From an uncultured Clostridia bacterium (GTDB taxonomy: Bacteria; Bacillota; Clostridia; TANB77; CAG-508), in assembly GCA_944392105.1 (NCBI GenBank), contig CALXVM010000003.1, positions 40,735-104,734 on the forward strand: a stretch of 64,000 nucleotides of DNA. The letters run 5' to 3'. Positions 1 to 64,000 of this stretch are shown here, piece by piece; the stretch's first letter is position 1; each line of letters opens with the position of its first letter. The position numbers and the translations under genes were made by a program. The notes beneath the pieces were generated by a model. That model did no database searches. It worked only from the letters and a program-made list of their open reading frames with translations, and had not been told where the DNA came from.

Positions 1-547
1 TAATATAATTTTTCTTTTCTAATGCTTTTACTGCATCTCTTGTTGTGTCTGTAAAAAGTAATAAATCTGCCAGATTTGTTTCTCCATTATCTAGCAAAAA
101 CTTTAATATTCTTACTTGTTTAGCAGATTTAAACTTATCTTCTTCTATATCACTTTCTACAACTTCTTCATCAATTATAGTTACAAAATTTTCGTTTTTT
201 TCTTTTATTCTATTTTCAATTATTTTAGTAGTTGTTCCTGGTGGAAGCATTAGTTTTATACACTCAGAAATATTACAAAAATATCTTCTTGCCATCCATT
301 TAGCAAGCTCTACTTTTTCCTCTGTAAGCCCATTTTCATTAACTATTTTTTCTATACTTTTTAACTTAAATTCAGAGCTTTCTTTTATTCCTATTATAAA
401 ACCTTCTTCTAGTTGCTTTCGATTTCCAAATTGCACAAAAACTCTACTACCAACCATTGCTTTATAAAACATAGTTTCTGGTATATTGTAGTCAAATACT
501 CTATTTAATTCTTTTGCATTACTATTTAATATTATTTCTGCTACCAT
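1..547 (-). CDS. priA: primosomal protein N' (PriA), N-terminal part; the gene continues past the left edge
   Basis: Own minus-strand translation from ATG at 547 (GAGGGG RBS upstream) gives MVAEIILNSNAKELNRVFDYNIPETMFYKAMVGSRVFVQFGNRKQLEEGFIIG..., open to position 1. It shows the FDYxIP...GxRVxVxFG pattern of the PriA N-terminus. It is not on the ORF track because no stop lies in the window; the + ORF 45..467 is its antisense shadow. Confidence 0.7.
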   Translation of the reverse strand, partial: MVAEIILNSNAKELNRVFDYNIPETMFYKAMVGSRVFVQFGNRKQLEEGFIIGIKESSEFKLKSIEKIVNENGLTEEKVELAKWMARRYFCNISECIKLMLPPGTTTKIIENRIKEKNENFVTIIDEEVVESDIEEDKFKSAKQVRILKFLLDNGETNLADLLLFTDTTRDAVKALEKKNYI

Positions 548-608
548 TTTGCCCCTCACATTTTTATTATAACAATATGAGGTTTTAATGTAAAGATACA
601 AAATTTTA

Positions 609-1268
609 TTATTCAATTGCATTTATTAATCTTGATTTTATCTTATAAATTTTATTCTGTTTTATTACCAAATATCCTAAATATACTAAAATTATTAAAA
701 TTGCAATATTATGTATGTATAAAAGTAAAATACTACTTATAAACATTAAACAAATCATAGTTATATTTGATATTTTATTTATGTAATAATATGACTTTTT
801 TATTCCGCTTCTTATACTTATTATTTCTTTTAAAATTCTTCCTCCATCTAATGGATAAATTGGAATTAAGTTAAATATTCCAATTAAAATATTTGCATAA
901 ATTGCTATTTCTCCAAAGAATATGCTATTTTTATATAACTCTATATTATTTAAAATTATTAATATTAAAGCAATTATAAAATTAGTTAAAGGTCCTGCTA
1001 ATGCTAAACTCATTTTTTTTAAACACAACTTTGTACCATTTTTTATTTTTGTATTATATAAATTAGGCTCTGTCTTAAAACTAATTTGCAACCCAAATGG
1101 TGTTATACTAAATGCTTCTGGTTTTAGTTTTAAAATTAGCCCCCAAAATAAATGTCCAAGCTCATGTATAACTGCGTATATCATTAATATAGCATAAAAT
1201 TCAATTTGTTTTGTAATTACAAATATTAACGCAAATAAAAATATCTTTAAATCTATTGTTATCCTCAA
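609..1268 (-). CDS. M50 site-2 metalloprotease, SpoIVFB-like
   Basis: TTG start with AGGAGG 8 nt upstream. Multi-pass membrane protein with the HELGH zinc motif and NLIPIYPLDGG (NxxPxxxLDG) motif. It lies directly downstream of an M23 peptidase gene, as in spoIVFA-spoIVFB. Confidence 0.8.
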   Translation of the reverse strand: MRITIDLKIFLFALIFVITKQIEFYAILMIYAVIHELGHLFWGLILKLKPEAFSITPFGLQISFKTEPNLYNTKIKNGTKLCLKKMSLALAGPLTNFIIALILIILNNIELYKNSIFFGEIAIYANILIGIFNLIPIYPLDGGRILKEIISIRSGIKKSYYYINKISNITMICLMFISSILLLYIHNIAILIILVYLGYLVIKQNKIYKIKSRLINAIE

Positions 1269-1429
1269 TTTACTTTCCTCCTCGTTACTTTACTTTTTTT
1301 TAATTTCTTTAGTTTTTTACGTTATTTTTATGTTGTTTTTACATTGTTTTTGCATTGTTCTAAACAATTTTCATTAATGTCTACTTTATATTAAAATTCT
1401 GTTTTATATGTTCTTTTACTATAAAACAA

Positions 1430-2401
1430 TTAAAATTTAAGTATATATTCTGGATTTATAATGTTATTATTTCTTCTTATTTCAAAGTGTAAGTGCGGGC
1501 CTGTTGCTTTTCCGGTGTCACCTACTAATGCTATTTTTTCTCCTTGTTTTACTTCTTGCCCCTCTTTTACTAGAAGTTCACTGCAATGAGCATATAAGGT
1601 TACCGCTTCTCCATTTCTTATTTTTATATGTTTTCCATATTCTCCTTCTTCTGAAACTTGCTCTACAGTTCCATCTGTTGAAGCAACTATTTCTGTCCCC
1701 ATATTGGCTCCAATATCTATTCCATAGTGATTAGCAGATATTATGTCAGTAGGTTCTCGCGCACCATACCTTGATGTAACAGTACCTTTAACAGGATTTA
1801 TAAAACTATAATTTGCTTTTAAAAACTCAGCATCAATTTCCATTTGTGATTTATTTTCATTACTTACATTTGTCTCTACTTGCGTATTTTCTTCTTTTCC
1901 TCCACCTACTCCCACATTTTCAGTATTTATATCTTCAGTATTCTGCGTATCTGTATTAGTGTTTTCTACATTGTTTGTATTATCTTGGCTGTTTTCCGTA
2001 TTTACACTATTTTCTTGTACTTCATTAGAATTAGTCTCATCGCTAGAATTTTGTAGTAAATTATTTAGAAAAGGAATATTATTCTTATTATCATTAAGCA
2101 TTGTTACTGCTTGATTATATAAATTTTGAAAATTGATATCATATTTTAAAAATTCTTTTGCTTTATTTATTACATCATCTGAAAAAAAGTACGAGGTGTT
2201 TTTTATTAAATAGAAAATTACATAAATAACCATACAAATTAAAATCTGTAAGGTCATTTTTTTGAATAAACTAATATTTATTTTCTCTTTCCTTTGATTT
2301 TCATTTGTATAGTTTATTCTTGAAAGAGAATTATTCCTTCTTCTGTTATAAACTTCCTCTGCTCTTTTTTGTCTTTCTTCTGGAGTTATTGTTCTTTCCA
2401 A
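1430..2401 (-). CDS. membrane-anchored M23/LytM peptidase, SpoIVFA-like position
   Basis: ORF track gives 1430..2446; the likely start is TTG at 2401 behind GGAAGAGGTG. It has one TM segment, an N/E/T-rich linker, and a C-terminal domain with HYGIDIG (HxxxD) and GPHLHFEIR (HxH). Confidence 0.8.
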   Translation of the reverse strand: MERTITPEERQKRAEEVYNRRRNNSLSRINYTNENQRKEKINISLFKKMTLQILICMVIYVIFYLIKNTSYFFSDDVINKAKEFLKYDINFQNLYNQAVTMLNDNKNNIPFLNNLLQNSSDETNSNEVQENSVNTENSQDNTNNVENTNTDTQNTEDINTENVGVGGGKEENTQVETNVSNENKSQMEIDAEFLKANYSFINPVKGTVTSRYGAREPTDIISANHYGIDIGANMGTEIVASTDGTVEQVSEEGEYGKHIKIRNGEAVTLYAHCSELLVKEGQEVKQGEKIALVGDTGKATGPHLHFEIRRNNNIINPEYILKF

Positions 2402-2471
2402 TATAAAAACACCTCTTCCTTTGTAGTTTTTTAAATCTATATTCAAGGAAGAAGTGTTTTATGAATTTTAT

Positions 2472-2816
2472 TTATATTAAATTCGTTAGTATACTAAGTA
2501 CAAGTGCTGCAATAAGCATAAAATTTATATTTCGCAGTCTTTTATATTTTTTATCTATTTTTTTATTTTTACTTTTTGTACTGTTATTTTCTTTTTCTAT
2601 TTTTAATATATAATCTGCTATAACCAATTTAGCTTCATTTGCCAAAAAATCTTTGTTTTTATCGTTTTGCCCGCCTTCTTTAAATTTTTCAGTATTTTCT
2701 ATATATTCAAGTTTTTTTATTTTTTGATTTTGCTTTAAAAATACAATTGCTTCATCTACTAAGTTTGATGGTAAATCTTTTAAAATAACAATGTTTTTCA
2801 TGTCACTCATATTCAT
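2472..2816 (-). CDS. hypothetical protein with C-terminal membrane anchor
   Basis: 114-aa ORF in an operon-like minus-strand run. It is K/E-rich with the hydrophobic tail NFMLIAALVLSILTNLI. No family recognised. Confidence 0.45.
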   Translation of the reverse strand: MNMSDMKNIVILKDLPSNLVDEAIVFLKQNQKIKKLEYIENTEKFKEGGQNDKNKDFLANEAKLVIADYILKIEKENNSTKSKNKKIDKKYKRLRNINFMLIAALVLSILTNLI

Positions 2817-2905
2817 ATATGTACCTCCGCTTTATCTTATACATATATTTTTTACATATTTACCTAATTTATACAAAGTTAAATATATTTTTATATTATT
2901 TTTTG

Positions 2906-3169
2906 CTACAATATATCTTTATCTATTGATATAACAATTTTTATATTAGGATTTTTATCATATTTTTTTATTATATTTTCCGAAAAACTTGCAACATCAT
3001 TTGATATAATTATTGTTTTATAGTCTTCATTAATTAACTTTTCTAACATTTTGTCTGAATCTTCTAGGTCTTGTAGTTTATATACATCTAGCCCTAAAGC
3101 CTCTGGCATTTTAAAACTATCTTTATCTTTCTCATATTTAAGCCAAGAAATTTTCATACTAAATTTCAT
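2906..3169 (-). CDS. small hypothetical protein (weak resemblance to V-ATPase subunit F-like fold)
   Basis: 87-aa ORF. The pattern LGLDVY...LEKLI...YKTIIISNDVA...IKIVISI loosely recalls ATP-synthase F/14-kDa subunit proteins. This is not a secure call. Confidence 0.35.
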   Translation of the reverse strand: MKFSMKISWLKYEKDKDSFKMPEALGLDVYKLQDLEDSDKMLEKLINEDYKTIIISNDVASFSENIIKKYDKNPNIKIVISIDKDIL

Positions 3170-3267
3170 TCCTTTCTCGCTTTATTCTAAAAGGCACACA
3201 AAGAAAAAAATGTTAAACAACTTTTATATTATTGTTTAACATTTTTTTATTTTTATACTATTTAATT

Positions 3268-3639
3268 TTATTTTTCTTCTTCAAACAAAGCTGTAATATC
3301 TGGGTCTTGCTTTAATTCTTCAGAGGCAATGTACTCTAATGCTCTTTTATCTTGCTTTACGGCAGCTAAAGCAATGTCTTTGTCTTGTCTTAATTCATGA
3401 CTCGCATATTTTAATATTAAACCTTTTCTTGTAACTGCTTCTAAAACTATTTCTTTATCATTTCTTATTTCTTTAGATCCATAGTATAATGCTTGTCCAT
3501 CAACTTTTACTGCTGCTAGCATTACGTCTCTATCAGCTTGTAATTTCTCATTTGCTTTTAAACTTTCTAGTATATATTCATTATCTGTTGAATTCTTAAT
3601 TTTCTCTTTTATTTCATCTAAAGTTTCCAATTTTATCAC
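3268..3639 (-). CDS. DUF4116 repeat protein
   Basis: Three repeats of the D(R/K)(D/E)(V/I)xLAAVKxDGxALxY type: DRDVMLAAVKVDGQALYY, DKEIVLEAVTRKGLILKY, DKDIALAAVKQDKRALEY. Confidence 0.7.
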   Translation of the reverse strand: MIKLETLDEIKEKIKNSTDNEYILESLKANEKLQADRDVMLAAVKVDGQALYYGSKEIRNDKEIVLEAVTRKGLILKYASHELRQDKDIALAAVKQDKRALEYIASEELKQDPDITALFEEEK

Positions 3640-3681
3640 CTAGTTTTAATTTTGTTATATGTTAATTGTATAAATTTTATT

Positions 3682-4821
3682 TTAGCTTTTATCTTCTCTA
3701 TGTGTTTCTATTTTTTCTTGTTTTAATTCTTTTTCAAATTCATGAACATTTTTTCTAATTCCAAATATATCTTTATAGCCTATGGCAAGTAATGCCAAAA
3801 CTAGAATTGCAAATGATAATGCTTTCCAAATCCCGCTGTCTAGAAGAACAACTGCAAGCATTCCAAATGTAGCTGTTATTCCATATAGCATAAATACTGC
3901 TTGTTTTTGTGTATAACCTTTCTGCATTAATCTGTGATGTAAATGACCTTTATCTGCTTTAAATACTGCTTTTAAAGACTTGCCATTTTTTATTCTTCTA
4001 AATATAGCAAATAGCGTATCTAAAATTGGTAATGCAAGAACTATTATTGGTGCTATTAAAACTAATGCTGTATATGTTTTTGCAACTCCTAAAATAGATA
4101 TAACTGCAAGTGAGAACCCTAAAAAGTTTGAACCTGTGTCTCCTATAAATGTTTTAGCAGGGTTAAAGTTATATGGTAAAAATCCTGAAATTGCTCCACC
4201 TAATGCTGTAATTAGCACTATAGCAATTACTGGAGAACCATTTAATGTAAATATTATTAGTAATGATATACAAGAAATTAAGCTTATTCCAGAAGACAAC
4301 CCATCTAGTCCATCTATTAAATTAATAGCATTTGTAACACCTACAATCCAACAAACTGTAATAATATACGATAAAACTATATTAAGTTCTGCTTGTCCAT
4401 TTAAAAATGGTATTTCAAAATTTTCTATCCTTATGCCACAAGCAACTACAACTAGTGCTGCAATTATTTGCACAATTAGTTTAGTTATGCTATGTATTCC
4501 TTTTGTATCATCTATAAAACAAGTAATTCCTAAAATTATAATTCCTATAAAAAATCCTAATAATTTAAGCCATAGCTGATCTTCTGCAAAAAGTGCTATT
4601 TTTCCTTCTATGCTCATGCTTATTAAAAGGTAAATTGTTGAAACAAAGAAACCTGCTATAACTGCAATTCCTCCAAGCCTTGGCATTGGCTTTTTGTTTA
4701 CTCTTCTATCATTTGGAACATCTATAGCTCCATATTTTTTGGCTATTCTCATACTAAATGGTGTAACAACAAACGCTGTAATTAAGCCTAATAAAAATGC
4801 AATTGCAATATCTCCCCACAT
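3682..4821 (-). CDS. polyprenyl-phosphate N-acetylhexosamine-1-phosphate transferase (MraY/WecA/TagO family)
   Basis: ORF track gives 3682..4863; the start is taken at MWGDIAIAF (ATG 4821) behind GAGGGAGGAA. It has about 10 TM segments and the NAINLIDGLDGL motif typical of the family. Confidence 0.85.
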   Translation of the reverse strand: MWGDIAIAFLLGLITAFVVTPFSMRIAKKYGAIDVPNDRRVNKKPMPRLGGIAVIAGFFVSTIYLLISMSIEGKIALFAEDQLWLKLLGFFIGIIILGITCFIDDTKGIHSITKLIVQIIAALVVVACGIRIENFEIPFLNGQAELNIVLSYIITVCWIVGVTNAINLIDGLDGLSSGISLISCISLLIIFTLNGSPVIAIVLITALGGAISGFLPYNFNPAKTFIGDTGSNFLGFSLAVISILGVAKTYTALVLIAPIIVLALPILDTLFAIFRRIKNGKSLKAVFKADKGHLHHRLMQKGYTQKQAVFMLYGITATFGMLAVVLLDSGIWKALSFAILVLALLAIGYKDIFGIRKNVHEFEKELKQEKIETHREDKS

Positions 4822-5230
4822 AGTATTTCCTCCCTCGCAAATGATTATAACATTATATTGCACAAGAGTAAACTTTTTTTACGAGATTTTCACAATTGAT
4901 ACATCTATTCTTTTTAACATTACTTTCGTAACTCATCATTAGCATTTTTTATTTTATAGTTGTCTTCTATCTTTTATAGTTGTCATTATGTTTTTTCTTG
5001 AAGCTTCAGATTTGTATTACTTTTATAGTTATATAAATATTTTTATGTACTCTTATTTTGTTATTCTAATTATATTTCTATATAATTTAAAGAATTTGTG
5101 TTTTTGTATAATTTTTCCATATTTTCATATATAAGTTAACCTTTTCTTATTAATTACATGTATTATCTTTTTAATCACATTGTGAGATATAAAGCCATAA
5201 TTTGAATTTATTATTTTATAATGTTTTTGG

Positions 5231-5455
5231 GTGGTTACATTGAGATTGAAAATGTTAAGAGAGGAGCACGATTTAAAACAGACCGATTTGGCTAAAGTTT
5301 TAAATTGTAAACAAAATACTTATTATCAATATGAAGCTGAAAAAAGGCAAATACCAATTTCTTCGTTAAAAAAGTTAGCAGCCTTTTACAATACTTCTAT
5401 TGATTATCTTGTCGAATTTACAGATGAAATAACACCATACACACGAAAAAAGTGA
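5231..5455 (+). CDS. XRE-family helix-turn-helix transcriptional regulator
   Basis: LKQTDLAKVLNCKQNTYYQYEAEKRQIPISSLKKLAAFYNTSIDYL is a classical Cro/C1 HTH. The exact start is uncertain: GTG 5231, TTG 5240 or ATG 5252. Confidence 0.8.
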   Translation: MVTLRLKMLREEHDLKQTDLAKVLNCKQNTYYQYEAEKRQIPISSLKKLAAFYNTSIDYLVEFTDEITPYTRKK

Positions 5456-5525
5456 AAAGAATAAATAATTACTAAATAAGTATTATTTATTCTTTTCATT
5501 TTTATTTGTTTATGATAAAATTTTT

Positions 5526-6698
5526 TTGATAGAACATGAAAGGATGAACTTTATAATGAATAACAAGAAAAATATTTTAATAACACAAATACATATGGCT
5601 GTTGGTGGTATAGAAACAGTTTTACTTAATTTATTAAATAGCTTAGATAAAGACAAATACAATATTGACCTAGTACTTTACTATCCACGTGGAGAATTTA
5701 TAGATAAAATTCCTTCTTGGATTAATGTTATTCCTGTATGGGATAACACAAAACATAAAACCTTTTGGAAAGACATAATAATGTCAAGAAATATTGTTAA
5801 AAGAGTTTTAAAAAATTTATTAGTAAATAATTTAACAGTTAAACATTTTGTATCTAAAAAACAATATGATGTTTCTATATCTTTTTGTGGGTACCATGTA
5901 TTTTCAAATGCTTTTGCTGCAAAATCTAATGCTAAAAAGAAATTAATATGGGTTCATGCAGATTTTGCAAAACAATTTAAATTAAGAGAAGAATTTAGAA
6001 AACAATTTAAAAAAATATATAAACAATATAAATATTTCGATAAAATTGTATGTGTTAGTGAATCTGCTTGTGATGAATTTAAGAAATTCAAGCCAGAACT
6101 TTCTAATAAATTAGACTATTGCTGGAATATAATTAAAGAAAGAGAATATCCAGACTCTAACGAAAATATAAAATTACAAGACGGATTTAATTGCATTACT
6201 ATTTCTAGATTAGTAAAAACAAAAGGTATAGAAAAACTAATAGACTTAGCTAAAATGATAAAAAGAGATAATTTAAAATGTCATCTATATGTTGCAGGAG
6301 ACGGTGCTCTTCGCCCATGGTTAGAAGAACAAATTAAAGAAAATTATCTTGAAAATTATATAACATTACTGGGAAATGTCATTAACTTAGTTCCAGTATT
6401 CAAAAAATGTAACTTATATATTTCACCATCAGATTTAGAAGGATTACCTACAGTCATTGTAGAAAGTCTGTTAGAAGGAATCCCTGTTATTGCAACACCT
6501 ATAACCGGTACCATGGATATATATAACCACATGGCACCTCAAGGTTCTATGATTCTCTCAAAAGATACTTCTGCAGAAAGTCTATACGAATGTTTAAAAA
6601 CAGCATTAACTGCCTCTCCTTTTAAACCTTTTAAATTAGATATTGATAAAATAAATTCAGAAACTTTAAAAAGGTTCGAAGCTTTTTTAGGAAATTAG
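5526..6698 (+). CDS. GT4-family (GT-B) glycosyltransferase
   Basis: C-terminal EGLPTVIVESLLEGIPVIAT (E-x7-E) motif and an N-terminal GGIETV loop. The true start is probably ATG 5544 or 5556. The last two codons and the stop (GGA AAT TAG) lie inside the repeat element at 6690. Confidence 0.8.
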   Translation: MIEHERMNFIMNNKKNILITQIHMAVGGIETVLLNLLNSLDKDKYNIDLVLYYPRGEFIDKIPSWINVIPVWDNTKHKTFWKDIIMSRNIVKRVLKNLLVNNLTVKHFVSKKQYDVSISFCGYHVFSNAFAAKSNAKKKLIWVHADFAKQFKLREEFRKQFKKIYKQYKYFDKIVCVSESACDEFKKFKPELSNKLDYCWNIIKEREYPDSNENIKLQDGFNCITISRLVKTKGIEKLIDLAKMIKRDNLKCHLYVAGDGALRPWLEEQIKENYLENYITLLGNVINLVPVFKKCNLYISPSDLEGLPTVIVESLLEGIPVIATPITGTMDIYNHMAPQGSMILSKDTSAESLYECLKTALTASPFKPFKLDIDKINSETLKRFEAFLGN

Positions 6699-6985
6699 GG
6701 ACAGGTCATTTCTTCCCGATTTGGGAAATTAGGGACAGGTCACCATTTCTAAATTTAAGAAAAAATAAATTATTTATATAAAAAAAGAGTAGTATTTTTC
6801 CGTTCAACTGCGGACGCACAGCTACTTAAAATTTGTGTGAACACAAATTTTAAGACCTTGTTTCACTAAAAATACTACTCTTTTTTATGAATTATATATA
6901 ATTAAACCTATTTTCTGTAAATTTATAAAGCGTGACCTGTCCCTAATTTCCCAAATCGGGAAGAAATGACCTGTCCCTAATTTCC
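6690..6985. mobile_element. MITE-like nested-palindrome element, full copy A (296 bp)
   Basis: Perfect 54-bp terminal inverted repeats: 6690..6743 GGAAATTAGGGACAGGTCATTTCTTCCCGATTTGGGAAATTAGGGACAGGTCAC and its exact reverse complement at 6932..6985. Each TIR holds two direct copies of GGAAATTAGGGACAGGTCA. The interior carries an 18-bp-stem hairpin (6781..6886) that encloses a second hairpin (6825..6854). No ORF. A near-identical copy lies at 59019..59322. Confidence 0.85.
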
Positions 6986-7441
6986 AATCTTCTCTTTCAA
7001 TTTTTTAATAAAATTCTCTGTATTGCTATGATATTCGTTTGGAATAAAGTTTCTTGCTTTTTCCACTATATCATCAATGTTATCTCCATCTTTAAATTCT
7101 AATATGTAGCCTTTTGCCACAAATGCGTTTATTAATTCTTCTTGGTGGTCGTCTACATGTTCATCATATTTTTGTAGTCTTGCACAACCTATTATCTTTT
7201 TACCTTTTTTTAATGGTTCTACTATAGAGCCAGTTCCTCCATGTGTAATAATTAAGTCTGCTTTATCTACTAATTCCGCCATTTCTTGGTATGACATAAA
7301 TTTCATTATTTTCATTTTATTACTTGTATATGGAGTATTGCCTGCTTGAACTATTATTTCGTCTTGTATATTTGATTTTTCTATTGCGTCAAGTAGCCTT
7401 GTAAATGGCTCTGCTTGTGTTCCTAAAGTTACTAAAATCAA
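6977..7441 (-). CDS. PssE/Cps14G-type glycosyltransferase subunit (Glyco_tran_28_C / Alg13-like)
   Basis: ILVTLGTQ...ITHGGTGSIVE motifs. The start is taken at TTG 7441 behind GGGGGTGGA, overlapping the upstream stop (TTGA). The stop and last two codons (GN*) lie in the right TIR of element A. Confidence 0.8.
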   Translation of the reverse strand: MILVTLGTQAEPFTRLLDAIEKSNIQDEIIVQAGNTPYTSNKMKIMKFMSYQEMAELVDKADLIITHGGTGSIVEPLKKGKKIIGCARLQKYDEHVDDHQEELINAFVAKGYILEFKDGDNIDDIVEKARNFIPNEYHSNTENFIKKLKEKIGN

Positions 7442-7926
7442 TAAATCCACCCCCAATACTCTGCTTTTGGATAAAATTGTAACATACTTTCCCACTGTAC
7501 AACAAATGTTGTTGCTATAGGATATACCATTTTTCCTGCCATTGTAGGACTATTTTGTTTAGCAAAGCTTTCTATAAATATTACTTTTCTTCTAAATAGT
7601 CGTGCTATGTAGCACATAGGAACTGCTGTATGTGTACCTGTTGTTACAACTACTTTGGGTCTATATTTACAAAATAGATAAAACGATTTAATTATATTAA
7701 ACAAAAACTTAAATATGTAAGGGAATAAATACTTTCTTGTTCCATAAATTAAATACTCTGTTTTATATTTTTCTTTCATATTTGTTGTAACACCTGTTTT
7801 TTCTGTTACTAAAACATAATTGTAGTCATTAAAGATTTTCTTTAGTTGTAGTAATTGAGTTAAATGTCCACCTACACTTGAGATAAACATTACTCTTTTT
7901 CTTGTATCTTTTTCCTTCTTTTTCAT
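7438..7926 (-). CDS. PssD/Cps14F-type glycosyltransferase subunit (Alg14-like)
   Basis: VMFISSVGGHLTQLLQL motif and a membrane segment. It is translationally coupled to the Alg13-like partner downstream. Confidence 0.8.
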   Translation of the reverse strand: MKKKEKDTRKRVMFISSVGGHLTQLLQLKKIFNDYNYVLVTEKTGVTTNMKEKYKTEYLIYGTRKYLFPYIFKFLFNIIKSFYLFCKYRPKVVVTTGTHTAVPMCYIARLFRRKVIFIESFAKQNSPTMAGKMVYPIATTFVVQWESMLQFYPKAEYWGWIY

Positions 7927-8058
7927 AGTTTAATTTTCTTCCCCCTACATTTTAATTTTAATATTTTTTATATTGAAATATATTAATATTCTAACTACCG
8001 CTTTTATATTTATGTATTAATTTTCCACAGTGGTTATTTTTTTATTTTGTGTTTTCCA

Positions 8059-10473
8059 CTATTTGTTGTCTTTTACACAATAATCTATTACTTTCTTTAG
8101 GCTTTTATCTACATTTTTATTAAATTCTTTATAATCAAATTTTTGAGCTACTTTATAGTTTCTATTTAAAAAGTCCTTCATTGCATCATATATACCATCT
8201 TCTGAGTTTTCACATACCATTCCATATCCTTCACTTAAAATGCGTCTTGTGTCTGCTATATCTGTTGCTATAACTGGTATACCTAGCACTCTTGCTTCAT
8301 CTATAACTATACCATATCCCTCAAATTGTGATGACATTATTAAGCAATTGCTCTTTACTAAATATTTATAAGGATTTACTTGGTTTCCTTTTAATATAAC
8401 AATGTCTTCTAAATGCTTTTCGTGTATCATATTTCTATACATGCTATGGTCTTCTCCATCTCCTAGAAGCCAAACTTTAAAATTTTTGTATCCTTCTTTA
8501 TCTAGCTTTTCGGCCGAATTTATAATTCTAGTTATTTTTTTGTGTGATTCTAAATGTCTAGATATATTTATAAATACTTTCTTTTCGTCATCTTCGTCTT
8601 CAATTTCTTTTTTAGACATTTCTATAATTTTGTTTCCATCTATATAATTATAAACTGTAAATATTTTTCCTTTATAATTTGGTATTAGTTGTTCTAGTTC
8701 TTCTTTTGAACTGTCTGATACACACACAATAGCTTTAAATTTTTCAAATTTTAGTCCATTTATTAGTGCATTTCTCTCTTCTTCTGTTCTAGAACTAATT
8801 AAATTAGTATGAACAAAAAGTATTGTATGTTTACTTGAATTTCTTGTTAGCATAGACAATATTTTGTGTTGATATGCATAACAAATTGCTACATCATATT
8901 TGTTAAATATACTGTTAAAATATTCTGCTAAATATTTTATTGATGTTGTAATTTTTGAAATTTTATTCCATTTTCCTTTACAAATTAGTTTTACATACAC
9001 CTCTTTAGGTAGTCTTGCTAATAATTCTTTATTTGTACAATATCCTATATTTACACTAATATCATATTCTTTTTTTAAATAACTTAAGTTTAAAAAGTTT
9101 ATTAATGCAAGTTCCATTCCACCTAAAGACAATTTTGGCATATATATAATCATTGATTTTTTAGTACTTTCATCATCTATTTCATGTTCTTTGTTTTGTC
9201 TGTCATTAAATTTTATAAATATTGCTCCTAAAAACATAGCTACTGTAGGTGCTAATAAAACATGTCCTACTATATAAGCAATTCCTATTCCTAATAATCC
9301 ACTTAAACCTACGCAAAAGTTTCTAACTGTAAATTCTTCTTTAAAGTTCTTAAATAATCTTATAAAAAATGACATTGCTATTATAAATATTGGAATTAGA
9401 TAAATTCCTAGTCCTATAAGTCCATAACCAAATTTTACATCATGAAAGTCTCTTTCTACAATTGTATAATTTCCTGTATCATCAATAACTCTGTGTTCAT
9501 CTTTTAAACCAATAAGCAATTCTAGTGGTGACGCATCTGCTGCTAATTGTTTTTGCTCATATACATATTTTTCTCTTCCATTAAATATTAAATTTTCAAC
9601 GCTTGCTTGATTATCATCTTCCTCACTAGGATTTTGGCTTTGACTTATTAATTTGTTTATTTTTCCTTCTATATATTTATATGAAGGTGAATATGGCATT
9701 GCAATTGATACTGCGATTGTTAATATTACTGTAATTATAAGTGCACTTTTAGCAATTTTCTTTCTTTTCCATGCAAAAGCAATTATAGAAAATACTAAAA
9801 TTCCTAGAATAGCACCTATTAATCCAATTAATGCTGTTTTAGTGCCTATTACTAGTAATCCATAAGTCGTAACTGCTAAAATAAAAATAAATGATAGAGA
9901 TTTATATTTTGCAGCATAATAAATAACTATTGGATAAAATAATGACATCATTGCACTTAATTCATTACCTGAATATATCCAACCAGAAATACCTCTCTCT
10001 GGTGCTGTGTCATATGTAGGAAGAGCTGTTCCTGTAATTGCAGATATTAATATTGCTGTACTATATATTCCTGCACTATATACTAAAGTTTTTAGACTAA
10101 ATTCATTACCATTTTTTAAATATCTATATAAGAAAAATAATGTAACTGGTAAACACATATATTTTGTTAGTGATACTGCTTTATTCATAAGTGCAGACAT
10201 CGAAAAGCTTGATACTGTTAAAATAACATTTGCTAATATTGTTACTGCAAATAGCCCTAATAAAATATAATTCCATTTTCTATTTTCTTTATCTACAAAT
10301 ATTAAATAAACTAATCCATATATTAAAAATAAAGTCTTATATACTACACCTAAAGTAATCGGAAAGTCTATATTTAATACCATGTATGATGTAATAAACT
10401 CAACAAATGGTAATATAATAAAAATAGCTTGTACTACTTTAGAACTATAAATCTTTTGTAATTTTTCTTTCAT
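8059..10473 (-). CDS. fusion protein: O-antigen polymerase/ligase-like (Wzy-type) membrane domain + C-terminal GT4 glycosyltransferase
   Basis: ORF track gives 8059..10500; the start is taken at MKEKLQKIY. The N-terminal ~440 aa have about 11 TM helices with a large loop. The C-terminal ~360 aa show the GT4 pattern (MIIYMPKLSLGGMELALINF ... FEGYGIVIDEARVLGIPVIAT). Confidence 0.7.
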   Translation of the reverse strand: MKEKLQKIYSSKVVQAIFIILPFVEFITSYMVLNIDFPITLGVVYKTLFLIYGLVYLIFVDKENRKWNYILLGLFAVTILANVILTVSSFSMSALMNKAVSLTKYMCLPVTLFFLYRYLKNGNEFSLKTLVYSAGIYSTAILISAITGTALPTYDTAPERGISGWIYSGNELSAMMSLFYPIVIYYAAKYKSLSFIFILAVTTYGLLVIGTKTALIGLIGAILGILVFSIIAFAWKRKKIAKSALIITVILTIAVSIAMPYSPSYKYIEGKINKLISQSQNPSEEDDNQASVENLIFNGREKYVYEQKQLAADASPLELLIGLKDEHRVIDDTGNYTIVERDFHDVKFGYGLIGLGIYLIPIFIIAMSFFIRLFKNFKEEFTVRNFCVGLSGLLGIGIAYIVGHVLLAPTVAMFLGAIFIKFNDRQNKEHEIDDESTKKSMIIYMPKLSLGGMELALINFLNLSYLKKEYDISVNIGYCTNKELLARLPKEVYVKLICKGKWNKISKITTSIKYLAEYFNSIFNKYDVAICYAYQHKILSMLTRNSSKHTILFVHTNLISSRTEEERNALINGLKFEKFKAIVCVSDSSKEELEQLIPNYKGKIFTVYNYIDGNKIIEMSKKEIEDEDDEKKVFINISRHLESHKKITRIINSAEKLDKEGYKNFKVWLLGDGEDHSMYRNMIHEKHLEDIVILKGNQVNPYKYLVKSNCLIMSSQFEGYGIVIDEARVLGIPVIATDIADTRRILSEGYGMVCENSEDGIYDAMKDFLNRNYKVAQKFDYKEFNKNVDKSLKKVIDYCVKDNK

Positions 10474-10653
10474 TATTAAACTCATCCTTCCTGGAGGCAC
10501 AAATCTGGTTGAAAAAGAATTGTAATTATTTTTCAGCCTTAAACTCCCATCTATAATTTTGTTATATATTTATGTAATTATTAATATATTATTTGTAAAT
10601 TATTATTTAAGATTAGACTTATAATCAACATTTTTATTTTAACTAAGTTCTAT

Positions 10654-12819
10654 TTAATTGTCAACTTTGGCTCTATAAATTATTCCACAACCAATATCAT
10701 AGTTTTTCATAAGTTCTATTATCTTCATAAAATCATCTTTCTTAGCATTTTCTTCTATAGCAATTTCTATAATATGCCCTCCGTTTGTAAGTTTGTGATA
10801 TGGTGCTTCTATTTTTATTTTCTCTTCTATAGAAATTTTATAGTCTTTTGGCAATTGAAAAGAATCTGTATAAATTTCCTTGTCTGTTATATTTTTTATT
10901 TTTCCATATATAGCCTGGTCCATTTTTATTAATTCAGATGTTAAATTGGTTGAAGGAGTAGCGGCTAAGCAAAAGTTCAAATTATACTTTTCGGAATATC
11001 TGTCACATTTTTCCCTCATAAAAGAAATAATTTTTAGTCCAAGCTCTTGAGCTTCTTCTGATTCTCCATGGTGTTTTCCTGTTAATGCTTTTAAGCATTC
11101 TGCTAAACCTGTAAATCCTATCGACATTGTTCCATGTTTTAAAACTTTTCTTAAATTATCTGTGTCTTTTAATTTCTCACTATCTATCCAAAGTCCTTGA
11201 CCTAACAAAAATGGAAAATTATATACTTTTTTACTACATTGCATTTCAAATCTTTCTAAAAGTTGGTCTTTAACCAAATCTAATTTTTCTTCTAATTCTT
11301 TAAAAAAGTTATCTATATTTGCTTTTCCATTTATAGAAATCCCATTTTTTATGCCTAATCTTGGTAGATTTATTGATGTAGCAGACAAAATTCCTCTGCC
11401 TGGAGTTATTTGTTTACTTTCATCTACAATGTTTTCCATAACTCTTGTCCTATAACCCATATATGCTACTTCTGTATCATAATTTCCCTTAGAATAAAAC
11501 TTTTTATTAAATGAGCTGTCTAAAAATTCAAATGATAATATATTTCTTTCTAAAGAAACTTCACACGCACGCTCAAATATGTCGTAATTTGTATCTTCTG
11601 GTTTGTAATTTATTCCTTCTTTTATTTTAAATATAGAAATTGGAAATTGGGCAGTCTCATGATTTCCTATTCCAGCCGCTAGTGCTTCCAAAAAGTTTTT
11701 AGAGACCATCCTTCCCTCTGGAGTAGTATCAGTTCCAAAACATACTGATGAAAGTGGAACATGTCCACCTGCTCTTGAATTAACTGTGTTTAAGTTGTGT
11801 ATAAATGCTTCCATCGATTGATATGTAATTTTATTAGTTTTTTCTAATGCTTTTTTATATGATATATTAAACATCCTTTTTAGTTCTTCTGCTTCTCTGC
11901 AATATTTATAAAATATCTCTATGTCAAAGTCTATAGTACTTATTCTTTCTATTTCTCTTTCAATACCATTAATTGCTATAAACTTATCAAAATCTGTTAG
12001 CTCTAAATAATCATAAACAATTTGTTTAAACTGTTTTTTAAATGTTTTTAATATTCCTGGAGCCATATAAAAATCTAAAGCTGGTATTGATTGAACCCCA
12101 TGTTGATCATTTTGGCTTACTTGTATAGCTCTTGCAGTTAATGCTGTGTAAGAAGATATATCATTAGGCTCTCTTATAAAACCATTTCCTGTAGAAAAAC
12201 CATCTTTAAATAATTTGTTTAAATCTATTTGGCAACATGTAGTAGTACCCATTGGGAAAAAATTTAAGTTATGTATATAAATATCTCCATTTTCATGTGC
12301 TTCTTCAAATTTTTTCTTCATTAAATATGCTTTCGCAAACTCGCCAGATATAGTTCCACCATACTGTAGTAGCATGCTCATAGCAGTATTGTGTCTTTTT
12401 ATTTGCACACTTCCTTCTTCTTTTGAAGTTTTTAAGCCTAAATTTTCTAATGCCTTTAAAAATTTATGTTGCCTTTTTTCGTCAAAAAACAACTTCCTAG
12501 ATTGAGCTCTTTTCTCACGATAACTTGAAAAAGACTCATACACATCTTCATATCCTTGTTTTTTTAGTTCATCTTCAATCATATCTTGAATTTCTTCAAT
12601 TTTTATTTTCTCAGTTTGCAAATTACTAATATTTATTAAAACTGCTTCATATACTTTATTTACATCCACTTGACTATATTTAGTATTTATACCATCTATA
12701 GTAACACTATCAAATCCTTTTTTTATTGCTAGCGCTATTTTTGTTCCATCAAAATCTACTTTTTTACCATCTCTTTTTATTACTTTATTTACCATCATTT
12801 TATTACTTATGTTTGACAT
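10654..12819 (-). CDS. nrdD: anaerobic ribonucleoside-triphosphate reductase (class III, NrdD-like) with ATP-cone, ending before the Zn-ribbon/glycyl-radical segment
   Basis: N-terminal ATP-cone (VIKRDGKKVDFDGTKIALAIKKG) and NrdD core motifs (TTCCQIDL, GGHVPLSS, YHKLTNGGHIIEI). AAAGGAGG RBS. The ORF stops at ...DIGCGIIYRAKVDN, with no CxxC...CxxC or RxCGY motif. No nrdG is adjacent. Confidence 0.8.
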   Translation of the reverse strand: MSNISNKMMVNKVIKRDGKKVDFDGTKIALAIKKGFDSVTIDGINTKYSQVDVNKVYEAVLINISNLQTEKIKIEEIQDMIEDELKKQGYEDVYESFSSYREKRAQSRKLFFDEKRQHKFLKALENLGLKTSKEEGSVQIKRHNTAMSMLLQYGGTISGEFAKAYLMKKKFEEAHENGDIYIHNLNFFPMGTTTCCQIDLNKLFKDGFSTGNGFIREPNDISSYTALTARAIQVSQNDQHGVQSIPALDFYMAPGILKTFKKQFKQIVYDYLELTDFDKFIAINGIEREIERISTIDFDIEIFYKYCREAEELKRMFNISYKKALEKTNKITYQSMEAFIHNLNTVNSRAGGHVPLSSVCFGTDTTPEGRMVSKNFLEALAAGIGNHETAQFPISIFKIKEGINYKPEDTNYDIFERACEVSLERNILSFEFLDSSFNKKFYSKGNYDTEVAYMGYRTRVMENIVDESKQITPGRGILSATSINLPRLGIKNGISINGKANIDNFFKELEEKLDLVKDQLLERFEMQCSKKVYNFPFLLGQGLWIDSEKLKDTDNLRKVLKHGTMSIGFTGLAECLKALTGKHHGESEEAQELGLKIISFMREKCDRYSEKYNLNFCLAATPSTNLTSELIKMDQAIYGKIKNITDKEIYTDSFQLPKDYKISIEEKIKIEAPYHKLTNGGHIIEIAIEENAKKDDFMKIIELMKNYDIGCGIIYRAKVDN

Positions 12820-12868
12820 TTTTTACCTCCTTTAAGAGAAAATGTAACCCACCTTTTATTATCTTTGG

Positions 12869-12897
12869 ATTATATCGTTAATTTGTAAATAAGTCAA
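12869..12897 (-). promoter_or_regulatory. sigma-A type promoter of nrdD (TTGACT-17-TATAAT)
   Basis: On the minus strand, the -35 TTGACT is at 12897..12892 and the -10 TATAAT at 12874..12869, with a 17-nt spacer, about 50 nt upstream of the ATG. The -35 lies 2 nt from repeat element B. Confidence 0.55.
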
Positions 12898-12899
12898 TT

Positions 12900-12959
12900 G
12901 GAAATTAGGGACAGGTCATTTCTTCCCGATTTGGGAAGAAATGACCTGTCCCTAATTTC
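12900..12959. repeat. 60-bp hairpin derivative (copy B) of the GGAAATTAGGGACAGGTC element family
   Basis: GGAAATTAGGGACAGGTCATTTCTTCCCGATTTGGGAAGAAATGACCTGTCCCTAATTTC. This equals the outer part of the left TIR joined to the outer part of the right TIR, forming 27-bp perfect arms. It looks like an internal-deletion derivative. Confidence 0.8.
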
Positions 12960-13053
12960 TAACTTTTTTCTTATTTTACTATTCCCTTTTAATAATTTTT
13001 ATAGTATAATATTAATAGTTGTGAAAATTCTTCAAGTTTAGGAGGTGGGTAAT

Positions 13054-13506
13054 ATGTGGCCAGTATGGCTTGTATTAGCAGGAATATTTTTTATAGTTGA
13101 AATTGCTACAACTGGTTTTTTAGTATTTTGGTTAGGAATTGGTTCTTTATTTGCAATGATTACAAGTTTCTTTACAGAAAACTTAATTATTCAAATGGTT
13201 GTATTTATTACTACATCAACTTTATTAATTATTTTTACAAAACCTGTTGTTAAAAAGTTCTTCATTAAAGACGAAGATACAGTTGCAACAAATGTTTATT
13301 CAATAATTGGTAAAAAAGCTATTGTAACAAAAGAAATAAACCCAACACTTGGAGTTGGACAAATAAAAGTTGAAGGACAAGATTGGTCAGCTAAATGTGA
13401 TAGCGACGAAATTATTGAAAAGGGAACTGAGGTAGAAATACTTGATGTAAATGGTGTAAAAGCTGTTGTAACACCAATTTCAGATTCAGTTAAAGTTAAT
13501 AAATAA
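13054..13506 (+). CDS. NfeD-family membrane protein
   Basis: ATG 13054 behind AGGAGG. Three TM segments followed by a C-terminal OB-fold-like segment, GVGQIKVEGQDWSAKCD...GTEVEILDVNG. It sits upstream of an SPFH gene, the classical pairing. Confidence 0.8.
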   Translation: MWPVWLVLAGIFFIVEIATTGFLVFWLGIGSLFAMITSFFTENLIIQMVVFITTSTLLIIFTKPVVKKFFIKDEDTVATNVYSIIGKKAIVTKEINPTLGVGQIKVEGQDWSAKCDSDEIIEKGTEVEILDVNGVKAVVTPISDSVKVNK

Positions 13507-13615
13507 CATTAAAGTTAGTAAATAGTATATTTCAAGCATCGTTAAATATCTAAAATATAATTTTGTTATATATTTAGAATTTTATAAATAAATATAATAT
13601 TAGGAGGAAAATTTT

Positions 13616-14539
13616 ATGTGGGTTTTAATCGTACTACTTGTAATTATCTTAATTATCGCATTCAATACTATTAAAATTGTAAAACAATCAGAAGTATATA
13701 TTATTGAAAGACTTGGTAAATTTCATAAAATAGCAGATGCTGGTCTTACAATAATTGTTCCATTTATAGACCATGTTCGTAGCGTGGTTAGTTTAAAACA
13801 ACAAACAATGGACATTCCACCACAAGGTGTTATTACACACGATAACGTTACAATTACAATTGACACTGTTGTGTTTTATCGTATAACAGACCCAGCAAAA
13901 GCAGTATATGAAATTCAAAATTTAAAGAAAGGTATTGAATATTTAGCAATTACAACAATACGTGATATAGTTGGTAAAATGGACTTAGACTCTACTTTCA
14001 GTTCTCGTGATGCAATAAATGATAAATTAAGAGTTATTCTTGATGAAGCAACTGATCAATGGGGATGTAAAGTAGACAGAGTTGAAATTAAAGATATTAC
14101 ACCACCAGCAGATATACGTGATGCAATGGAAAAACAAATGAACGCAGAAAGAAATAAGAGAGCTTTAATTCTTCAAGCAGAAGGTGAAAGACAATCTGCA
14201 ATTACACTTGCTGAAGGTAAAAAAGAAGCTGCTATATTAGAAGCAGAAGCTGACAGAGAAGCTCAAATAAGAAGAGCTGCCGGTGAAGCAGAAGCTATAA
14301 GACAAGTTGCTGAAGCTAAAGCTGCTGAAGTTCACTTAGTATATGATGCTATGATGAAAGCAAAACCAGATGAAAAACTTGTTCAATTAAAATCTTTAGA
14401 AGCTTTAAAAGAAGTTGCAGATGGAAAAGCTAATAAAATATTTATTCCATTTGAAGCAACTAATGCATTAAGCGGATTAGGTGCAGCAGCAGAAATGTTT
14501 AAAGATGATAAGAAAAAATCTAATATAGAAAATCAATAA
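13616..14539 (+). CDS. SPFH/band-7 (stomatin/QmcA-like) protein
   Basis: An N-terminal TM, then an SPFH core (VYIIERLGKFHK...TIDTVVFYRITDP...RDIVGKMDLD) and an A/E-rich coiled-coil tail. Confidence 0.9.
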   Translation: MWVLIVLLVIILIIAFNTIKIVKQSEVYIIERLGKFHKIADAGLTIIVPFIDHVRSVVSLKQQTMDIPPQGVITHDNVTITIDTVVFYRITDPAKAVYEIQNLKKGIEYLAITTIRDIVGKMDLDSTFSSRDAINDKLRVILDEATDQWGCKVDRVEIKDITPPADIRDAMEKQMNAERNKRALILQAEGERQSAITLAEGKKEAAILEAEADREAQIRRAAGEAEAIRQVAEAKAAEVHLVYDAMMKAKPDEKLVQLKSLEALKEVADGKANKIFIPFEATNALSGLGAAAEMFKDDKKKSNIENQ

Positions 14540-14577
14540 AAATAAATAATAAAAAAGCGGTTAAACCGCTTTTTTTA

Positions 14578-15819
14578 TTATTCTACTGTATCATCTTTTA
14601 TATAGTATTTAGTGCCTAACATTTTATCTGGTAGGTACTGTTGCTCTACCCAATGTCCTGGATAGTCATGTGGATATTTGTATCCTACTCCATATCCTTC
14701 TTTTGCCATCCCTTCTGCTGGTGCATTTCTAATATGCATTGGTATTGTTCCTGTATCTTTTGTAGCAACGTCTTCCATAGCTTTGTTTATTGCCATATAT
14801 GCAGCATTAGATTTTTTAGATGTTGCCACATAAACTGCCGCTTCTGATAAAATTATTCTAGCTTCTGGCATGCCAACCATATTTACAGCTTGCATTGCTG
14901 CTGTAGCTACAACAAGTGCATTTGGATTAGCCATTCCTACATCTTCCGCAGCTGCTATTGTAATTCTCCTAGCTATAAAAACTGGATCTTCCCCTGCATT
15001 TAAAGCTCGTGCTAAATAAAATACTGCAGCATCTGGGTCACTTCCACGCATGGACTTTATAAATGCACTAATATTATCATAGTGGCTATCTCCATTTTTA
15101 TCAAAGATAGCTTTTCTTTCTTGTACGCATTCTTTTGCTATCTCATCTGTTATTGTTATATATCCGTCTTTATCCATTTGCGTTGTAAGAACTGCTACTT
15201 CTAAACCATTTAAAGCTGTCCTTACATCTCCATTTGATGTTTCTGCTATTTTTTCTAATGTACTATCTTCTATTCTAATATTGTAGCTCGCTAGTCCTCT
15301 TTCTGATGTTAATGATTTTTTTAATATTGTAAAAATATCCTTGGTTGTAAGGGGATTTAACCTAAACACCATAGATCTAGAAATTAGAGCTTTATTTACC
15401 TCAAAATATGGATTTTCTGTAGTTGCACCAATTAATATAACAGTACCATTTTCTACATAAGGAAGTAATGCATCTTGTTGAAGTTTATTAAATCTGTGAA
15501 TTTCGTCGATAAACAAAATGCATTTCCCTGATGGATTTAAAAATGCATTTTGTGCATCTTCTATTGCTCTTTTTATATCTGAAACTCCTGATGTAACCGC
15601 ATTTAATTTAGTAAATTTGTATTTTGTTGTATGGCTAATAACTCTAGCAAGAGATGTTTTACCACATCCTGGAGGGCCCCAAAGTATAATGCTAGATAGC
15701 CTATCTGCTTTTATAGTTCTATATAAAATTTTGTCTTTACCTAATATATGCTCTTGTCCTACATAATCGTCCAAAGTCTGCGGACTCATCCTATATGCTA
15801 ACGGCTGACTTAAATCCAT
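14578..15819 (-). CDS. rarA: replication-associated recombination protein A (RarA/MgsA AAA+ ATPase)
   Basis: GPPGCGKTS Walker A, LFIDEIHRFNKLQQDALLPYVENG, GATTENPYFEVNKALISR. 413 aa. Confidence 0.9.
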   Translation of the reverse strand: MDLSQPLAYRMSPQTLDDYVGQEHILGKDKILYRTIKADRLSSIILWGPPGCGKTSLARVISHTTKYKFTKLNAVTSGVSDIKRAIEDAQNAFLNPSGKCILFIDEIHRFNKLQQDALLPYVENGTVILIGATTENPYFEVNKALISRSMVFRLNPLTTKDIFTILKKSLTSERGLASYNIRIEDSTLEKIAETSNGDVRTALNGLEVAVLTTQMDKDGYITITDEIAKECVQERKAIFDKNGDSHYDNISAFIKSMRGSDPDAAVFYLARALNAGEDPVFIARRITIAAAEDVGMANPNALVVATAAMQAVNMVGMPEARIILSEAAVYVATSKKSNAAYMAINKAMEDVATKDTGTIPMHIRNAPAEGMAKEGYGVGYKYPHDYPGHWVEQQYLPDKMLGTKYYIKDDTVE

Positions 15820-15847
15820 TTTTCTGCACCTTTCTTTACTTTTTTAT

Positions 15848-16456
15848 TTATTGTCTTGCTAAATTGTTTAGACCTTTCTTTATTATTTCTTCTACTGTTA
15901 GTGAAGCATCTATTTTATTTAGTGCCTTTTCTATTTCTTTCCTTGTATATCCTAAAACTTGAAGCGCAGCTGTTGCCTCTGCAAATTTGCTATTTTCTTC
16001 AACAATTTTATCTAATTTGTTGTTCTCATCTGCTTTTTCTGAAATAGCAGATGTTGTTTTTAATTTATCTTTTAACTCTAAAATTATTCTTTGTGCAGTT
16101 TTTGCACCTATTCCTGGCAAACTTTTTATTTTTGCCACATCATCTGTTATAACTGATAAAGCAAATGAGGATGGAGTTATATTTGATAATATAGAAACTG
16201 CACCTTTTGCACCTATTCCACTAACTCCAAGTAAAAGTTCAAACATGCGAAGCTCTTCTTCTGTAATAAAACCATATATGCTTACGTCATCTTCTCTTAC
16301 TCTTAAGTATGTATATATTTTTTTCTTTGTTCCTAAATCTTCTAATTTTTCAATAGCAGTCTGCGACATAAAAATTTTATAGCCTATTCCCCCTGTTTCT
16401 AGTACTATATAATTTTGTGTTTTTGCTTCTATTGTACCTTTTATATATGAAAACAT
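15848..16456 (-). CDS. ruvA: Holliday junction DNA helicase subunit RuvA
   Basis: MFSYIKGTIE...GIGYKIFMS, with HhH motifs (LLGVSGIGAKGA, LPGIGAKTAQRIILEL). 202 aa. Confidence 0.9.
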   Translation of the reverse strand: MFSYIKGTIEAKTQNYIVLETGGIGYKIFMSQTAIEKLEDLGTKKKIYTYLRVREDDVSIYGFITEEELRMFELLLGVSGIGAKGAVSILSNITPSSFALSVITDDVAKIKSLPGIGAKTAQRIILELKDKLKTTSAISEKADENNKLDKIVEENSKFAEATAALQVLGYTRKEIEKALNKIDASLTVEEIIKKGLNNLARQ

Positions 16457-16792
16457 TGTTATTCTCCTTTTGTTTATTTATATTATAGTTTTTAGTTAAA
16501 CTTAATTTAAGCTTTTACTATATTAAAATTTAGTTTTAAATTAAATTTGTATATCTATAATTTTACTAAATTATATTCTATTTTAAACTTTCTTTCAATA
16601 TTTTTAAGTTATAGTTTTTTGTATTTTATTTATGCTCTTATAATAGATGTTAGTTTTACAAACTATATTTTACTTTTACAATTTGACTATTTTATTTATA
16701 GTCTTCTTATTTATAGTCTTCGCATTTTTCTATATTATAACTTGTTTACTTTTCTTGCAGTAAAATAGTATTTATTTATATCTTTTTTAGCT

Positions 16793-18016
16793 TTATACAT
16801 CTTTTAGTTTTATTACATCTTCTGAATGTAATTTTCCTGCTCTAGTAATGCTGTTATATCCATATTTTTGCTTTAACTTATCTACTACATTATCTAGTTT
16901 TTCTTGCTTTTTTTCTTCTTCTGTATTTCCAAATAGCGAAATTTGAACTTCATTTTCTTCCACCAAATTATCTACTCTAACTCCCACTAATCTAATAGGT
17001 GTACCCTCTTTGTACATCTCATTTAATAGCTCTTTTGCAGTATTATATATGTCTTTTGTATTTGCTGTAGATGAACTTAGCTTTCTTTGATGTGAAAAGT
17101 CTTTAAATTCGCTTGTTCTTAGCTGTACGTTTACTACATTTGCATACATATTATACCTACGTAGTCTATAAGTTACTTGTTCTACTAAAGTTAAAATTAC
17201 TTTCTCTAGTCCTGCTTTGTTTCTTATATCTGTTGGGAGTGTTACAGAATTGCCTATTCCTTTTGGCTTTTCTTCTATATAATTTACTTCCGAATTATCT
17301 ATTCCATTAGAATACTCCCACATAAGTAGCCCATGTTTACCAAATTTTTTTATCATATATTGTTTATCTTGTTTTGCTAAATCTCCTATTGTTTTTATTC
17401 CCATTGCATGCAATTTAGGAATAGTTTTTCTTCCAAGCATAAATAATTCTGAAACAGGAAGAGTCCACATTTTAGTTGGGATTTCTTCCTCATACAAAGT
17501 ATGTACCTTATCTGGTTTTGAAAAGTCTGACGCCATTTTTGCAAGTAATTTATTATGGGCAACTCCAACATTTACAGTAAAACCTAGCTCTTTTTTTACT
17601 CTCCTACTTATTTCGTAAGCTTTATTTATTAATGTGTCTCCTTGTAGATAACCTGTCATATCTAAAAAGCATTCATCTATACTAAAACGTTCTATTTTGT
17701 CTGTATATTCTAAAAGAATTTTATATAAGTCATTTGAATGTTTTTTATAGCTTTTATATTCTCCTTTAAATACCTGTAAATTAGGACATTTTAACCTAGC
17801 CTGATATAAAGTCTCTCCTGTTGTAACACCTTTCATTTTAGCTTTCATACTTTTAGCTAAAACTATACCAGACCTTTTGCTTTCATCTCCACCAATTACA
17901 GCTTCTATATTTCGTATGTCTAGTGTTTCTCCTGCTTCTAGTCTATCTATTGCAGTCCAACTTAAAAAAGCATTATTTACATCTATATGTAATATTTGTT
18001 TTTGCTTTTTTTCCAT
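16793..18016 (-). CDS. dinB: DNA polymerase IV (Y-family, DinB)
   Basis: ILHIDVNNAFLS...SIDECFLDMTG motifs. The start is taken at ATG 18016, because the ORF-track start at 18043 lies inside the predicted promoter. Confidence 0.85.
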   Translation of the reverse strand: MEKKQKQILHIDVNNAFLSWTAIDRLEAGETLDIRNIEAVIGGDESKRSGIVLAKSMKAKMKGVTTGETLYQARLKCPNLQVFKGEYKSYKKHSNDLYKILLEYTDKIERFSIDECFLDMTGYLQGDTLINKAYEISRRVKKELGFTVNVGVAHNKLLAKMASDFSKPDKVHTLYEEEIPTKMWTLPVSELFMLGRKTIPKLHAMGIKTIGDLAKQDKQYMIKKFGKHGLLMWEYSNGIDNSEVNYIEEKPKGIGNSVTLPTDIRNKAGLEKVILTLVEQVTYRLRRYNMYANVVNVQLRTSEFKDFSHQRKLSSSTANTKDIYNTAKELLNEMYKEGTPIRLVGVRVDNLVEENEVQISLFGNTEEEKKQEKLDNVVDKLKQKYGYNSITRAGKLHSEDVIKLKDV

Positions 18017-18031
18017 ATTACCACCATCATC

Positions 18032-18060
18032 ATTATAAAACATTAGTTCGTATATGTCAA
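18032..18060 (-). promoter_or_regulatory. consensus promoter TTGACA-17-TATAAT of dinB with an embedded LexA-type box
   Basis: On the minus strand, the -35 is at 18060..18055 and the -10 at 18037..18032. The spacer contains CGAACTAATGTTT (18050..18038), which matches the GAAC-N4-GTT(T/C) SOS operator of Gram-positives. Confidence 0.55.
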
Positions 18061-18163
18061 GAAAAAATAAAAAATACTAGCTAAAGTATTGCACTTTTTT
18101 TATTTTTATGGTATAGTATTATATAGTCGATTTTAGTAATACCGTATAGGAGGTGCAGTTCAA

Positions 18164-18361
18164 ATGGCAAAATGTTCAATTTGTGAAAAAGAATTATCAC
18201 ATGGAAATAAAATTAGCATAGCTCGTTCTCATGTTAGTAGAAGAGCAAATAGAACTTTTAAACCAAATTTAAGAAAAGTTAAAGCAGTAGTAGACGGACA
18301 AACAAAGACAATTTCAGTATGTGCAAAATGCTTACGTTCTGGAAAAGTTACTAGAGCCTAG
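18164..18361 (+). CDS. rpmB: 50S ribosomal protein L28
   Basis: MAKCSICEKELSHGNKISIARSHVSRRANRTFKPNLRKVK..., a typical L28 of 65 aa with an AGGAGG RBS. Confidence 0.95.
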   Translation: MAKCSICEKELSHGNKISIARSHVSRRANRTFKPNLRKVKAVVDGQTKTISVCAKCLRSGKVTRA

Positions 18362-18402
18362 TAATACAATTGATTTTAATTTGTTTTTAACAAATATATT
18401 TT

Positions 18403-18437
18403 AATAAGAAGTAGAGTTAAACTACTTCTTATTTGTT
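18403..18437 (+). terminator. Rho-independent terminator after rpmB
   Basis: 12-bp stem AATAAGAAGTAG / CTACTTCTTATT followed by a T-rich tail. Confidence 0.7.
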
Positions 18438-18561
18438 TGCCTTTAATTAATCTTATACTAGCTATTTTTTATGAATTATTTTTATAAATTTAGTATTATA
18501 TCAAACATAATATAATGTTAAAATACTAAAAATTTTACTATTATTTTTCTTATGTATGAAT

Positions 18562-18642
18562 TTACTTCTTATCTTTTATTCCAAATATAAGTTTTACTAT
18601 TCCTCTTAAAAATTTAGGAACTTTTTTCACTACTATGGTCAT
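18562..18642 (-). CDS. 26-aa small ORF (MTIVVKKVPKFLRGIVKLIFGIKDKK)
   Basis: ATG 18642 preceded by AAAGGAGAG at good spacing, immediately after the stop of the upstream 49-aa ORF. The ORF-track entry 18562..18780 is an out-of-frame read-through of both. Confidence 0.4.
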   Translation of the reverse strand: MTIVVKKVPKFLRGIVKLIFGIKDKK

Positions 18643-18662
18643 ATAGTTCACTCTCCTTTTAT

Positions 18663-18812
18663 TTAACATGTTATCCACATAATTCCAACAGCAATAATAA
18701 CTATTCCTATTGTAAATAGCCAACCTGATACTGGAAGTAATAAAACTAATAAAATTCCTAAACCAAGCCCAATTAAGCATACAGCTATGGTCTTTTTTAG
18801 CGCATTTATCAT
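18663..18812 (-). CDS. 49-aa small membrane protein (MINALKKTIAVCLIGLGLGILLVLLLPVSGWLFTIGIVIIAVGIMWITC)
   Basis: Own translation. ATG 18812 preceded by GGAGGT 8 nt upstream. Two hydrophobic helices. Not on the ORF track because it is under 60 aa. Confidence 0.5.
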   Translation of the reverse strand: MINALKKTIAVCLIGLGLGILLVLLLPVSGWLFTIGIVIIAVGIMWITC

Positions 18813-19016
18813 AATCTATTACCTCCTTTGTTATTTATATTATATTATTTTATGTTGCATTTCGTGAATATTTGAATTACAATTAGTATGTAAATTAAAG
18901 TAATGTTAGATTTTATTAGTTGCTTTTAATTTTGTACAACTTTTTAATTTAAGTTTGCTTACACTCTGCTTAATAGTTTTATTATTAAAAATAAAGTTTG
19001 AAAGGATTAATTATTT

Positions 19017-19655
19017 ATGGACAAACAAAATGCAGAAAAAATTATAAAAAAATTAATAGATTTTTACCCTGACGCTAAATGTAGCTTAGATTTTGAAACT
19101 CCATTTCAAATTTTAGTATCTGTTGTTTTATCTGCCCAATGCACAGATGAAAGAGTAAATAAAACAACACCCGCTATTTTTGCAAAATATCCAGATGCAA
19201 TCGATTTTGTAAATATGCCTATTGAGACATTGCAAGAGTTAATTCATCCTTGTGGATTTTACAAAACTAAGTCAAAAAATTTAAAGCTTGCTGCAGAAAA
19301 AATTGTTAATGACTTTGATGGAGAAGTTCCCGAAACAATGGAAGAGCTTATGTCTATTCCTGGTGTTGGTAGAAAAAGTGCAAATGTAATTATGCTTGAA
19401 GCTTTTAATAAACCTCAAGGAATTGCTGTAGACACTCATGCTAAAAGAATTTCTAACAGAATTGGTCTTTCTTCTGAGAGTGAGCCTACAAAAATAGAGC
19501 AAGATTTATTAAAACTTATACCTAAAAAGTACTATAAAGATGTAAACCATGTTCTTGTATGGCATGGCAGAAATACTTGTACAGCAGCTAAACCAAAATG
19601 TGACACTTGTCCTGTAAAGCAGTATTGTAAGTATTTTAAAGAGATTTTAAAGTAA
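19017..19655 (+). CDS. nth: endonuclease III (Nth)
   Basis: HhH-GPD motif (LMSIPGVGRKSANVIM), catalytic K/D region, and C-terminal Fe-S cysteines CTAAKPKCDTCPVKQYC. Confidence 0.9.
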   Translation: MDKQNAEKIIKKLIDFYPDAKCSLDFETPFQILVSVVLSAQCTDERVNKTTPAIFAKYPDAIDFVNMPIETLQELIHPCGFYKTKSKNLKLAAEKIVNDFDGEVPETMEELMSIPGVGRKSANVIMLEAFNKPQGIAVDTHAKRISNRIGLSSESEPTKIEQDLLKLIPKKYYKDVNHVLVWHGRNTCTAAKPKCDTCPVKQYCKYFKEILK

Positions 19656-19783
19656 TTTTTATTTAGCTTAAAGTTTAATAAGATTTTAATGTTTAATATT
19701 TTATAAAAAACTACATTAATATGTTTGACAAAGGTATTTTTACGTTATATATTATTAATGTAATTTAAAGAAAGGAGATTTAT

Positions 19784-21136
19784 ATGGGGAAATTAAAAAA
19801 CAAAATTTTAGTATTTGCTTTTACATTTATAGTTCTATTTTCTACAGTATGTATGGCATCTACAGTTCCTGGAGATAATGCAAGAACTACAGAAGGTGAG
19901 GCAGTAACTACTAGCTTAAACGAAGAAAACGCTACATCTAATGAAGCAAGTAGTAACACAGATGGGGCTAACGAAAGTTCAAATGAAACAACTGGTGAAT
20001 CAACTAATGAAACTACTATTTATACGTCAGATTATTTTGCAGCTGGACAAAATTATACATTAGATAAACTAGTAGACGGAAACTCTTTTGCTATGGGAGA
20101 TAATGTTACAGTAACAGGACAGATTAATGGAGACCTTTTTGTTATGGGTAATACTGTTACAATTGACGAAAATGCTATAATTTATAATAACTTATTTGTT
20201 TTAGCAAAAGAATTAATTGTTAATGGTACAGTTTATAATCTTTACTCACTTTCTGCGGACCTTACCATAGGTGAATCTGCTATTATATACAGAGATATGG
20301 CTTCATATTCTAATAAAATTAGTTTAGCTGGTAGAGTTCAAAGAGATGTTTCGGTAATAACTAACGAATTAACATTTCCAGATACTTCTAGAACATTAGT
20401 ATATGGCAATTTTAATTATACATCTGCTAATGAAGCTACTATCCCAGATGGAATAATTAAAGGTGATGTTAATTATCAAAAAATAGATACAACTGTTGAC
20501 ACCAGTACATTAGTTTTAAATTATGTAATTAGATTTGTAGCTACAGCTATATTTGCTTTAGTTGTTGTATTATTCTTAATATTCTTTACTCCAAAAGCTG
20601 TAGACAGAGCAAAATATAATTTAATAGAAAGACCTTTTGCTACAACTGGAGTTGGTATTTTAGGAATTGTTTTAATACCATTTATAGCAATACTTCTTAT
20701 GACTTTATCTGTAACATTGCCTCTTGCTTTAACTCTTGCTGTTGTTTATGGAGTTTTAGTTGCTCTTGCTACTTCGTTCTTTGCAATTGCAATAGCAAAA
20801 TACTTAGTTAACAAGTTTAAACTAGAAAAGAAATGGCAATTAGCATTATTTACTGTTATTACAGCACTAGTAATGTATGCACTAACAATAATCCCTGCAG
20901 TAGGAGGATATGCAAAAATATTCTTTGTAGTAGTTGGATTTGGTGTAGTTTTATCTACTATATTTAGTAAAAAGTTTGAAAAAGTAAATAAACCTGATGC
21001 TACTAAAAATACTGAAAAAAATAATGTGGCTGAAAAAGTAGAAAAAACTAGTTCAGAAAAAAAGTCATCAAAAAAAGAAAATAAAAGCGAGAAAAAAGCT
21101 GAGAAAAAATCAAACAATAAAGAGAAAGACAAATAA
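19784..21136 (+). CDS. secreted/membrane protein with polymer-forming (bactofilin-like) beta-helical repeats, 5 TM segments and a lysine-rich tail
   Basis: Signal peptide, S/T/N/E-rich linker, repeats of the type GDNVTVTGQINGDLFVMGNTVTI..., a hydrophobic C-terminal half, then KKSSKKENKSEKKAEKK. Confidence 0.6.
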   Translation: MGKLKNKILVFAFTFIVLFSTVCMASTVPGDNARTTEGEAVTTSLNEENATSNEASSNTDGANESSNETTGESTNETTIYTSDYFAAGQNYTLDKLVDGNSFAMGDNVTVTGQINGDLFVMGNTVTIDENAIIYNNLFVLAKELIVNGTVYNLYSLSADLTIGESAIIYRDMASYSNKISLAGRVQRDVSVITNELTFPDTSRTLVYGNFNYTSANEATIPDGIIKGDVNYQKIDTTVDTSTLVLNYVIRFVATAIFALVVVLFLIFFTPKAVDRAKYNLIERPFATTGVGILGIVLIPFIAILLMTLSVTLPLALTLAVVYGVLVALATSFFAIAIAKYLVNKFKLEKKWQLALFTVITALVMYALTIIPAVGGYAKIFFVVVGFGVVLSTIFSKKFEKVNKPDATKNTEKNNVAEKVEKTSSEKKSSKKENKSEKKAEKKSNNKEKDK

Positions 21137-21160
21137 TTTTAAATAATACTTATAAAAATA

Positions 21161-21197
21161 AAAAAAAGATTGTTTATTTTTAACAATCTTTTTTTAA
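21161..21197. terminator. bidirectional terminator between convergent genes
   Basis: AAAAGATTGTT / AACAATCTTTT stem flanked by an A-run and a T-run. The right arm overlaps the rpe stop codon. Confidence 0.65.
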
Positions 21198-21845
21198 TCT
21201 GTTAACTGTCTCTGTATAATTATCTGATTGGACTATAGAAGTGCCAGCTACAAGTATGTTTGCTCCAGCCTTTTTCGCCTTTCCGGCTGTTTCTAAGTTT
21301 ATTCCTCCATCTGCCTCAATATCTATATCTATTTCGTTTTCTTTAACATATTTGTATAATGTACTTATCTTTTCTAGAGTTTCTGGAATTAGTGGTTGGC
21401 CACCCTCTCCTGGCTCTACAGTCATTACTAAACAATTATGAATATATGGCAAATATTTGTATATTTCCTCTATGTTTGTTTTCGGACTAATTGACATCCC
21501 AACTTTGCAATTATTATCTTTTATATATTTTATTAGTTCCATTACTTCATTTTCATTTTGGCATGCTTCTAAATGAAATGTTATATTATTTGGCTCAAAT
21601 ACTATAAATTTATTAACATATTTCTTTATATCTTTAACCATTAAATGTACATCAAGTGGTAACAAACTTATGCTATTTAAATATTCACAATATTCTACCA
21701 TTCTATCTACAGTATTATTTTTTACAAATTCTCCGTCCATTACGTCAATATGAAAATAATTTATTCCTGAAACTTCTAAATCATATAATTGCTTTATTGC
21801 ATTTTTTTCTTTTAGTCCTAATACAGATGCTGATATTTCTACCAT
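21180..21845 (-). CDS. rpe: ribulose-phosphate 3-epimerase
   Basis: ISASVLG...HIDVMDGEFV...DVHLMV...MTVEPGEGGQ...IEADGGIN motifs. Confidence 0.9.
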   Translation of the reverse strand: MVEISASVLGLKEKNAIKQLYDLEVSGINYFHIDVMDGEFVKNNTVDRMVEYCEYLNSISLLPLDVHLMVKDIKKYVNKFIVFEPNNITFHLEACQNENEVMELIKYIKDNNCKVGMSISPKTNIEEIYKYLPYIHNCLVMTVEPGEGGQPLIPETLEKISTLYKYVKENEIDIDIEADGGINLETAGKAKKAGANILVAGTSIVQSDNYTETVNRLKKDC

Positions 21846-21960
21846 ACTTATTCCTCCAATCTAAGCATTTTATCTGCTCTTTTTCATAAATAAGTTTTTT
21901 ATTCTTAAGCGTTTCACTTAATTTAATTCTCTATTTAGCTTTAAATATTTTGGTTAAAAT

Positions 21961-21984
21961 AAAGCAGATACATTTATCTGCTTT
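21961..21984 (-). terminator. hairpin downstream of prkC (probable terminator)
   Basis: AAAGCAGATA / TATCTGCTTT 10-bp stem. The U-tract on the minus strand is modest. Confidence 0.45.
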
Positions 21985-22028
21985 ATTCTTAGTTGCATTG
22001 TAGCTATTAACTACGTTTTTATAATTTT

Positions 22029-24020
22029 TTATTTAAATGTATAAGAAGTTTGTGTATCAAAGTCGAATGTTGTGCTATCTGTATATATGTTACTATCTGT
22101 GCTATTACTAATATTTAATGATAATTCAACTTGCCCATTTCCCTGGATTTTTATGTCTAAACTGTCTGTACTTGCGCTTGTTGTTCTCGTATATGTTGTT
22201 CCTTCTTTTCCGACTGTAAGTTGTACCTTAACATCTTTTGCTGCTTCTCCTCCTGTTGTATTGGTTGTTTCTGATCCTTGTAAACTAGCTGGCACTAAAT
22301 CTTTTACTTTTACATATATAATTGCTTCTTGAGGTTTTCTATATGTGTTTACTACTATTGTTACTGTTGTTCCCTCATCCACTTTTTCTCCTGCTGTAAC
22401 ATCTTGACTTAATACTATATCTGTTGCTTCGCTTGAGTCTTCTTTATATCCAACATTTACTTTTAGTCCTGCTTTAGTTAATATAGATGTTGCTTCTTCT
22501 TCTGTCTTTCCTACTACATTTTCTACTTCAACTTGTTCTATTCCAGTTCCGCTACTTACATATAGTTTAACAGTATCTCCTGCATTTACTTCTTCATCTT
22601 CACCTGGTTCTTGGTCTATAACAATTCCAGCTTCTACAGTTTGACTAGTTTGATCTACTCTTTCTACTTTTAAATTTGCTTTTTCTAGTATTTGTACTGC
22701 TTCTTCGTAAGTTTTGCCTTTTACATTTTCTACTACAGCTTTTTCTGTTCCTTTACTTATTACTATTTTTATAGTTGAATTTTCTTTTACTGTATAACCA
22801 TTTACATATGGTGGATCTTGTGAAATAATTTTTCCTGCTTCTACATCTGCATTAAATTCTTCTGTCTGCTCTAATGTTATGTCTGTACCTTCTATTTCTT
22901 TATTTGCTTCTTCTAGTGTTTTTCCTACTAGATTAGGTAAATCTACATCTTTTGGGACACCTGCATCCATAAGAGCTTTTGTTCCAAAGAAACCAATTAT
23001 AGGTATTAATATAATTCCTAATATAATTGCAATTGTAATTATTATTTTTTTCTTTTTGCTCATTTTATTTTTTGGTTCTTCTTGTTCTTCATCATCTTCA
23101 ATTTTATCATTTTTTATATACTCTTGCTCTCCAAGTGTTGGAATTCTTTGTGTATATTGATTTGTAAAATCTTTTTGCTCTACAAAGTCTCCTTCCGGAT
23201 TTTTAAGTGCCATGCTTAAATCTTTAAGCATTTCTGTTGCACTTTGATATCTCTCATTAGGGTCCTTTTCCATTGCTTTCATAATAATTTTGTTAACTGC
23301 GTATGGAATTGTTGGATTTAATTTTATTGGTTCTATAGGTTTTTCTTGCATATGTTTTAAAGCTATAGAAACTGGTGTATCTGCATCAAATGGAACTCTG
23401 CCTGTTAGCATCTCATACATTACTACTCCTAATGAATAAAGGTCAGATTTTGCATCTGTATATCCACCTCTTGCATGTTCTGGAGAAAAATAATGAACTG
23501 AACCTATAGTTGTTCCAAATGCTGTAATTGTTGAGTTTGATACAGCTTTTGCAATACCAAAGTCTGTAACTTTTGCTATTCCATCTTCTGTAATTATAAT
23601 ATTATGTGGTTTTATATCTCTGTGCACGATGTTGTTTTTATGCGCCATTTCTAAAGCAGAAGCTACTTGTATAGAAACATTAAGTGCCCATTTCCATGGA
23701 AGTGCTCCGTCTTCGTTTATAATTTCTTTTAAAGTTTTTCCTTGCACTAATTCCATTACTATATAGTAAATATTCTCCTCATGTCCTACATCATATATTG
23801 AAACTATATTAGGATGTGTTAAGCTTGCAGCTGCTTGAGCTTCTGTGTTAAATCTTTTTATAAATTCTTCATCTGTTGTAAACTCATCTCTTAAGACTTT
23901 AACAGCTACATATCTTTTTAATATATTACATTTTGCTTTATAAACAGTTGCCATCCCGCCTTCGCCGATTTTCTCTATAATTTCATATCGATTACCTATT
24001 ACTCTTCCAACTAAATTCAT
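22029..24020 (-). CDS. prkC: Ser/Thr protein kinase PrkC with PASTA repeats
   Basis: Hanks kinase motifs (GEGGMATVYKA, HRDIKPHNI, DFGIA, a SPE-type segment). One TM, three PASTA-like repeats (LPNLVGKT..., VENVKGKT..., VENVVGKT...) and an extra C-terminal beta-rich domain. Confidence 0.9.
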   Translation of the reverse strand: MNLVGRVIGNRYEIIEKIGEGGMATVYKAKCNILKRYVAVKVLRDEFTTDEEFIKRFNTEAQAAASLTHPNIVSIYDVGHEENIYYIVMELVQGKTLKEIINEDGALPWKWALNVSIQVASALEMAHKNNIVHRDIKPHNIIITEDGIAKVTDFGIAKAVSNSTITAFGTTIGSVHYFSPEHARGGYTDAKSDLYSLGVVMYEMLTGRVPFDADTPVSIALKHMQEKPIEPIKLNPTIPYAVNKIIMKAMEKDPNERYQSATEMLKDLSMALKNPEGDFVEQKDFTNQYTQRIPTLGEQEYIKNDKIEDDEEQEEPKNKMSKKKKIIITIAIILGIILIPIIGFFGTKALMDAGVPKDVDLPNLVGKTLEEANKEIEGTDITLEQTEEFNADVEAGKIISQDPPYVNGYTVKENSTIKIVISKGTEKAVVENVKGKTYEEAVQILEKANLKVERVDQTSQTVEAGIVIDQEPGEDEEVNAGDTVKLYVSSGTGIEQVEVENVVGKTEEEATSILTKAGLKVNVGYKEDSSEATDIVLSQDVTAGEKVDEGTTVTIVVNTYRKPQEAIIYVKVKDLVPASLQGSETTNTTGGEAAKDVKVQLTVGKEGTTYTRTTSASTDSLDIKIQGNGQVELSLNISNSTDSNIYTDSTTFDFDTQTSYTFK

Positions 24021-24033
24021 TTTTCTTCTCTCC

Positions 24034-24801
24034 TCACATTATTATTAAGACCGTAATATTGTCATATCCGCCGTTTTTGTTTGCTAACATGATTAAGTTA
24101 TTTGCTGCCTCTTTTGGATTTTCCTTTGTAATTTCATATATTTCTTCTTCTGAAACCATATTTGTTAATCCATCAGAACACATTAATATAATATCGTTTT
24201 TATTAAGTGCTCTCGCTCTTAAATCTGGATCTATAAAAGATGTACATCCTAAGGCTTTTGTAAGCATATTCTTTTTAGGGTGATGCATAGCTTCTTCCCT
24301 AGTTATTTTTTTGTCTTCTAATAGTTGCTGTACATAACTGTGATCTTTTGTAAGCTTACGCATAACTTTATTCCTTATTCTATAAACTCTGCTGTCACCA
24401 ATATGTCCAATATATATCTTATTATTATATATTACAGAAACGTCTAAAGTAGTACCCATTCCTTCTAATTCTGGATTTTTTTTAGACTCTTCATATACCA
24501 CCATATTTGCATATTGTATACTAGACCTAAGTAACTTTAAAATCTCATCTTTTTCTATGTTTTTATCTTCTTCTGTTTGCTTTCTTAAATTAATTGTTTC
24601 TACCATTTTCTCAAAGTTAGATTTTATATAATTACTTGATGCTTCTACAGCCATCCTACTTGCAATTTCTCCTCCGTTGTATCCGCCCATTCCATCTGCT
24701 AATATGTATATTCCTGGAATATCTTGTGGATTTGAAATATAATAAAAGTCTTGATTGTTATCTCTAGCTTTTCCTATGTCTGTTTTTGCAAATACCTGCA
24801 T
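24034..24801 (-). CDS. stp: PP2C-family Ser/Thr phosphatase (Stp/PrpC)
   Basis: Start at MQVFAKTDIGKARDNNQD behind AGGAGG. ADGMGG and CSDGL motifs. It is adjacent to prkC. Confidence 0.9.
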   Translation of the reverse strand: MQVFAKTDIGKARDNNQDFYYISNPQDIPGIYILADGMGGYNGGEIASRMAVEASSNYIKSNFEKMVETINLRKQTEEDKNIEKDEILKLLRSSIQYANMVVYEESKKNPELEGMGTTLDVSVIYNNKIYIGHIGDSRVYRIRNKVMRKLTKDHSYVQQLLEDKKITREEAMHHPKKNMLTKALGCTSFIDPDLRARALNKNDIILMCSDGLTNMVSEEEIYEITKENPKEAANNLIMLANKNGGYDNITVLIIM

Positions 24802-24809
24802 ATTTCCTC

Positions 24810-25835
24810 CTATTCTTTGAGATTTTTTCTTCTTAATTGTCCACATGCTGCATCTATATCAGACCCTAACTCTCTTCTTATGGTTGCAACAATACCATGC
24901 TCATTTAAATAATCTCTAAATTTAATAATATTTTCGTTAGAGCTTTTTGTAAATTTTCCATTTTCTATTTTATTTATTGGTATTAAATTAACATGACATA
25001 TCATGCCTTTTAATAAATTTACTAATTCTTTTGCATCTTCTAAATTATCGTTGTTGTCTTTAGCCAATGCATATTCAAACGAAATTCTCTTGTTTGTTAT
25101 TTTTATATAATCTCTGCATGCTTGCATTAGTTCTGCAATATTATATCTATTATTTACTGGCATCATACTACTTCTTTTTTCGTCTGTTGTTGCATGAAGC
25201 GATATTGATAATGTGCATTGAATATTTTCGTTTGCTAAATCGTATATTCTTGGAACTAATCCACTTGTTGAAACACTAATATGTCTTGCTCCTATATTTA
25301 TTCCTTTTGGATTATTTATAATTTTTATAGCTTTTATAACATTTTCATAATTGTCTAATGGTTCTCCTATCCCCATAAAAACGACATTAGATATTCTGCC
25401 TTGTATATCCTGCTCTACAGCTAATATTTGCTCTACTATTTCTCCTGATGTTAGGTTTCTTACAAATGGTATACCTGTAGACGCACAAAACTTGCATCCC
25501 ATTTTGCAACCAATTTGAGATGAAACACAAATTGTTTTCCAACTGTTATATTCCATAAGTACAGTTTCTATTGCATTTCCATCTAATACATCAAATAAAT
25601 ATTTTTTTGTTCCATCTGAAGATTCTTGCTTTTTTAATATTTTAAAATTGCACATTGTGTAATTTTCTTCTAGTTTTTTCCTAAGTTCTAATGACAAATT
25701 AGTCATCTCTTCAAATGATTTTACTTTATCTATGTATATCCACTTAAAAATTTGCTCTGCTCTATATGGCTTTTCTCCTATAGAAAGCATTTCTTGTTTT
25801 AAATCTTCTAAATTATAGTCCTTAATATTTTTCAT
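24810..25835 (-). CDS. rlmN: 23S rRNA/tRNA A2503/A37 C2-methyltransferase RlmN (radical SAM)
   Basis: GCKMGCKFCAS radical-SAM cluster motif and FMGIGEPLDN. It has the conserved position upstream of stp-prkC. Confidence 0.9.
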   Translation of the reverse strand: MKNIKDYNLEDLKQEMLSIGEKPYRAEQIFKWIYIDKVKSFEEMTNLSLELRKKLEENYTMCNFKILKKQESSDGTKKYLFDVLDGNAIETVLMEYNSWKTICVSSQIGCKMGCKFCASTGIPFVRNLTSGEIVEQILAVEQDIQGRISNVVFMGIGEPLDNYENVIKAIKIINNPKGINIGARHISVSTSGLVPRIYDLANENIQCTLSISLHATTDEKRSSMMPVNNRYNIAELMQACRDYIKITNKRISFEYALAKDNNDNLEDAKELVNLLKGMICHVNLIPINKIENGKFTKSSNENIIKFRDYLNEHGIVATIRRELGSDIDAACGQLRRKNLKE

Positions 25836-26004
25836 TTTGCCTTCCTTTTAGACAATTTATTGTTATAATATGTCAACATATTTATACCACAATGGCATAA
25901 AAAAAGCAAGAATAAATTAAAATCCCCTATATTAAAGCTGTACTTTGCTTATTAGAGGATTTGTAAAATTGAACACATTTTATATCTGCCCATGTATAAA
26001 ATAT

Positions 26005-26751
26005 TTAATATTTTTTGCTATTTTTCTTATTTTCTTTTTGCTCTTTTTCTGCCATTTTCTTGAATTTTTTTAATCTTTCATTATATGCTGCCATAACTTC
26101 TTCTTCAAATGCTAGTTTTGGATTTTCTACGCCCATTGTTTTAAGAAGTTCTTTAGTAAATAGTGGATTTAAAATAAGTATTGGTCCTAATATACATGTA
26201 CCTATTAAATTATTTTTTTGAACTCCCTCATATTTAGTGCTAATATTTATTCCCATGCCTAATTCTGTTTCTGAAAAATAGCATTCGTCATTATTTCCAT
26301 ATGTTGTTGTAAATTGAGCTTTAAATCCAACAATTTCAATATCTTTATGTTTTCCCAAATAATATCCGCTATATCTATGCATCATATCTCTATGTGCATA
26401 AAAATGGTATAAACCTACTGCTCTTATTTGGCTTTCATCTTCGTTTTCTATAAATTTTCCCAATATTTCCATTGCATTTCCTAGCAATAAAATTGGTTGA
26501 TTTTTAGAAACTAATTCATCTATTCTATCTGCATATGGTTTTAACTTTTTTATAACTATTTCTTGACTTTTTTCTGTCATTCCTGCCATAAATATTAAAT
26601 TAATATCATCTTGTTTTACAAATGCTGGCTCATCATTTAAAGATGTTTCTATTATCTCTACATCATTGTTTAAGCATTTTTTTAAATATTCTATGTTACT
26701 TAAGTCTCCATATAAATTTGCTACTTCTGGAAATAATACTTCAATTTTCAT
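26005..26751 (-). CDS. gatD: GatD-like (CobQ-type glutamine amidotransferase-like) partner of MurT; catalytic residues appear absent
   Basis: The start MKIEVLFPEVANLYGD abuts the murT stop. The overall GatD layout is present, but the nucleophile motif reads LLLGNAMEILGK (no Cys) and the His motif reads GTCILGP (no His). Confidence 0.7.
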   Translation of the reverse strand: MKIEVLFPEVANLYGDLSNIEYLKKCLNNDVEIIETSLNDEPAFVKQDDINLIFMAGMTEKSQEIVIKKLKPYADRIDELVSKNQPILLLGNAMEILGKFIENEDESQIRAVGLYHFYAHRDMMHRYSGYYLGKHKDIEIVGFKAQFTTTYGNNDECYFSETELGMGINISTKYEGVQKNNLIGTCILGPILILNPLFTKELLKTMGVENPKLAFEEEVMAAYNERLKKFKKMAEKEQKENKKNSKKY

Positions 26752-26752
26752 T

Positions 26753-28138
26753 TTACTTGTTTCCTTTCTCATCAATTAATTGTTTTACTGTATTTTTTAT
26801 GTTTTTCGTTTCTTCTATTGAATATAAATCGTGTAAAATGAATACAGAATCAATGTTATCTAAATTAAGTCCTCTTGTAGCCTCAATTTCATCTTTTTTA
26901 CATACTATTTTTTCGTTTGGTACACCTGCCATAAGAAGTCTTACTTTAGAGTCTAAATACCTTGGTCCTGCTACTATTACTTGTTTTATTGAAGCATCAT
27001 TTAAAAATTCATAATCTGTATCATATTGCCATGATGTATTTTCTGAGCCAAATTTTTCTTCATGTAAGTCATCTACAATAACTATTGCAGCTTTATTTCC
27101 TGGCTCTTTTCTTGTATAATCAAATGCTCTTGAACATGCAATTGGATTCATTCCCTTTGCTAAATGGGTTACTATTCTTATTCCATTGTAAGTTTCATCA
27201 CTAAATCTTGTTTCTACTATTTTTAGTTTTGCAAGAGATGTGTTTATTTGCTCATAACTTAATCCAAACTCTTTAAGCAACGCAATAACAGCTAAAATGT
27301 TGTATATATTTATTATATTATTTGTTATTAAAGTATAAATTTCTTCTCCTGTTGGAGTTTTTACAGTCATTTTCATGTTATCTAAGTCAAGTTTTGTTGC
27401 TAAATAGTCAGCATCTGGCGTTTTATAGTCACAGTTTGGACAATGTGCCTTTCCTATGTGATGATATCTTACATAGTCATATTCTAATTTTGAATAACAT
27501 TTTGGGCATACTATAATGTCCCTTGTTTTATTTTCAAAGTCTTTTGTATCTGTATCTAACTTATCTATTCCAAAATATATTTTTTTGTTATTTTCTGCTA
27601 TATGTGAGCAAATTAAATCATCTGCATTTTCTACCATTATTGTTTCTTTTGGAATATATTTGTCTAAAACATCAGCTATAAACTCTGTATGTCCGTTTCT
27701 CATTAATGAATCTCTAAAAATGTTAGTACAAATTAAATATTTTGGTGTTAAGTATGGATATACTTTATTAGCACTTCTTTCGTCTATTTCAAGTACTGCT
27801 AATTTTTTCTTAGTTTGTCCGCGCAAATTTGCTGCATTTATTAAAGTTGTTGTTATTCCTCTGTCTATATTTGAACCATATTTATTATTTACTAAATCAT
27901 AGCCATTTTCTGTTAAAATATCGTTTATCATATTTGATACTGTAGTTTTTCCATTTGTTCCTGTTACTCCAATTATTGTTTCTGGCTTTTCTAAAATTCC
28001 TAAAAAATTAGGACATATTCTTATTGCTAAATCTCCTGGAAATGATGTAGCATTTCTTTTTAATAATTTCAATACTTTGCAAGAAAGTTTTGCAAGCCAA
28101 AGAGCAACATAAAATTTTATACTTTTTTTATTATTCAT
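26753..28138 (-). CDS. murT: MurT (Mur-ligase-family lipid II isoglutaminyl synthase subunit)
   Basis: GVTGTNGKTT P-loop, a four-Cys ribbon CPKC...CPNC, and a C-terminal DUF1727-like segment. Confidence 0.85.
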   Translation of the reverse strand: MNNKKSIKFYVALWLAKLSCKVLKLLKRNATSFPGDLAIRICPNFLGILEKPETIIGVTGTNGKTTVSNMINDILTENGYDLVNNKYGSNIDRGITTTLINAANLRGQTKKKLAVLEIDERSANKVYPYLTPKYLICTNIFRDSLMRNGHTEFIADVLDKYIPKETIMVENADDLICSHIAENNKKIYFGIDKLDTDTKDFENKTRDIIVCPKCYSKLEYDYVRYHHIGKAHCPNCDYKTPDADYLATKLDLDNMKMTVKTPTGEEIYTLITNNIINIYNILAVIALLKEFGLSYEQINTSLAKLKIVETRFSDETYNGIRIVTHLAKGMNPIACSRAFDYTRKEPGNKAAIVIVDDLHEEKFGSENTSWQYDTDYEFLNDASIKQVIVAGPRYLDSKVRLLMAGVPNEKIVCKKDEIEATRGLNLDNIDSVFILHDLYSIEETKNIKNTVKQLIDEKGNK

Positions 28139-28195
28139 ATTATTCTGACTCCTTAATATCTTTTATTTTATTTAGCATCTCTTTTTTAGCCTTTA

Positions 28196-28234
28196 AAAAG
28201 TTGAAATGGAGCTAATCCCATTTCAACTTTTTTG
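28196..28234. terminator. hairpin terminator downstream of the 83-aa gene
   Basis: 14-bp stem AAAAGTTGAAATGG / CCATTTCAACTTTT with flanking A and T runs. Confidence 0.65.
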
Positions 28235-28240
28235 TAGAAA

Positions 28241-28492
28241 TTATTTAACCCTTTTCTTTTCTATTATGCTATTTAATTTACTTTCAATAGCAGAAAGTCT
28301 TCTTTCAAATACTTGGTTTGTCATGTCGCAAATTTCGTTAAATTCAATTAGTTTTGAGAATTTTTGCATATTAACCTTATGATTTTTTTCAATGTTTTTT
28401 GTTATTTCTAGTTGTTCATTTTTTAGTTCGTTTAAAAGTACGTTTATTTCTGTAATTAGTTGTTTCAGTGTTAAATCTGCATTATTCTGCAT
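28241..28492 (-). CDS. small coiled-coil hypothetical protein
   Basis: 83-aa ORF with heptad-like L/I/E/K composition. It has its own terminator. No family recognised. Confidence 0.45.
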   Translation of the reverse strand: MQNNADLTLKQLITEINVLLNELKNEQLEITKNIEKNHKVNMQKFSKLIEFNEICDMTNQVFERRLSAIESKLNSIIEKKRVK

Positions 28493-28564
28493 ATTATCAC
28501 CTCTCTTACAAAAATATACAAATATTCTACCATAAATTTACAGGAATTGCAACCATTATTGCAA

Positions 28565-30316
28565 CTATTTTTTGTCATTTAGAATAATATGTACATCATC
28601 AAGTTGCTCTTTACTTACTCTACTAGGAGCTCCCATCATTACATCTCTTGCTTTTTTGTTTTTTGGGAAAGCAATTACTTCTCTTATATTCTTGCTATCT
28701 GCAATTAGCATAACCATTCTGTCTAAACCTGGTGCTGCTCCTGCATGAGGAGGTGTTCCATATTGAAATGCATTATATAAAGCCCCAAATTTTGTCTTAA
28801 CATCTTCTTCTGTATATCCTGCAATTTCAAAAGCTTTTACCATTAATTCTGGATTATGGTTTCTTACTGCACCAGATGCAACTTCATAGCCGTTGCAAAC
28901 TGCATCATATTGATATGCTAATATATCTAATGGATCTTGATTATTTAATGCTTCCATACCACCTTGTGGCATTGAGAAAGGATTGTGATTAAAATCTATT
29001 GTTCCTTCATCAGATAATTCATACATTGGAAAATCTACTATAAAGCAGAATTTATATACATTTTTTTCTATTAAATCTAGTCTATTTCCAATCTCAATTC
29101 TGACTAGTCCTGCTATTTTTTGTGCTGTTTTAAACTCATCTGCTATAAAGAATATGCTATCTCCGTTTTTTGCTCCTAATTCTTCTAGTCCTTGTTTTAC
29201 TTCGTCTGTAATAAATTTAGCAATTCCACCTGTGTAGTTTCCGTCTTCTAATTTTACCCAAGCTAAGCCTTTAGCTCCCGCTTCGTTTATTGCAAATTCA
29301 TTCATATTATCAAAGAATTTTCTTCCTTGTTCTGCACCATTTGGTACAATAATAATTTTAACTGTCTTGCCTTTAAACGCATTAAACTCTGTGTTTTTAA
29401 ATAATTCTGTTGCATCTTGTATAATAAGTGGATTTCTTAAATCTGGCTTATCTATTCCGTATTTTTCCATAGCCTCTCTATAAGGAATTCTTACAAATGG
29501 TGGTTTTGTTACCTCCCAATTGGTGTGCTTTTTAAATACTGTTGTAAATATCTCTTCCATAGTAGAAAGCACATCTTCTTGCTCTGCAAAGCTCATTTCA
29601 AAGTCTAGTTGATAGAACTCACCTGGTGCTCTATCTGCTCTAGGGTCTTCATCTCTAAAACATGGAGCGATTTGATAATACTTATTAAATCCAGAAACCA
29701 TAAGCAATTGTTTAAACTGCTGTGGGGCTTGAGGAAGCGCATAAAACTCCCCTGGATGTAATCTACTTGGTACTAAGTAGTCCCTTGCTCCTTCTGGTGA
29801 TGAGTTTGCCAAAATTGGAGTTTGAATTTCTTTAAATCCCAACTCATTCATTTTATCTCTTAATGTTTTTATAATATCACTACGAAGTAAAATTGTTTGG
29901 TGTAATTTATCATTTCTTAAGTCCAAAAATCTATATTCTAAACGTAGGTCTTCACGTACATCTCCTGCTTTGTCAGAATTGACTTCAAAAGGTAATACAT
30001 TTTTACATTTACCTAAAACTTCTATTTTCTCTGCATCTATTTCAATTTCTCCTGTTGGAATTTTGTCATTTTTATTTGACCTTTCAACAACATTTCCTAC
30101 AACTTGTATTACGCATTCTGTTACAACATCTTTTAAATCTTCGTCTGTTATGCTACTTTCAGAAGATATTACAATTTGTGTAATTCCAAATTCATCTCTT
30201 AAATCAATAAACTTCATTGAACCTAAGTTTCTAATTCTTTGTACCCATCCTGCTAATGTTACTTTTTCTCCTACATTTTTTATTGTTAATTCTCCGCAAT
30301 TATGATCTCTATACAT
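28565..30316 (-). CDS. aspS: aspartate--tRNA ligase
   Basis: The start is MYRDHNCGEL at ATG 30316 behind AAGGAGAG; the ORF-track extension to 30412 reads into the repeat element. Class II motifs FRDEDPRADR and GLDR are present, along with the OB anticodon-binding N-terminus. Confidence 0.92.
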   Translation of the reverse strand: MYRDHNCGELTIKNVGEKVTLAGWVQRIRNLGSMKFIDLRDEFGITQIVISSESSITDEDLKDVVTECVIQVVGNVVERSNKNDKIPTGEIEIDAEKIEVLGKCKNVLPFEVNSDKAGDVREDLRLEYRFLDLRNDKLHQTILLRSDIIKTLRDKMNELGFKEIQTPILANSSPEGARDYLVPSRLHPGEFYALPQAPQQFKQLLMVSGFNKYYQIAPCFRDEDPRADRAPGEFYQLDFEMSFAEQEDVLSTMEEIFTTVFKKHTNWEVTKPPFVRIPYREAMEKYGIDKPDLRNPLIIQDATELFKNTEFNAFKGKTVKIIIVPNGAEQGRKFFDNMNEFAINEAGAKGLAWVKLEDGNYTGGIAKFITDEVKQGLEELGAKNGDSIFFIADEFKTAQKIAGLVRIEIGNRLDLIEKNVYKFCFIVDFPMYELSDEGTIDFNHNPFSMPQGGMEALNNQDPLDILAYQYDAVCNGYEVASGAVRNHNPELMVKAFEIAGYTEEDVKTKFGALYNAFQYGTPPHAGAAPGLDRMVMLIADSKNIREVIAFPKNKKARDVMMGAPSRVSKEQLDDVHIILNDKK

Positions 30317-30426
30317 ACATATCTCTCCTTTTTTGGAAATTAGGGACAGGTCCCAATTTCCGGTTTTCAGAAATTGGGGACAGGTCACGATTTCCAAGTG
30401 TGTCGTGCACACCGTTTACGACATAT

Positions 30427-30455
30427 ATTATACACCGGATATCCGTAGTTAGCAA
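30427..30455 (-). promoter_or_regulatory. promoter TTGCTA-17-TATAAT inside element C, reading toward aspS
   Basis: On the minus strand, the -35 is at 30455..30450 and the -10 at 30432..30427, with a 17-nt spacer. This is the only recognisable promoter between the terminator and the aspS start. Confidence 0.5.
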
Positions 30456-30491
30456 GAGGATTTTGTTAAGCTTATGCTAATAGGTAAAAAT

Positions 30492-30528
30492 AAAAAATAC
30501 TAATCTCTTTCTGAAATTAGTATTTTTT
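30492..30528. terminator. bidirectional Rho-independent terminator inside element C (ends the adhE transcript)
   Basis: 12-bp stem AAAAATACTAAT / ATTAGTATTTTT with an A-run before and a T-run after. Confidence 0.7.
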
Positions 30529-30645
30529 AATTAATCTATATATTTTATAATACAATTTTCTCAATACACTCTTGAAATTCTTTTTGAAAGTTATTTTTTC
30601 GTGACCTGTCCCCGATTTCCCGATTTGGGAAATTGGGACCTGTCC

Positions 30646-33249
30646 CTAATTTCCATAGTAGCTATCTAATAATATTTGTTTTAGTTCGCTAACTAGTGGA
30701 AGTCTTGGGTTTGCTGTTGTGCATTGGTCTTCAAAGGCTCTATCGGCAAGCATATCTACTTTTGCTAGGAATTCTTGTTCATCTATTCCTGCTTCTTTAA
30801 ATGATTTTGGGATGTTTAAATCATTGTTTAATTTTTTAATTTCTTCAATTAATGAGTTTACTCCTTCTTCATTTGTGTATGCAGGGAAGTTCATCCTTCT
30901 TGATAAGTCTGCATATTTTTGGTCTGCTATAAAGTATTCATATTTAGGAAATGAGACAAATTTTGTTGGCATTTGGCTATTATATCTTATTACATATGGT
31001 AATAGTATTGCATTAATTCTTCCATGTGGCAAATGGAATTCTGCTCCTATTTTATGAGCTAGTGAGTGGTTTATTCCTAAGAAGGCATTTGTAAATGCCA
31101 TACCTGCTATTGTACTTGCATTATGCATTTTTTCTCTTGCTTCTTTGTTACTTCCATTATTGTATGCTTCTCTTATATTTTTAAATACAAGTTCTACTGC
31201 TTTTTCTGCTAGTCCATCTGTGTAGTCTGATGCCATATTTGAAACATAGCTTTCTATTGCATGTGTTAATACGTCCATCCCTGTATCTGCTGTAATTGAT
31301 TTAGGTAGGCTCATAACTAAGTCTGGGTCAACTATTGCTACATCTGGTGTTAATTCATAATCTGCTAAAGGATATTTCTTATTTTGAGTTTTATCTGTAA
31401 TTACTGCAAATGATGTTACTTCTGAACCTGTTCCAGATGTTGTTGGTATTGCTACCATTTTTGCTTTTATTCCCAATTTAGGGAATTTATATGTTCTTTT
31501 TCTTATATCCATAAATTTAAGTTTCATACCTTCTGGGTCTGCTTCTGGGTGCTCATAAAATAGCCACATTCCTTTTGCTGCATCTATTGGGCTTCCTCCA
31601 CCTAATGCAATAACTACATCTGGCTTAAACTCTTGCATTAGTTTTACACCTTTGTTTATTGTATCAAAAGATGGGTCTGACTCAACATCTGAGAATATTT
31701 CTGAGTGAACATATTCTTTTCTCTTTCTTAAATAATATAAAATTTTATCAACATATCCTAACTGTACCATTGATGGATCTGTTACTATAAATGCTCTTGT
31801 TATATCTGGCATTTTTTCTAAGTATTGAATAGAACCTGCTTCAAAATATATTTTTTCTGGAACTTTAAACCACTGCATATTTACCCTCCTTTTAGCAACT
31901 CTTTTTATATTTATTAGGTTTACACTTGATACGTTTGCTGTTGTTGAATTTCCTCCAAATGTTCCACATCCTAAAGTAAGTGATGGCATATTAGTATTGT
32001 ATATATCACCAATTGCTCCATGTGTAGATGGTGAATTTACTATAATTCTTCCTACCTTTACTGTTTCGGCAAATTTTTGAATTGTATCTCTATCTTCTGA
32101 GTGTATAACTGCAGAGTGTCCCATTCCTCCAAATTCTATTAATTTTTCTGCTAAATCTATTCCTTCATCTGAATTTTTAACAATATAGTATGCAAGTACA
32201 GGACTTAACTTTTCTTTTGAAAATGGATATTCTATACCTACACCATTTTCTTTTAATACTAAAACTTTTGTATCTTTTGGAACTTCTATTCCTGCTTCTC
32301 CTGCTATTTTATATGGACTTTGACCAACTATAGCAGAATTTAAAGCCCCATCTTTTTCTTTTATAAACATTGTATTTCTTAGTCTACTTGTTTCTTCTTC
32401 AGATAAGAAATAGCAACCTGCTTTTTTCATTAATCTTTCGAATTCATCTTTAATTTCTTCGTCTACTATAACAGATTGTTCTGATGCACAAATCATTCCA
32501 TTGTCAAATGATTTTGAAAGTACTAAGTCATTTACAGAAGTTTTTAATTTAGCAGTTTTATCTATATAACATGGTACATTTCCTGGTCCTACACCTAATG
32601 CTGGCTTTCCGCATGAGTATGCAGATTTAACCATTCCGCTTCCACCTGTAGCTAAAATTAAATTCACCCCAGGATGATTCATAAGAAGTGTTGTTGCTGT
32701 AACTGATGGTTCTTCTATCCATAAAATACAATTTTCTGGTGCACCTGCTTTTATAGCAGCATCTCTTAAAATTTTTGCTGCTGCCACACTACATTTTTGT
32801 GCTGATGGATGAAAGCCAAAAATTATAACATTTCTTGTTTTTGCTGCAATTAATGACTTAAACATTGTTGTTGAAGTTGGATTTGTAACTGGCGTTACAC
32901 CTGCTATAATGCCAATTGGCTCTGCAATTTCTTCATATCCTTCTTCTTCGTTTTCATTAATTACGCCAACTGTTTTATCATACTTTATGCTATGGTAAAT
33001 ATATTCTGTTGCAAACATATTCTTAGTTATTTTGTCTTCGTAAATTCCTCTTCCTGTTTCTTCAACTGCCATTTTTGCAAGTTCCATATGATGTTCTAAT
33101 CCTGCCATTGACATTTGTTTTACGATATTATCTATTTGGTCTTGGTCCAATCTCATATATTCTTTAGATGCTGTTTTGGCTTTTTCTACTAAGTCATCTA
33201 TCATTTTGCTAATTCTGTTTCTTTCTTCTTCACTAACTGGATTTGCCAT
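30646..33249 (-). CDS. adhE: bifunctional acetaldehyde-CoA/alcohol dehydrogenase AdhE
   Basis: 867 aa: an N-terminal ALDH domain and a C-terminal Fe-ADH domain ([10 protein letters not shown], HxxxH region). AAAGGAGG RBS. The last two codons plus the stop lie in the right terminus of element C. Confidence 0.95.
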
Positions 33250-33387
33250 TTAAGTTCCTCCTTTATAATTTATTATCTCTTGTTCTTAGTTATTATATAC
33301 TAAGTTATTTTAGTTGTAAATTAAAATAAATATAAAATTTAATAAATTTCTAGTTATTGAATTTTGTCGGTTTTTGGCTCATTATAA

Positions 33388-33416
33388 TTGCAATTTTATG
33401 TATACAGTGTTATAAT
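33388..33416 (+). promoter_or_regulatory. strong promoter TTGCAA-17-TGTTATAAT (extended -10)
   Basis: -35 at 33388..33393 and -10 at 33411..33416, preceded by TGT. It lies about 45 nt upstream of the GC-rich ORF. Confidence 0.6.
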
Positions 33417-33462
33417 ACCTAAAGCGCTAAGCACATTACATTTTATTAAAGGAGTGAGTTAA

Positions 33463-33891
33463 ATGGTAAGGCGCTTATACATGCTTGCAGAAGAGCAAAA
33501 TGTAGCTTCATTATTGGAGCTTGCAAGCGTGGTTATGGAAAACGACGAGTGTCATTTCTTCCTTCGGTACAATTGGCACAACTCTGACTTTGCAAAAGAA
33601 GTAAACTTTTCTAAGTCCTTCGCTTGCTTAGTCGACACTGTACGAAACTGCGGTTTCATGAACCTCGCAAACGTATTTAAAAACTGTCACTTTGATGCAG
33701 AAAGCAGTTGCGAAACTGGTTTTATTACTTTCAAAACAAATGATAATTCAATGGTTTTCTCCTTTGCTTTTATCCGTAGCGAAAGTAAGAACCAAAATCA
33801 AAATCTGCTCCGCATCTCCGGTAGAGTTGAAAAATCCGTCGCCGCCAGCGACAATGACCTGCTTGGTTATTTGTTGTCGCTTGGAATTTAA
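33463..33891 (+). CDS. orphan 142-aa Cys-rich protein, compositionally foreign (GC-rich, C-ending codons)
   Basis: AGGAG sits 8 nt before the ATG. A 142-codon open frame is unlikely by chance at this composition. Codon usage is rich in C-ending codons such as TAC, AAC, GAC, TTC and TGC, unlike all neighbours. No family recognised. A structured-RNA alternative is not excluded. Confidence 0.5.
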   Translation: MVRRLYMLAEEQNVASLLELASVVMENDECHFFLRYNWHNSDFAKEVNFSKSFACLVDTVRNCGFMNLANVFKNCHFDAESSCETGFITFKTNDNSMVFSFAFIRSESKNQNQNLLRISGRVEKSVAASDNDLLGYLLSLGI

Positions 33892-33961
33892 CGCACTTTT
33901 GGTTCACTTTAATATTTTAGTGAGCCAAGCTTAGAAAACACAATTTAGTTTTCTTAGAAAT

Positions 33962-33995
33962 GCCAGAGATTTTAAAATACATCTCTGGCATTTTT
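33962..33995 (+). terminator. Rho-independent terminator of the GC-rich transcription unit
   Basis: GCCAGAGAT / ATCTCTGGC stem followed by ATTTTT. Confidence 0.7.
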
Positions 33996-34020
33996 CATTA
34001 TAATGTTTTTTACTTTTTGT

Positions 34021-34080
34021 GGAAATTTAGATCTGGTCCCAATTTACTAAAATCGGAAATTTGGATCTGGTCCTAATTTC
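34021..34080. repeat. degenerate remnant (copy E) of the element family: two diverged hairpin units
   Basis: GGAAATTTAGATCTGGTCCCAATTT ... GGAAATTTGGATCTGGTCCTAATTTC. It abuts the dps stop codon at 34082. Confidence 0.6.
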
Positions 34081-34081
34081 T

Positions 34082-34516
34082 TTATAAGCTTTGCTTAAGC
34101 ATCCATAATATTTTAGTATATTCTAAAATGTACTCATCTACTAGTGATGATGTTCCATATTGTTTTTCTTTCTCCGCTTCTTCTTTTATTTGATTAACTC
34201 TTTCTAGTAATGTTTCAAAATCGTTTATAATATTTTTATAAATTTCACTTGAGCAAATTTTTTCATCTTTTGCTTCTGCAATAGTCGTTTTTTCTAAATA
34301 ATCTTTTAATGTTCCCAAAGGTTGTGCATTTAATGTTAATATATGTTCTGCCACCTCATCAATTTGGTCATTTATTTTGTTATAATATTCTTCTAATTTT
34401 TCATGTACTACAAAAAAGTCGCTACCTTTAACATTCCAATGATAGTTTTGTAATTTACGATAAAATACTGCTAAATCTGATAAGTATTGATTTAGCTCTT
34501 TTATTAATGTTTCCAT
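34082..34516 (-). CDS. dps: Dps-family DNA-protecting ferritin-like protein
   Basis: LQNYHWNVKGSDFFVVHEKLEEYY... ferroxidase-site pattern. 144 aa with an AGGAGG RBS. Confidence 0.88.
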   Translation of the reverse strand: METLIKELNQYLSDLAVFYRKLQNYHWNVKGSDFFVVHEKLEEYYNKINDQIDEVAEHILTLNAQPLGTLKDYLEKTTIAEAKDEKICSSEIYKNIINDFETLLERVNQIKEEAEKEKQYGTSSLVDEYILEYTKILWMLKQSL

Positions 34517-34607
34517 ATAAAACCTCCTAAAAATAATACTTATATTAGTATTTACAATTTTTATAAGGTTTATACAGTAAATTATAATATTAATTCTCTT
34601 AACGTAG

Positions 34608-35084
34608 TTATCTTTTCAAATTCTTTAGTATATTTTTCATTTCAATTACATCATAAAATGGAATGTTAATTCCCTTTTTGGCTAGCTTTATTACATTTAT
34701 GGATGTTTCTATTATTTCATTCTTTAGACTTTCTGTTATTTCTACATCTTGTTTTCTATTTTGATATTTACTTTCTATGTACTCCTCTGTTGTTGGAAAG
34801 ATATTTTGTATTAAAAATGCCTTTTCTTTTCCTAAAACTTTACCAAAAACAAAGTTATAAACTTTTTTTCTCTTTTTTTTCTTATTTTCATATATACCTT
34901 TGTATTTATCAACTTTACTTGAAATTGGAACGAACCATATTATCTCTTCATTTTCTGGGTCATTAAAACAAAAATAGCAAGGTCTTTTATTACCATTTTC
35001 TTTATTTTGCATTAATTTATAGCATTTAAATATGTCAAAAAAATCATCTTTTATAAAGTAAAATTTTCCGTTTTCTACTTTCAT
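34608..35084 (-). CDS. type III toxin-antitoxin system toxin, ToxN/AbiQ/CptN-superfamily endoribonuclease (158 aa)
   Basis: True start MKVENGKFYFIKDDFF at ATG 35084 behind GAGG. The motifs KFYxI..., NKRPCYFCF, IWFVPISSKVDKY and AFLIQNIFP follow the ToxN/AbiQ pattern. It is preceded by a terminator and tandem RNA repeats. The ORF-track version 34608..35282 wrongly extends through the repeats. Confidence 0.8.
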   Translation of the reverse strand: MKVENGKFYFIKDDFFDIFKCYKLMQNKENGNKRPCYFCFNDPENEEIIWFVPISSKVDKYKGIYENKKKKRKKVYNFVFGKVLGKEKAFLIQNIFPTTEEYIESKYQNRKQDVEITESLKNEIIETSINVIKLAKKGINIPFYDVIEMKNILKNLKR

Positions 35085-35102
35085 TCTTACCTCATTTCCA
35101 AC

Positions 35103-35133
35103 AAAAAATCTACCTTCGAAAAGGTAGATTTTT
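35103..35133 (-). terminator. Rho-independent terminator between antitoxin repeats and toxin gene
   Basis: 10-bp stem AAUCUACCUU / AAGGUAGAUU with a UUCG loop and a U6 tail on the minus strand. Confidence 0.85.
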
Positions 35134-35135
35134 AT

Positions 35136-35245
35136 TAACATTTGTCCACCTACGCATTTATTTGTCGCAAGTAGGGTTGCGAGTAACATTTGCACACCTA
35201 TGCACTTGTACCCCGCAAATAGGGTTGCGGCTAACATTTGATTTG
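35136..35245 (-). ncRNA. type III antitoxin RNA: 2 full + 1 partial tandem repeats of 48 nt
   Basis: Units lie at 35136..35183 and 35184..35231, with a partial unit at 35232..~35245. The period is exactly 48 nt and about 36 of 48 positions are identical. CAAAUGUUA is conserved at every unit boundary. The internal hairpin UCGCAA/UUGCGA versus CCGCAA/UUGCGG is kept by a compensatory pair. Confidence 0.8.
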
Positions 35246-35280
35246 GACAAGATACATTTTGTATCTTTATTATTATATTC

Positions 35281-35310
35281 ATTATAACCTTTTTTATTAA
35301 TAAAAGTCAA
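35281..35310 (-). promoter_or_regulatory. promoter TTGACT-18-TATAAT of the type III TA operon
   Basis: On the minus strand, the -35 is at 35310..35305 and the -10 at 35286..35281. It is followed by a short 5' hairpin at 35267..35249. Confidence 0.6.
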
Positions 35311-35403
35311 TATCTTTTGTTTATTTTTTATTAGAAGTTACTTTCTCTTAATATATTTTATTTTTCAATTGACCAGAACTTTTTTACAACTCTAATTTAT
35401 TCT

Positions 35404-36843
35404 CTATAATCTTTTTTCTAAAACTTTTTTTGATGAAATTTTTATCTTCTTTACTCCTTTTATTTGCAAAACATGTTTATTTTCGATTTTTCTTTTTATA
35501 ATATAATCAACTGAATATGCAGACATTATAAACATAAATATTTGTGCTGTATATGCATATCTAGGTGTGCATTCAATTAACAAATAAACTCCTGTATATA
35601 CCAATAAAATTATAAGTAATAGAAATTGTTGATTACTCATATTTTTTCTATTAATCCATATTGCTAGTATAGATAACAATATAAATACATAAATAAATAG
35701 TTGGTTAATTTCATCTACAAGTTTTATTAAAGCATTGGCAGATATTTGTTTTCCTAATATATGTATAGATTTATCATTTAAATATGATAACGACCATCCT
35801 ACATCTGATGTTGCCCAAAAATGTTGTAATTTGTGTATAAATAATCTAGGTAATTTATCTATTGAGCCTATTGTATAATTATAAACCAAATTTTTCTTTT
35901 CACTTTCGGTTAAATTAAAAAATTCTTTTCCTAAGTTTTTATTATAGTCTCCCATTCTTTCTTGGTTAAATCCTACTGCAAATTTGTATAAAGTCTCTGT
36001 ATTTTTTAGTCCATTTGGACTAAGTCCACTATATTGAAATCCTAAAGAAACTATAGTAGTAATACTAAAATATACAATAGCCATAATACCTAGATTAACT
36101 AAACTTCTTTTTAACATTCCTTTTTTATATATTAATAATGTAAATAATATAATAGAGGTAATTGTAACTATAGCCTCTGGTCTTATTATATTTCCAATGG
36201 CTAAGCAAACTCCTATAAGTGTAAACTTTAATTTTTCGTTTATTTTTTTAGCTTTTTTCGAAATTAATAACCAAATGGCCAACAAGAACATAAAAGATGA
36301 TATATGTTGATTACTTAAAACACTATTAAATAGTAGTGGAAATGGAAAAAACATATAACAGCAACTTACAATTCTTGCAGCTTTTTCACTTGTAAATTCT
36401 TTTGCAAGTAGGTATACAAATAGTACAATTCCTGCTGAAAATAAACAGTTAACTATTTTTATAAGTAATGGTCCTTTTACAATTAACATTAAAATATACA
36501 TAAACATGGTATAACCCATTTGATATCCATATCTATTCATATATTCAGATTCTGTAATTACATTCCAGTTTCCATCAAGCATGTCATTTGCCATATTATA
36601 CATTACTGCATAGTCACTTTGTATGGGTGTTTTAAATATAAATACCACAATTAGCCTTAATATAAATGCTACTATAAATAGAACTAGTGCAAATTTAGGA
36701 ATTTTTATTTTATATGCAATAAAAATAATTCCTCCTAAAGTTACTAGACTTATAATTGGAAATTTAAAAAAATGACTGTAAAAGGCTAATCCTAATAGTA
36801 TAAATAATAAATAGATTAAAATTTTTCTTATTTTTTGATTCAT
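35404..36843 (-). CDS. GT39/ArnT-like (GT-C fold) membrane glycosyltransferase
   Basis: 479 aa with about 11 TM segments and a layout resembling PMT/ArnT-type enzymes. No catalytic motif verified. Confidence 0.55.
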   Translation of the reverse strand: MNQKIRKILIYLLFILLGLAFYSHFFKFPIISLVTLGGIIFIAYKIKIPKFALVLFIVAFILRLIVVFIFKTPIQSDYAVMYNMANDMLDGNWNVITESEYMNRYGYQMGYTMFMYILMLIVKGPLLIKIVNCLFSAGIVLFVYLLAKEFTSEKAARIVSCCYMFFPFPLLFNSVLSNQHISSFMFLLAIWLLISKKAKKINEKLKFTLIGVCLAIGNIIRPEAIVTITSIILFTLLIYKKGMLKRSLVNLGIMAIVYFSITTIVSLGFQYSGLSPNGLKNTETLYKFAVGFNQERMGDYNKNLGKEFFNLTESEKKNLVYNYTIGSIDKLPRLFIHKLQHFWATSDVGWSLSYLNDKSIHILGKQISANALIKLVDEINQLFIYVFILLSILAIWINRKNMSNQQFLLLIILLVYTGVYLLIECTPRYAYTAQIFMFIMSAYSVDYIIKRKIENKHVLQIKGVKKIKISSKKVLEKRL

Positions 36844-36924
36844 ATTAATTACTCCGTTTTATTATAATATTTTTCTTCTAACATCCCTAACATATATTAA
36901 ATCATATTTATTAACATATTTCAA

Positions 36925-37461
36925 TCAATAGGTATTATTGCTTATGTCTATATTAAAATAATCTCCACCTCTTGCATCAAATTCTATATAAATATTGCTT
37001 TCTGTTTTAACTTTCCATAGAGCCATGTCACTTTCTATGTTGTTTTCGAATTCTATAGTTTTAATTTCTTCATTTTTAAATCCATATTCTTCTAATATAT
37101 TTTTTGCTTTTTTTATTGCGTCTTCTTCAGTTATAATATTACTTTGTATAATATTTTCTGTATCTTTTTTTTGCTCTTCTATATTATTGTATATGCTATG
37201 AGTTTTTTCTTCATTTTTTTCAATCTCAGCTACTTTTTCAGGTGCTTTTTTTATAACGCTATAAGTTTTAGTCCCTGCATAAACTATTCCTATAACCAAA
37301 ATTAAACATGCACATGTTGTTAATGCAATTTTAAAAAACGAATATTTCTTTTTTTTAACTTTTACACTTTCTATACTTTCTTTAATAACTGTTCTAACTT
37401 TAGTCGGTACTTCCTTTTCTTCTCCCAAGTCATGAAATAACTTTTTTTCTATATCATTCAT
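36925..37461 (-). CDS. anti-sigma-factor-like single-pass membrane protein with PepSY-like C-terminal domain
   Basis: Its start overlaps the ECF sigma stop (ATGA). It has a short cytoplasmic N-terminus, one TM, and an extracytoplasmic domain (ITEEDAIKKAKNILEEYGF...). Confidence 0.6.
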   Translation of the reverse strand: MNDIEKKLFHDLGEEKEVPTKVRTVIKESIESVKVKKKKYSFFKIALTTCACLILVIGIVYAGTKTYSVIKKAPEKVAEIEKNEEKTHSIYNNIEEQKKDTENIIQSNIITEEDAIKKAKNILEEYGFKNEEIKTIEFENNIESDMALWKVKTESNIYIEFDARGGDYFNIDISNNTY

Positions 37462-37988
37462 TAATAATTCTCCCCTTTTTCTATAATATTTTTGATTTTT
37501 TGAATTGCTCTTGTTCTTTTAGTTTTTACAGTATTTATTTTTAAATTTAGTACTTCTCCTATTTCTTTGTCTGTAAATCTGTTCATATAATATAAAATTA
37601 CTATAGTTCTATCCTCTTCTTTTAATTTATTGCTTATAAATTTAAAATCTAATTTTATATTGGATTTTTCAATACTACTATCATTTATGCTTTGAGCATT
37701 TGCTATTTCTTCAAACGGTATTAAGTTTCTTTTTTTATTTCTTTTATAAATTAAATTTGTTTCATTTATTAAAATTCTTATTAACCAAGTTTTAAAGTAC
37801 TGATTTTCCTTTAATTTTCCTATGTTTTTATAAGCTATAATAGTAGTTTCTTGTATTGCATCATATACGTCATCATCGTCTTTTAATCTAGATTTTGCAA
37901 TATAATATAATTCTCTTTCCACCATTAACATAAGTTTTGTAAAAGAATTTTTATCTCCATTTTTTGCTTTTTCTACTAATTCCTCCAT
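37461..37988 (-). CDS. ECF-type sigma-70 family sigma factor
   Basis: Region 2 (AIQETTIIAYKNIGKL...FKTWLIRILINE) and region 4 HTH (FTDKEIGEVLNLKINTVKTKRTRAIQKI). Confidence 0.85.
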   Translation of the reverse strand: MEELVEKAKNGDKNSFTKLMLMVERELYYIAKSRLKDDDDVYDAIQETTIIAYKNIGKLKENQYFKTWLIRILINETNLIYKRNKKRNLIPFEEIANAQSINDSSIEKSNIKLDFKFISNKLKEEDRTIVILYYMNRFTDKEIGEVLNLKINTVKTKRTRAIQKIKNIIEKGENY

Positions 37989-38196
37989 GTTTCCTCCACT
38001 TTTATTTTCACACTTATTATATATATTTAGATAGCTTTTATGCCTTAAAAAGTTTCATTTTTATTTTATTTTTTGAAACTTTTTATAATTTATATATTCT
38101 CTAATATGTAATACAATTATAACATTTAAATTTTATGATAGTTATCATAAATTAAATTTGTTTAATTATTAATTGATATTATAGGAGGTTTTATTA

Positions 38197-38670
38197 ATGA
38201 ATAAAAAAATGATATTAGCCGTTATTATTTTTATTTTACTTATAATCTTGACGTTTGCGTTATTATTTTTGTTTAAAAGTCATTATATTAATAATTCGGG
38301 AAAAAAATTTGGAAATATGAGCAATGGGTCTGTAAATCATAGTACAAACGAAATTGTAAATACTAGAAAAATAATTATAGAACACTATGATTTATCACAA
38401 CACAAGATTTTAAAATCTATTGAAATACTAAATAAAGATAAAATAAATACTTTAACTAATATGATACAAGATTATGAAACCACACCAGAACATATAAAAT
38501 TACATGTTAATGGGAAATATGTTGTAAAGATGCCAGAAAATGTAATAATTTCATTTGATAATTTAGATGACACATATGTAAAATACGAAAATAGCTCGTT
38601 TAGTGATATCGTTTCTATTTCTCCTGAGTTTAAACCAATAGTTGCAGATTTACTAAATATAATTTATTAG
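38197..38670 (+). CDS. hypothetical membrane-anchored protein
   Basis: AGGAGG RBS, an N-terminal TM, and a 157-aa N/I/K-rich ectodomain. No family recognised. Confidence 0.5.
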   Translation: MNKKMILAVIIFILLIILTFALLFLFKSHYINNSGKKFGNMSNGSVNHSTNEIVNTRKIIIEHYDLSQHKILKSIEILNKDKINTLTNMIQDYETTPEHIKLHVNGKYVVKMPENVIISFDNLDDTYVKYENSSFSDIVSISPEFKPIVADLLNIIY

Positions 38671-38862
38671 CATTTTTTCTTAATTTAATAGATTTGCTTT
38701 TGATTATAATCCTTTTGTTTTTCTAATGTATACTACTCTATTACAATTTCATTTAAAGTTCTATGTTTCGTTCAAGTTACAAAAAGTTACATTTTTTTAT
38801 CTTTACAAGTTTAATTTCTTTGATATAATTTTTTTATAATAAATTTGAAAGGTGGGATACAT

Positions 38863-40107
38863 ATGTTAAAACTCAAGTATAACAAATTGATTACTACTTT
38901 GTTTATTCTTATTATTTTATTTGCTTTTTTTATTCCTAATGTAGCTTTAGCTAATCATGCATTTTCATGTGGTGGAGATTATGCTAATTTTTCAACATGG
39001 GATGATGCTATAACAGCTGCTAATTATTATGCTACAATGGGATACAGCTCATTTTATAGTACTGATCCTAGTTATTCTACTCTTAATGGTAATTTCAGTG
39101 ATGGTTGGAGAAGATTGCATAGTGATATATTATTTTTCTCTTCTCATGGAAATTCAAACGGAGTATATTTTCCAGATTCTTCTCTTGTAGTTTCAAATGG
39201 AAATTCTAGCAGTGTATATACTAAAAATGTTAATTGGGATTATGTACGATTAGTTGTTTTCGGAGGTTGTGAAACAGCTGCTGGTACATATAATATTACA
39301 AATGATACTCATGATAGAAAAGTAGAAGTTTCTATAGGTTGGCAACGAACTATAGGAAATGTTTCTCATTCTCAGTGGTTAGATCGCTTTAATTCTAAAA
39401 TAAATAGCGGTGCTACAGTTGGTGAAGCAGTAGACTATGCACATAGTTTTACCTATAACGACCCAAATGTAAAAAGAATTGTTAGAAGAGGTTCTGAAAA
39501 TTTAAGATTAAGACTTACTAGAGCCTTTAGTGTTGATGAATTTTCATCTAATTCAAATTCTAAATTTGGAAATAATTTAAAACCTTTAGAGAAATTAAAC
39601 ACAATAAATTTAAATAATAAGAAGATATTGTTTAATAGTAACAATGATATAGACAATATTATAAATGTTATAAAAGAAAACAATCCTTCTTTCAATAAAA
39701 ATGATTATAAAATAGATGTTATAGAAACTTCTTATGATAATGATTTTACAATAGACATTTATCTATTAGGAAGTAACAATAGCATAACAAATTATGGATA
39801 TACTGTAAATGTTTCTGACAATATAGTAACAAGTATTGTAGATAATACTTATGATATTAATCAAGTTAATGTTTTAAATTCTAATAGCAATGTAACAAAT
39901 GAAATTGAAAACTTAGCAAAGTCTGAAGGATTAGATAATTTAAAAAATAACTTAAAACCTGAATATCAAGATAAATGTAAAATATTAGACCAAAATACAA
40001 GTATTCATCAAGATTTAAAAAATAATTCAACATATATAGTTGTATTAACTCATTATACATTAGATGGAGAAAGTTCTGCTGTAGATGAGTATTTATATTA
40101 TTTATAA
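38863..40107 (+). CDS. secreted protein with possible His-Cys (caspase/clostripain-like) protease core
   Basis: ATG 38863 behind AAAGGTGGG. The signal peptide ends in VALA-NHA. FFSSHGNSNG and VVFGGCETAAG lie about 40 aa apart, an arrangement like the HG...C dyad of clan CD peptidases. The C-terminal half is N-rich. Confidence 0.45.
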   Translation: MLKLKYNKLITTLFILIILFAFFIPNVALANHAFSCGGDYANFSTWDDAITAANYYATMGYSSFYSTDPSYSTLNGNFSDGWRRLHSDILFFSSHGNSNGVYFPDSSLVVSNGNSSSVYTKNVNWDYVRLVVFGGCETAAGTYNITNDTHDRKVEVSIGWQRTIGNVSHSQWLDRFNSKINSGATVGEAVDYAHSFTYNDPNVKRIVRRGSENLRLRLTRAFSVDEFSSNSNSKFGNNLKPLEKLNTINLNNKKILFNSNNDIDNIINVIKENNPSFNKNDYKIDVIETSYDNDFTIDIYLLGSNNSITNYGYTVNVSDNIVTSIVDNTYDINQVNVLNSNSNVTNEIENLAKSEGLDNLKNNLKPEYQDKCKILDQNTSIHQDLKNNSTYIVVLTHYTLDGESSAVDEYLYYL

Positions 40108-40164
40108 TAAATTCAATCAAAAAAACACCAAACGGTGTTTTTTTGATTTGTATATGATTATCTC

Positions 40165-40909
40165 TTAATCATATAAGTTCTTATTTTCTATCTTTAATAT
40201 AACCGTATTTATTACAGTTTTTATATTCGGTTTTTGTATCTCATAATTGTTAAAATATTCTTTTATTGTATTTTCTTCGCAATTATAATACATAGCTTCT
40301 GTTGCTCGAATTACACTACTTTTAACGCTTCCTATTTTTATTATATTTTTTTGCAATTATGGGATATATATCTTTATTCATATTTACTATTACGTTAGAA
40401 TATTCTGTATAAACAATATATATAATGTCTTCTAAATATTGTGTTCCTTTATGCGAAAAATTATATCTTAAATAATGCAATTCACTTTGAATATTTAATT
40501 TTAATTTATTTTTCTTTTCAAAATAATTTTTTTCCAAAATTATTTTATCTATAGCGTTACATAATTCATATATTTCTGTCTGCTGTGATAATATAGTATA
40601 AATCATTTCATTTATTATATATTTTTTTTCAGCATAATCATTATATTTTAATTTTATTATAAGACTTTTTTTGTATTTTCGTCTTTTTTTTGGCATAATT
40701 TTATCTAAGTTTAAGGCAATATTGCGCAATGGCATTTTTAAATTTAATAATATTATGTCAATTTTTTCATCATTATTTAAAGTTCTTATAGCATCATTAA
40801 TGTCTGTTGATAGCTTAATTACTCTTATATCTTCCGAAATTCGATTTATCTGTGTCATTATTTCATTAGCTTCATAAATATTATCATCTATAATAAATAC
40901 ATTTACCAT
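40165..40909 (-). pseudogene. Spo0A-like regulator (degenerate receiver + Spo0A C-terminal domain) split by a frameshift
   Basis: ORF 40322..40909 ends ...HKGTQYLEDIIYIV...DIYPIIAKKYNKNRKR*. ORF 40165..40356 continues in another frame with ...SVKSSVIRATEAMYY...KPNIKTVINTV. Together they reproduce the Spo0A_C pattern. The frames switch in an A-rich run around 40322..40356. The receiver phospho-acceptor position reads LLNLKMP (Asn instead of Asp). Confidence 0.65.
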
Positions 40910-41586
40910 TTTTATTACCTCTATATTATTAGAGTTAAAAATGATTATAAACGTTTCAAAATTTAATAAATATATGTAAATATTTTATATTTATGAGACT
41001 TATATTCTATCTTTTTAATCTATCAAATCACTAATTTACCTTTGCAAAAAGTTTAGCATGTCCCCAAAAACTACTACTTATAAAAAGTTTTTTATAGAAT
41101 TTTTCTTTTGTTCATCTAATTCATTGTCGTTATAAATCATCCATTAATACTTTATAAGCAGTTTTTTCTTTCATTGCGTTGCTTATAAATCTACTAATTA
41201 ATAAAATACTTACGGTCATAATATCTATTAACAATATCATAAATTTAGTTTTTTAGATATTTTCCTCTTTTTTAGATTTTCAAAAAATAATAAAATATTT
41301 TTATATTTTGGTATATTCTATTTCAAGTATTATTAAAGTAAAATATATTCACAAAAGGTTTAAAAAATTTAACACTTTCACAACTGGCTTGTTTCTAATT
41401 ATCAAATAACTCTTTTACTTATTTATGTTATGATAATAATTATCAATTTGTATTTTGAGTTTTTGTGTTAGTTCATTTGTTAAATCTTCAGAATCTTTCA
41501 TTTGTAAATATTTTTCTATAACATCTTTGGGAAAAATACTATAATCACTATAGGACTCTATATCTTCAGTATTTATACTATTTGAG

Positions 41587-41922
41587 CTAATAACTTCTCC
41601 GTTCTTTATATGTAATTTTATATAGCTTTGTATAAAAATTGTTAAGTTTTAATACTTGATTTTCTATATTGTAGTTAGCAATTAAAACAACTATATAAAG
41701 GTCTGTATTTTCTCCATTTTCAATTTCTTCAATTTTGCTTGTTGAAATAAATGTTTCTAATTTTTCTTTTTCTAATAAGTGATTTATTAGAAATTCACTA
41801 TCTCCAACTAATTGCATTTTTGGTGGCAAAGTCATATAAAAAAGAATATAATAGCCTACAAATAAACCCAAAATTATTGCGACTAACATTATAAGTATAG
41901 TTAAAAGATATTTTTTTTTCAT
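41587..41922 (-). CDS. small membrane-anchored hypothetical protein (possibly truncated)
   Basis: 111 aa with an N-terminal TM. An open frame continues downstream after a frame change (41420..41586), suggesting decay. Its upstream promoter is shared with the 42563 gene. Confidence 0.4.
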   Translation of the reverse strand: MKKKYLLTILIMLVAIILGLFVGYYILFYMTLPPKMQLVGDSEFLINHLLEKEKLETFISTSKIEEIENGENTDLYIVVLIANYNIENQVLKLNNFYTKLYKITYKERRSY

Positions 41923-41962
41923 ATTTTTCCCCTTTTATTTTCCCATAATTTATTTCATATTA

Positions 41963-41991
41963 ATTTTACTATTTTATCTTGTAAAATGCAA
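41963..41991 (-). promoter_or_regulatory. promoter TTGCAT-17-TAAAAT (repeat copy 1)
   Basis: On the minus strand, the -35 is at 41991..41986 and the -10 at 41968..41963. The same 38-nt block ATAGTTTGCATTTTACAAGATAAAATAGTAAAATTAAT recurs at about 43000..43036. Confidence 0.5.
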
Positions 41992-42013
41992 ACTATCGTT
42001 TTATTATAACATA

Positions 42014-42436
42014 TTACTCAATCTTTTTTAACTCTTTTTTGGTATAATTATAATTTAACAGTATAAATAATAAACCGAAATAAAATACCAATAAAATTAT
42101 ACTAGTAAAAAAAATGAACCCTGTCATATTTTTATCTTCTATCATATATAAGTTCGATGCATTATCTATTTTTGTATTCTCTTCTTTTAGATAATTTATT
42201 TCATATTGTTGGAAATAAATTATATCAAAATCCCTTACCGTATCTGCCCATCTGTTTGTTTTTAAAAATAATATATATGAATCACTTGGCAATCCTAATT
42301 CTAAATTTAAATTTTCATTTTTAAAAAACATAATAACATAATCTTTGATGCACCATTTAAAGCTAATTATTATTAAGGTAACAATCAAAATAAATATTAG
42401 TATATTTGTAAATATACATACAAATTTTTTCATCAT
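42014..42436 (-). CDS. hypothetical two-TM membrane protein
   Basis: 140 aa with TM segments at both ends. A decayed paralog lies at 47974..48223. Confidence 0.45.
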   Translation of the reverse strand: MMKKFVCIFTNILIFILIVTLIIISFKWCIKDYVIMFFKNENLNLELGLPSDSYILFLKTNRWADTVRDFDIIYFQQYEINYLKEENTKIDNASNLYMIEDKNMTGFIFFTSIILLVFYFGLLFILLNYNYTKKELKKIE

Positions 42437-42562
42437 ATCTCCTTTTCATATTTTGAACTGGTTTTGTCTAAAATAGATTTTATGCTATATAATTCTTATT
42501 TTTATAATTCTATATAACAATATTTCTCTAATAATAAAAAACCGCATAAATTCAAGAAACAA

Positions 42563-42985
42563 CTATTCCATTTTGGGTATAATCTTATATTTTATTATAA
42601 ATATACAAAATAGTAATATTATAAAATAAGGCAATGAATATTTGATAAAAGCTTCTCCTTTTCCATTATGTTCTCTTACAAATTCAGGAGATACACCTAT
42701 TTCTATACTTTTATAAAACAAACTTGGAAAATATTGCATAATTTTAACTTCATTATTTTCCATGTTATAATCAGCTTCTAGAGTGATTATACTAAAATTT
42801 CCTATACTATATATTCCTTCATTTCTTAATGCTTTTCTATTTTTATTATTACACCACATTACGCTATCATAATGTAAATATATTGTAAACAGTGTTTGGA
42901 ATATTCTAATAATTGCTATGCTAACTATTAGAATTATAAAGATTATCAAAACAAAATATTTTATTTTTTTTACATTTTCCTTCAT
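42563..42985 (-). CDS. hypothetical two-TM membrane protein (paralog of 48322..48696)
   Basis: 140 aa. It aligns along its length with 48322..48696 (IAIIRIFQ(T/A)L(F/L)TIYL(H/Y)YDSV ... NGKGEAFIK(Y/C)SLPYFIILLF). The paralog lacks a 16-aa segment. Confidence 0.5.
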   Translation of the reverse strand: MKENVKKIKYFVLIIFIILIVSIAIIRIFQTLFTIYLHYDSVMWCNNKNRKALRNEGIYSIGNFSIITLEADYNMENNEVKIMQYFPSLFYKSIEIGVSPEFVREHNGKGEAFIKYSLPYFIILLFCIFIIKYKIIPKME

Positions 42986-43000
42986 ATTTTCCCCTTATTA

Positions 43001-43029
43001 ATTTTACTATTTTATCTTGTAAAATGCAA
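43001..43029 (-). promoter_or_regulatory. promoter TTGCAT-17-TAAAAT (repeat copy 2)
   Basis: On the minus strand, the -35 is at 43029..43024 and the -10 at 43006..43001, upstream of 42563..42985. Confidence 0.5.
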
Positions 43030-43203
43030 ACTATATAAACTATTTATTTTTCTTAATCTACAATCAATTCAATATTTTTACCCAAATTTATAGTCGGCAT
43101 AGTAATATACTCTTTTTATAGCCCACAACAAAAGTGGATTAAAGTGGAAAAATTTGACTTTATGTTACAATTTGGTATAATTATACATATTGGAGGGGAT
43201 TTG

Positions 43204-44229
43204 ATGAAGAGAAGTATTGTTATAGCAATTTCTATAATAATTTTATTTATACTCATTTTTGCAATAGTTTTAATTTTTATAGTAAAACACAAAGAAACTG
43301 CAGATACTCAAGAACCTGATACAAGTATAGTTTCACATTATAATAGTCCTGTTATTCCAGAAGGATTCCATTCAATTGATACAGAAACTGCAAAATGGAA
43401 TAAATTAGAAGATGGAACTATAGAGGGATGGAATTCAGGATTAGTAATAGAAGATAGTATTGGAAATCAATTTGTTTGGATTCCTGTCAACTTAGATTTT
43501 CCTGAAGACGCTGTTTATAGAACTGTAAATCAATATAAGAAAGATGAATTAGATATAAATAATATAGAAGATATGCAAATTATCAGATATGGAGGTTTTT
43601 ATATTTCCAGATATGAAGCTGGTGTACCTGATTCATTACAAGGCATAACTGATAATATTAGTGAAAAAACTAATGATATTCAAGGAATTCCAGTAAGCAA
43701 AAAAGGAATTATCCCTTGGAATTACATTAGTCTAAAAAATGCAAAGAAAAATGCTGAAAGTATGTATTCATCTCAACATTTAAGTAGTGGACTTCCAACA
43801 TTGAAACAAAGAGATTTTATTGCATTTTGGCTTTTATTATGTGGATACGATTTATATGATATATATGTTGATAGTTCCCCTATTGGTAATTATTCAAATG
43901 TAAATTTTGAGTTTACAGGTTATTATTCAGAGGATTATGGTAAAAGCTATAAATTTGGAGAAAATCATTTAAAAGCTGGCAGCAATATGATTTTATCTAC
44001 TGGTGCAACAGATAGAAATATGACCAATAATATATATGATTTAGCCGGAAATGTATGGGAGTATAGTAATAATTATTTTCCGCCAGATTCTCCAGATGAT
44101 ATTAAGGGATATATTTGCTATGGTGGTCATTTTGATAATATTGGTTCTTATAATTTATCTGCAGATGCTTTGAAAAACGTTGTTCCTCTTGAAAAAGTCG
44201 GATTTAGAATTGTGCTTTATCAGAAATAA
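43204..44229 (+). CDS. membrane-anchored FGE-sulfatase/SUMF1-like domain protein
   Basis: ATG 43204 behind GGAGGGG. An N-terminal TM, then GGFYISRYEAG, DLAGNVWEYS and a C-terminal VGFRIVLY. These match the family pattern of f-Y-I-x-k-y-E, G-N-V-W-E-W and G-F-R. Confidence 0.6.
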   Translation: MKRSIVIAISIIILFILIFAIVLIFIVKHKETADTQEPDTSIVSHYNSPVIPEGFHSIDTETAKWNKLEDGTIEGWNSGLVIEDSIGNQFVWIPVNLDFPEDAVYRTVNQYKKDELDINNIEDMQIIRYGGFYISRYEAGVPDSLQGITDNISEKTNDIQGIPVSKKGIIPWNYISLKNAKKNAESMYSSQHLSSGLPTLKQRDFIAFWLLLCGYDLYDIYVDSSPIGNYSNVNFEFTGYYSEDYGKSYKFGENHLKAGSNMILSTGATDRNMTNNIYDLAGNVWEYSNNYFPPDSPDDIKGYICYGGHFDNIGSYNLSADALKNVVPLEKVGFRIVLYQK

Positions 44230-44292
44230 AATATTTTATAGTTTGTGGAAGTACACTTAATATAAAAAATATATAATTAGGAGTAATTTTAC

Positions 44293-45012
44293 ATGAGTAC
44301 ATTAGTAATAGTAGATGACAACCTAGACTTTGTTATAAATTTATATAATCAAATAGTACAACTTCAAATACCTAAATTGCAAGTAACTTGTATAAATTCA
44401 AATGGTAAAGAAGCTATAAATACAATTATAAAATTAAAACCAGATATTGTTTTATTAGACTTATTTTTACAAGACATTAGTGGAATAGATGTATTAGATG
44501 AATTTATTAAACATAAAATAAACACTAAAATAATTGTTATGTCTGGTTATCCAGATTTAATTTATAAATGTCATGATAAAAAGTATTATAATTATATATA
44601 CAAAATATTAGCTAAGCCTTTTAATTATAAAGATTTATCTACTTTATTACAAACTTTATCTATTGAAAACAATTCTAAATTTTTAAGGACAGCTATTATT
44701 AACCAACTTAATTTGTTAAACTTCAGTCATAAATCTATTGGCTATAATTACTTAATAGACACTATTAGTTTAATTTTGGAAAGAAATTATAAGAGTTACA
44801 ACTTGGAAAAAGATATTTATGTACAATTATCTAAACAGTATAAAAATGTTAAAGCTTTTCAAATAAAGTGGAATATAGAAAAGCTAATACGAACGATGTA
44901 TAGAGACACTAATATACATACTTTGCACAACTTTTTTAACACTGATGAAGATACTAAACCAACTACAAAATTAATTATTAATACAGTTATAGACAAATGC
45001 ATAAACAGCTAA
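44293..45012 (+). CDS. Spo0A-like response regulator (intact receiver + Spo0A C-terminal DNA-binding domain)
   Basis: The receiver has DD (IVDDN), an acceptor Asp (VLLDLFL), Ser (IVMSG) and Lys (LAKPF). The C-terminus reads HKSIGYNYLIDTISL...IYVQLSKQYKNVKAFQIKWNIEKLIRTMY...KPTTKLIINTVIDK, matching the Spo0A_C pattern (GYxYLxxAI...YPxIAKKYxTTxSxVERAIRHAI...KPTNSEFI). Confidence 0.7.
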   Translation: MSTLVIVDDNLDFVINLYNQIVQLQIPKLQVTCINSNGKEAINTIIKLKPDIVLLDLFLQDISGIDVLDEFIKHKINTKIIVMSGYPDLIYKCHDKKYYNYIYKILAKPFNYKDLSTLLQTLSIENNSKFLRTAIINQLNLLNFSHKSIGYNYLIDTISLILERNYKSYNLEKDIYVQLSKQYKNVKAFQIKWNIEKLIRTMYRDTNIHTLHNFFNTDEDTKPTTKLIINTVIDKCINS

Positions 45013-45053
45013 TATACATTATATATTAGCTATTTATTCTTATTAATATTTAA

Positions 45054-45419
45054 TTATTTCACATGCTTATTTTCATAACTGCACACGATTGTATAAATAA
45101 TAAGCTTTAAGCTTGGTTTTAAATTTTCTGGCAACATAAAATATTTTGATATAATATCTATTGGTGTATTATTATACATTGTAGTAATACACTGCTCTAT
45201 GCACCATTTTATTGATAAATAAGATTTTTCATCATGCCTTTTTGCTATTATTGGAAAAACATTTCTTGTCAAATTATCTATAGCATTTTCATTTATTATG
45301 CATAAACATATGGCTTCTTTTAAATATTTATATCCTTTTGTTCCTCTTCTAAAATCAAATTTGCACAACTCGTTTTCTATGAATTGCTTGATGGCTTTTT
45401 CATTTGTGATTTTATTCAT
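45054..45419 (-). CDS. stand-alone Spo0A C-terminal-domain protein (no receiver)
   Basis: TKGYKYLKEAICLCI...NVFPIIAKRHDEKSYLSIKWCIEQCITTMY...KPSLKLIIYTIV. Its start overlaps the end of the GH25 gene by 8 nt. Confidence 0.65.
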   Translation of the reverse strand: MNKITNEKAIKQFIENELCKFDFRRGTKGYKYLKEAICLCIINENAIDNLTRNVFPIIAKRHDEKSYLSIKWCIEQCITTMYNNTPIDIISKYFMLPENLKPSLKLIIYTIVCSYENKHVK

Positions 45420-46191
45420 CCTTTGTACCTCCTTTAATTATCAATTTTGTGCCTATTTGTATTAAATCTGGATTATTTCCTATAACCTCTTTATTAGAAT
45501 TATAAATTTCTTGCCATGTTGTGTTGTACTTTCGTGCAATATATGTAAGATTATCTCCTGGCTGTACTATATAAACTATTTTATTTTCTATTATGTTATT
45601 AAGTAATTTGTCATTCATTAAATAATCAATATCTACATAGCCTTTTATACCATTTAATTGACCTTCGTGTGTAAATTGCCATATATCATACTTTCCGTTA
45701 TAATCACATTTATTAACTTCAGTTTGAGCAACCCAAATACTAAAGTCAGCAAATTTACTATCATCTAAATAATTTTTAAACCAATCTAAGTTTGCATAAA
45801 CTCCGGCTTTATACCCATTTTCTTTAATTATTTTCAAAAATTCTATACATAAATTTGTTAACTTTTCTTTGCCCTCCTGTAGCAACGTTGAGTCTTCCAT
45901 GTCAATGTAGATTGGTAGTTGTATTTTTTTATTTTTCATTTTGTTGACAACCCATTTTGCTCCTTCTATAATGGAATCTATATTATTGCAATAATTATAA
46001 ACATATATCCCAATATTCATATTTTGTTTGGTACACTCTTTATAATTTCTACTAAATTTGCTATCTACATAATTAGGTTCATCATCATATATATTTCCTA
46101 ATTTCAATATTGCAAATTTCACATTTGCCTGCTTTACTTCTTCCCACTGTATATTTCCTTGATTTCCACTTACATCGATTCCAATAACCAT
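45412..46191 (-). CDS. GH25 muramidase with C-terminal LysM domain (endolysin-like, no signal peptide)
   Basis: The N-terminus MVIGIDVSGNQGNIQWEEVK...FAILKLG is typical of GH25. The C-terminus YIVQPGDNLTYIARKYNTTWQEIYNSN...IQIGTKLII is LysM. Confidence 0.8.
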   Translation of the reverse strand: MVIGIDVSGNQGNIQWEEVKQANVKFAILKLGNIYDDEPNYVDSKFSRNYKECTKQNMNIGIYVYNYCNNIDSIIEGAKWVVNKMKNKKIQLPIYIDMEDSTLLQEGKEKLTNLCIEFLKIIKENGYKAGVYANLDWFKNYLDDSKFADFSIWVAQTEVNKCDYNGKYDIWQFTHEGQLNGIKGYVDIDYLMNDKLLNNIIENKIVYIVQPGDNLTYIARKYNTTWQEIYNSNKEVIGNNPDLIQIGTKLIIKGGTKDE

Positions 46192-46416
46192 TTTATAATC
46201 CCTCCTTTAATATATTCTCTATATACTTCCTCACTAATTTGCTTTTTTACGAAGTAATATTCTAAAATTATTATATTTATTTTTTTAAATATTTTTTATT
46301 AAGTGGTTTAATATAGATTTTTATGGTAAAAATAACTTTTTTATCTACATTCAACTACTTTATCTTCAATAGAACTTCATTTAAGTTATTATTATAAATG
46401 AAAGGAGGTGTTAAAT

Positions 46417-46953
46417 ATGGCTTCACCTTATTTAGTTGTAAACGCATCAAATAAATATTATGACATTTATGACATGAATACTGGAAAGAAAATGGCTTTA
46501 TTGTATCCACGAGAAGCTTTCATAATCATAGACAATGAAGGAGTAATATGGAATATAAAAATTAGAAACTCTGCTGGAAAAATTGTTAATGTTGTAGTAC
46601 ATGATAAAGAAAACTTCATTGGAGATAATTGTAAACCTTGTTATTTCTTCCCTTATGGAAAGAAAGTTATTGATGGTCGTGAATATGAAACTTATTTGAT
46701 GCGTAAGGCAAAAAACATTTATACTCCTTCTGCCGATTACTGGGGAGGAGTAGCTCAGAATATGTTAGTTGCAAGTAATAATGATATAGTTGGAGAAACA
46801 CATTCAACTTGGAAAGCAATAGACTATGTTAAACGTAGCACTGATGGTAAATGGGTTAAAGTATCTGGTCAAGGATATGATTATGGTTTTGTAGAAACTG
46901 GTCTAGAGGACGGTTCTATGTATTACAATATTCCATTTTATGGTTCTTGGTAA
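46417..46953 (+). CDS. hypothetical 178-aa protein, no signal peptide
   Basis: ATG 46417 behind AAAGGAGG. Followed by a strong terminator. W/Y/G-rich, with no TM and no recognised family. Confidence 0.5.
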   Translation: MASPYLVVNASNKYYDIYDMNTGKKMALLYPREAFIIIDNEGVIWNIKIRNSAGKIVNVVVHDKENFIGDNCKPCYFFPYGKKVIDGREYETYLMRKAKNIYTPSADYWGGVAQNMLVASNNDIVGETHSTWKAIDYVKRSTDGKWVKVSGQGYDYGFVETGLEDGSMYYNIPFYGSW

Positions 46954-46965
46954 ACTCGAAACAGA

Positions 46966-46997
46966 AAAAAACAGAGGAAAAGTTCCTCTGTTTTTTT
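46966..46997. terminator. bidirectional terminator AAAAACAGAGGAAAAGTTCCTCTGTTTTTTT
   Basis: 7-bp GC-containing stem with an A-run and a T-run. A near-identical hairpin recurs at 47918..47949. Confidence 0.7.
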
Positions 46998-47017
46998 GCC
47001 TACTATTATATATTTTT

Positions 47018-47269
47018 TTAATCTTGTACTATCTCCTTAAAATTCCATGCTTCTCCACCATTTATTTCATTTAAATGATTCGCTGTAAATGAAAAATCCC
47101 CAGGAACCTCTATCCAATCCCTTCCATTAGTAGTTATATACAAATCGCTTTCTTCAAATTTGTAAGACATATTCTTTTCATTATGTGAGTTTATATAATA
47201 TAAAATTAAAACTATTGACATTAATATAATAATTATGACTATACTGATTATAATTATTCTTTTTTTCAT
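47018..47269 (-). CDS. truncated paralog of 47304..47819 (N-terminal TM + first ~50 aa of ectodomain)
   Basis: MSYKFEESDLYITTNGRDWIEVPGDFSFTANHLNEINGG aligns with MNYKFEEEKLYITINGKEWMEVPYDFSITANHLKEANNG. Confidence 0.45.
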   Translation of the reverse strand: MKKRIIIISIVIIIILMSIVLILYYINSHNEKNMSYKFEESDLYITTNGRDWIEVPGDFSFTANHLNEINGGEAWNFKEIVQD

Positions 47270-47303
47270 TCTCTCTCCTCTTCTAATACTTCAATCTGTT
47301 AAC

Positions 47304-47819
47304 TCAATACCATTCGCTCCCCCCATTTTTAGTTATTGCAGTATATTTATTTCCATCTAATCCTTTTAATACTATTTCTCCATGTTGTCTATCTTTGAAA
47401 TATATCTTATCTATAACGTCTAAATAGTTTTTAGTTGTTATATGATAACTATTCCATGTTTTTCCTCTATCATCCGAACATATTAATATAATAGCATATT
47501 TGCCACCAGTATACATTTGATAAGTTTCATCTGTTTCTACCTCACTATAAAATACAATTTTACTTTTGTCCATTTGATATGTGCCTTCTCTATATCTTCC
47601 ATTATTTGCTTCTTTTAGGTGATTCGCTGTAATAGAAAAATCATATGGCACTTCCATCCATTCTTTTCCATTTATAGTTATATATAACTTTTCCTCTTCA
47701 AATTTATAATTCATATTTTTGTCATTATTAATAATTAGATAATATACTAATATAGCTATTACAATTAAAATTATGAATACTATAAAGAATATTATTTTTT
47801 TCTTTTTCATAGATTCCAT
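47304..47819 (-). CDS. membrane-anchored protein with a BNR/Asp-box motif
   Basis: An N-terminal TM. CSDDRGKTW fits the SxDxGxTW Asp-box. Confidence 0.5.
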   Translation of the reverse strand: MESMKKKKIIFFIVFIILIVIAILVYYLIINNDKNMNYKFEEEKLYITINGKEWMEVPYDFSITANHLKEANNGRYREGTYQMDKSKIVFYSEVETDETYQMYTGGKYAIILICSDDRGKTWNSYHITTKNYLDVIDKIYFKDRQHGEIVLKGLDGNKYTAITKNGGSEWY

Positions 47820-47917
47820 CTCCTATTGAAATTATATATTTGTTATTATTATAAGTCAATATAAACTTAGAGTTTAAGTTAAACGAATAAAATATTTAAT
47901 CTATTTTTACATCTAAG

Positions 47918-47949
47918 AAAAAACAGAGGAAAATTTTCCTCTGTTTTTT
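47918..47949. terminator. second copy of the ACAGAGG/CCTCTGT terminator hairpin
   Basis: AAAAAACAGAGGAAAATTTTCCTCTGTTTTTT. Confidence 0.65.
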
Positions 47950-47973
47950 ATCAAGTACTTCTAATATAACATA

Positions 47974-48223
47974 TCACTCAGTCTTTTTTAGTATAATTAT
48001 AATTTAACAGCATAGATAACAAAGCTAAATAAAATACCAATAAAATTATACTAATAAAAAAATGAAACCTGACATATTTTTATTTTCTGTCATATATAAA
48101 TTCGATGCACTATCTATTTTTACATTTTCGTTTTTTAAATATTTTATTTCATATTGTTGGAAATAAATGATATCAAAATCACTTACTATATCTGTCCATC
48201 TATTTGTCTTTAGAAATAATATT
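47974..48223 (-). pseudogene. 5'-deleted copy of the 42014..42436 membrane-protein gene
   Basis: The DNA aligns with 42014..~42270, including the stop position. The part carrying the start codon and first TM is missing, with the junction near 48223. No ORF of 60 aa or more is listed here. Confidence 0.6.
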
Positions 48224-48321
48224 TGTCTAAAATATATCTTATGTTATTTTTATAATCCTGTATAACAATAATACTTGTTGTTTTTCTCATTAATAAAAAA
48301 ACAGATAAATTTGATAAATAA

Positions 48322-48696
48322 CTATTCCATTTTTGGTATAATCTTATATTTTATTATAAATATACTAAATAGTAATATTATAAAATATGGTAATGAACAC
48401 TTTATAAAAGCTTCTCCTTTTCCATTACGTTCTCTTACAGTTTCAGGAGATACATTTATTTCCGTACTTTTATAAAACAAGCTTGGAAAATATTGCATAA
48501 TTTTAACTTCATTATTTTCCATTCTATAATCAGTTTTCAAAGTAATTATACTAAAATTTCCTATACTATAAACACTATCATAATATAAGTATATTGTAAG
48601 CAGTGCCTGAAATATTCTAATAATTGCTATGCTAATCACTAAGACTGTAATAATTAAAAAAATAATATGTTGTATTTTTTTTATATTTTTCATCAA
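48322..48696 (-). CDS. hypothetical two-TM membrane protein (paralog of 42563..42985)
   Basis: 124 aa, lying immediately downstream of the 782-aa hydrolase gene on the same strand. Confidence 0.5.
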   Translation of the reverse strand: MMKNIKKIQHIIFLIITVLVISIAIIRIFQALLTIYLYYDSVYSIGNFSIITLKTDYRMENNEVKIMQYFPSLFYKSTEINVSPETVRERNGKGEAFIKCSLPYFIILLFSIFIIKYKIIPKME

Positions 48697-48747
48697 TTTA
48701 GTCTAAACCTTTCTCTAAACCAATTTCTTATTATATATTACTATTTA

Positions 48748-51096
48748 TTATACCATAGAACTTATTTTTTTTGCAAACGCTTTAGCAACATTTTCCAATA
48801 GCACTGGCATTGTAGCTGGCTTTTCAGTAATTACAATTTCGAATGCAGTTGCTGCTAATCCCTCTAAATCTGTTATTTTAATATTTAAATAACTTCTTGC
48901 AACCTTATATGCTTTATTATATATTGAATCACTTTTCTGAATATCTCCTGGCATATTTCCATATTGTTCTCTGTTATTAATAAAGCCCTCTCCTCTTCCA
49001 ATGATTATATCATTATAATAAGAACTAAATACCATATCTATTCTTATATTATTTAAACTTTTATATAACATCCAAACATCAATATCTTGTAGCAAATCTT
49101 CTAAATCAAATCCCAAATTGCTTGCTGCATCTGTATTATCTCCTAAAATCTGTTCTATAAATTCCTCTGAAAGACTAGGATAATCACCATTTTTATATTT
49201 TTCTTCATAACTACCGGCAAATTGTATTAAGTCGCCAGCCCAACCAGTCAAGTCTACAATAATAGAATCTACCGAAGCAACTCCTGTCCTATTATTCAAT
49301 ACTAAATACATTGATGCACATAAGTGTGATAAAGTAATCAGTTTATTATAGCCACCTACATATATTGGTAAGTCACGTCTATCTTTAGAAATATTATTAT
49401 TTATATAGTTTATTCCATTCATATCATATTCTAACAATAAATTCCATTCAATAGAATTATAATTTTTATAGGCAATGTATTGTATAACTAATGAATTGTT
49501 TTCCTTTATAGTAGCAGAATTACCATGATATGCAGCTGCTAATTCATAAGCTTCTTTCAAGAAATTTATAATTTCTTCATTTTCTTGAGATAATGATATA
49601 TTTTTATTTAAACTTGATATTGGTTCTATCTCTCCTCTATATGTTACTTTATCTATATCTAATTCATTTTCAAAATTAGTTATTTCTTTAAATTGATCAT
49701 AATTCCAGTTCTGTGGCATTTTTTGGCCTATGTTGCAAGAATATCCTGATGACATGTCCGCTACAAAACTACTTTCTGCTAATCCAGCTTCAGAAACTCT
49801 TTGGCAAACTAATCGTGGTCCATATATTCCTACTTTATATCTATTTCCTATACCTTCATTTATTCCTTTAAAAAATTCTACAATATAATCCTCTATTTGG
49901 TCTTCATATACATCCAAATCAACAGCAAAATATATAACTGTCTCATCAGGAATTAGATTAGTTATCGCTGCTTCTCTCGCTCTTTGCCCAGATTTTTTTC
50001 CTTTTGCATAACTAAAATCTGTAATCTGTCTATTGTTTTCTTGATAAATCGGAAAAACTTTTAATCCTGAATTCAATATAGTCTCAATTTCTCCAAATTG
50101 TAGTGCTTTAGGCTTTTCTTCACTAATATATCCCGTTAAATATCTTCCTACAACTTCGAAACCATTTTCTTTTAGCAATCTAGCCCTATCTTCTGTTATT
50201 TCAAAACAAGTATCACATGCATTTGCTGCCCTCGACGTATCTCCGCAACTTACAGCTAAAGCAAACCAAGTTTGAGGTCCTACACTTCCATCAACTTCTA
50301 AATGCATTAATTCCTGAAATTGCATAACAGCATTTCTTGCTCCATTCCCAAAGCTTCCATCAAATCCATTAGGGTCAAATCCATTTAAAAATAATAAATA
50401 TTGTAATAAATAAATTAAGTCTGTATTACTAGACCCAATAGTCAATGCTGGTAAAGCATTTTTGGTTGCATCTCCCCATGAACCATCTATATCTACTCCT
50501 ATTTCATATTGAACAGCCATTTTTATTACTTTATTTGTATTTCTATCATATAATCCATTAGTAGCTAAATAATCTCCCATCATACTTAAATATTTTCTAT
50601 TCAACGCTTGTTGTATTTCTCTAACTTTAATGTTATATTCATTATCAATAGTTGTATATGCATCTGTAGTCAAAATAGCTTTCATATCTATTGCTCTTAC
50701 TATTCCATCAGGATTTTCTAATCCTAATTGCGTTTTCATTGTAATTATTCCTTCTTCTGTAGTATCTGAAAACAATTCCAAATTGTTCCAATCTCCAGCA
50801 ATACCTCTACAAAATAATCCTCCATTAACAATAACATTTATATTTTTTTGCTGCTGCGTATCTGCTATTATATTCTTAGACAACCCATTTGGATATAATG
50901 AATTAAATGCTGATTTCGTTCCAGGTCCAAAAGAACCATCTACATCTAATCCTAACTCTATTTGTAATGCTCTGATCAATCCTGCTACTGTTTTTATTCC
51001 TGTTTCTCCATCTGTTTCTACCTGTACCCAATTTTTATTTCCAAAATATGTTGTATTCATCCATCTCTGTACTTCTAACACTTTCTGATCTGCCAT
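48748..51096 (-). CDS. large peptidoglycan hydrolase-like protein: PG-binding repeats + DUF1906 (Rv2525c-like glycoside-hydrolase-like) domain + unknown C-terminal domain; no signal peptide
   Basis: Three PG_binding_1-type repeats (LQIELGLDVDGSFGPGTKSAF; IGVDIDGSWGDATKNAL; DGSFGNGARNAVMQFQELMHLEVDGSVGPQTWFAL). These are followed by ITEDRARLLKENGFEVVGRYLTG...IYFAVDLD...VGIYG, typical of DUF1906. The ~290-aa C-terminal region is unassigned. Confidence 0.7.
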   Translation of the reverse strand: MADQKVLEVQRWMNTTYFGNKNWVQVETDGETGIKTVAGLIRALQIELGLDVDGSFGPGTKSAFNSLYPNGLSKNIIADTQQQKNINVIVNGGLFCRGIAGDWNNLELFSDTTEEGIITMKTQLGLENPDGIVRAIDMKAILTTDAYTTIDNEYNIKVREIQQALNRKYLSMMGDYLATNGLYDRNTNKVIKMAVQYEIGVDIDGSWGDATKNALPALTIGSSNTDLIYLLQYLLFLNGFDPNGFDGSFGNGARNAVMQFQELMHLEVDGSVGPQTWFALAVSCGDTSRAANACDTCFEITEDRARLLKENGFEVVGRYLTGYISEEKPKALQFGEIETILNSGLKVFPIYQENNRQITDFSYAKGKKSGQRAREAAITNLIPDETVIYFAVDLDVYEDQIEDYIVEFFKGINEGIGNRYKVGIYGPRLVCQRVSEAGLAESSFVADMSSGYSCNIGQKMPQNWNYDQFKEITNFENELDIDKVTYRGEIEPISSLNKNISLSQENEEIINFLKEAYELAAAYHGNSATIKENNSLVIQYIAYKNYNSIEWNLLLEYDMNGINYINNNISKDRRDLPIYVGGYNKLITLSHLCASMYLVLNNRTGVASVDSIIVDLTGWAGDLIQFAGSYEEKYKNGDYPSLSEEFIEQILGDNTDAASNLGFDLEDLLQDIDVWMLYKSLNNIRIDMVFSSYYNDIIIGRGEGFINNREQYGNMPGDIQKSDSIYNKAYKVARSYLNIKITDLEGLAATAFEIVITEKPATMPVLLENVAKAFAKKISSMV

Positions 51097-51200
51097 AAAA
51101 CAACCTTCTTTCTAAATTTTTTACTTATAATTAGCGCTAACTTCTATAAGTTATTAATATTATAGAAAATATTATCTTATTTTTTCTAAAAAGTGGTGTT

Positions 51201-51677
51201 TTATATATTTTTGAGGTATATTCTTTTTATTTTATTCAATGCATCACGCAAGCTATACTGTATGTTCCTTATTGAACACTGCTCTATATTAGCTATTTCT
51301 TTTTCTTTTAAATTAAGAAAATAGTGTAAATATATTCTTTTTTTCTGCTTATATGTTAGTTTATTTATTGCACTATTTAGTTTTTCTATTTCTATATTAT
51401 AAATAGCCAAATCTTCAATAATAATATTAATCTTAAAAGCCTTTTTATATAGCTCATTTTCTTTTATTCTTTTATGCTCAATATGTCTGTCATACTCATT
51501 CATTATCTTTTTATCTTCTAATTCGAACTTATTCATCTCTTCATATATTTGTTTGCTAATTTTTACTTTATTATATTCTAAGTTTATATTTTTAAATTTT
51601 ACAAAATATTCATTATTATTAATTTCTAAATAGTATGGATTATATTTGTCTCTTCTTCTCTTTGGTTTTTCTTCCAT
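51201..51677 (-). CDS. small sigma-70 region-4-like transcription regulator of the mobile-element type
   Basis: Start MEEKPKRRRDKYNPYYLE at ATG 51677 behind GAGGTG. The C-terminus LTYKQKKRIYLHYFLNLKEKEIANIEQCSIRNIQYSLRDALNKI is a sigma region-4 HTH. The N-terminal KRRRDKxNPY...FELEDKK pattern recalls small sigma-like proteins of Firmicute transposons and ICEs (from memory). Confidence 0.6.
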   Translation of the reverse strand: MEEKPKRRRDKYNPYYLEINNNEYFVKFKNINLEYNKVKISKQIYEEMNKFELEDKKIMNEYDRHIEHKRIKENELYKKAFKINIIIEDLAIYNIEIEKLNSAINKLTYKQKKRIYLHYFLNLKEKEIANIEQCSIRNIQYSLRDALNKIKRIYLKNI

Positions 51678-51683
51678 AAAATA

Positions 51684-51728
51684 CACCTCATCTTAAATTT
51701 TTTGAACTTTAAAATTTAAAATGAGGTG
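51684..51728 (-). promoter_or_regulatory. long hairpin sequestering the Shine-Dalgarno of the sigma-like gene (or terminator of the holin transcript)
   Basis: The arms 51684..51701 and 51711..51728 pair at 17 of 18 positions. The 3' arm on the minus strand contains the GAGGTG SD, 6 nt before ATG 51677. Confidence 0.5.
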
Positions 51729-51920
51729 GTGCTCTTATTTCTATATAAAAAAATAAACTTATATACTTTATTGTATTACAAAGTATAAAGTTTATCTTTT
51801 CTAAAAAATCTTTGGTTCAATTATAACTCCAATCATAAAAAATATTTTTATGATTATATAAAAAGGAACTTGCAAAATCCCACGAAATTTGTCGAATTTT
51901 ACCAAGATATGTATTTTTTT

Positions 51921-52397
51921 CTATTCTTTTGTATTATTATCTGAATTACTTTTATTTTCTATTAATTCATTATATTTTTCTAACCCTTTAACTAAAAAGT
52001 TTGGTATTTTTATTCCTATATCTATTAAATTTTCTAAAATGCTCCTTGCTTCATTTATTATTAAACATGCTAATGTAAACCATCCAAAAAACATTATAAA
52101 ATCTATATTTAGGTTAATTTTCTGTCCAATCTGAGTAAGTAAATAAGAAATTAAAAAAGTTAAACATATTAAAATCCAATAGGAAACTTTTTTTATTATT
52201 CCTATCAATCCTTTACTTGAGCTTTCGGTGCTATTTACTTTGGCTTTTATAACTCCTGTTACATAATCAAGAATATTTAATATTAAGTAGCCAGCAAACA
52301 ACAGCCATTCTATTCCAAACGTAACATTTAAATAGGTTATTATAGCACTTATTATATTTCCTATTCTATTAAATATTTTAAAAAATTCTTCTTTCAT
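51921..52397 (-). CDS. holin, toxin-secretion/phage-lysis (TcdE / phage_holin_4_1-like) family
   Basis: Start MKEEFFKIF. Three hydrophobic segments. It has the ILDYVTGVIKA...SSKGLIGIIKKV motif typical of this holin family and a charged C-terminal tail. Confidence 0.7.
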   Translation of the reverse strand: MKEEFFKIFNRIGNIISAIITYLNVTFGIEWLLFAGYLILNILDYVTGVIKAKVNSTESSSKGLIGIIKKVSYWILICLTFLISYLLTQIGQKINLNIDFIMFFGWFTLACLIINEARSILENLIDIGIKIPNFLVKGLEKYNELIENKSNSDNNTKE

Positions 52398-52410
52398 TTC
52401 TATCACATCC

Positions 52411-52445
52411 TAGAAATATTATAATAATTAATTATAATATTTCTA
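52411..52445. promoter_or_regulatory. 35-bp palindrome (14-bp perfect arms) overlapping TATAAT boxes just upstream of the holin gene
   Basis: TAGAAATATTATAA-TAATTAA-TTATAATATTTCTA. The arms are at 52411..52424 and 52432..52445. It is a candidate operator or promoter. Confidence 0.4.
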
Positions 52446-52562
52446 AAAAAATAGATTTTTATTGTCTTTTATAGAAATATTTGTTTAACCCTTGAATTTT
52501 TTAATAGAATAAAATGGCGTATTATTCCTCTTTTAAAGAACTAAAAGAGAAGAAGTGCAGTA

Positions 52563-61218: not shown

Positions 61219-64000
61219 CTATAATCTATTTTTTATTTCTTCTAAAATATCTGCCTTTTCTTTGTTTGGTATATAGTTGTACTCATTATTTGCCATTCTA
61301 TTGTCAAAATTGCATATGGATTTATAGCTACAATATTCGCAAGGAGTGCTTTTCTTTTTTATACTATAATATGGCTTTATATTTATGTTTCCTGTTAATA
61401 TACTTTCTGAAATTTGTTTTAATAGTTTTATTGTATATTTTTGTAGTCGCTCAAATTGCTCTCTATTTACAGAGTTTGGCTTATCAGACAAGTTTCCTTC
61501 TTTATTTATATAAGCTGGTATTATTTGAGAATTCCCGCTTTCTAAAGTCTTGTCCATTTTCTTTACAATATTTACATCTGCTAGAATTAAACCATTCATT
61601 TTAAATTGCTTTTTTATTTCTTCTTCTATTTGCTCTTCTGTTAATTTTTTGCTAGATTTAATTATTGGTTCTATTAAGCTAAAATATAATGCTCCTGCTG
61701 GCTTTGTTCCTTCTTTTTCACACATAGCATCAACATATGTTAATAACTGTAATTGCAAGCCTGCTTCTACTTCGTTTAAGTCTATATTTTTTATAGATGA
61801 TTTATAGTCAATAATTCTTATATAGTTTCCATCTTCTGTTTTTGCAATGTCTACTCTATCTATTTTGCCAGTTATTTGAACTTTTTTTCCATCTTCTAAT
61901 TCTATTTCTATTGGATCATATTGTTTTCCTTTTTTAAATTCAATTTCATGACCTAATACCTCAAAGTCGCTATATTTCAAACTATTAACTATGTACTTCA
62001 TAGACATTTTTATTGCTTTTCTTAGTCTCTTTACTAATATTACGTATTTTTTCATCATTGTAAATATATAATTTTTCTTTAAGTTAAGCTTTTCGTCTAT
62101 TATTTGGTCAATTATATTATTTATTTCATTTTCGTCTATTGTTTTAATAGAAATTTGTTGTTCATCAATTTTATAGAAAAATTCATCTATTACTTCATGC
62201 ATAAAGGTTCCAGTATCTATAGGCTGTATTTTTGCAGTTTCTTTATCCGCTAATTTCAAGCCATATTGCAGATAATACGAAAACGGACATGCACTATACT
62301 TTTCTAATTGTGATATGCTTGTAGTTAATGTATCCCCGTACAATTTTTGAATCTCTTTTTTATTTATTTTTTCAGGAATATTAGTATAATTTAATGATTT
62401 TAGACTGTTTTCTAATCTACTTCTATCGTTTTTCATATAATAATTAAATACATTAAACCAGATGCTATCTATTTGCTTGCCATCTCTATATTCTTGTAAT
62501 TTTGTAAGAAGTTCCTCAAATGTTGTTTCTTTTAAAAGAATTTCGCTTTTCTTTTCTATTATGTCACTTTCTTCTTGTATATTTTTATAAATTTTCTTTA
62601 TTTTATTAATTAGTATAGATGCTCTCATTGCTTTACCATCTATATCTGATGATGAATATGATAAATATAAGTTTCCCTCTGCTGTTGTAAAGGCTTTATA
62701 TATATTAAAATTATCATCATATAGTTTTTCTTCTGTGCCTTTTGCAAGTTCTAAGCCTTCACTTTTTAATTTTTCTCTATCATTGTCATTAAAAAATCCT
62801 TCTTGTTTATAACTACCTGGAAATACTCCATCGTTTAAGCCTATTATAAATACACTTCTTACTTTATGGCTACGTGAACGGTCTACATCTCCAAATATTA
62901 CTTGGTCTTTGGTTCCTGGTATAGCTCCAAGTCCACTATTTTTTAAACCTGTTTTTAATATATTTGTGTATTGCTCAAATGTTACGTTTTCATTTCCTAG
63001 CACCATTGTTATTTCATCAAATACATCCATTACTACTTGCCAGCTAGTCTCATATTGTTTTGCAAGTTCTGGTTTTTCTTCTTTTTGGAATTCATTTATC
63101 TTTTTTATTATCATCTTATCAATTTCTTGATTTATTAAAAAATTGTATATGCTTTCTGTAATATTTTTTACATTTTTTATTTTCATTAAACTATTTTTTA
63201 AATGCAATAGAGGTTTTACTATTTTTTCTCTTGCATAATTAATTTTTTCTATTTGCTCTTGTGTTTCCGAATAAAAATTCCAATCGCTATTGTACCATTT
63301 ACTACCCTTTATATTCCATCTTAAACAATAATTTTCTAAGTCATATAATATGTCTTCATCTATATCTACTAATCCTGTTTTTAAATACGAAAACACTGTT
63401 TCATAAGACCAATTTTTAGCAAAAATATCTAGAAGAGAAATAATGTATTTTACTAATATGTTTTTGTTTAAATCTTGCTTTTCGTCTATGAAAACAGGTA
63501 TAGAATATTTATTAAATATTGCTTTGCATAAGCTTGAATATGTTTCTATGTTTTTTGTTATAACAGCAATCTCTTTATATTTATAGTTTTTATCTTTAAC
63601 TAGTTTTGTTATTGTTTTAGCAACCTGTTCTATCTCAGAATATGGGTTATTTGCTAAAAATAAATTTATGTTCTGCACGTTTTCTTCATATTTGTTATAT
63701 GGAACTGCAAATATATTTTTTTCTAAATGCACAAGTTCTTTGTTCTTAAATCTATATTTATTTTCTAATTGTACTGGTTCTTCTATGTTTATATTTTCTT
63801 CTTTTGCAATATCATATATTTTATTTAAAGTTACCTTATTGTTGTAAAAAATATCTATATCTGCTTCTTTGTCTTGCTCTATTTTATCAGTACACACTGT
63901 TATTGTAACTTGCTTACAAATATGCATTAGTTTTCTTATTATTTCATATTCTTGTGTAGTAAAACCAACAAATTCATCTATATATATTTCTGAGTTATAA
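61219..64000 (-). CDS. addB: helicase-exonuclease AddAB subunit AddB; the N-terminus lies beyond the right edge
   Basis: The frame stays open upstream of the listed Met (IYIDEFVGFTTQEYEIIRKLMH...) to position 64000. The C-terminal nuclease domain has Fe-S cysteines (CPFSYYLQYGL ... TPCEYCSYKSICNF). Confidence 0.9.
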   Translation of the reverse strand, partial: YNSEIYIDEFVGFTTQEYEIIRKLMHICKQVTITVCTDKIEQDKEADIDIFYNNKVTLNKIYDIAKEENINIEEPVQLENKYRFKNKELVHLEKNIFAVPYNKYEENVQNINLFLANNPYSEIEQVAKTITKLVKDKNYKYKEIAVITKNIETYSSLCKAIFNKYSIPVFIDEKQDLNKNILVKYIISLLDIFAKNWSYETVFSYLKTGLVDIDEDILYDLENYCLRWNIKGSKWYNSDWNFYSETQEQIEKINYAREKIVKPLLHLKNSLMKIKNVKNITESIYNFLINQEIDKMIIKKINEFQKEEKPELAKQYETSWQVVMDVFDEITMVLGNENVTFEQYTNILKTGLKNSGLGAIPGTKDQVIFGDVDRSRSHKVRSVFIIGLNDGVFPGSYKQEGFFNDNDREKLKSEGLELAKGTEEKLYDDNFNIYKAFTTAEGNLYLSYSSSDIDGKAMRASILINKIKKIYKNIQEESDIIEKKSEILLKETTFEELLTKLQEYRDGKQIDSIWFNVFNYYMKNDRSRLENSLKSLNYTNIPEKINKKEIQKLYGDTLTTSISQLEKYSACPFSYYLQYGLKLADKETAKIQPIDTGTFMHEVIDEFFYKIDEQQISIKTIDENEINNIIDQIIDEKLNLKKNYIFTMMKKYVILVKRLRKAIKMSMKYIVNSLKYSDFEVLGHEIEFKKGKQYDPIEIELEDGKKVQITGKIDRVDIAKTEDGNYIRIIDYKSSIKNIDLNEVEAGLQLQLLTYVDAMCEKEGTKPAGALYFSLIEPIIKSSKKLTEEQIEEEIKKQFKMNGLILADVNIVKKMDKTLESGNSQIIPAYINKEGNLSDKPNSVNREQFERLQKYTIKLLKQISESILTGNINIKPYYSIKKKSTPCEYCSYKSICNFDNRMANNEYNYIPNKEKADILEEIKNRL

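Follow-up and report, generated by a model that had tools for sequence, protein, structure and literature searches.

Strongly diverged Spo0A paralogues on a mobile holin-lysin cassette and in an adjacent ECF-sigma block of an uncultured Clostridia bacterium

Three genes that encode Spo0A C-terminal-type DNA-binding domains lie within 5 kb of one another in the genome of an uncultured Clostridia bacterium (assembly GCA_944392105.1, contig CALXVM010000003.1), which raises the question of whether such copies act on the sporulation programme of the host or serve the DNA that carries them. A preliminary description, made from the letters alone, had placed all three in accessory DNA and had proposed that they mimic or hijack the Spo0A regulon, or else tie lysin and holin expression to the sporulation decision. 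In the following, the window is the whole 64,000-nt stretch analysed (contig positions 40,735 to 104,734), and all coordinates refer to it (Table 1).

We searched the three genes with the Pfam model Spo0A_C (PF08769, cut-off 25 bits), a check that had been suggested at the outset, and all three scored above the cut-off: the gene at 44293-45012 on the forward strand (40.6 bits, with 47.7 bits for Response_reg), the gene at 45054-45419 on the reverse strand, of which it is the sole Pfam domain (43.6 bits), and the reading frame at 40322-40909 on the reverse strand (26.1 bits, with Response_reg at 19.1 bits, below its cut-off). We refer to these as the regulator, S0AC and the third gene, respectively. 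They are real, strongly diverged Spo0A paralogues, and none of them is the sporulation regulator. The regulator and the third gene are collinear end to end with the genome's own Spo0A and have the same two-domain plan as the Spo0A of Bacillus subtilis and Clostridia; however, the paralogues are only 20–28% identical to Spo0A, have a replaced recognition helix, are without the long inter-domain linker, and reach only 32–58 bits against the Spo0A equivalog model TIGR02875 (cut-off 200 bits), the regulator matching it end to end at 58 bits. They are also multi-copy and lie on accessory DNA, far from the bona fide spo0A (156 bits), which is located elsewhere in the genome. The initial assumption that Spo0A_C is normally a single-copy domain does not hold here: the source genome encodes six copies, spo0A included, while its relatives encode 1–16 each, with more than one in 32 of 41 and 16 in one of them. 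Among 1.84 billion proteins, the family comprises 329 cluster representatives (E<=1e-3), including stand-alone, receiver-bearing and tandem-repeat forms.

The three genes form no single unit. Their assignment to accessory DNA was correct, and there are two accessory blocks: the regulator and S0AC are on a 10.5-kb cassette, while the third gene is in an adjacent block (35476-41991) together with an ECF sigma/anti-sigma pair and secreted proteins. The cassette encodes two small membrane proteins, a 341-aa protein, the regulator, S0AC, a GH25-LysM lysin, a sigma factor, a holin, proteins of 181, 171, 83 and 124 aa, and a 782-aa wall hydrolase/toxin. It is accessory and mobile: the sister strains L013-L016 and L020-L022 share the leuS...adhE context and lack the cassette as a clean indel, and its occurrence in the closest relative, L007, is in another context, adjoining a serine recombinase; related cassettes adjoin conjugation genes (TraG, ArdC, PcfJ, SSB). 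The holin is the most conserved cassette gene after S0AC (61–68% identity in diverged cassettes). The sigma factor, which is present in about half of the cassettes, likely starts at the ATG at 51677, and its L007 orthologue has 158 aa.

Table 1. Features of the two accessory blocks, in window coordinates
Feature	Position	Strand	Evidence or remark
ECF sigma (37461-37988) and anti-sigma-like membrane protein (36925-37461)	36925..37988	-	Pfam, NCBIfam
Third Spo0A paralogue, pseudo-receiver	40165..40909	-	Spo0A_C 26.1 bits
Frameshift site, coding-strand A5 where intact alleles have A7	40335..40339	-	DNA alignment with L013, L012; 12-locus alignment
Accessory cassette, 10.5 kb	41992..52538	.	clean indel relative to sister strains
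Candidate element facing small membrane-protein gene 42563-42985	43129..43148	-	15.6 bits
341-aa N-terminally anchored membrane protein	43204..44229	+	recurs in related cassettes
Orphan response regulator, complete receiver and diverged Spo0A_C output	44293..45012	+	Pfam, NCBIfam, alignment
S0AC, receiver-less Spo0A_C protein, 121 aa, last gene of lysin operon	45054..45419	-	Pfam 43.6 bits
GH25-LysM lysin without signal peptide, directly upstream of S0AC	45412..46191	-	Glyco_hydro_25 102.7 bits, LysM 43.2 bits; PHROG endolysin
Candidate element ahead of lysin-S0AC operon	46308..46327	-	14.1 bits
Candidate element ahead of 782-aa gene, overlapping sigma stop codon	51188..51207	-	14.2 bits
Small sigma factor, only region 4 recognised	51201..51686	-	Sigma70_r4_2 31.2 bits
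Perfect canonical 0A box, TGTCGAA (TTCGACA on gene strand)	51890..51896	+	about 210 nt upstream of cassette sigma gene
Holin, Phage_holin_4_1	51921..52406	-	Pfam 99.1 bits
Candidate element ahead of holin gene, ACAATAAAAATCTATTTTTT	52446..52465	-	19.0 bits

The stand-alone family to which S0AC belongs is tightly conserved and is found with the holin cassette wherever the locus is long enough (15 of 17 loci), the two loci that lack the holin being contigs of 2.7 and 3.4 kb in which a sigma gene lies directly upstream. In 10 of the 17, the gene directly preceding S0AC is that of the lysin; S0AC usually comes last and overlaps or abuts the lysin gene. In the window, the S0AC start codon (45419-45417) lies in the 8-nt overlap with the lysin's terminal GAT GAA TAA, and its Shine-Dalgarno sequence, AAAGGAGG, sits within the lysin 3' end, bearing out the early suggestion that the two genes are coupled; overlaps of 4–8 nt recur among relatives. 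The AlphaFold2 model of S0AC (pLDDT 92.5) matched only Spo0A C-domain structures in Foldseek (1LQ1 and 1FC3, TM 0.7–0.9), with the same six-helix output fold. Homologues form 92 clusters in which Spo0A_C is the only Pfam domain, nearly all of 109–135 aa, and in 58 sequences of 49–91% identity the recognition helix hardly varies. The dN/dS ratio is 0.13–0.35, the exact 121-aa sequence occurs on 395 contigs, and no truncated allele was found among the 15 cluster members listed. Within the genus, only 3 of 51 species have true S0AC.

The regulator, described from the start as having an intact receiver, indeed retains every phosphorylation residue (D8, D9, D56, S84, K108), and the closest relative of this receiver within the source genome is that of Spo0A; a search for a histidine kinase near the gene found none. 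It is probably co-transcribed with the upstream gene for the 341-aa membrane protein, which has a near-consensus sigma-A promoter (43154-43181), and whose product matches no family in Pfam or NCBIfam and gave an unusable AlphaFold2 model (pLDDT 41). The regulator has a dN/dS of 0.23 relative to its L007 orthologue, and the 239-aa form occurs on about 345 contigs. Since a full-length regulator accompanies S0AC only in some cassettes (this window, L007, L017/L019 and L024/L044), and since about 22 contigs (about 6%) carry a GAA-to-TAA nonsense allele, it is not essential to the cassette.

It is scarcely credible that the regulator and S0AC are functionless remnants of an element that has decayed. 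The nonsense allele, and the lack of a recombinase inside the cassette in this genome, would fit such decay, but both genes are under purifying selection, gene order and the start/stop overlap are conserved, and neither the near-invariance of the S0AC helix nor the number of contigs that share its untruncated sequence would be expected of genes without a present function.

Alignment to 1LQ1 showed that the Spo0A recognition helix, RVERAIRHAIE, is replaced in the paralogues by QIKWNIEKLIR, SIKWCIEQCIT or SVKSSVIRATE. The helices of the regulator (FQIKWNIEKLIRTMY) and S0AC (LSIKWCIEQCITTMYNNT) have the pattern IKW[N/C]IE..I.TMY in common, and the two C-domains are 33% identical, sharing IKW.IE. 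Both differ from Spo0A at the positions that are reported to read the 0A box, which suggests that the two cassette proteins bind an operator of their own.

A candidate for this operator emerged from a Gibbs motif search over 10 diverged cassettes. It is a conserved element of 20 bp, wCYAYAAAAAwCTAYTTTT, whose two CYAY boxes are spaced by 10 bp, or one helical turn; in nine of the cassettes it is found 59–88 nt ahead of the start codon of the holin gene. A weight matrix built without this window matched the 1.5-Mb genome at 29 sites scoring more than 14 bits, of which four lie in the cassette (about 0.2 expected), although the motif comes from DNA so rich in AT that weight matrices have little power, and the genome's top match (window position 12745, 20.7 bits) lies outside the cassette. 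Each of the four lies upstream of an operon and is oriented toward it, and the one ahead of the holin gene ends 9–22 nt upstream of two overlapping TATAAT hexamers. The site at the big toxin gene scores 14–21 bits in L023, L024, L037 and L043; the chance of at least 14 bits in a random 303-nt stretch is 0.001. From this conservation we infer that the element is the operator of the holin, toxin and lysin operons.

In the mechanism that we propose, the regulator and S0AC would bind the CYAY element, which precedes the holin gene, the toxin gene and the lysin-S0AC operon just upstream of a TATAAT −10 hexamer that has no good −35 hexamer. Spo0A binds tandem 0A boxes head to tail, an arrangement that the tandem CYAY boxes would mirror, and the candidate operator resembles Spo0A-activated promoters in having two boxes one helical turn apart by the −35 region. 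Removal of the receiver is a known way of making Spo0A signal-independent; as S0AC has no inhibitory receiver, it may be a phosphorylation-independent activator, and as its own operon carries the box, positive feedback could lock the cassette ON. The regulator, which would be made from the sigma-A promoter convergent on the lysin-S0AC operon, would provide a phosphorylation-dependent input on the same box. The element's place beside the −35 region would suit a repressor as well.

The alternative that was put forward initially, namely that the paralogues, above all the receiver-less one, bind host 0A boxes and switch sporulation on or off to the benefit of the element, appears improbable. While S0AC has the Spo0A_C fold and its missing receiver is an established recipe for signal-independent Spo0A, mimicry of 0A-box binding is unlikely because the DNA-reading helix is replaced in all three paralogues; moreover, the new form of the helix is conserved across the 58 family members, the equivalog scores fall well below the cut-off, and the cassettes conserve an element other than a 0A box. 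The closest precedent for such mimicry is in human-gut phages, which carry truncated spo0A homologues (phrog_24603) that have been read as acting on host sporulation (Schwartz et al. 2023, mBio, PMC10294663). Like these, S0AC is a receiver-less stand-alone effector domain on mobile DNA of gut spore-formers. However, its match to phrog_24603 is weak (23.6 bits), relatives were absent from the IMG/VR viral contigs, and 50,697 phage records yielded a single weak match. S0AC instead travels with a holin/toxin/lysin cassette on conjugative-type elements, and its helix argues against action on host sporulation genes. The related proposal of a tie between lysis genes and the sporulation decision survives in part, not by way of the paralogues: the perfect canonical 0A box ahead of the sigma gene in the cassette hints at a separate input from host Spo0A. 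Of four other independent cassettes, two (L024 and L049) also have TTCGACA at most 300 nt ahead of the sigma gene, a recurrence noticed after the fact, and L007 has the box with one mismatch.

We give somewhat more credence, though still little, to the possibility that the 20-bp element is recognised by the sigma factor that the cassette encodes, leaving S0AC another role as a repressor, an immunity-type silencer, or a sigma partner acting through the surface with which Spo0A touches sigma region 4. The element adjoins the −35 region, about half of the cassettes have a sigma factor, and diverged Spo0A paralogues lie beside alternative sigma factors in every context examined. Against this, the motif and S0AC persist in cassettes without a recognisable sigma within 8 kb (L023, L037, L039, L042, L045), the −10 hexamer downstream is an ordinary TATAAT such as the housekeeping sigma typically uses, and the two-box layout with its 10-bp spacing matches the binding of Spo0A_C to tandem boxes. 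In a variant of this alternative, a sigma encoded outside the examined stretches could have the element as its promoter signature.

The third gene is split into reading frames of 195 aa (40322-40909) and 63 aa (40165-40356), has Asn at the acceptor position (N56), as had been noted, and has lost the Ser/Thr and Lys positions. The lesion was first described as a 1-nt frameshift in an A-run; the A-run and the net shift of one position stand, but alignment with intact alleles (AAT AAA AAA ATA GGA) shows a 2-nt deletion. Like other aspartate-less receiver regulators, the third gene and two further paralogues of this genome keep the receiver fold, with Asn, Glu or a gap in place of the acceptor Asp and with losses at other catalytic positions; they differ from such regulators in their Spo0A_C output domain and in their consistent linkage to ECF sigma/anti-sigma pairs, the pairing being repeated beside the two other pseudo-receiver paralogues and in the relatives P0004, P0012 and P0021 (six of six contexts examined).

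Sister strains have intact alleles of 248 and 250 aa, and across strains we counted at least six independent lesions, mostly poly-A indels. The dN/dS ratio is 0.18–0.21 between lineages and about 0.2 even between two broken alleles, indicating that the lesions are recent, which is compatible with switching. On balance we modestly favour recent and repeated loss over reversible phase variation. A contingency regulator, switched ON and OFF by poly-A slippage with its open frame under selection, is nonetheless a tentative possibility of some substance: the gene has five tracts of at least seven A (6.7 per kb, compared with 1.41 per kb genome-wide) and two A8 runs (0.15 per kb genome-wide), whereas the neighbouring regulator and S0AC have no such tracts; indels have occurred in five different tracts, on three different backgrounds in the case of the A8 at coding position 281; and there is a broken allele whose sole difference from an intact one is the indel. 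However, another allele is broken by a TGA nonsense codon rather than by slippage, double-lesion alleles exist, about 88% of contigs carry a broken gene, the 2-nt loss of the window is unchanged on 108 contigs from many samples that share the exact 195-aa product, and runs of A5-A8 are short for classic contingency loci.

We consider the account as a whole, that is, cassette paralogues with an operator of their own and a third gene that has been repeatedly broken, to be somewhat better than an even chance on the comparative evidence. By analogy, the cassette may resemble bacteriolysin and holin-dependent release loci (Bac41 of Enterococcus faecalis; clostridial sigma-plus-holin loci), with which it may share private regulators inside the locus, a wall-active protein that has no signal peptide and, besides the holin and the small sigma factor, candidate immunity genes. 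To our knowledge, none of the described loci of this kind uses Spo0A-derived regulators; the regulator and S0AC look like private regulators of a mobile cell-wall-attack cassette.

Consistent with the preliminary description, which had assigned three neighbouring genes to Spo0A-type regulators, all three exceed the Pfam gathering cut-off for Spo0A_C (PF08769, 25 bits): a full-length response regulator (hereafter, the regulator), the receiver-less 121-aa protein S0AC, and a frame-broken pseudo-receiver paralogue (the third gene), whose domain is divided between two reading frames (see the table). They fall outside the NCBIfam Spo0A equivalog TIGR02875, scoring 58.4, 32.2 and 35.4 bits versus a curated whole-protein cut-off of 200 bits. 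The regulator and the third gene align to TIGR02875 along their entire length, which argues that these two long genes descend from a whole spo0A-like gene; within the genome, the nearest relative of the regulator's receiver is that of Spo0A. The bona fide spo0A of this uncultured Clostridia genome (1.5 Mb, ~26% GC, 98% complete) lies 27 kb upstream of the window, scores 156 bits for the Pfam domain alone and encodes the canonical helix TPSRVERAIRHAIEVAW. The window is chromosomal DNA, and its accessory stretch is bounded by housekeeping DNA, adhE on one side and leuS on the other.

Surveys score genomes as 'Spo0A-positive' by counting Spo0A_C. The domain is regarded as unique to Spo0A, and as the hallmark by which the master regulator of sporulation is recognised (PMC6136694); the Galperin preprint counts no more than two or three spo0A paralogues, and these in a small number of Clostridiales. 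The expectation that Spo0A_C is normally single-copy does not hold here: five diverged copies accompany the true spo0A, giving six in this genome, and the number ranges from 1 to 16 per genome among 41 relatives, 32 of which have more than one. An all-against-all HMMER search with S0AC as query recovered 329 cluster representatives (E<=1e-3), including stand-alone forms, receiver-bearing forms and a few with three to four tandem domains, while true Spo0A proteins ranked outside the top 150. In three metagenomic proteins of 390–450 aa (P0181, P0183 and P0192), Spo0A_C-like domains are repeated three or four times in tandem; we know of no description of such an architecture. Literature searches found such paralogue families undescribed except in PMC10294663 and in the paralogue count of the Galperin preprint.

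To be scored as a phosphorylatable receiver, a domain had to reach at least 30.2 bits (Pfam PF00072) and to contain an acidic pair, an acceptor Asp, Ser/Thr and Lys. The receiver of the regulator, read as complete from the sequence, contains D8, D9, D56, S84 and K108; in the third gene (19.1 bits), Asn does occupy the acceptor position (N56), as had been noticed, and the Ser/Thr and Lys positions are gone. As no HATPase_c gene was found on the cassette or its contig (10 occur genome-wide, non-kinase ATPases included), the regulator is considered an orphan. Alignment with 1LQ1 and the genome's own Spo0A indicated that the structural core is retained and the recognition helix replaced: instead of SRVERAIRHAIEVAW, the regulator has FQIKWNIEKLIRTMY, S0AC LSIKWCIEQCITTMY and the third gene GSVKSSVIRATEAMY. 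Thus, S-R-V-E-R-A-I-R-H of Spo0A becomes F-Q-I-K-W-N-I-E-K (regulator), L-S-I-K-W-C-I-E-Q (S0AC) and G-S-V-K-S-S-V-I-R (third gene), at positions that we take to be those touching the 0A box, the Spo0A site, in 1LQ1. The regulator is the nearest full-length relative of S0AC (33% identity), and IKW.IE..I.TMY is common to both. As judged from these alignments, all three genes are Spo0A-derived regulators with a predicted re-specified DNA-reading helix.

Positions of the Spo0A_C genes, their surroundings and the associated sequence elements (window coordinates)
Feature	Position	Strand	Remarks
Best genome-wide matrix match	12745-12764	+	20.7 bits; TCCATCAAAATCTACTTTTT; in 5' end of anaerobic ribonucleotide reductase gene, oriented toward gene at 13045
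adhE	30646-33249		housekeeping flank
Block containing third gene	35476-41991		PMT_2-like membrane protein, ECF sigma/anti-sigma, 157-aa, 420-aa secreted, third gene, 111-aa
Third gene, 63-codon ORF	40165-40356	-	next frame; rest of Spo0A_C domain
Third gene, 5' ORF	40322-40909	-	Spo0A_C 26.1 bits on domain's first half; receiver below cut-off
Third gene, shortened A-run	40335-40339		A7 to A5
Direct repeat (39 nt, perfect)	41958-41996; 42996-43034		across left cassette junction; 1 kb inside
Cassette	41992-52538		two small membrane proteins; 341-aa membrane protein; regulator, S0AC, GH25-LysM; proteins of 181, 171, 83, 124 aa; 782-aa protein; small sigma factor; holin
Small membrane-protein genes	42033-42984		duplicated at 47982-48695 beside 782-aa gene, 80-89% identity
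Candidate operator	43129		small membrane-protein gene; >14 bits
Near-consensus promoter	43154-43181		TTGACT-16-TGnTATAAT
Regulator	44293-45012	+	Spo0A_C 40.6 bits; receiver domain 47.7 bits (Pfam)
S0AC	45054-45419	-	Spo0A_C 43.6 bits, sole domain (Pfam)
Candidate operator	46308		lysin operon; >14 bits
Candidate operator	51188		782-aa gene; >14 bits
Sigma leader hairpin	51677-51745	-	18 bp; covers Shine-Dalgarno; dG -23.5 kcal/mol, z -6.9
0A box	51890-51896		TGTCGAA; ~210 nt upstream of sigma gene
Candidate operator	52446		holin; 19.0 bits
leuS	53086-55497		housekeeping flank

The AlphaFold2 model of S0AC (pLDDT 92.5) has the six-helix Spo0A effector fold, and its top seven Foldseek matches were chains of 1LQ1 or 1FC3 (TM 0.7–0.9), the next having E>1. 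Its homologues form 93 clusters, in 92 of which Spo0A_C is the sole Pfam domain; nearly all are 109–135 aa long, and the helix EKSYLNVKWCIEQVIKTMYNNT is almost invariant. The S0AC cluster itself has 25 members on ~430 contigs, with no shortened form among the 15 members listed, and dN/dS is 0.13–0.35. Coupling to the GH25-LysM lysin gene, as first read from the sequence, was confirmed: S0AC starts within the last codons of that gene (8-nt overlap) and has its own Shine-Dalgarno sequence, AAAGGAGG. Among 17 loci from uncultured gut Clostridia, a Phage_holin_4_1 holin (61–68% identity) lies within a few kb of S0AC in 15, the two others being contigs of 2.7 and 3.4 kb with a sigma factor directly upstream. 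A GH25 lysin directly precedes S0AC, overlapping or abutting it, in 10 of the 17; elsewhere the upstream neighbour is a sigma factor, the holin or another gene. True S0AC was found in only 3 of the 51 species of the genus. Receiver-less spo0A on mobile DNA is known from gut phages (PMC10294663). S0AC differs from that phage-carried truncated group (phrog_24603) in its contexts, which contain conjugation and recombinase genes instead. A phage origin was rejected by searches that gave one weak tblastn match in 50,697 phage records and no family member on IMG/VR viral contigs; plasmid records yielded no S0AC relatives and, for the regulator, generic receivers only. In this comparison, S0AC is the putative conserved heart of cassette regulation. 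The regulator accompanies it in some cassettes only (dN/dS 0.23), and a regulator allele with a GAA-to-TAA nonsense codon occurs on ~22 contigs.

The accessory 10.5 kb cassette that encodes both proteins is missing as a clean indel from sister strains sharing the leuS...adhE backbone (L013–L016 and L020–L022). The same cassette occurs in another context, adjoining a serine recombinase, in L007, and more distantly related versions are embedded in genes of conjugation type (e.g., TraG/TrwB, ArdC, PcfJ and SSB); no clear target-site duplications were seen at its ends. The cassette is modular, since sister contig L018 contains a partial version that retains the small membrane proteins and the gene for the 341-aa protein, without the regulators, lysin, toxin, sigma factor and holin. 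The 782-aa protein, the putative wall toxin, has peptidoglycan-binding and glycoside-hydrolase-like domains, and the duplicated small membrane-protein genes are candidate immunity genes. As the promoter at the 341-aa gene lies within a 361-codon ORF call, this membrane protein probably starts at ATG 43204, and the resulting length of 341 aa agrees with that in sister contigs. Neither Pfam nor NCBIfam supported a suspected likeness to an FGE-sulfatase domain, and its AlphaFold2 model, made from a 6-sequence alignment, was unusable (pLDDT 41). The operon of this gene, which probably includes the regulator, converges on the lysin–S0AC operon; the stop codons are only 41 nt apart, without a recognisable terminator. 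The leader of the sigma gene forms a hairpin, apparently a lock on translation of this factor; in other cassettes an anti-SD/SD pairing is retained with different letters (e.g., CCUCCAU/AUGGAGG and CCCCCAAUU/AAUUGGAGG), ahead of which lies a conserved GAG..CC. Rfam gave no match to this leader or elsewhere in 40–53 kb.

General-purpose scans of the AT-rich cassette for repeats and promoters gave nothing informative, and the candidate operator came solely from the comparison of diverged cassettes. A Gibbs sampler applied to the holin upstream regions of ten such cassettes detected a 20-bp element (consensus roughly wCYAYAAAAAwCTAYTTTT), with two CYAY boxes 10 bp apart, 59–88 nt ahead of the holin start codon in nine; at most holin sites it ends ~20–30 nt upstream of a TATAAT. 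With a weight matrix trained without the window, the whole genome gave 29 matches exceeding the threshold of 14 bits, and the cassette contains four of these versus ~0.2 expected. All four are upstream of, and oriented toward, an operon, one overlapping the stop codon of the sigma gene. Furthermore, the element precedes the large toxin gene in L023, L037, L043 and L024 (14–21 bits), where the chance of 14 bits in a random 303-nt stretch is 0.001, and it is kept together with S0AC in cassettes without a recognisable sigma factor. The best genome-wide match, in the ribonucleotide reductase gene, may mark a chromosomal target or have arisen by chance. From this distribution we infer that the element may be the operator of the Spo0A-like proteins, that S0AC would act without phosphorylation and feed back on its own operon, and that the regulator would supply a signal-dependent input. 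We found no description in the literature of the S0AC family, of its association with the cassette or of the candidate operator.

The third gene lies outside the cassette. Its block is 95.6% identical to sister contig L013, versus 79–89% for the flanking housekeeping genes, which looks like a separate recent recombinational exchange. Outside the window, the genome has two more pseudo-receiver Spo0A paralogues (C14:33567-38725 and C3:35624-37678), with Glu or a gap at the acceptor position; the block on C14 and that of the third gene are paralogous, with similar sigma, anti-sigma and regulator genes. In six of six contexts (these three paralogues and relatives P0004, P0012 and P0021), an ECF sigma and an anti-sigma-like gene lie within 1–2 kb of the paralogue. 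The regulator and S0AC look like servants of a mobile holin/toxin/lysin cassette, and the third gene like an easily broken partner of an ECF sigma module.

The frameshift was correctly placed in an A-run by the preliminary description, but two nucleotides are missing rather than one: intact alleles read AAT AAA AAA ATA GGA. Since an identical 195-aa product is encoded on 108 contigs, the deletion is a real allele rather than an error of assembly. Other strains have lesions of -1 in an A8 at coding position 219, -1 in an A8 at position 281 (three backgrounds), +1 in an A7 at position 377 and -1 in an A5 at position 675, as well as a TGA nonsense codon (in-frame in L012); some alleles carry two lesions, and the gene is intact on only ~12% of contigs. 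Broken alleles are found both alongside the cassette (L017, L019) and in strains lacking it (L020–L022), so a link between cassette and broken gene was rejected. The pattern would fit a phase-variable contingency gene: five poly-A tracts have indels across alleles, the between-strain length polymorphism by which contingency genes are recognised, and runs of at least 7 A/T are enriched ~5-fold (6.7 per kb versus 1.41 genome-wide), none occurring in the regulator and S0AC genes. However, the nonsense and double-lesion alleles speak against purely reversible switching, and between repeated recent loss and phase variation we therefore lean toward loss. That the lesions are recent is indicated by dN/dS between lineages of 0.18–0.21, also between two broken alleles.

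A further element bears on sporulation. Within the cassette, a perfect 0A box occurs only once, upstream of the sigma gene, and TTCGACA is also found within 300 nt upstream of that gene in L024 and L049 (mutated in L007), i.e., in three of five independent cassettes versus a chance of roughly 1–2% per site. As this recurrence was noticed after the fact, it is only suggestive of control of the cassette sigma factor by the host's real Spo0A. The proposed tie between lysis and the sporulation decision thus gains some ground, although the route would be the host Spo0A; overall, the interpretation offered in the preliminary description is supported in part. A combined reading, which we regard as doubtful, can be drawn: the Spo0A effector domain would have radiated in small-genome gut Clostridia into mobile-element regulators, its helix re-specified in each; S0AC would be a phosphorylation-independent activator on tandem CYAY boxes in the -35 region of holin, toxin and lysin promoters, its positive feedback locking the wall-attack cassette ON; and the 0A box at the sigma gene, with the orphan Spo0A-like regulator, would allow the trigger only as the host enters sporulation. 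If true, such a feed-forward circuit would link the decision to sporulate with the killing or lysis of neighbouring cells.

In this gut lineage, Spo0A_C is thus a family with up to 16 copies per genome, mostly on mobile DNA and with new recognition helices, so that domain counts over-call spo0A and 'phage spo0A' matches need not target sporulation. The family offers a testable regulator–operator pair for a widespread, uncultured holin-dependent wall-toxin cassette, and a natural series of domains for studying how DNA-binding specificity evolves in a master regulator.

Follow-up and report, generated by a model that had tools for sequence, protein, structure and literature searches.

A candidate Bac41-like, holin-associated bacteriolysin or polymorphic-toxin locus on the chromosome of an uncultured Clostridia bacterium

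What is the function of a holin gene that lies beside a gene for a large, signal-less wall-binding protein on a clostridial chromosome? The question arises from a first-pass annotation of a 64,000-nucleotide stretch of DNA from an uncultured gut Clostridia bacterium (here called the window), which described consecutive genes for a holin, a small sigma-like protein, a 782-aa hydrolase and a small membrane protein as a candidate holin-dependent export or lysis cassette. All four open reading frames are present on the minus strand where that annotation placed them, but the conserved cluster is larger (about 45054-52406) and also encodes a leaderless GH25-LysM lysozyme, a regulator consisting of a Spo0A_C domain only and a conserved 181-aa protein (Table 1). 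The cluster genes co-occur in at least 10 related loci of other species, so the arrangement is not due to chance, and their order is shuffled between species. Our best reading is a bacteriolysin or polymorphic-toxin locus of the Bac41 kind that is associated with a holin. We consider it probable, though far from certain, that the locus, at about 45.0-52.4 kb of the window, is a chromosomally encoded relative of the Bac41 system and acts as an antibacterial, envelope-targeting weapon built from leaderless proteins. This reading is based on the gene content, the homology of the large protein to BacA and of the holin to its Bac41 counterpart, the lack of signal peptides, the synteny and the near-absence of the family from phages.

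The locus lies within a region of low GC content (0.21-0.27 over roughly 34-53 kb, versus about 0.33 in neighboring housekeeping stretches), and the remaining genes of the window are housekeeping genes (LeuRS, AspRS, AdhE, NrdD, PknB, MurT, AddB). An intrinsic terminator marks its upstream boundary. On the other side, the genes for a membrane-anchored protein and a Spo0A-like response regulator (43144..45012) are conserved in two related loci and may or may not belong to the functional unit. One other strain of the species has truncated or split versions of the sigma-like gene and the 181-aa gene, which counts against the Bac41-like reading. When the neighboring genes were scanned with Pfam and PHROG, no structural phage match emerged, in agreement with the earlier remark that virion genes are absent, and the window contains no virion, terminase, integrase or conjugation genes; no prophage is present.

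Table 1. Features of the locus and its flanks (positions in the window).
Feature	Position	Strand	Basis or remark
Flanking 361-aa membrane-anchored protein	43144-44229	+	Homologues in L001, L095
Flanking Spo0A-like response regulator	44293-45012	+	Homologues in L001, L095; Pfam and NCBIfam
Stand-alone Spo0A_C DNA-binding protein, 121 aa	45054..45419	-	PF08769, E 3e-11
Leaderless GH25 muramidase with LysM, 259 aa	45412..46191	-	PF01183, E 4e-29; LysM, E 4e-11
Soluble leaderless protein, 181 aa	46408..46953	+	Conserved alongside BacA-family genes
Truncated tandem paralogue of the 171-aa protein, 83 aa	47018..47269	-	
171-aa protein, N-terminal membrane anchor and soluble domain	47304..47819	-	One TM segment at 12-30
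Small two-TM membrane protein	48322..48696	-	Hydrophobic segments 11-29 and 97-115; directly downstream of effector gene
Leaderless effector, 782 aa, BacA/YbfG/YkuG family	48748..51096	-	Homology to BacA; 876 homologues
C-terminal YkzU domain, residues 486-782	48751..49641	-	PF27189; TelC-like all-alpha fold in AF2 model
Rv2525c-like (DUF1906) glycoside-hydrolase-like barrel, residues about 290-485	49642..50229	-	PF08924
PG-binding repeats, residues 1-284	50245..51096	-	One canonical PG_binding_1, two degenerate copies
Sigma-70 region-4-only regulator, 158 aa	51201..51677	-	PF08281 (Sigma70_r4_2), E 1.7e-7
Hairpin with 18-nt arms	51684..51728	-	Arms 94% complementary; GAGGTG ribosome-binding site of sigma-like gene pairs with upstream CACCTC
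TcdE/Phage_holin_4_1 holin, 158 aa from ATG at 52397	51921..52397/52406	-	PF05105, TIGR01593; alternative GTG at 52406
Perfect 15-nt inverted repeat	52411..52445		TAGAAATATTATAAT-N5-ATTATAATATTTCTA; directly upstream of holin start
Intrinsic terminator	52548..52578	-	14-bp stem followed by T run; ends upstream 103-aa gene

Over residues 3-496 the 782-aa protein matches the studied member of its family, the accessory Bac41 effector BacA (E 2e-85), and a 783-aa protein of an Enterococcus plasmid (WP_000344083.1) is homologous to it over residues 3-709. The absence of a signal peptide was borne out, since no hydrophobic segment was found anywhere along the protein, and it is a family-wide trait (65 of 66 BacA/YbfG/YkuG members have no N-terminal hydrophobic segment). 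The three peptidoglycan-binding repeats reported earlier are roughly right: one is a canonical PG_binding_1 domain (residues 222-284), but the other two (about 1-70 and 153-221) are degenerate and retain only the DGxxGxxT motif. The barrel was matched by Pfam at residues 308-468 (Rv2525c_GlyHyd-like, E 3e-41), and its invariant acidic residues in an alignment of 40 sequences include D295, D393, D395, and D482. Peptidoglycan-degrading activity was not detected for BacA (bioRxiv 10.1101/2020.11.20.391417).

The C-terminal domain of about 297 aa had been called unknown, and it indeed found no match in our local copy of Pfam, but precomputed annotations of homologues place family PF27189 (YkzU) here. 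Invariant residues of the domain are Y517, Y546, H591, GWAGDL (618-623), D667, D671, D673, YY (693-694), and R701. Modeling of the region, as the first-pass annotation had suggested, gave a confident AF2 prediction (pLDDT 89.4), for which the top PDB match in Foldseek was TelC (5ukh, probability 0.77; next best ≤0.21). A second, independent model, of an Rhs-linked YkzU member (pLDDT 89.7), matched the same structure with a probability of 1.00 and a TM-score of 0.45 (next best ≤0.04), so that TelC, an LXG/T7SS toxin of Streptococcus intermedius with the immunity protein TipC, is the sole meaningful structural match of two models. TM-scores to TelC range from 0.30 to 0.45 across the YkzU models, and at the sequence level no similarity between the two emerged when a profile was searched against the PDB. 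The YkzU model consists of two alpha-helical lobes and a single beta-hairpin, with a D-x3-D-x-D motif that is invariant in the family; the all-alpha TelC likewise has two helical lobes, a single beta-hairpin and a conserved Asp-rich motif (PMC5555719).

Our analysis thus shows that YkzU has a TelC-like fold and that Rhs and further extracytoplasmic proteins carry it as their C-terminal module. In Rhs proteins it comes after the DPxG that ends the core, and elsewhere it is preceded by Sec, lipoprotein or pilin-like signals or by choline-binding repeats; all inspected architectures bear an export signal, a cell-surface module or a toxin-delivery module, as expected for an enzyme at the outer face of the membrane. 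[quoted passage not shown] The fold and the occurrence of the domain at the end of Rhs proteins support the earlier suggestion of a C-terminal toxin module, and on the strength of the models we regard YkzU as a candidate Ca2+-dependent lipid II or undecaprenyl-pyrophosphate phosphatase toxin. Unlike TelC, however, the window encodes no LXG domain, WXG partners or T7SS genes, and delivery would instead depend on the peptidoglycan-binding repeats, the GH25-like barrel and the holin.

The holin identity of the first gene was confirmed by Pfam (PF05105, Phage_holin_4_1, E 2.2e-28), by NCBIfam TIGR01593 "toxin secretion/phage lysis holin" (61.8 bits, cut-off 40.2) and by a PHROG holin family (E 4e-17); the protein has 3-4 hydrophobic segments and is homologous to a holin inside the Bac41 locus of Enterococcus faecalis (E 7e-11). 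Phage_holin_4_1 genes lie beside family members in 12 loci and BhlA holin genes in five. Because two unrelated holin families adjoin family members, we read the proposed link between hydrolase and holin as functional. However, a recognizable holin is found near only about 12 of 80 genome loci, and mostly none at family loci outside Clostridia. The GH25-LysM protein has no hydrophobic segment and matches GH25 lysozymes in the PDB (E 3e-15). Its gene is co-located with that of the effector in seven loci and replaced by an M23 peptidase gene in two others (L083 and L098), making it a candidate lysin partner and functional analogue of BacL1.

A holin of this family together with a GH25-LysM enzyme is typical of phage lysis, and the genes could therefore serve a mobile element (a degenerate prophage or ICE) as its cassette for lysis or autolysis, in which the holin and two hydrolases break open their own host, for example to set free element DNA, public goods or eDNA. 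In that case the 782-aa protein would act as an endolysin and not as a weapon against other cells. Its match to phrog_15213 (E 2e-137), a relative adjoining ERF and Gp3-like genes, and the overlap of holin and M23 peptidase genes in L083 and L098, in the style of a phage lysis pair, fit this scenario. We nevertheless think it unlikely, as the family occurs in just 3 of 50,697 phage records and the window lacks virion, terminase and integrase genes. Moreover, the TelC-like domain common to Rhs toxins serves no obvious need of an endolysin, an endolysin does not require the conserved downstream membrane protein, and the sole studied homologue, BacA, is a bacteriocin component.

The closest known system, which the first-pass annotation did not name, is the Enterococcus bacteriolysin Bac41 (bacL1-bacL2-[holin]-[ORF]-bacA-bacI; pYI14 and relatives), whose secreted effectors are BacL1 and BacA, with BacL2 as activator and BacI, encoded downstream of bacA, as the immunity factor (bioRxiv 10.1101/2020.11.20.391417; PMC11808071). 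In the RefSeq annotation, the E. faecalis gene order is lysin, bacL2, holin, ORF, 726-aa GH-domain protein, 4-TM protein. Both systems share the N-terminal 500 aa with peptidoglycan-binding and Rv2525c-like parts, leaderless effectors, a homologous holin within the locus, a separate lysin gene followed by a small regulator gene and a small membrane protein encoded directly 3' of the BacA-like gene, and relatives of the window locus are carried by mobile elements. They differ in that BacA ends in a Ybfg_C domain with a hydrophobic helix, unrelated to YkzU, so that Bac41 is no simple guide to function. In addition, BacL1 combines lysozyme, Amidase_5 and SH3_5 domains whereas the window has GH25-LysM (and its relatives M23), region-4-only sigma-like and Spo0A_C proteins take the place of BacL2, and the locus is chromosomal in an uncultured Clostridia bacterium. 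No sequence similarity was found between the lysin, regulator and putative immunity proteins of the window and BacL1, BacL2, and BacI.

The small protein encoded by the fourth gene does have the two TM segments ascribed to it, and its homologues occupy the same position in three related loci. More generally, 23 of 56 family loci have a small protein (≤260 aa, one or more TM segments) encoded within 300 nt downstream. The two-TM protein is dissimilar in sequence to BacI, yet is a candidate immunity protein and positional analogue of it. The 171-aa protein, which is restricted to the species of the window and gave no family match above threshold, has a topology as in TipC and might, speculatively, be a second one; both candidates are thus membrane-anchored, a further likeness to TelC. 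Bacillus subtilis YbfG and YkuG/YkzU, the last of which gave the Pfam domain its name, belong to the same family with the same architecture, and the membrane-protein gene ybfF shares a putative operon (ybfGFE) with ybfG; loss of ybfF leads to beta-lactam sensitivity. Unlike the window, the B. subtilis group has no holin or sigma-like gene beside its copies in the loci fetched.

The parallel drawn earlier with clostridial toxin loci holds for the shared logic of UviA-UviB-Bcn5 and large-clostridial-toxin loci, namely a sigma-like regulator, a holin, a leaderless effector and an endolysin-type enzyme (PMC9527704), and a Clostridium perfringens BacA-family gene lies directly behind genes for a UviA-like sigma factor and a BhlA/UviB holin. 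It does not extend to the effectors, as Bcn5 (M14-like and SH3b) and the glucosylating toxins are unrelated to the 782-aa protein, nor to the regulator. The latter is a sigma region-4 protein, as annotated, but no region 2 was detected by Pfam or NCBIfam, 355 homologues of about 157 aa likewise have region 4 only, and the window protein shows no similarity to the UviA-like protein encoded next to the C. perfringens family member. Its family sits at the ends of mobile elements, one member adjoining DUF3789 and a large serine recombinase. A TcdR/UviA-type sigma factor was therefore rejected. Orthologues are found at the equivalent position in three related loci, and Sigma70_r4 is the commonest upstream neighbor of family genes (14 of 72 ORFs from 41 loci). 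The start of the Spo0A_C gene overlaps the 3' end of the lysin gene; it follows the lysin gene in five related loci and adjoins the holin gene instead in three.

Holin-dependent, non-lytic secretion in clostridia has been reviewed (PMC9527704), and the first-pass annotation proposed a type 10-like system; in such a system, holin and hydrolase would open the envelope non-lytically for other cargo encoded nearby. As in the type 10 systems of Serratia and Salmonella, which export chitinases or typhoid toxin, a holin is paired here with signal-less wall hydrolases. The 181-aa protein, leaderless and conserved, could be counted as cargo; homologues of it adjoin a BacA-like gene at 11 or more loci, among them those of Robertmurraya, Lacrimispora and a C. 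argentinense plasmid, and it has no Pfam, NCBIfam, PHROG or PDB match. Domain scans of the locus and its neighbors, however, found no toxin- or chitinase-like cargo, the organism is Gram-positive, neither a spanin nor an endopeptidase like those of Serratia and Salmonella is present, and it is the large protein that looks like an effector, with wall-binding repeats and a polymorphic, toxin-like C-terminal domain. We thus consider this type of export very unlikely and Bac41 the closer model, the 782-aa protein itself being the likely cargo and effector.

Members of the family are carried by 563 plasmids, 157 of them conjugative, and several close relatives of the locus have conjugation genes around them (T4SS coupling protein, PcfJ, ArdC-N, primase, T4SS_pilin), which allows for a role for the element itself. 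Hydrolases released by the holin might accordingly open the thick Gram-positive wall for a mating channel or DNA entry, with the chromosomal copy in the window as a remnant, and the occurrence of the sigma-like family at mobile-element ends agrees with this. A wall-remodeling role in conjugation is quite unlikely in our estimate: 222 of the plasmids are non-mobilizable, some being merely 5-10 kb, the window has no conjugation genes and YkzU also ends Rhs proteins. Known conjugation hydrolases such as CwlT, PrgK, and TcpG have signal or TM segments and different domains. Three Spo0A-related genes within 5 kb, a PG_binding_1 domain similar to that of SleB and the influence of YbfF on beta-lactam tolerance might instead point to a housekeeping or developmental autolysin (e.g., for mother-cell lysis or germination) under Spo0A-like control. 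This we regard as highly improbable, since low GC content, shuffled gene order, plasmid or ICE carriage and decay in some strains are typical of accessory competition genes and not of core development.

For a Bac41-like weapon we infer the following course of export, killing, enzymatic reaction and immunity, and of the action of the regulators. The region-4-only sigma-like activator, the Spo0A_C-type regulator or both would turn the genes on, after which the TcdE-family holin would open the cytoplasmic membrane and let the folded, signal-less effector and the GH25-LysM muramidase exit, either non-lytically or through lysis of a subpopulation. The effector would dock on the wall of a target cell through its peptidoglycan-binding repeats, and the muramidase, possibly with the Rv2525c-like barrel of the effector, would open that wall. 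At the outer face of the membrane the TelC-like domain could then hydrolyze lipid II or undecaprenyl pyrophosphate, blocking wall synthesis and causing lysis, while at least one small membrane protein encoded just downstream would shield the producer.

Two DNA elements may contribute to the control of the locus. The inverted repeat upstream of the holin start is a candidate operator or promoter element; exact 12-mer copies within the window occur only there and at 49386, and a pair of related half-sites precedes the 782-aa gene (51160-51191). The hairpin preceding the sigma-like gene, which includes its ribosome-binding site, possibly exerts translational control.

The first-pass annotation had described four minus-strand genes as a holin-dependent, type 10-like export or lysis cassette, and all four ORFs were recovered at their annotated positions. 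The first encodes a holin of the TcdE/Phage_holin_4_1 type, as had been proposed (PF05105, E 2.2e-28; TIGR01593 over cut-off), with 3–4 hydrophobic segments. The 782-aa protein, here called the effector, carries the three annotated peptidoglycan (PG)-binding repeats, of which one is a canonical PG_binding_1 repeat and the other two are degenerate, and the predicted Rv2525c-like (DUF1906) domain at residues 308–468. It has no signal peptide, with zero hydrophobic stretches along the whole chain. The fourth gene product (124 aa) contains two transmembrane segments. We consider that these genes and their neighbors probably form a Bac41-like, holin-associated bacteriolysin or polymorphic-toxin locus.

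The window copy of the locus is chromosomal and lies in a low-GC stretch, and the remaining genes of the window are chromosomal housekeeping genes (LeuRS, AspRS, AdhE, NrdD, PknB, MurT, DinB, AddB). An intrinsic terminator sets the cluster apart from leuS and an unrelated 103-aa gene. The latter, located between leuS and the holin gene, has its own strong terminator and is visibly G+C-richer than the AT-rich cassette; it matched no family and has homologues in the same species only. Pfam and PHROG scans of the neighboring genes agreed with the annotated lack of virion genes, and terminase and integrase genes were also absent. Among the ORFs scanned in the 64-kb window we found no virion, packaging or integration genes, which argues against the lysis module of a complete prophage and against a self-lysis cassette of a mobile element. 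As the effector family also occurs in only 3 of 50,697 phage records (tblastn), with a match reaching beyond the PG-binding repeats in only one of these, a self-lysis function is rather unlikely.

Features of the locus and its surroundings (positions in the window)
Feature	Position	Strand	Remarks
Degenerate receiver + Spo0A_C gene	40322-40909		
Full response regulator + Spo0A_C gene	44293-45012		
Spo0A_C-only gene	45054-45419		start overlaps end of muramidase gene
GH25-LysM muramidase gene	45412-46191		leaderless product
181-aa protein gene	46408-46953	+	soluble product
Truncated paralogue (83 aa)	47018-47269		
Paralogue	47304-47819		
Two-TM protein gene	48322-48696	-	
Effector gene (782 aa)	48748-51096	-	
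Inverted pair TAGAAAA...TTTTCTA	51160-51191		looser; upstream of effector gene
Sigma-like gene	51201-51677	-	gene start at 51677
Hairpin, 18-nt arms, 94% complementary	51684-51728		ribosome-binding site GAGGTG of sigma-like gene pairs with upstream CACCTC
Holin gene	51921-52397	-	
Perfect 15-nt inverted repeat TAGAAATATTATAAT-N5-ATTATAATATTTCTA	52411-52445		just upstream of holin start
Third half-site	52467-52481		~25 nt further upstream of holin inverted repeat
Intrinsic terminator	52548-52578		
103-aa gene	52563-52874		

With PG_binding_1 repeats followed by the Rv2525c-like barrel in a protein of ~700–800 aa, the effector belongs to the BacA/YbfG/YkuG family (Pfam). A search of 5.8 billion proteins identified 876 homologues of the same architecture. 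The ~100 closest are collinear over their full length and carry at the C-terminus the precomputed Pfam family PF27189, named "YkzU" (context look-up); the ~297 C-terminal residues of the window protein had no match in our local Pfam copy. The family is widespread in Bacillota and Actinomycetota, with relatives in Clostridia, Bacillus, Lactobacillales, Bifidobacteriaceae, Actinomyces and Streptomyces (scan, one genome per species). Hundreds of plasmids also carry it (563 by tblastn, 384 from Enterococcus and 71 from Lactiplantibacillus), some of them only 5–10 kb in size. Leaderlessness is a trait of the family, as 65 of the 66 full-length members from loci in other genomes or strains (L001–L080) have no N-terminal hydrophobic segment. 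The extreme N-terminus is conserved as M-x-x-x-V-L-x-x-Q-x-W-(L/M/V)-N-x-T-Y, a pattern present in the window protein, which starts MADQKVLEVQRWMNTTY. When over-extended ORF starts are allowed for, MDxMVLxxQxWLNxTY is found at or within a few residues of Met1 in 66 members, from Clostridia to Streptomyces, and this N-terminus may itself act as a signal for export or recognition. The Rv2525c-like domain did not align significantly with the GH25 enzyme of the window, a comparison made to map catalytic residues. Kinship with the C. perfringens bacteriocin BCN5 was rejected, as tblastn against plasmids gave no C. perfringens bcn match; Bcn5 consists of M14-like and SH3b domains (PMC9527704). Relatives show signs of decay, such as a BacA-like gene broken into two ORFs in L006 (9956-12326).

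For the locus in which one class of the E. faecalis plasmid matches falls, the RefSeq annotation lists, in order, a peptidoglycan amidohydrolase (595 aa), bacL2, a phage holin family protein, a hypothetical protein, a glycoside hydrolase domain protein (726 aa) and another hypothetical protein. This locus is the Bac41 bacteriolysin determinant; the two ORF lengths agree with those we take to be the lengths of BacL1 (595 aa) and BacA (726 aa). Similarity of the window effector to BacA is extensive (E 2e-85 over residues 3–496, phmmer), and the window holin matches the Bac41 holin (E 7e-11), which is likewise a Phage_holin_4_1 protein encoded inside the locus. Two secreted effectors, the endopeptidase BacL1 and BacA, jointly lyse E. 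faecalis, with BacL2 as transcriptional activator and BacI as immunity factor, encoded downstream of bacA; the activity of BacA itself has been called "undefined" (bioRxiv 10.1101/2020.11.20.391417; PMC7476776; PMC11808071). True homology between the two loci is, however, limited to the N-terminal module of BacA and the holin. BacL1 comprises Phage_lysozyme, Amidase_5 and SH3_5 domains, whereas the window lysin comprises GH25 and LysM, and phmmer gave no match to BacL1. Sequence similarity of BacL2 and BacI to window proteins was not found either, so that the regulator gene after the lysin gene and the transmembrane protein gene after the BacA-like gene are positional and topological analogues only. 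The C-terminus of BacA is a Ybfg_C domain (PF21015) with a hydrophobic helix, in contrast to the YkzU domain of the window protein, and the two are unrelated by hhalign. The YkzU part of the window protein recurs in a 783-aa protein encoded on an Enterococcus plasmid (WP_000344083.1), and the C-terminus of a C. perfringens homologue is of a third kind. The family therefore combines constant N-terminal 500 residues with exchangeable C-termini.

Structure prediction was applied to this C-terminal domain, for which the first-pass annotation had proposed AlphaFold on residues ~490–782 and a possible role as toxin or targeting module. From an alignment of 27 sequences, residues 486–782 gave a confident AF2 model (pLDDT 89.4, pTM 0.87) that is all-alpha with one beta-hairpin. 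The top PDB match in Foldseek was TelC of Streptococcus intermedius (5ukh; probability 0.77, E 0.077, TM 0.30), with the next-best match at a probability of 0.21. A second AF2 model, built independently for an Rhs-linked member 21% identical to the window domain (pLDDT 89.7, pTM 0.90), also had TelC as top match (probability 1.00, E 0.013, TM 0.45/0.41; next match 0.04). TelC has been described as a fold not seen before, with two alpha-helical lobes and one beta-hairpin; Ca2+ sits in the groove between the lobes, bound by a conserved aspartate-rich motif. The enzyme cleaves both lipid II and C55-PP and is toxic only when placed outside the cell, with D401A as control variant (PMC5555719). The YkzU domain is predicted to adopt this fold, with modest TM-scores, and the toxin proposal fits both this prediction and the finding that the same domain ends Rhs proteins. 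Residues invariant in all architectures are Y517, Y546, H591, GWAGDL (618–623), D667-x3-D671-x-D673, YY (693–694) and R701. YkzU and TelC may share ancestry, and the aspartate motif may be equivalent to the TelC metal site (D401); at the sequence level, a profile search against PDB sequences did not link the two. TelC carries an N-terminal LXG domain and uses type VII export, whereas the window protein has no LXG domain (Pfam), and T7SS genes were not detected among the window ORFs scanned.

In a set of 1.84 billion proteins, the YkzU profile recovered 1,459 representatives of varied architecture. The domain ends an RHS-repeat protein and directly follows the ...DPFG end of Rhs cores; it also occurs behind choline-binding repeats, ricin lectins and VWA/TSP3 modules, behind pilin-like, lipoprotein or Sec signals, and in the arrangement signal, YkzU, repeat region and membrane anchor. 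Since each architecture inspected includes either a signal for export or a module for the cell surface or for toxin delivery, YkzU appears to be extracytoplasmic and a polymorphic-toxin warhead. A tblastn search of plasmids with the Rhs-linked domain returned BacA-like genes only.

Two related loci in other genomes (L081 and L095) show the order holin, sigma region 4 protein, effector, small membrane protein, 180-aa protein (opposite strand), GH25/LysM and Spo0A_C, identical in order and strands to the window except for the position of the ~180-aa gene in L095. The annotated four genes are thus kept together in close relatives, but these have more than four genes in common. Gene order is shuffled in L003, L006 and L015, and in L083 and L098 the end of the holin gene overlaps the gene of an M23 peptidase, which takes the place of GH25-LysM. 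In the latter two loci DUF5697 replaces the sigma-like gene directly upstream of the effector. Among same-strand upstream neighbors of family genes (72 ORFs, 41 loci), Sigma70_r4 proteins were the commonest (14), with four BhlA holins and three Amidase_3 proteins. Two unrelated holin families are found near family members, with Phage_holin_4_1 represented at 12 or more loci and BhlA at 5 or more, and a holin lies near a family member in only ~12 of 80 genome loci. A C. perfringens locus (L033) encodes a UviA-like sigma factor, a BhlA/UviB holin, a BacA-family protein and a membrane protein; it follows the same logic as the window locus and is built from non-homologous parts. Several relatives (L081, L083, L097, L098) are situated among genes of conjugation and establishment, namely those for a T4SS coupling protein, PcfJ, ArdC-N, primase, T4SS_pilin and integrase, a context in which the effector could serve wall remodelling for conjugation. 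Mobility genes were not found near the window locus, and we consider this function improbable.

The sigma-like protein (158 aa) matches sigma-70 region 4, as annotated, and region 2 was not detected; its 355 homologues of ~157 aa likewise have region 4 only. Kinship with the TcdR/UviA/BotR/TetR group of sigma factors (regions 2 and 4, ~180 aa) did not hold up, given region 4 only and a BLASTP E of 0.41 to the UviA-like protein of L033. No similarity was found between the window protein and the L033 sigma factor, and BacL2 and DUF5697 were rejected as homologues of the sigma-like or Spo0A_C protein for the same reason. A widespread member of the sigma-like family is found where a mobile element ends, next to DUF3789 and a large serine recombinase, in agreement with the conjugation-gene context of several relatives. 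Three Spo0A-related genes lie within 5 kb in the window. Stand-alone Spo0A_C genes follow the lysin gene in most related loci that have one, much as bacL2 follows bacL1 in Bac41, and lie beside the holin gene in L003, L004 and L006. The hairpin at the start of the sigma-like gene suggests translational control of this regulator, and the inverted repeats at the holin and effector genes may form a shared operator. The motif TAGAAATATTAT had 12 matches in the window at ≤1 mismatch versus 5.3 expected, which is only suggestive. A scan for sigma-70-like promoters gave 66 sites versus 64.9 in shuffled sequence and was informative for the terminator only.

The 181-aa protein belongs to a ~180-aa family whose genes lie beside BacA-like genes in 11 or more loci, among them Robertmurraya, Lacrimispora and a C. 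argentinense plasmid (examples L028:9366-9932, L088:4975-5475, L074:13847-14356). Of the accessory genes next to the BacA family, it is the one whose similarity stays recognizable in the largest number of loci, in both Clostridia and Bacilli. The 181-aa, two-TM and 171-aa proteins had no Pfam, NCBIfam, PHROG or PDB match, and a final homologue search turned up just one protein, which was near-identical. In another strain of the window's species (L087; 2421-2789 and 7144-7680) the sigma-like gene encodes only 122 aa and two ORFs stand in place of the 181-aa gene, so that an intact or active locus cannot be assumed in every strain. At 23 of 56 loci, Streptomyces and Bacillus among them, the family gene is followed within 300 nt by a gene for a transmembrane protein (≤260 aa, ≥1 TM segment). 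Two tandem paralogues with an N-terminal anchor, seen in this species only, are inserted between the effector/two-TM pair and the rest of the conserved cluster, in a pattern that resembles arrays of immunity-gene paralogues. In B. subtilis, tolerance of beta-lactams requires the membrane protein YbfF, whose gene shares the putative operon ybfGFE with ybfG (2026 preprint, which draws no connection to Bac41). By analogy with bacA-bacI, YbfF could partner YbfG in an immunity-like role (B. subtilis ybfGFE; L034, L035, L044, L046).

For the Bac41-like reading, we infer the steps that go beyond sequence, synteny and predicted fold. The regulators would turn on the holin, effector and muramidase genes, and the holin would release the two folded, signal-less proteins, either non-lytically or by lysis of some cells. 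The PG-binding repeats would dock the effector onto target walls, the muramidase and/or the Rv2525c-like barrel would open the wall, and the TelC-like domain would destroy lipid II or undecaprenyl pyrophosphate at the outer leaflet. Downstream membrane proteins would protect the producer, the candidates being the two-TM protein and possibly the larger paralogue (171 aa, TipC-like topology) and its truncated copy. A toxin that is harmless in the cytoplasm and lethal outside fits a leaderless protein awaiting a holin. The locus would in this way work like Bac41 and like clostridial sigma-holin-toxin/bacteriocin loci (PMC9527704). It was rejected as a member of the loci with a TcdR-type regulator, of prophage lysis modules and of LXG/T7SS delivery systems. 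The originally proposed type 10-like export of another cargo agrees with the presence of a holin and leaderless hydrolases, but a distinct signal-less cargo was not identified, and we regard this alternative as distinctly improbable. A developmental autolysin is less probable still.

More tentatively, and with rather less than even confidence, the whole BacA/YbfG/YkuG family can be proposed to consist of leaderless polymorphic toxins with a constant wall-binding and wall-opening N-module and an exchangeable warhead, exported in Clostridia by holins instead of Sec or T7SS, and in which YkzU is a TelC-type lipid II phosphatase. If true, this would explain the long "undefined" killing role of BacA-like proteins and define holin-dependent interbacterial toxin delivery in parallel to the LXG/T7SS and Rhs systems. 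In the literature searched we found no paper that links BacA/YbfG/YkuG or YkzU to TelC or treats the family as polymorphic toxins. The gene cluster itself appears to be a recognizable bacteriocin-type locus; what would be new is its TelC-like warhead, together with a leaderless, holin-linked design shared by the whole family. Of this very large and unexplained family, which takes in the plasmid-borne proteins, B. subtilis YbfG/YkuG and members in many gut and soil bacteria, Bac41 alone has been studied. An exchangeable C-terminus, one common version of which has the predicted fold of a lipid II-destroying toxin and is used by Rhs proteins, offers a testable killing mechanism. To our knowledge, clostridia lack Tat, and the locus is a clean natural case for asking whether holins export large folded antibacterial proteins in this group. 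Reviews have proposed such export; the literature searched cites direct evidence only for large clostridial toxins, whose secretion depends on TcdE in C. difficile and, for TpeL, on TpeE in C. perfringens. Protein toxins that attack lipid II and carry their own wall-binding modules hold interest as narrow-spectrum antimicrobials and for the study of competition in gut communities.

The same low-GC stretch contains a further gene pair (36925-37988), unrelated to the locus as far as seen. The stop codon of an ECF-type sigma gene (regions 2 and 4) overlaps the start of a 178-aa gene, whose product could be the cognate anti-sigma factor.
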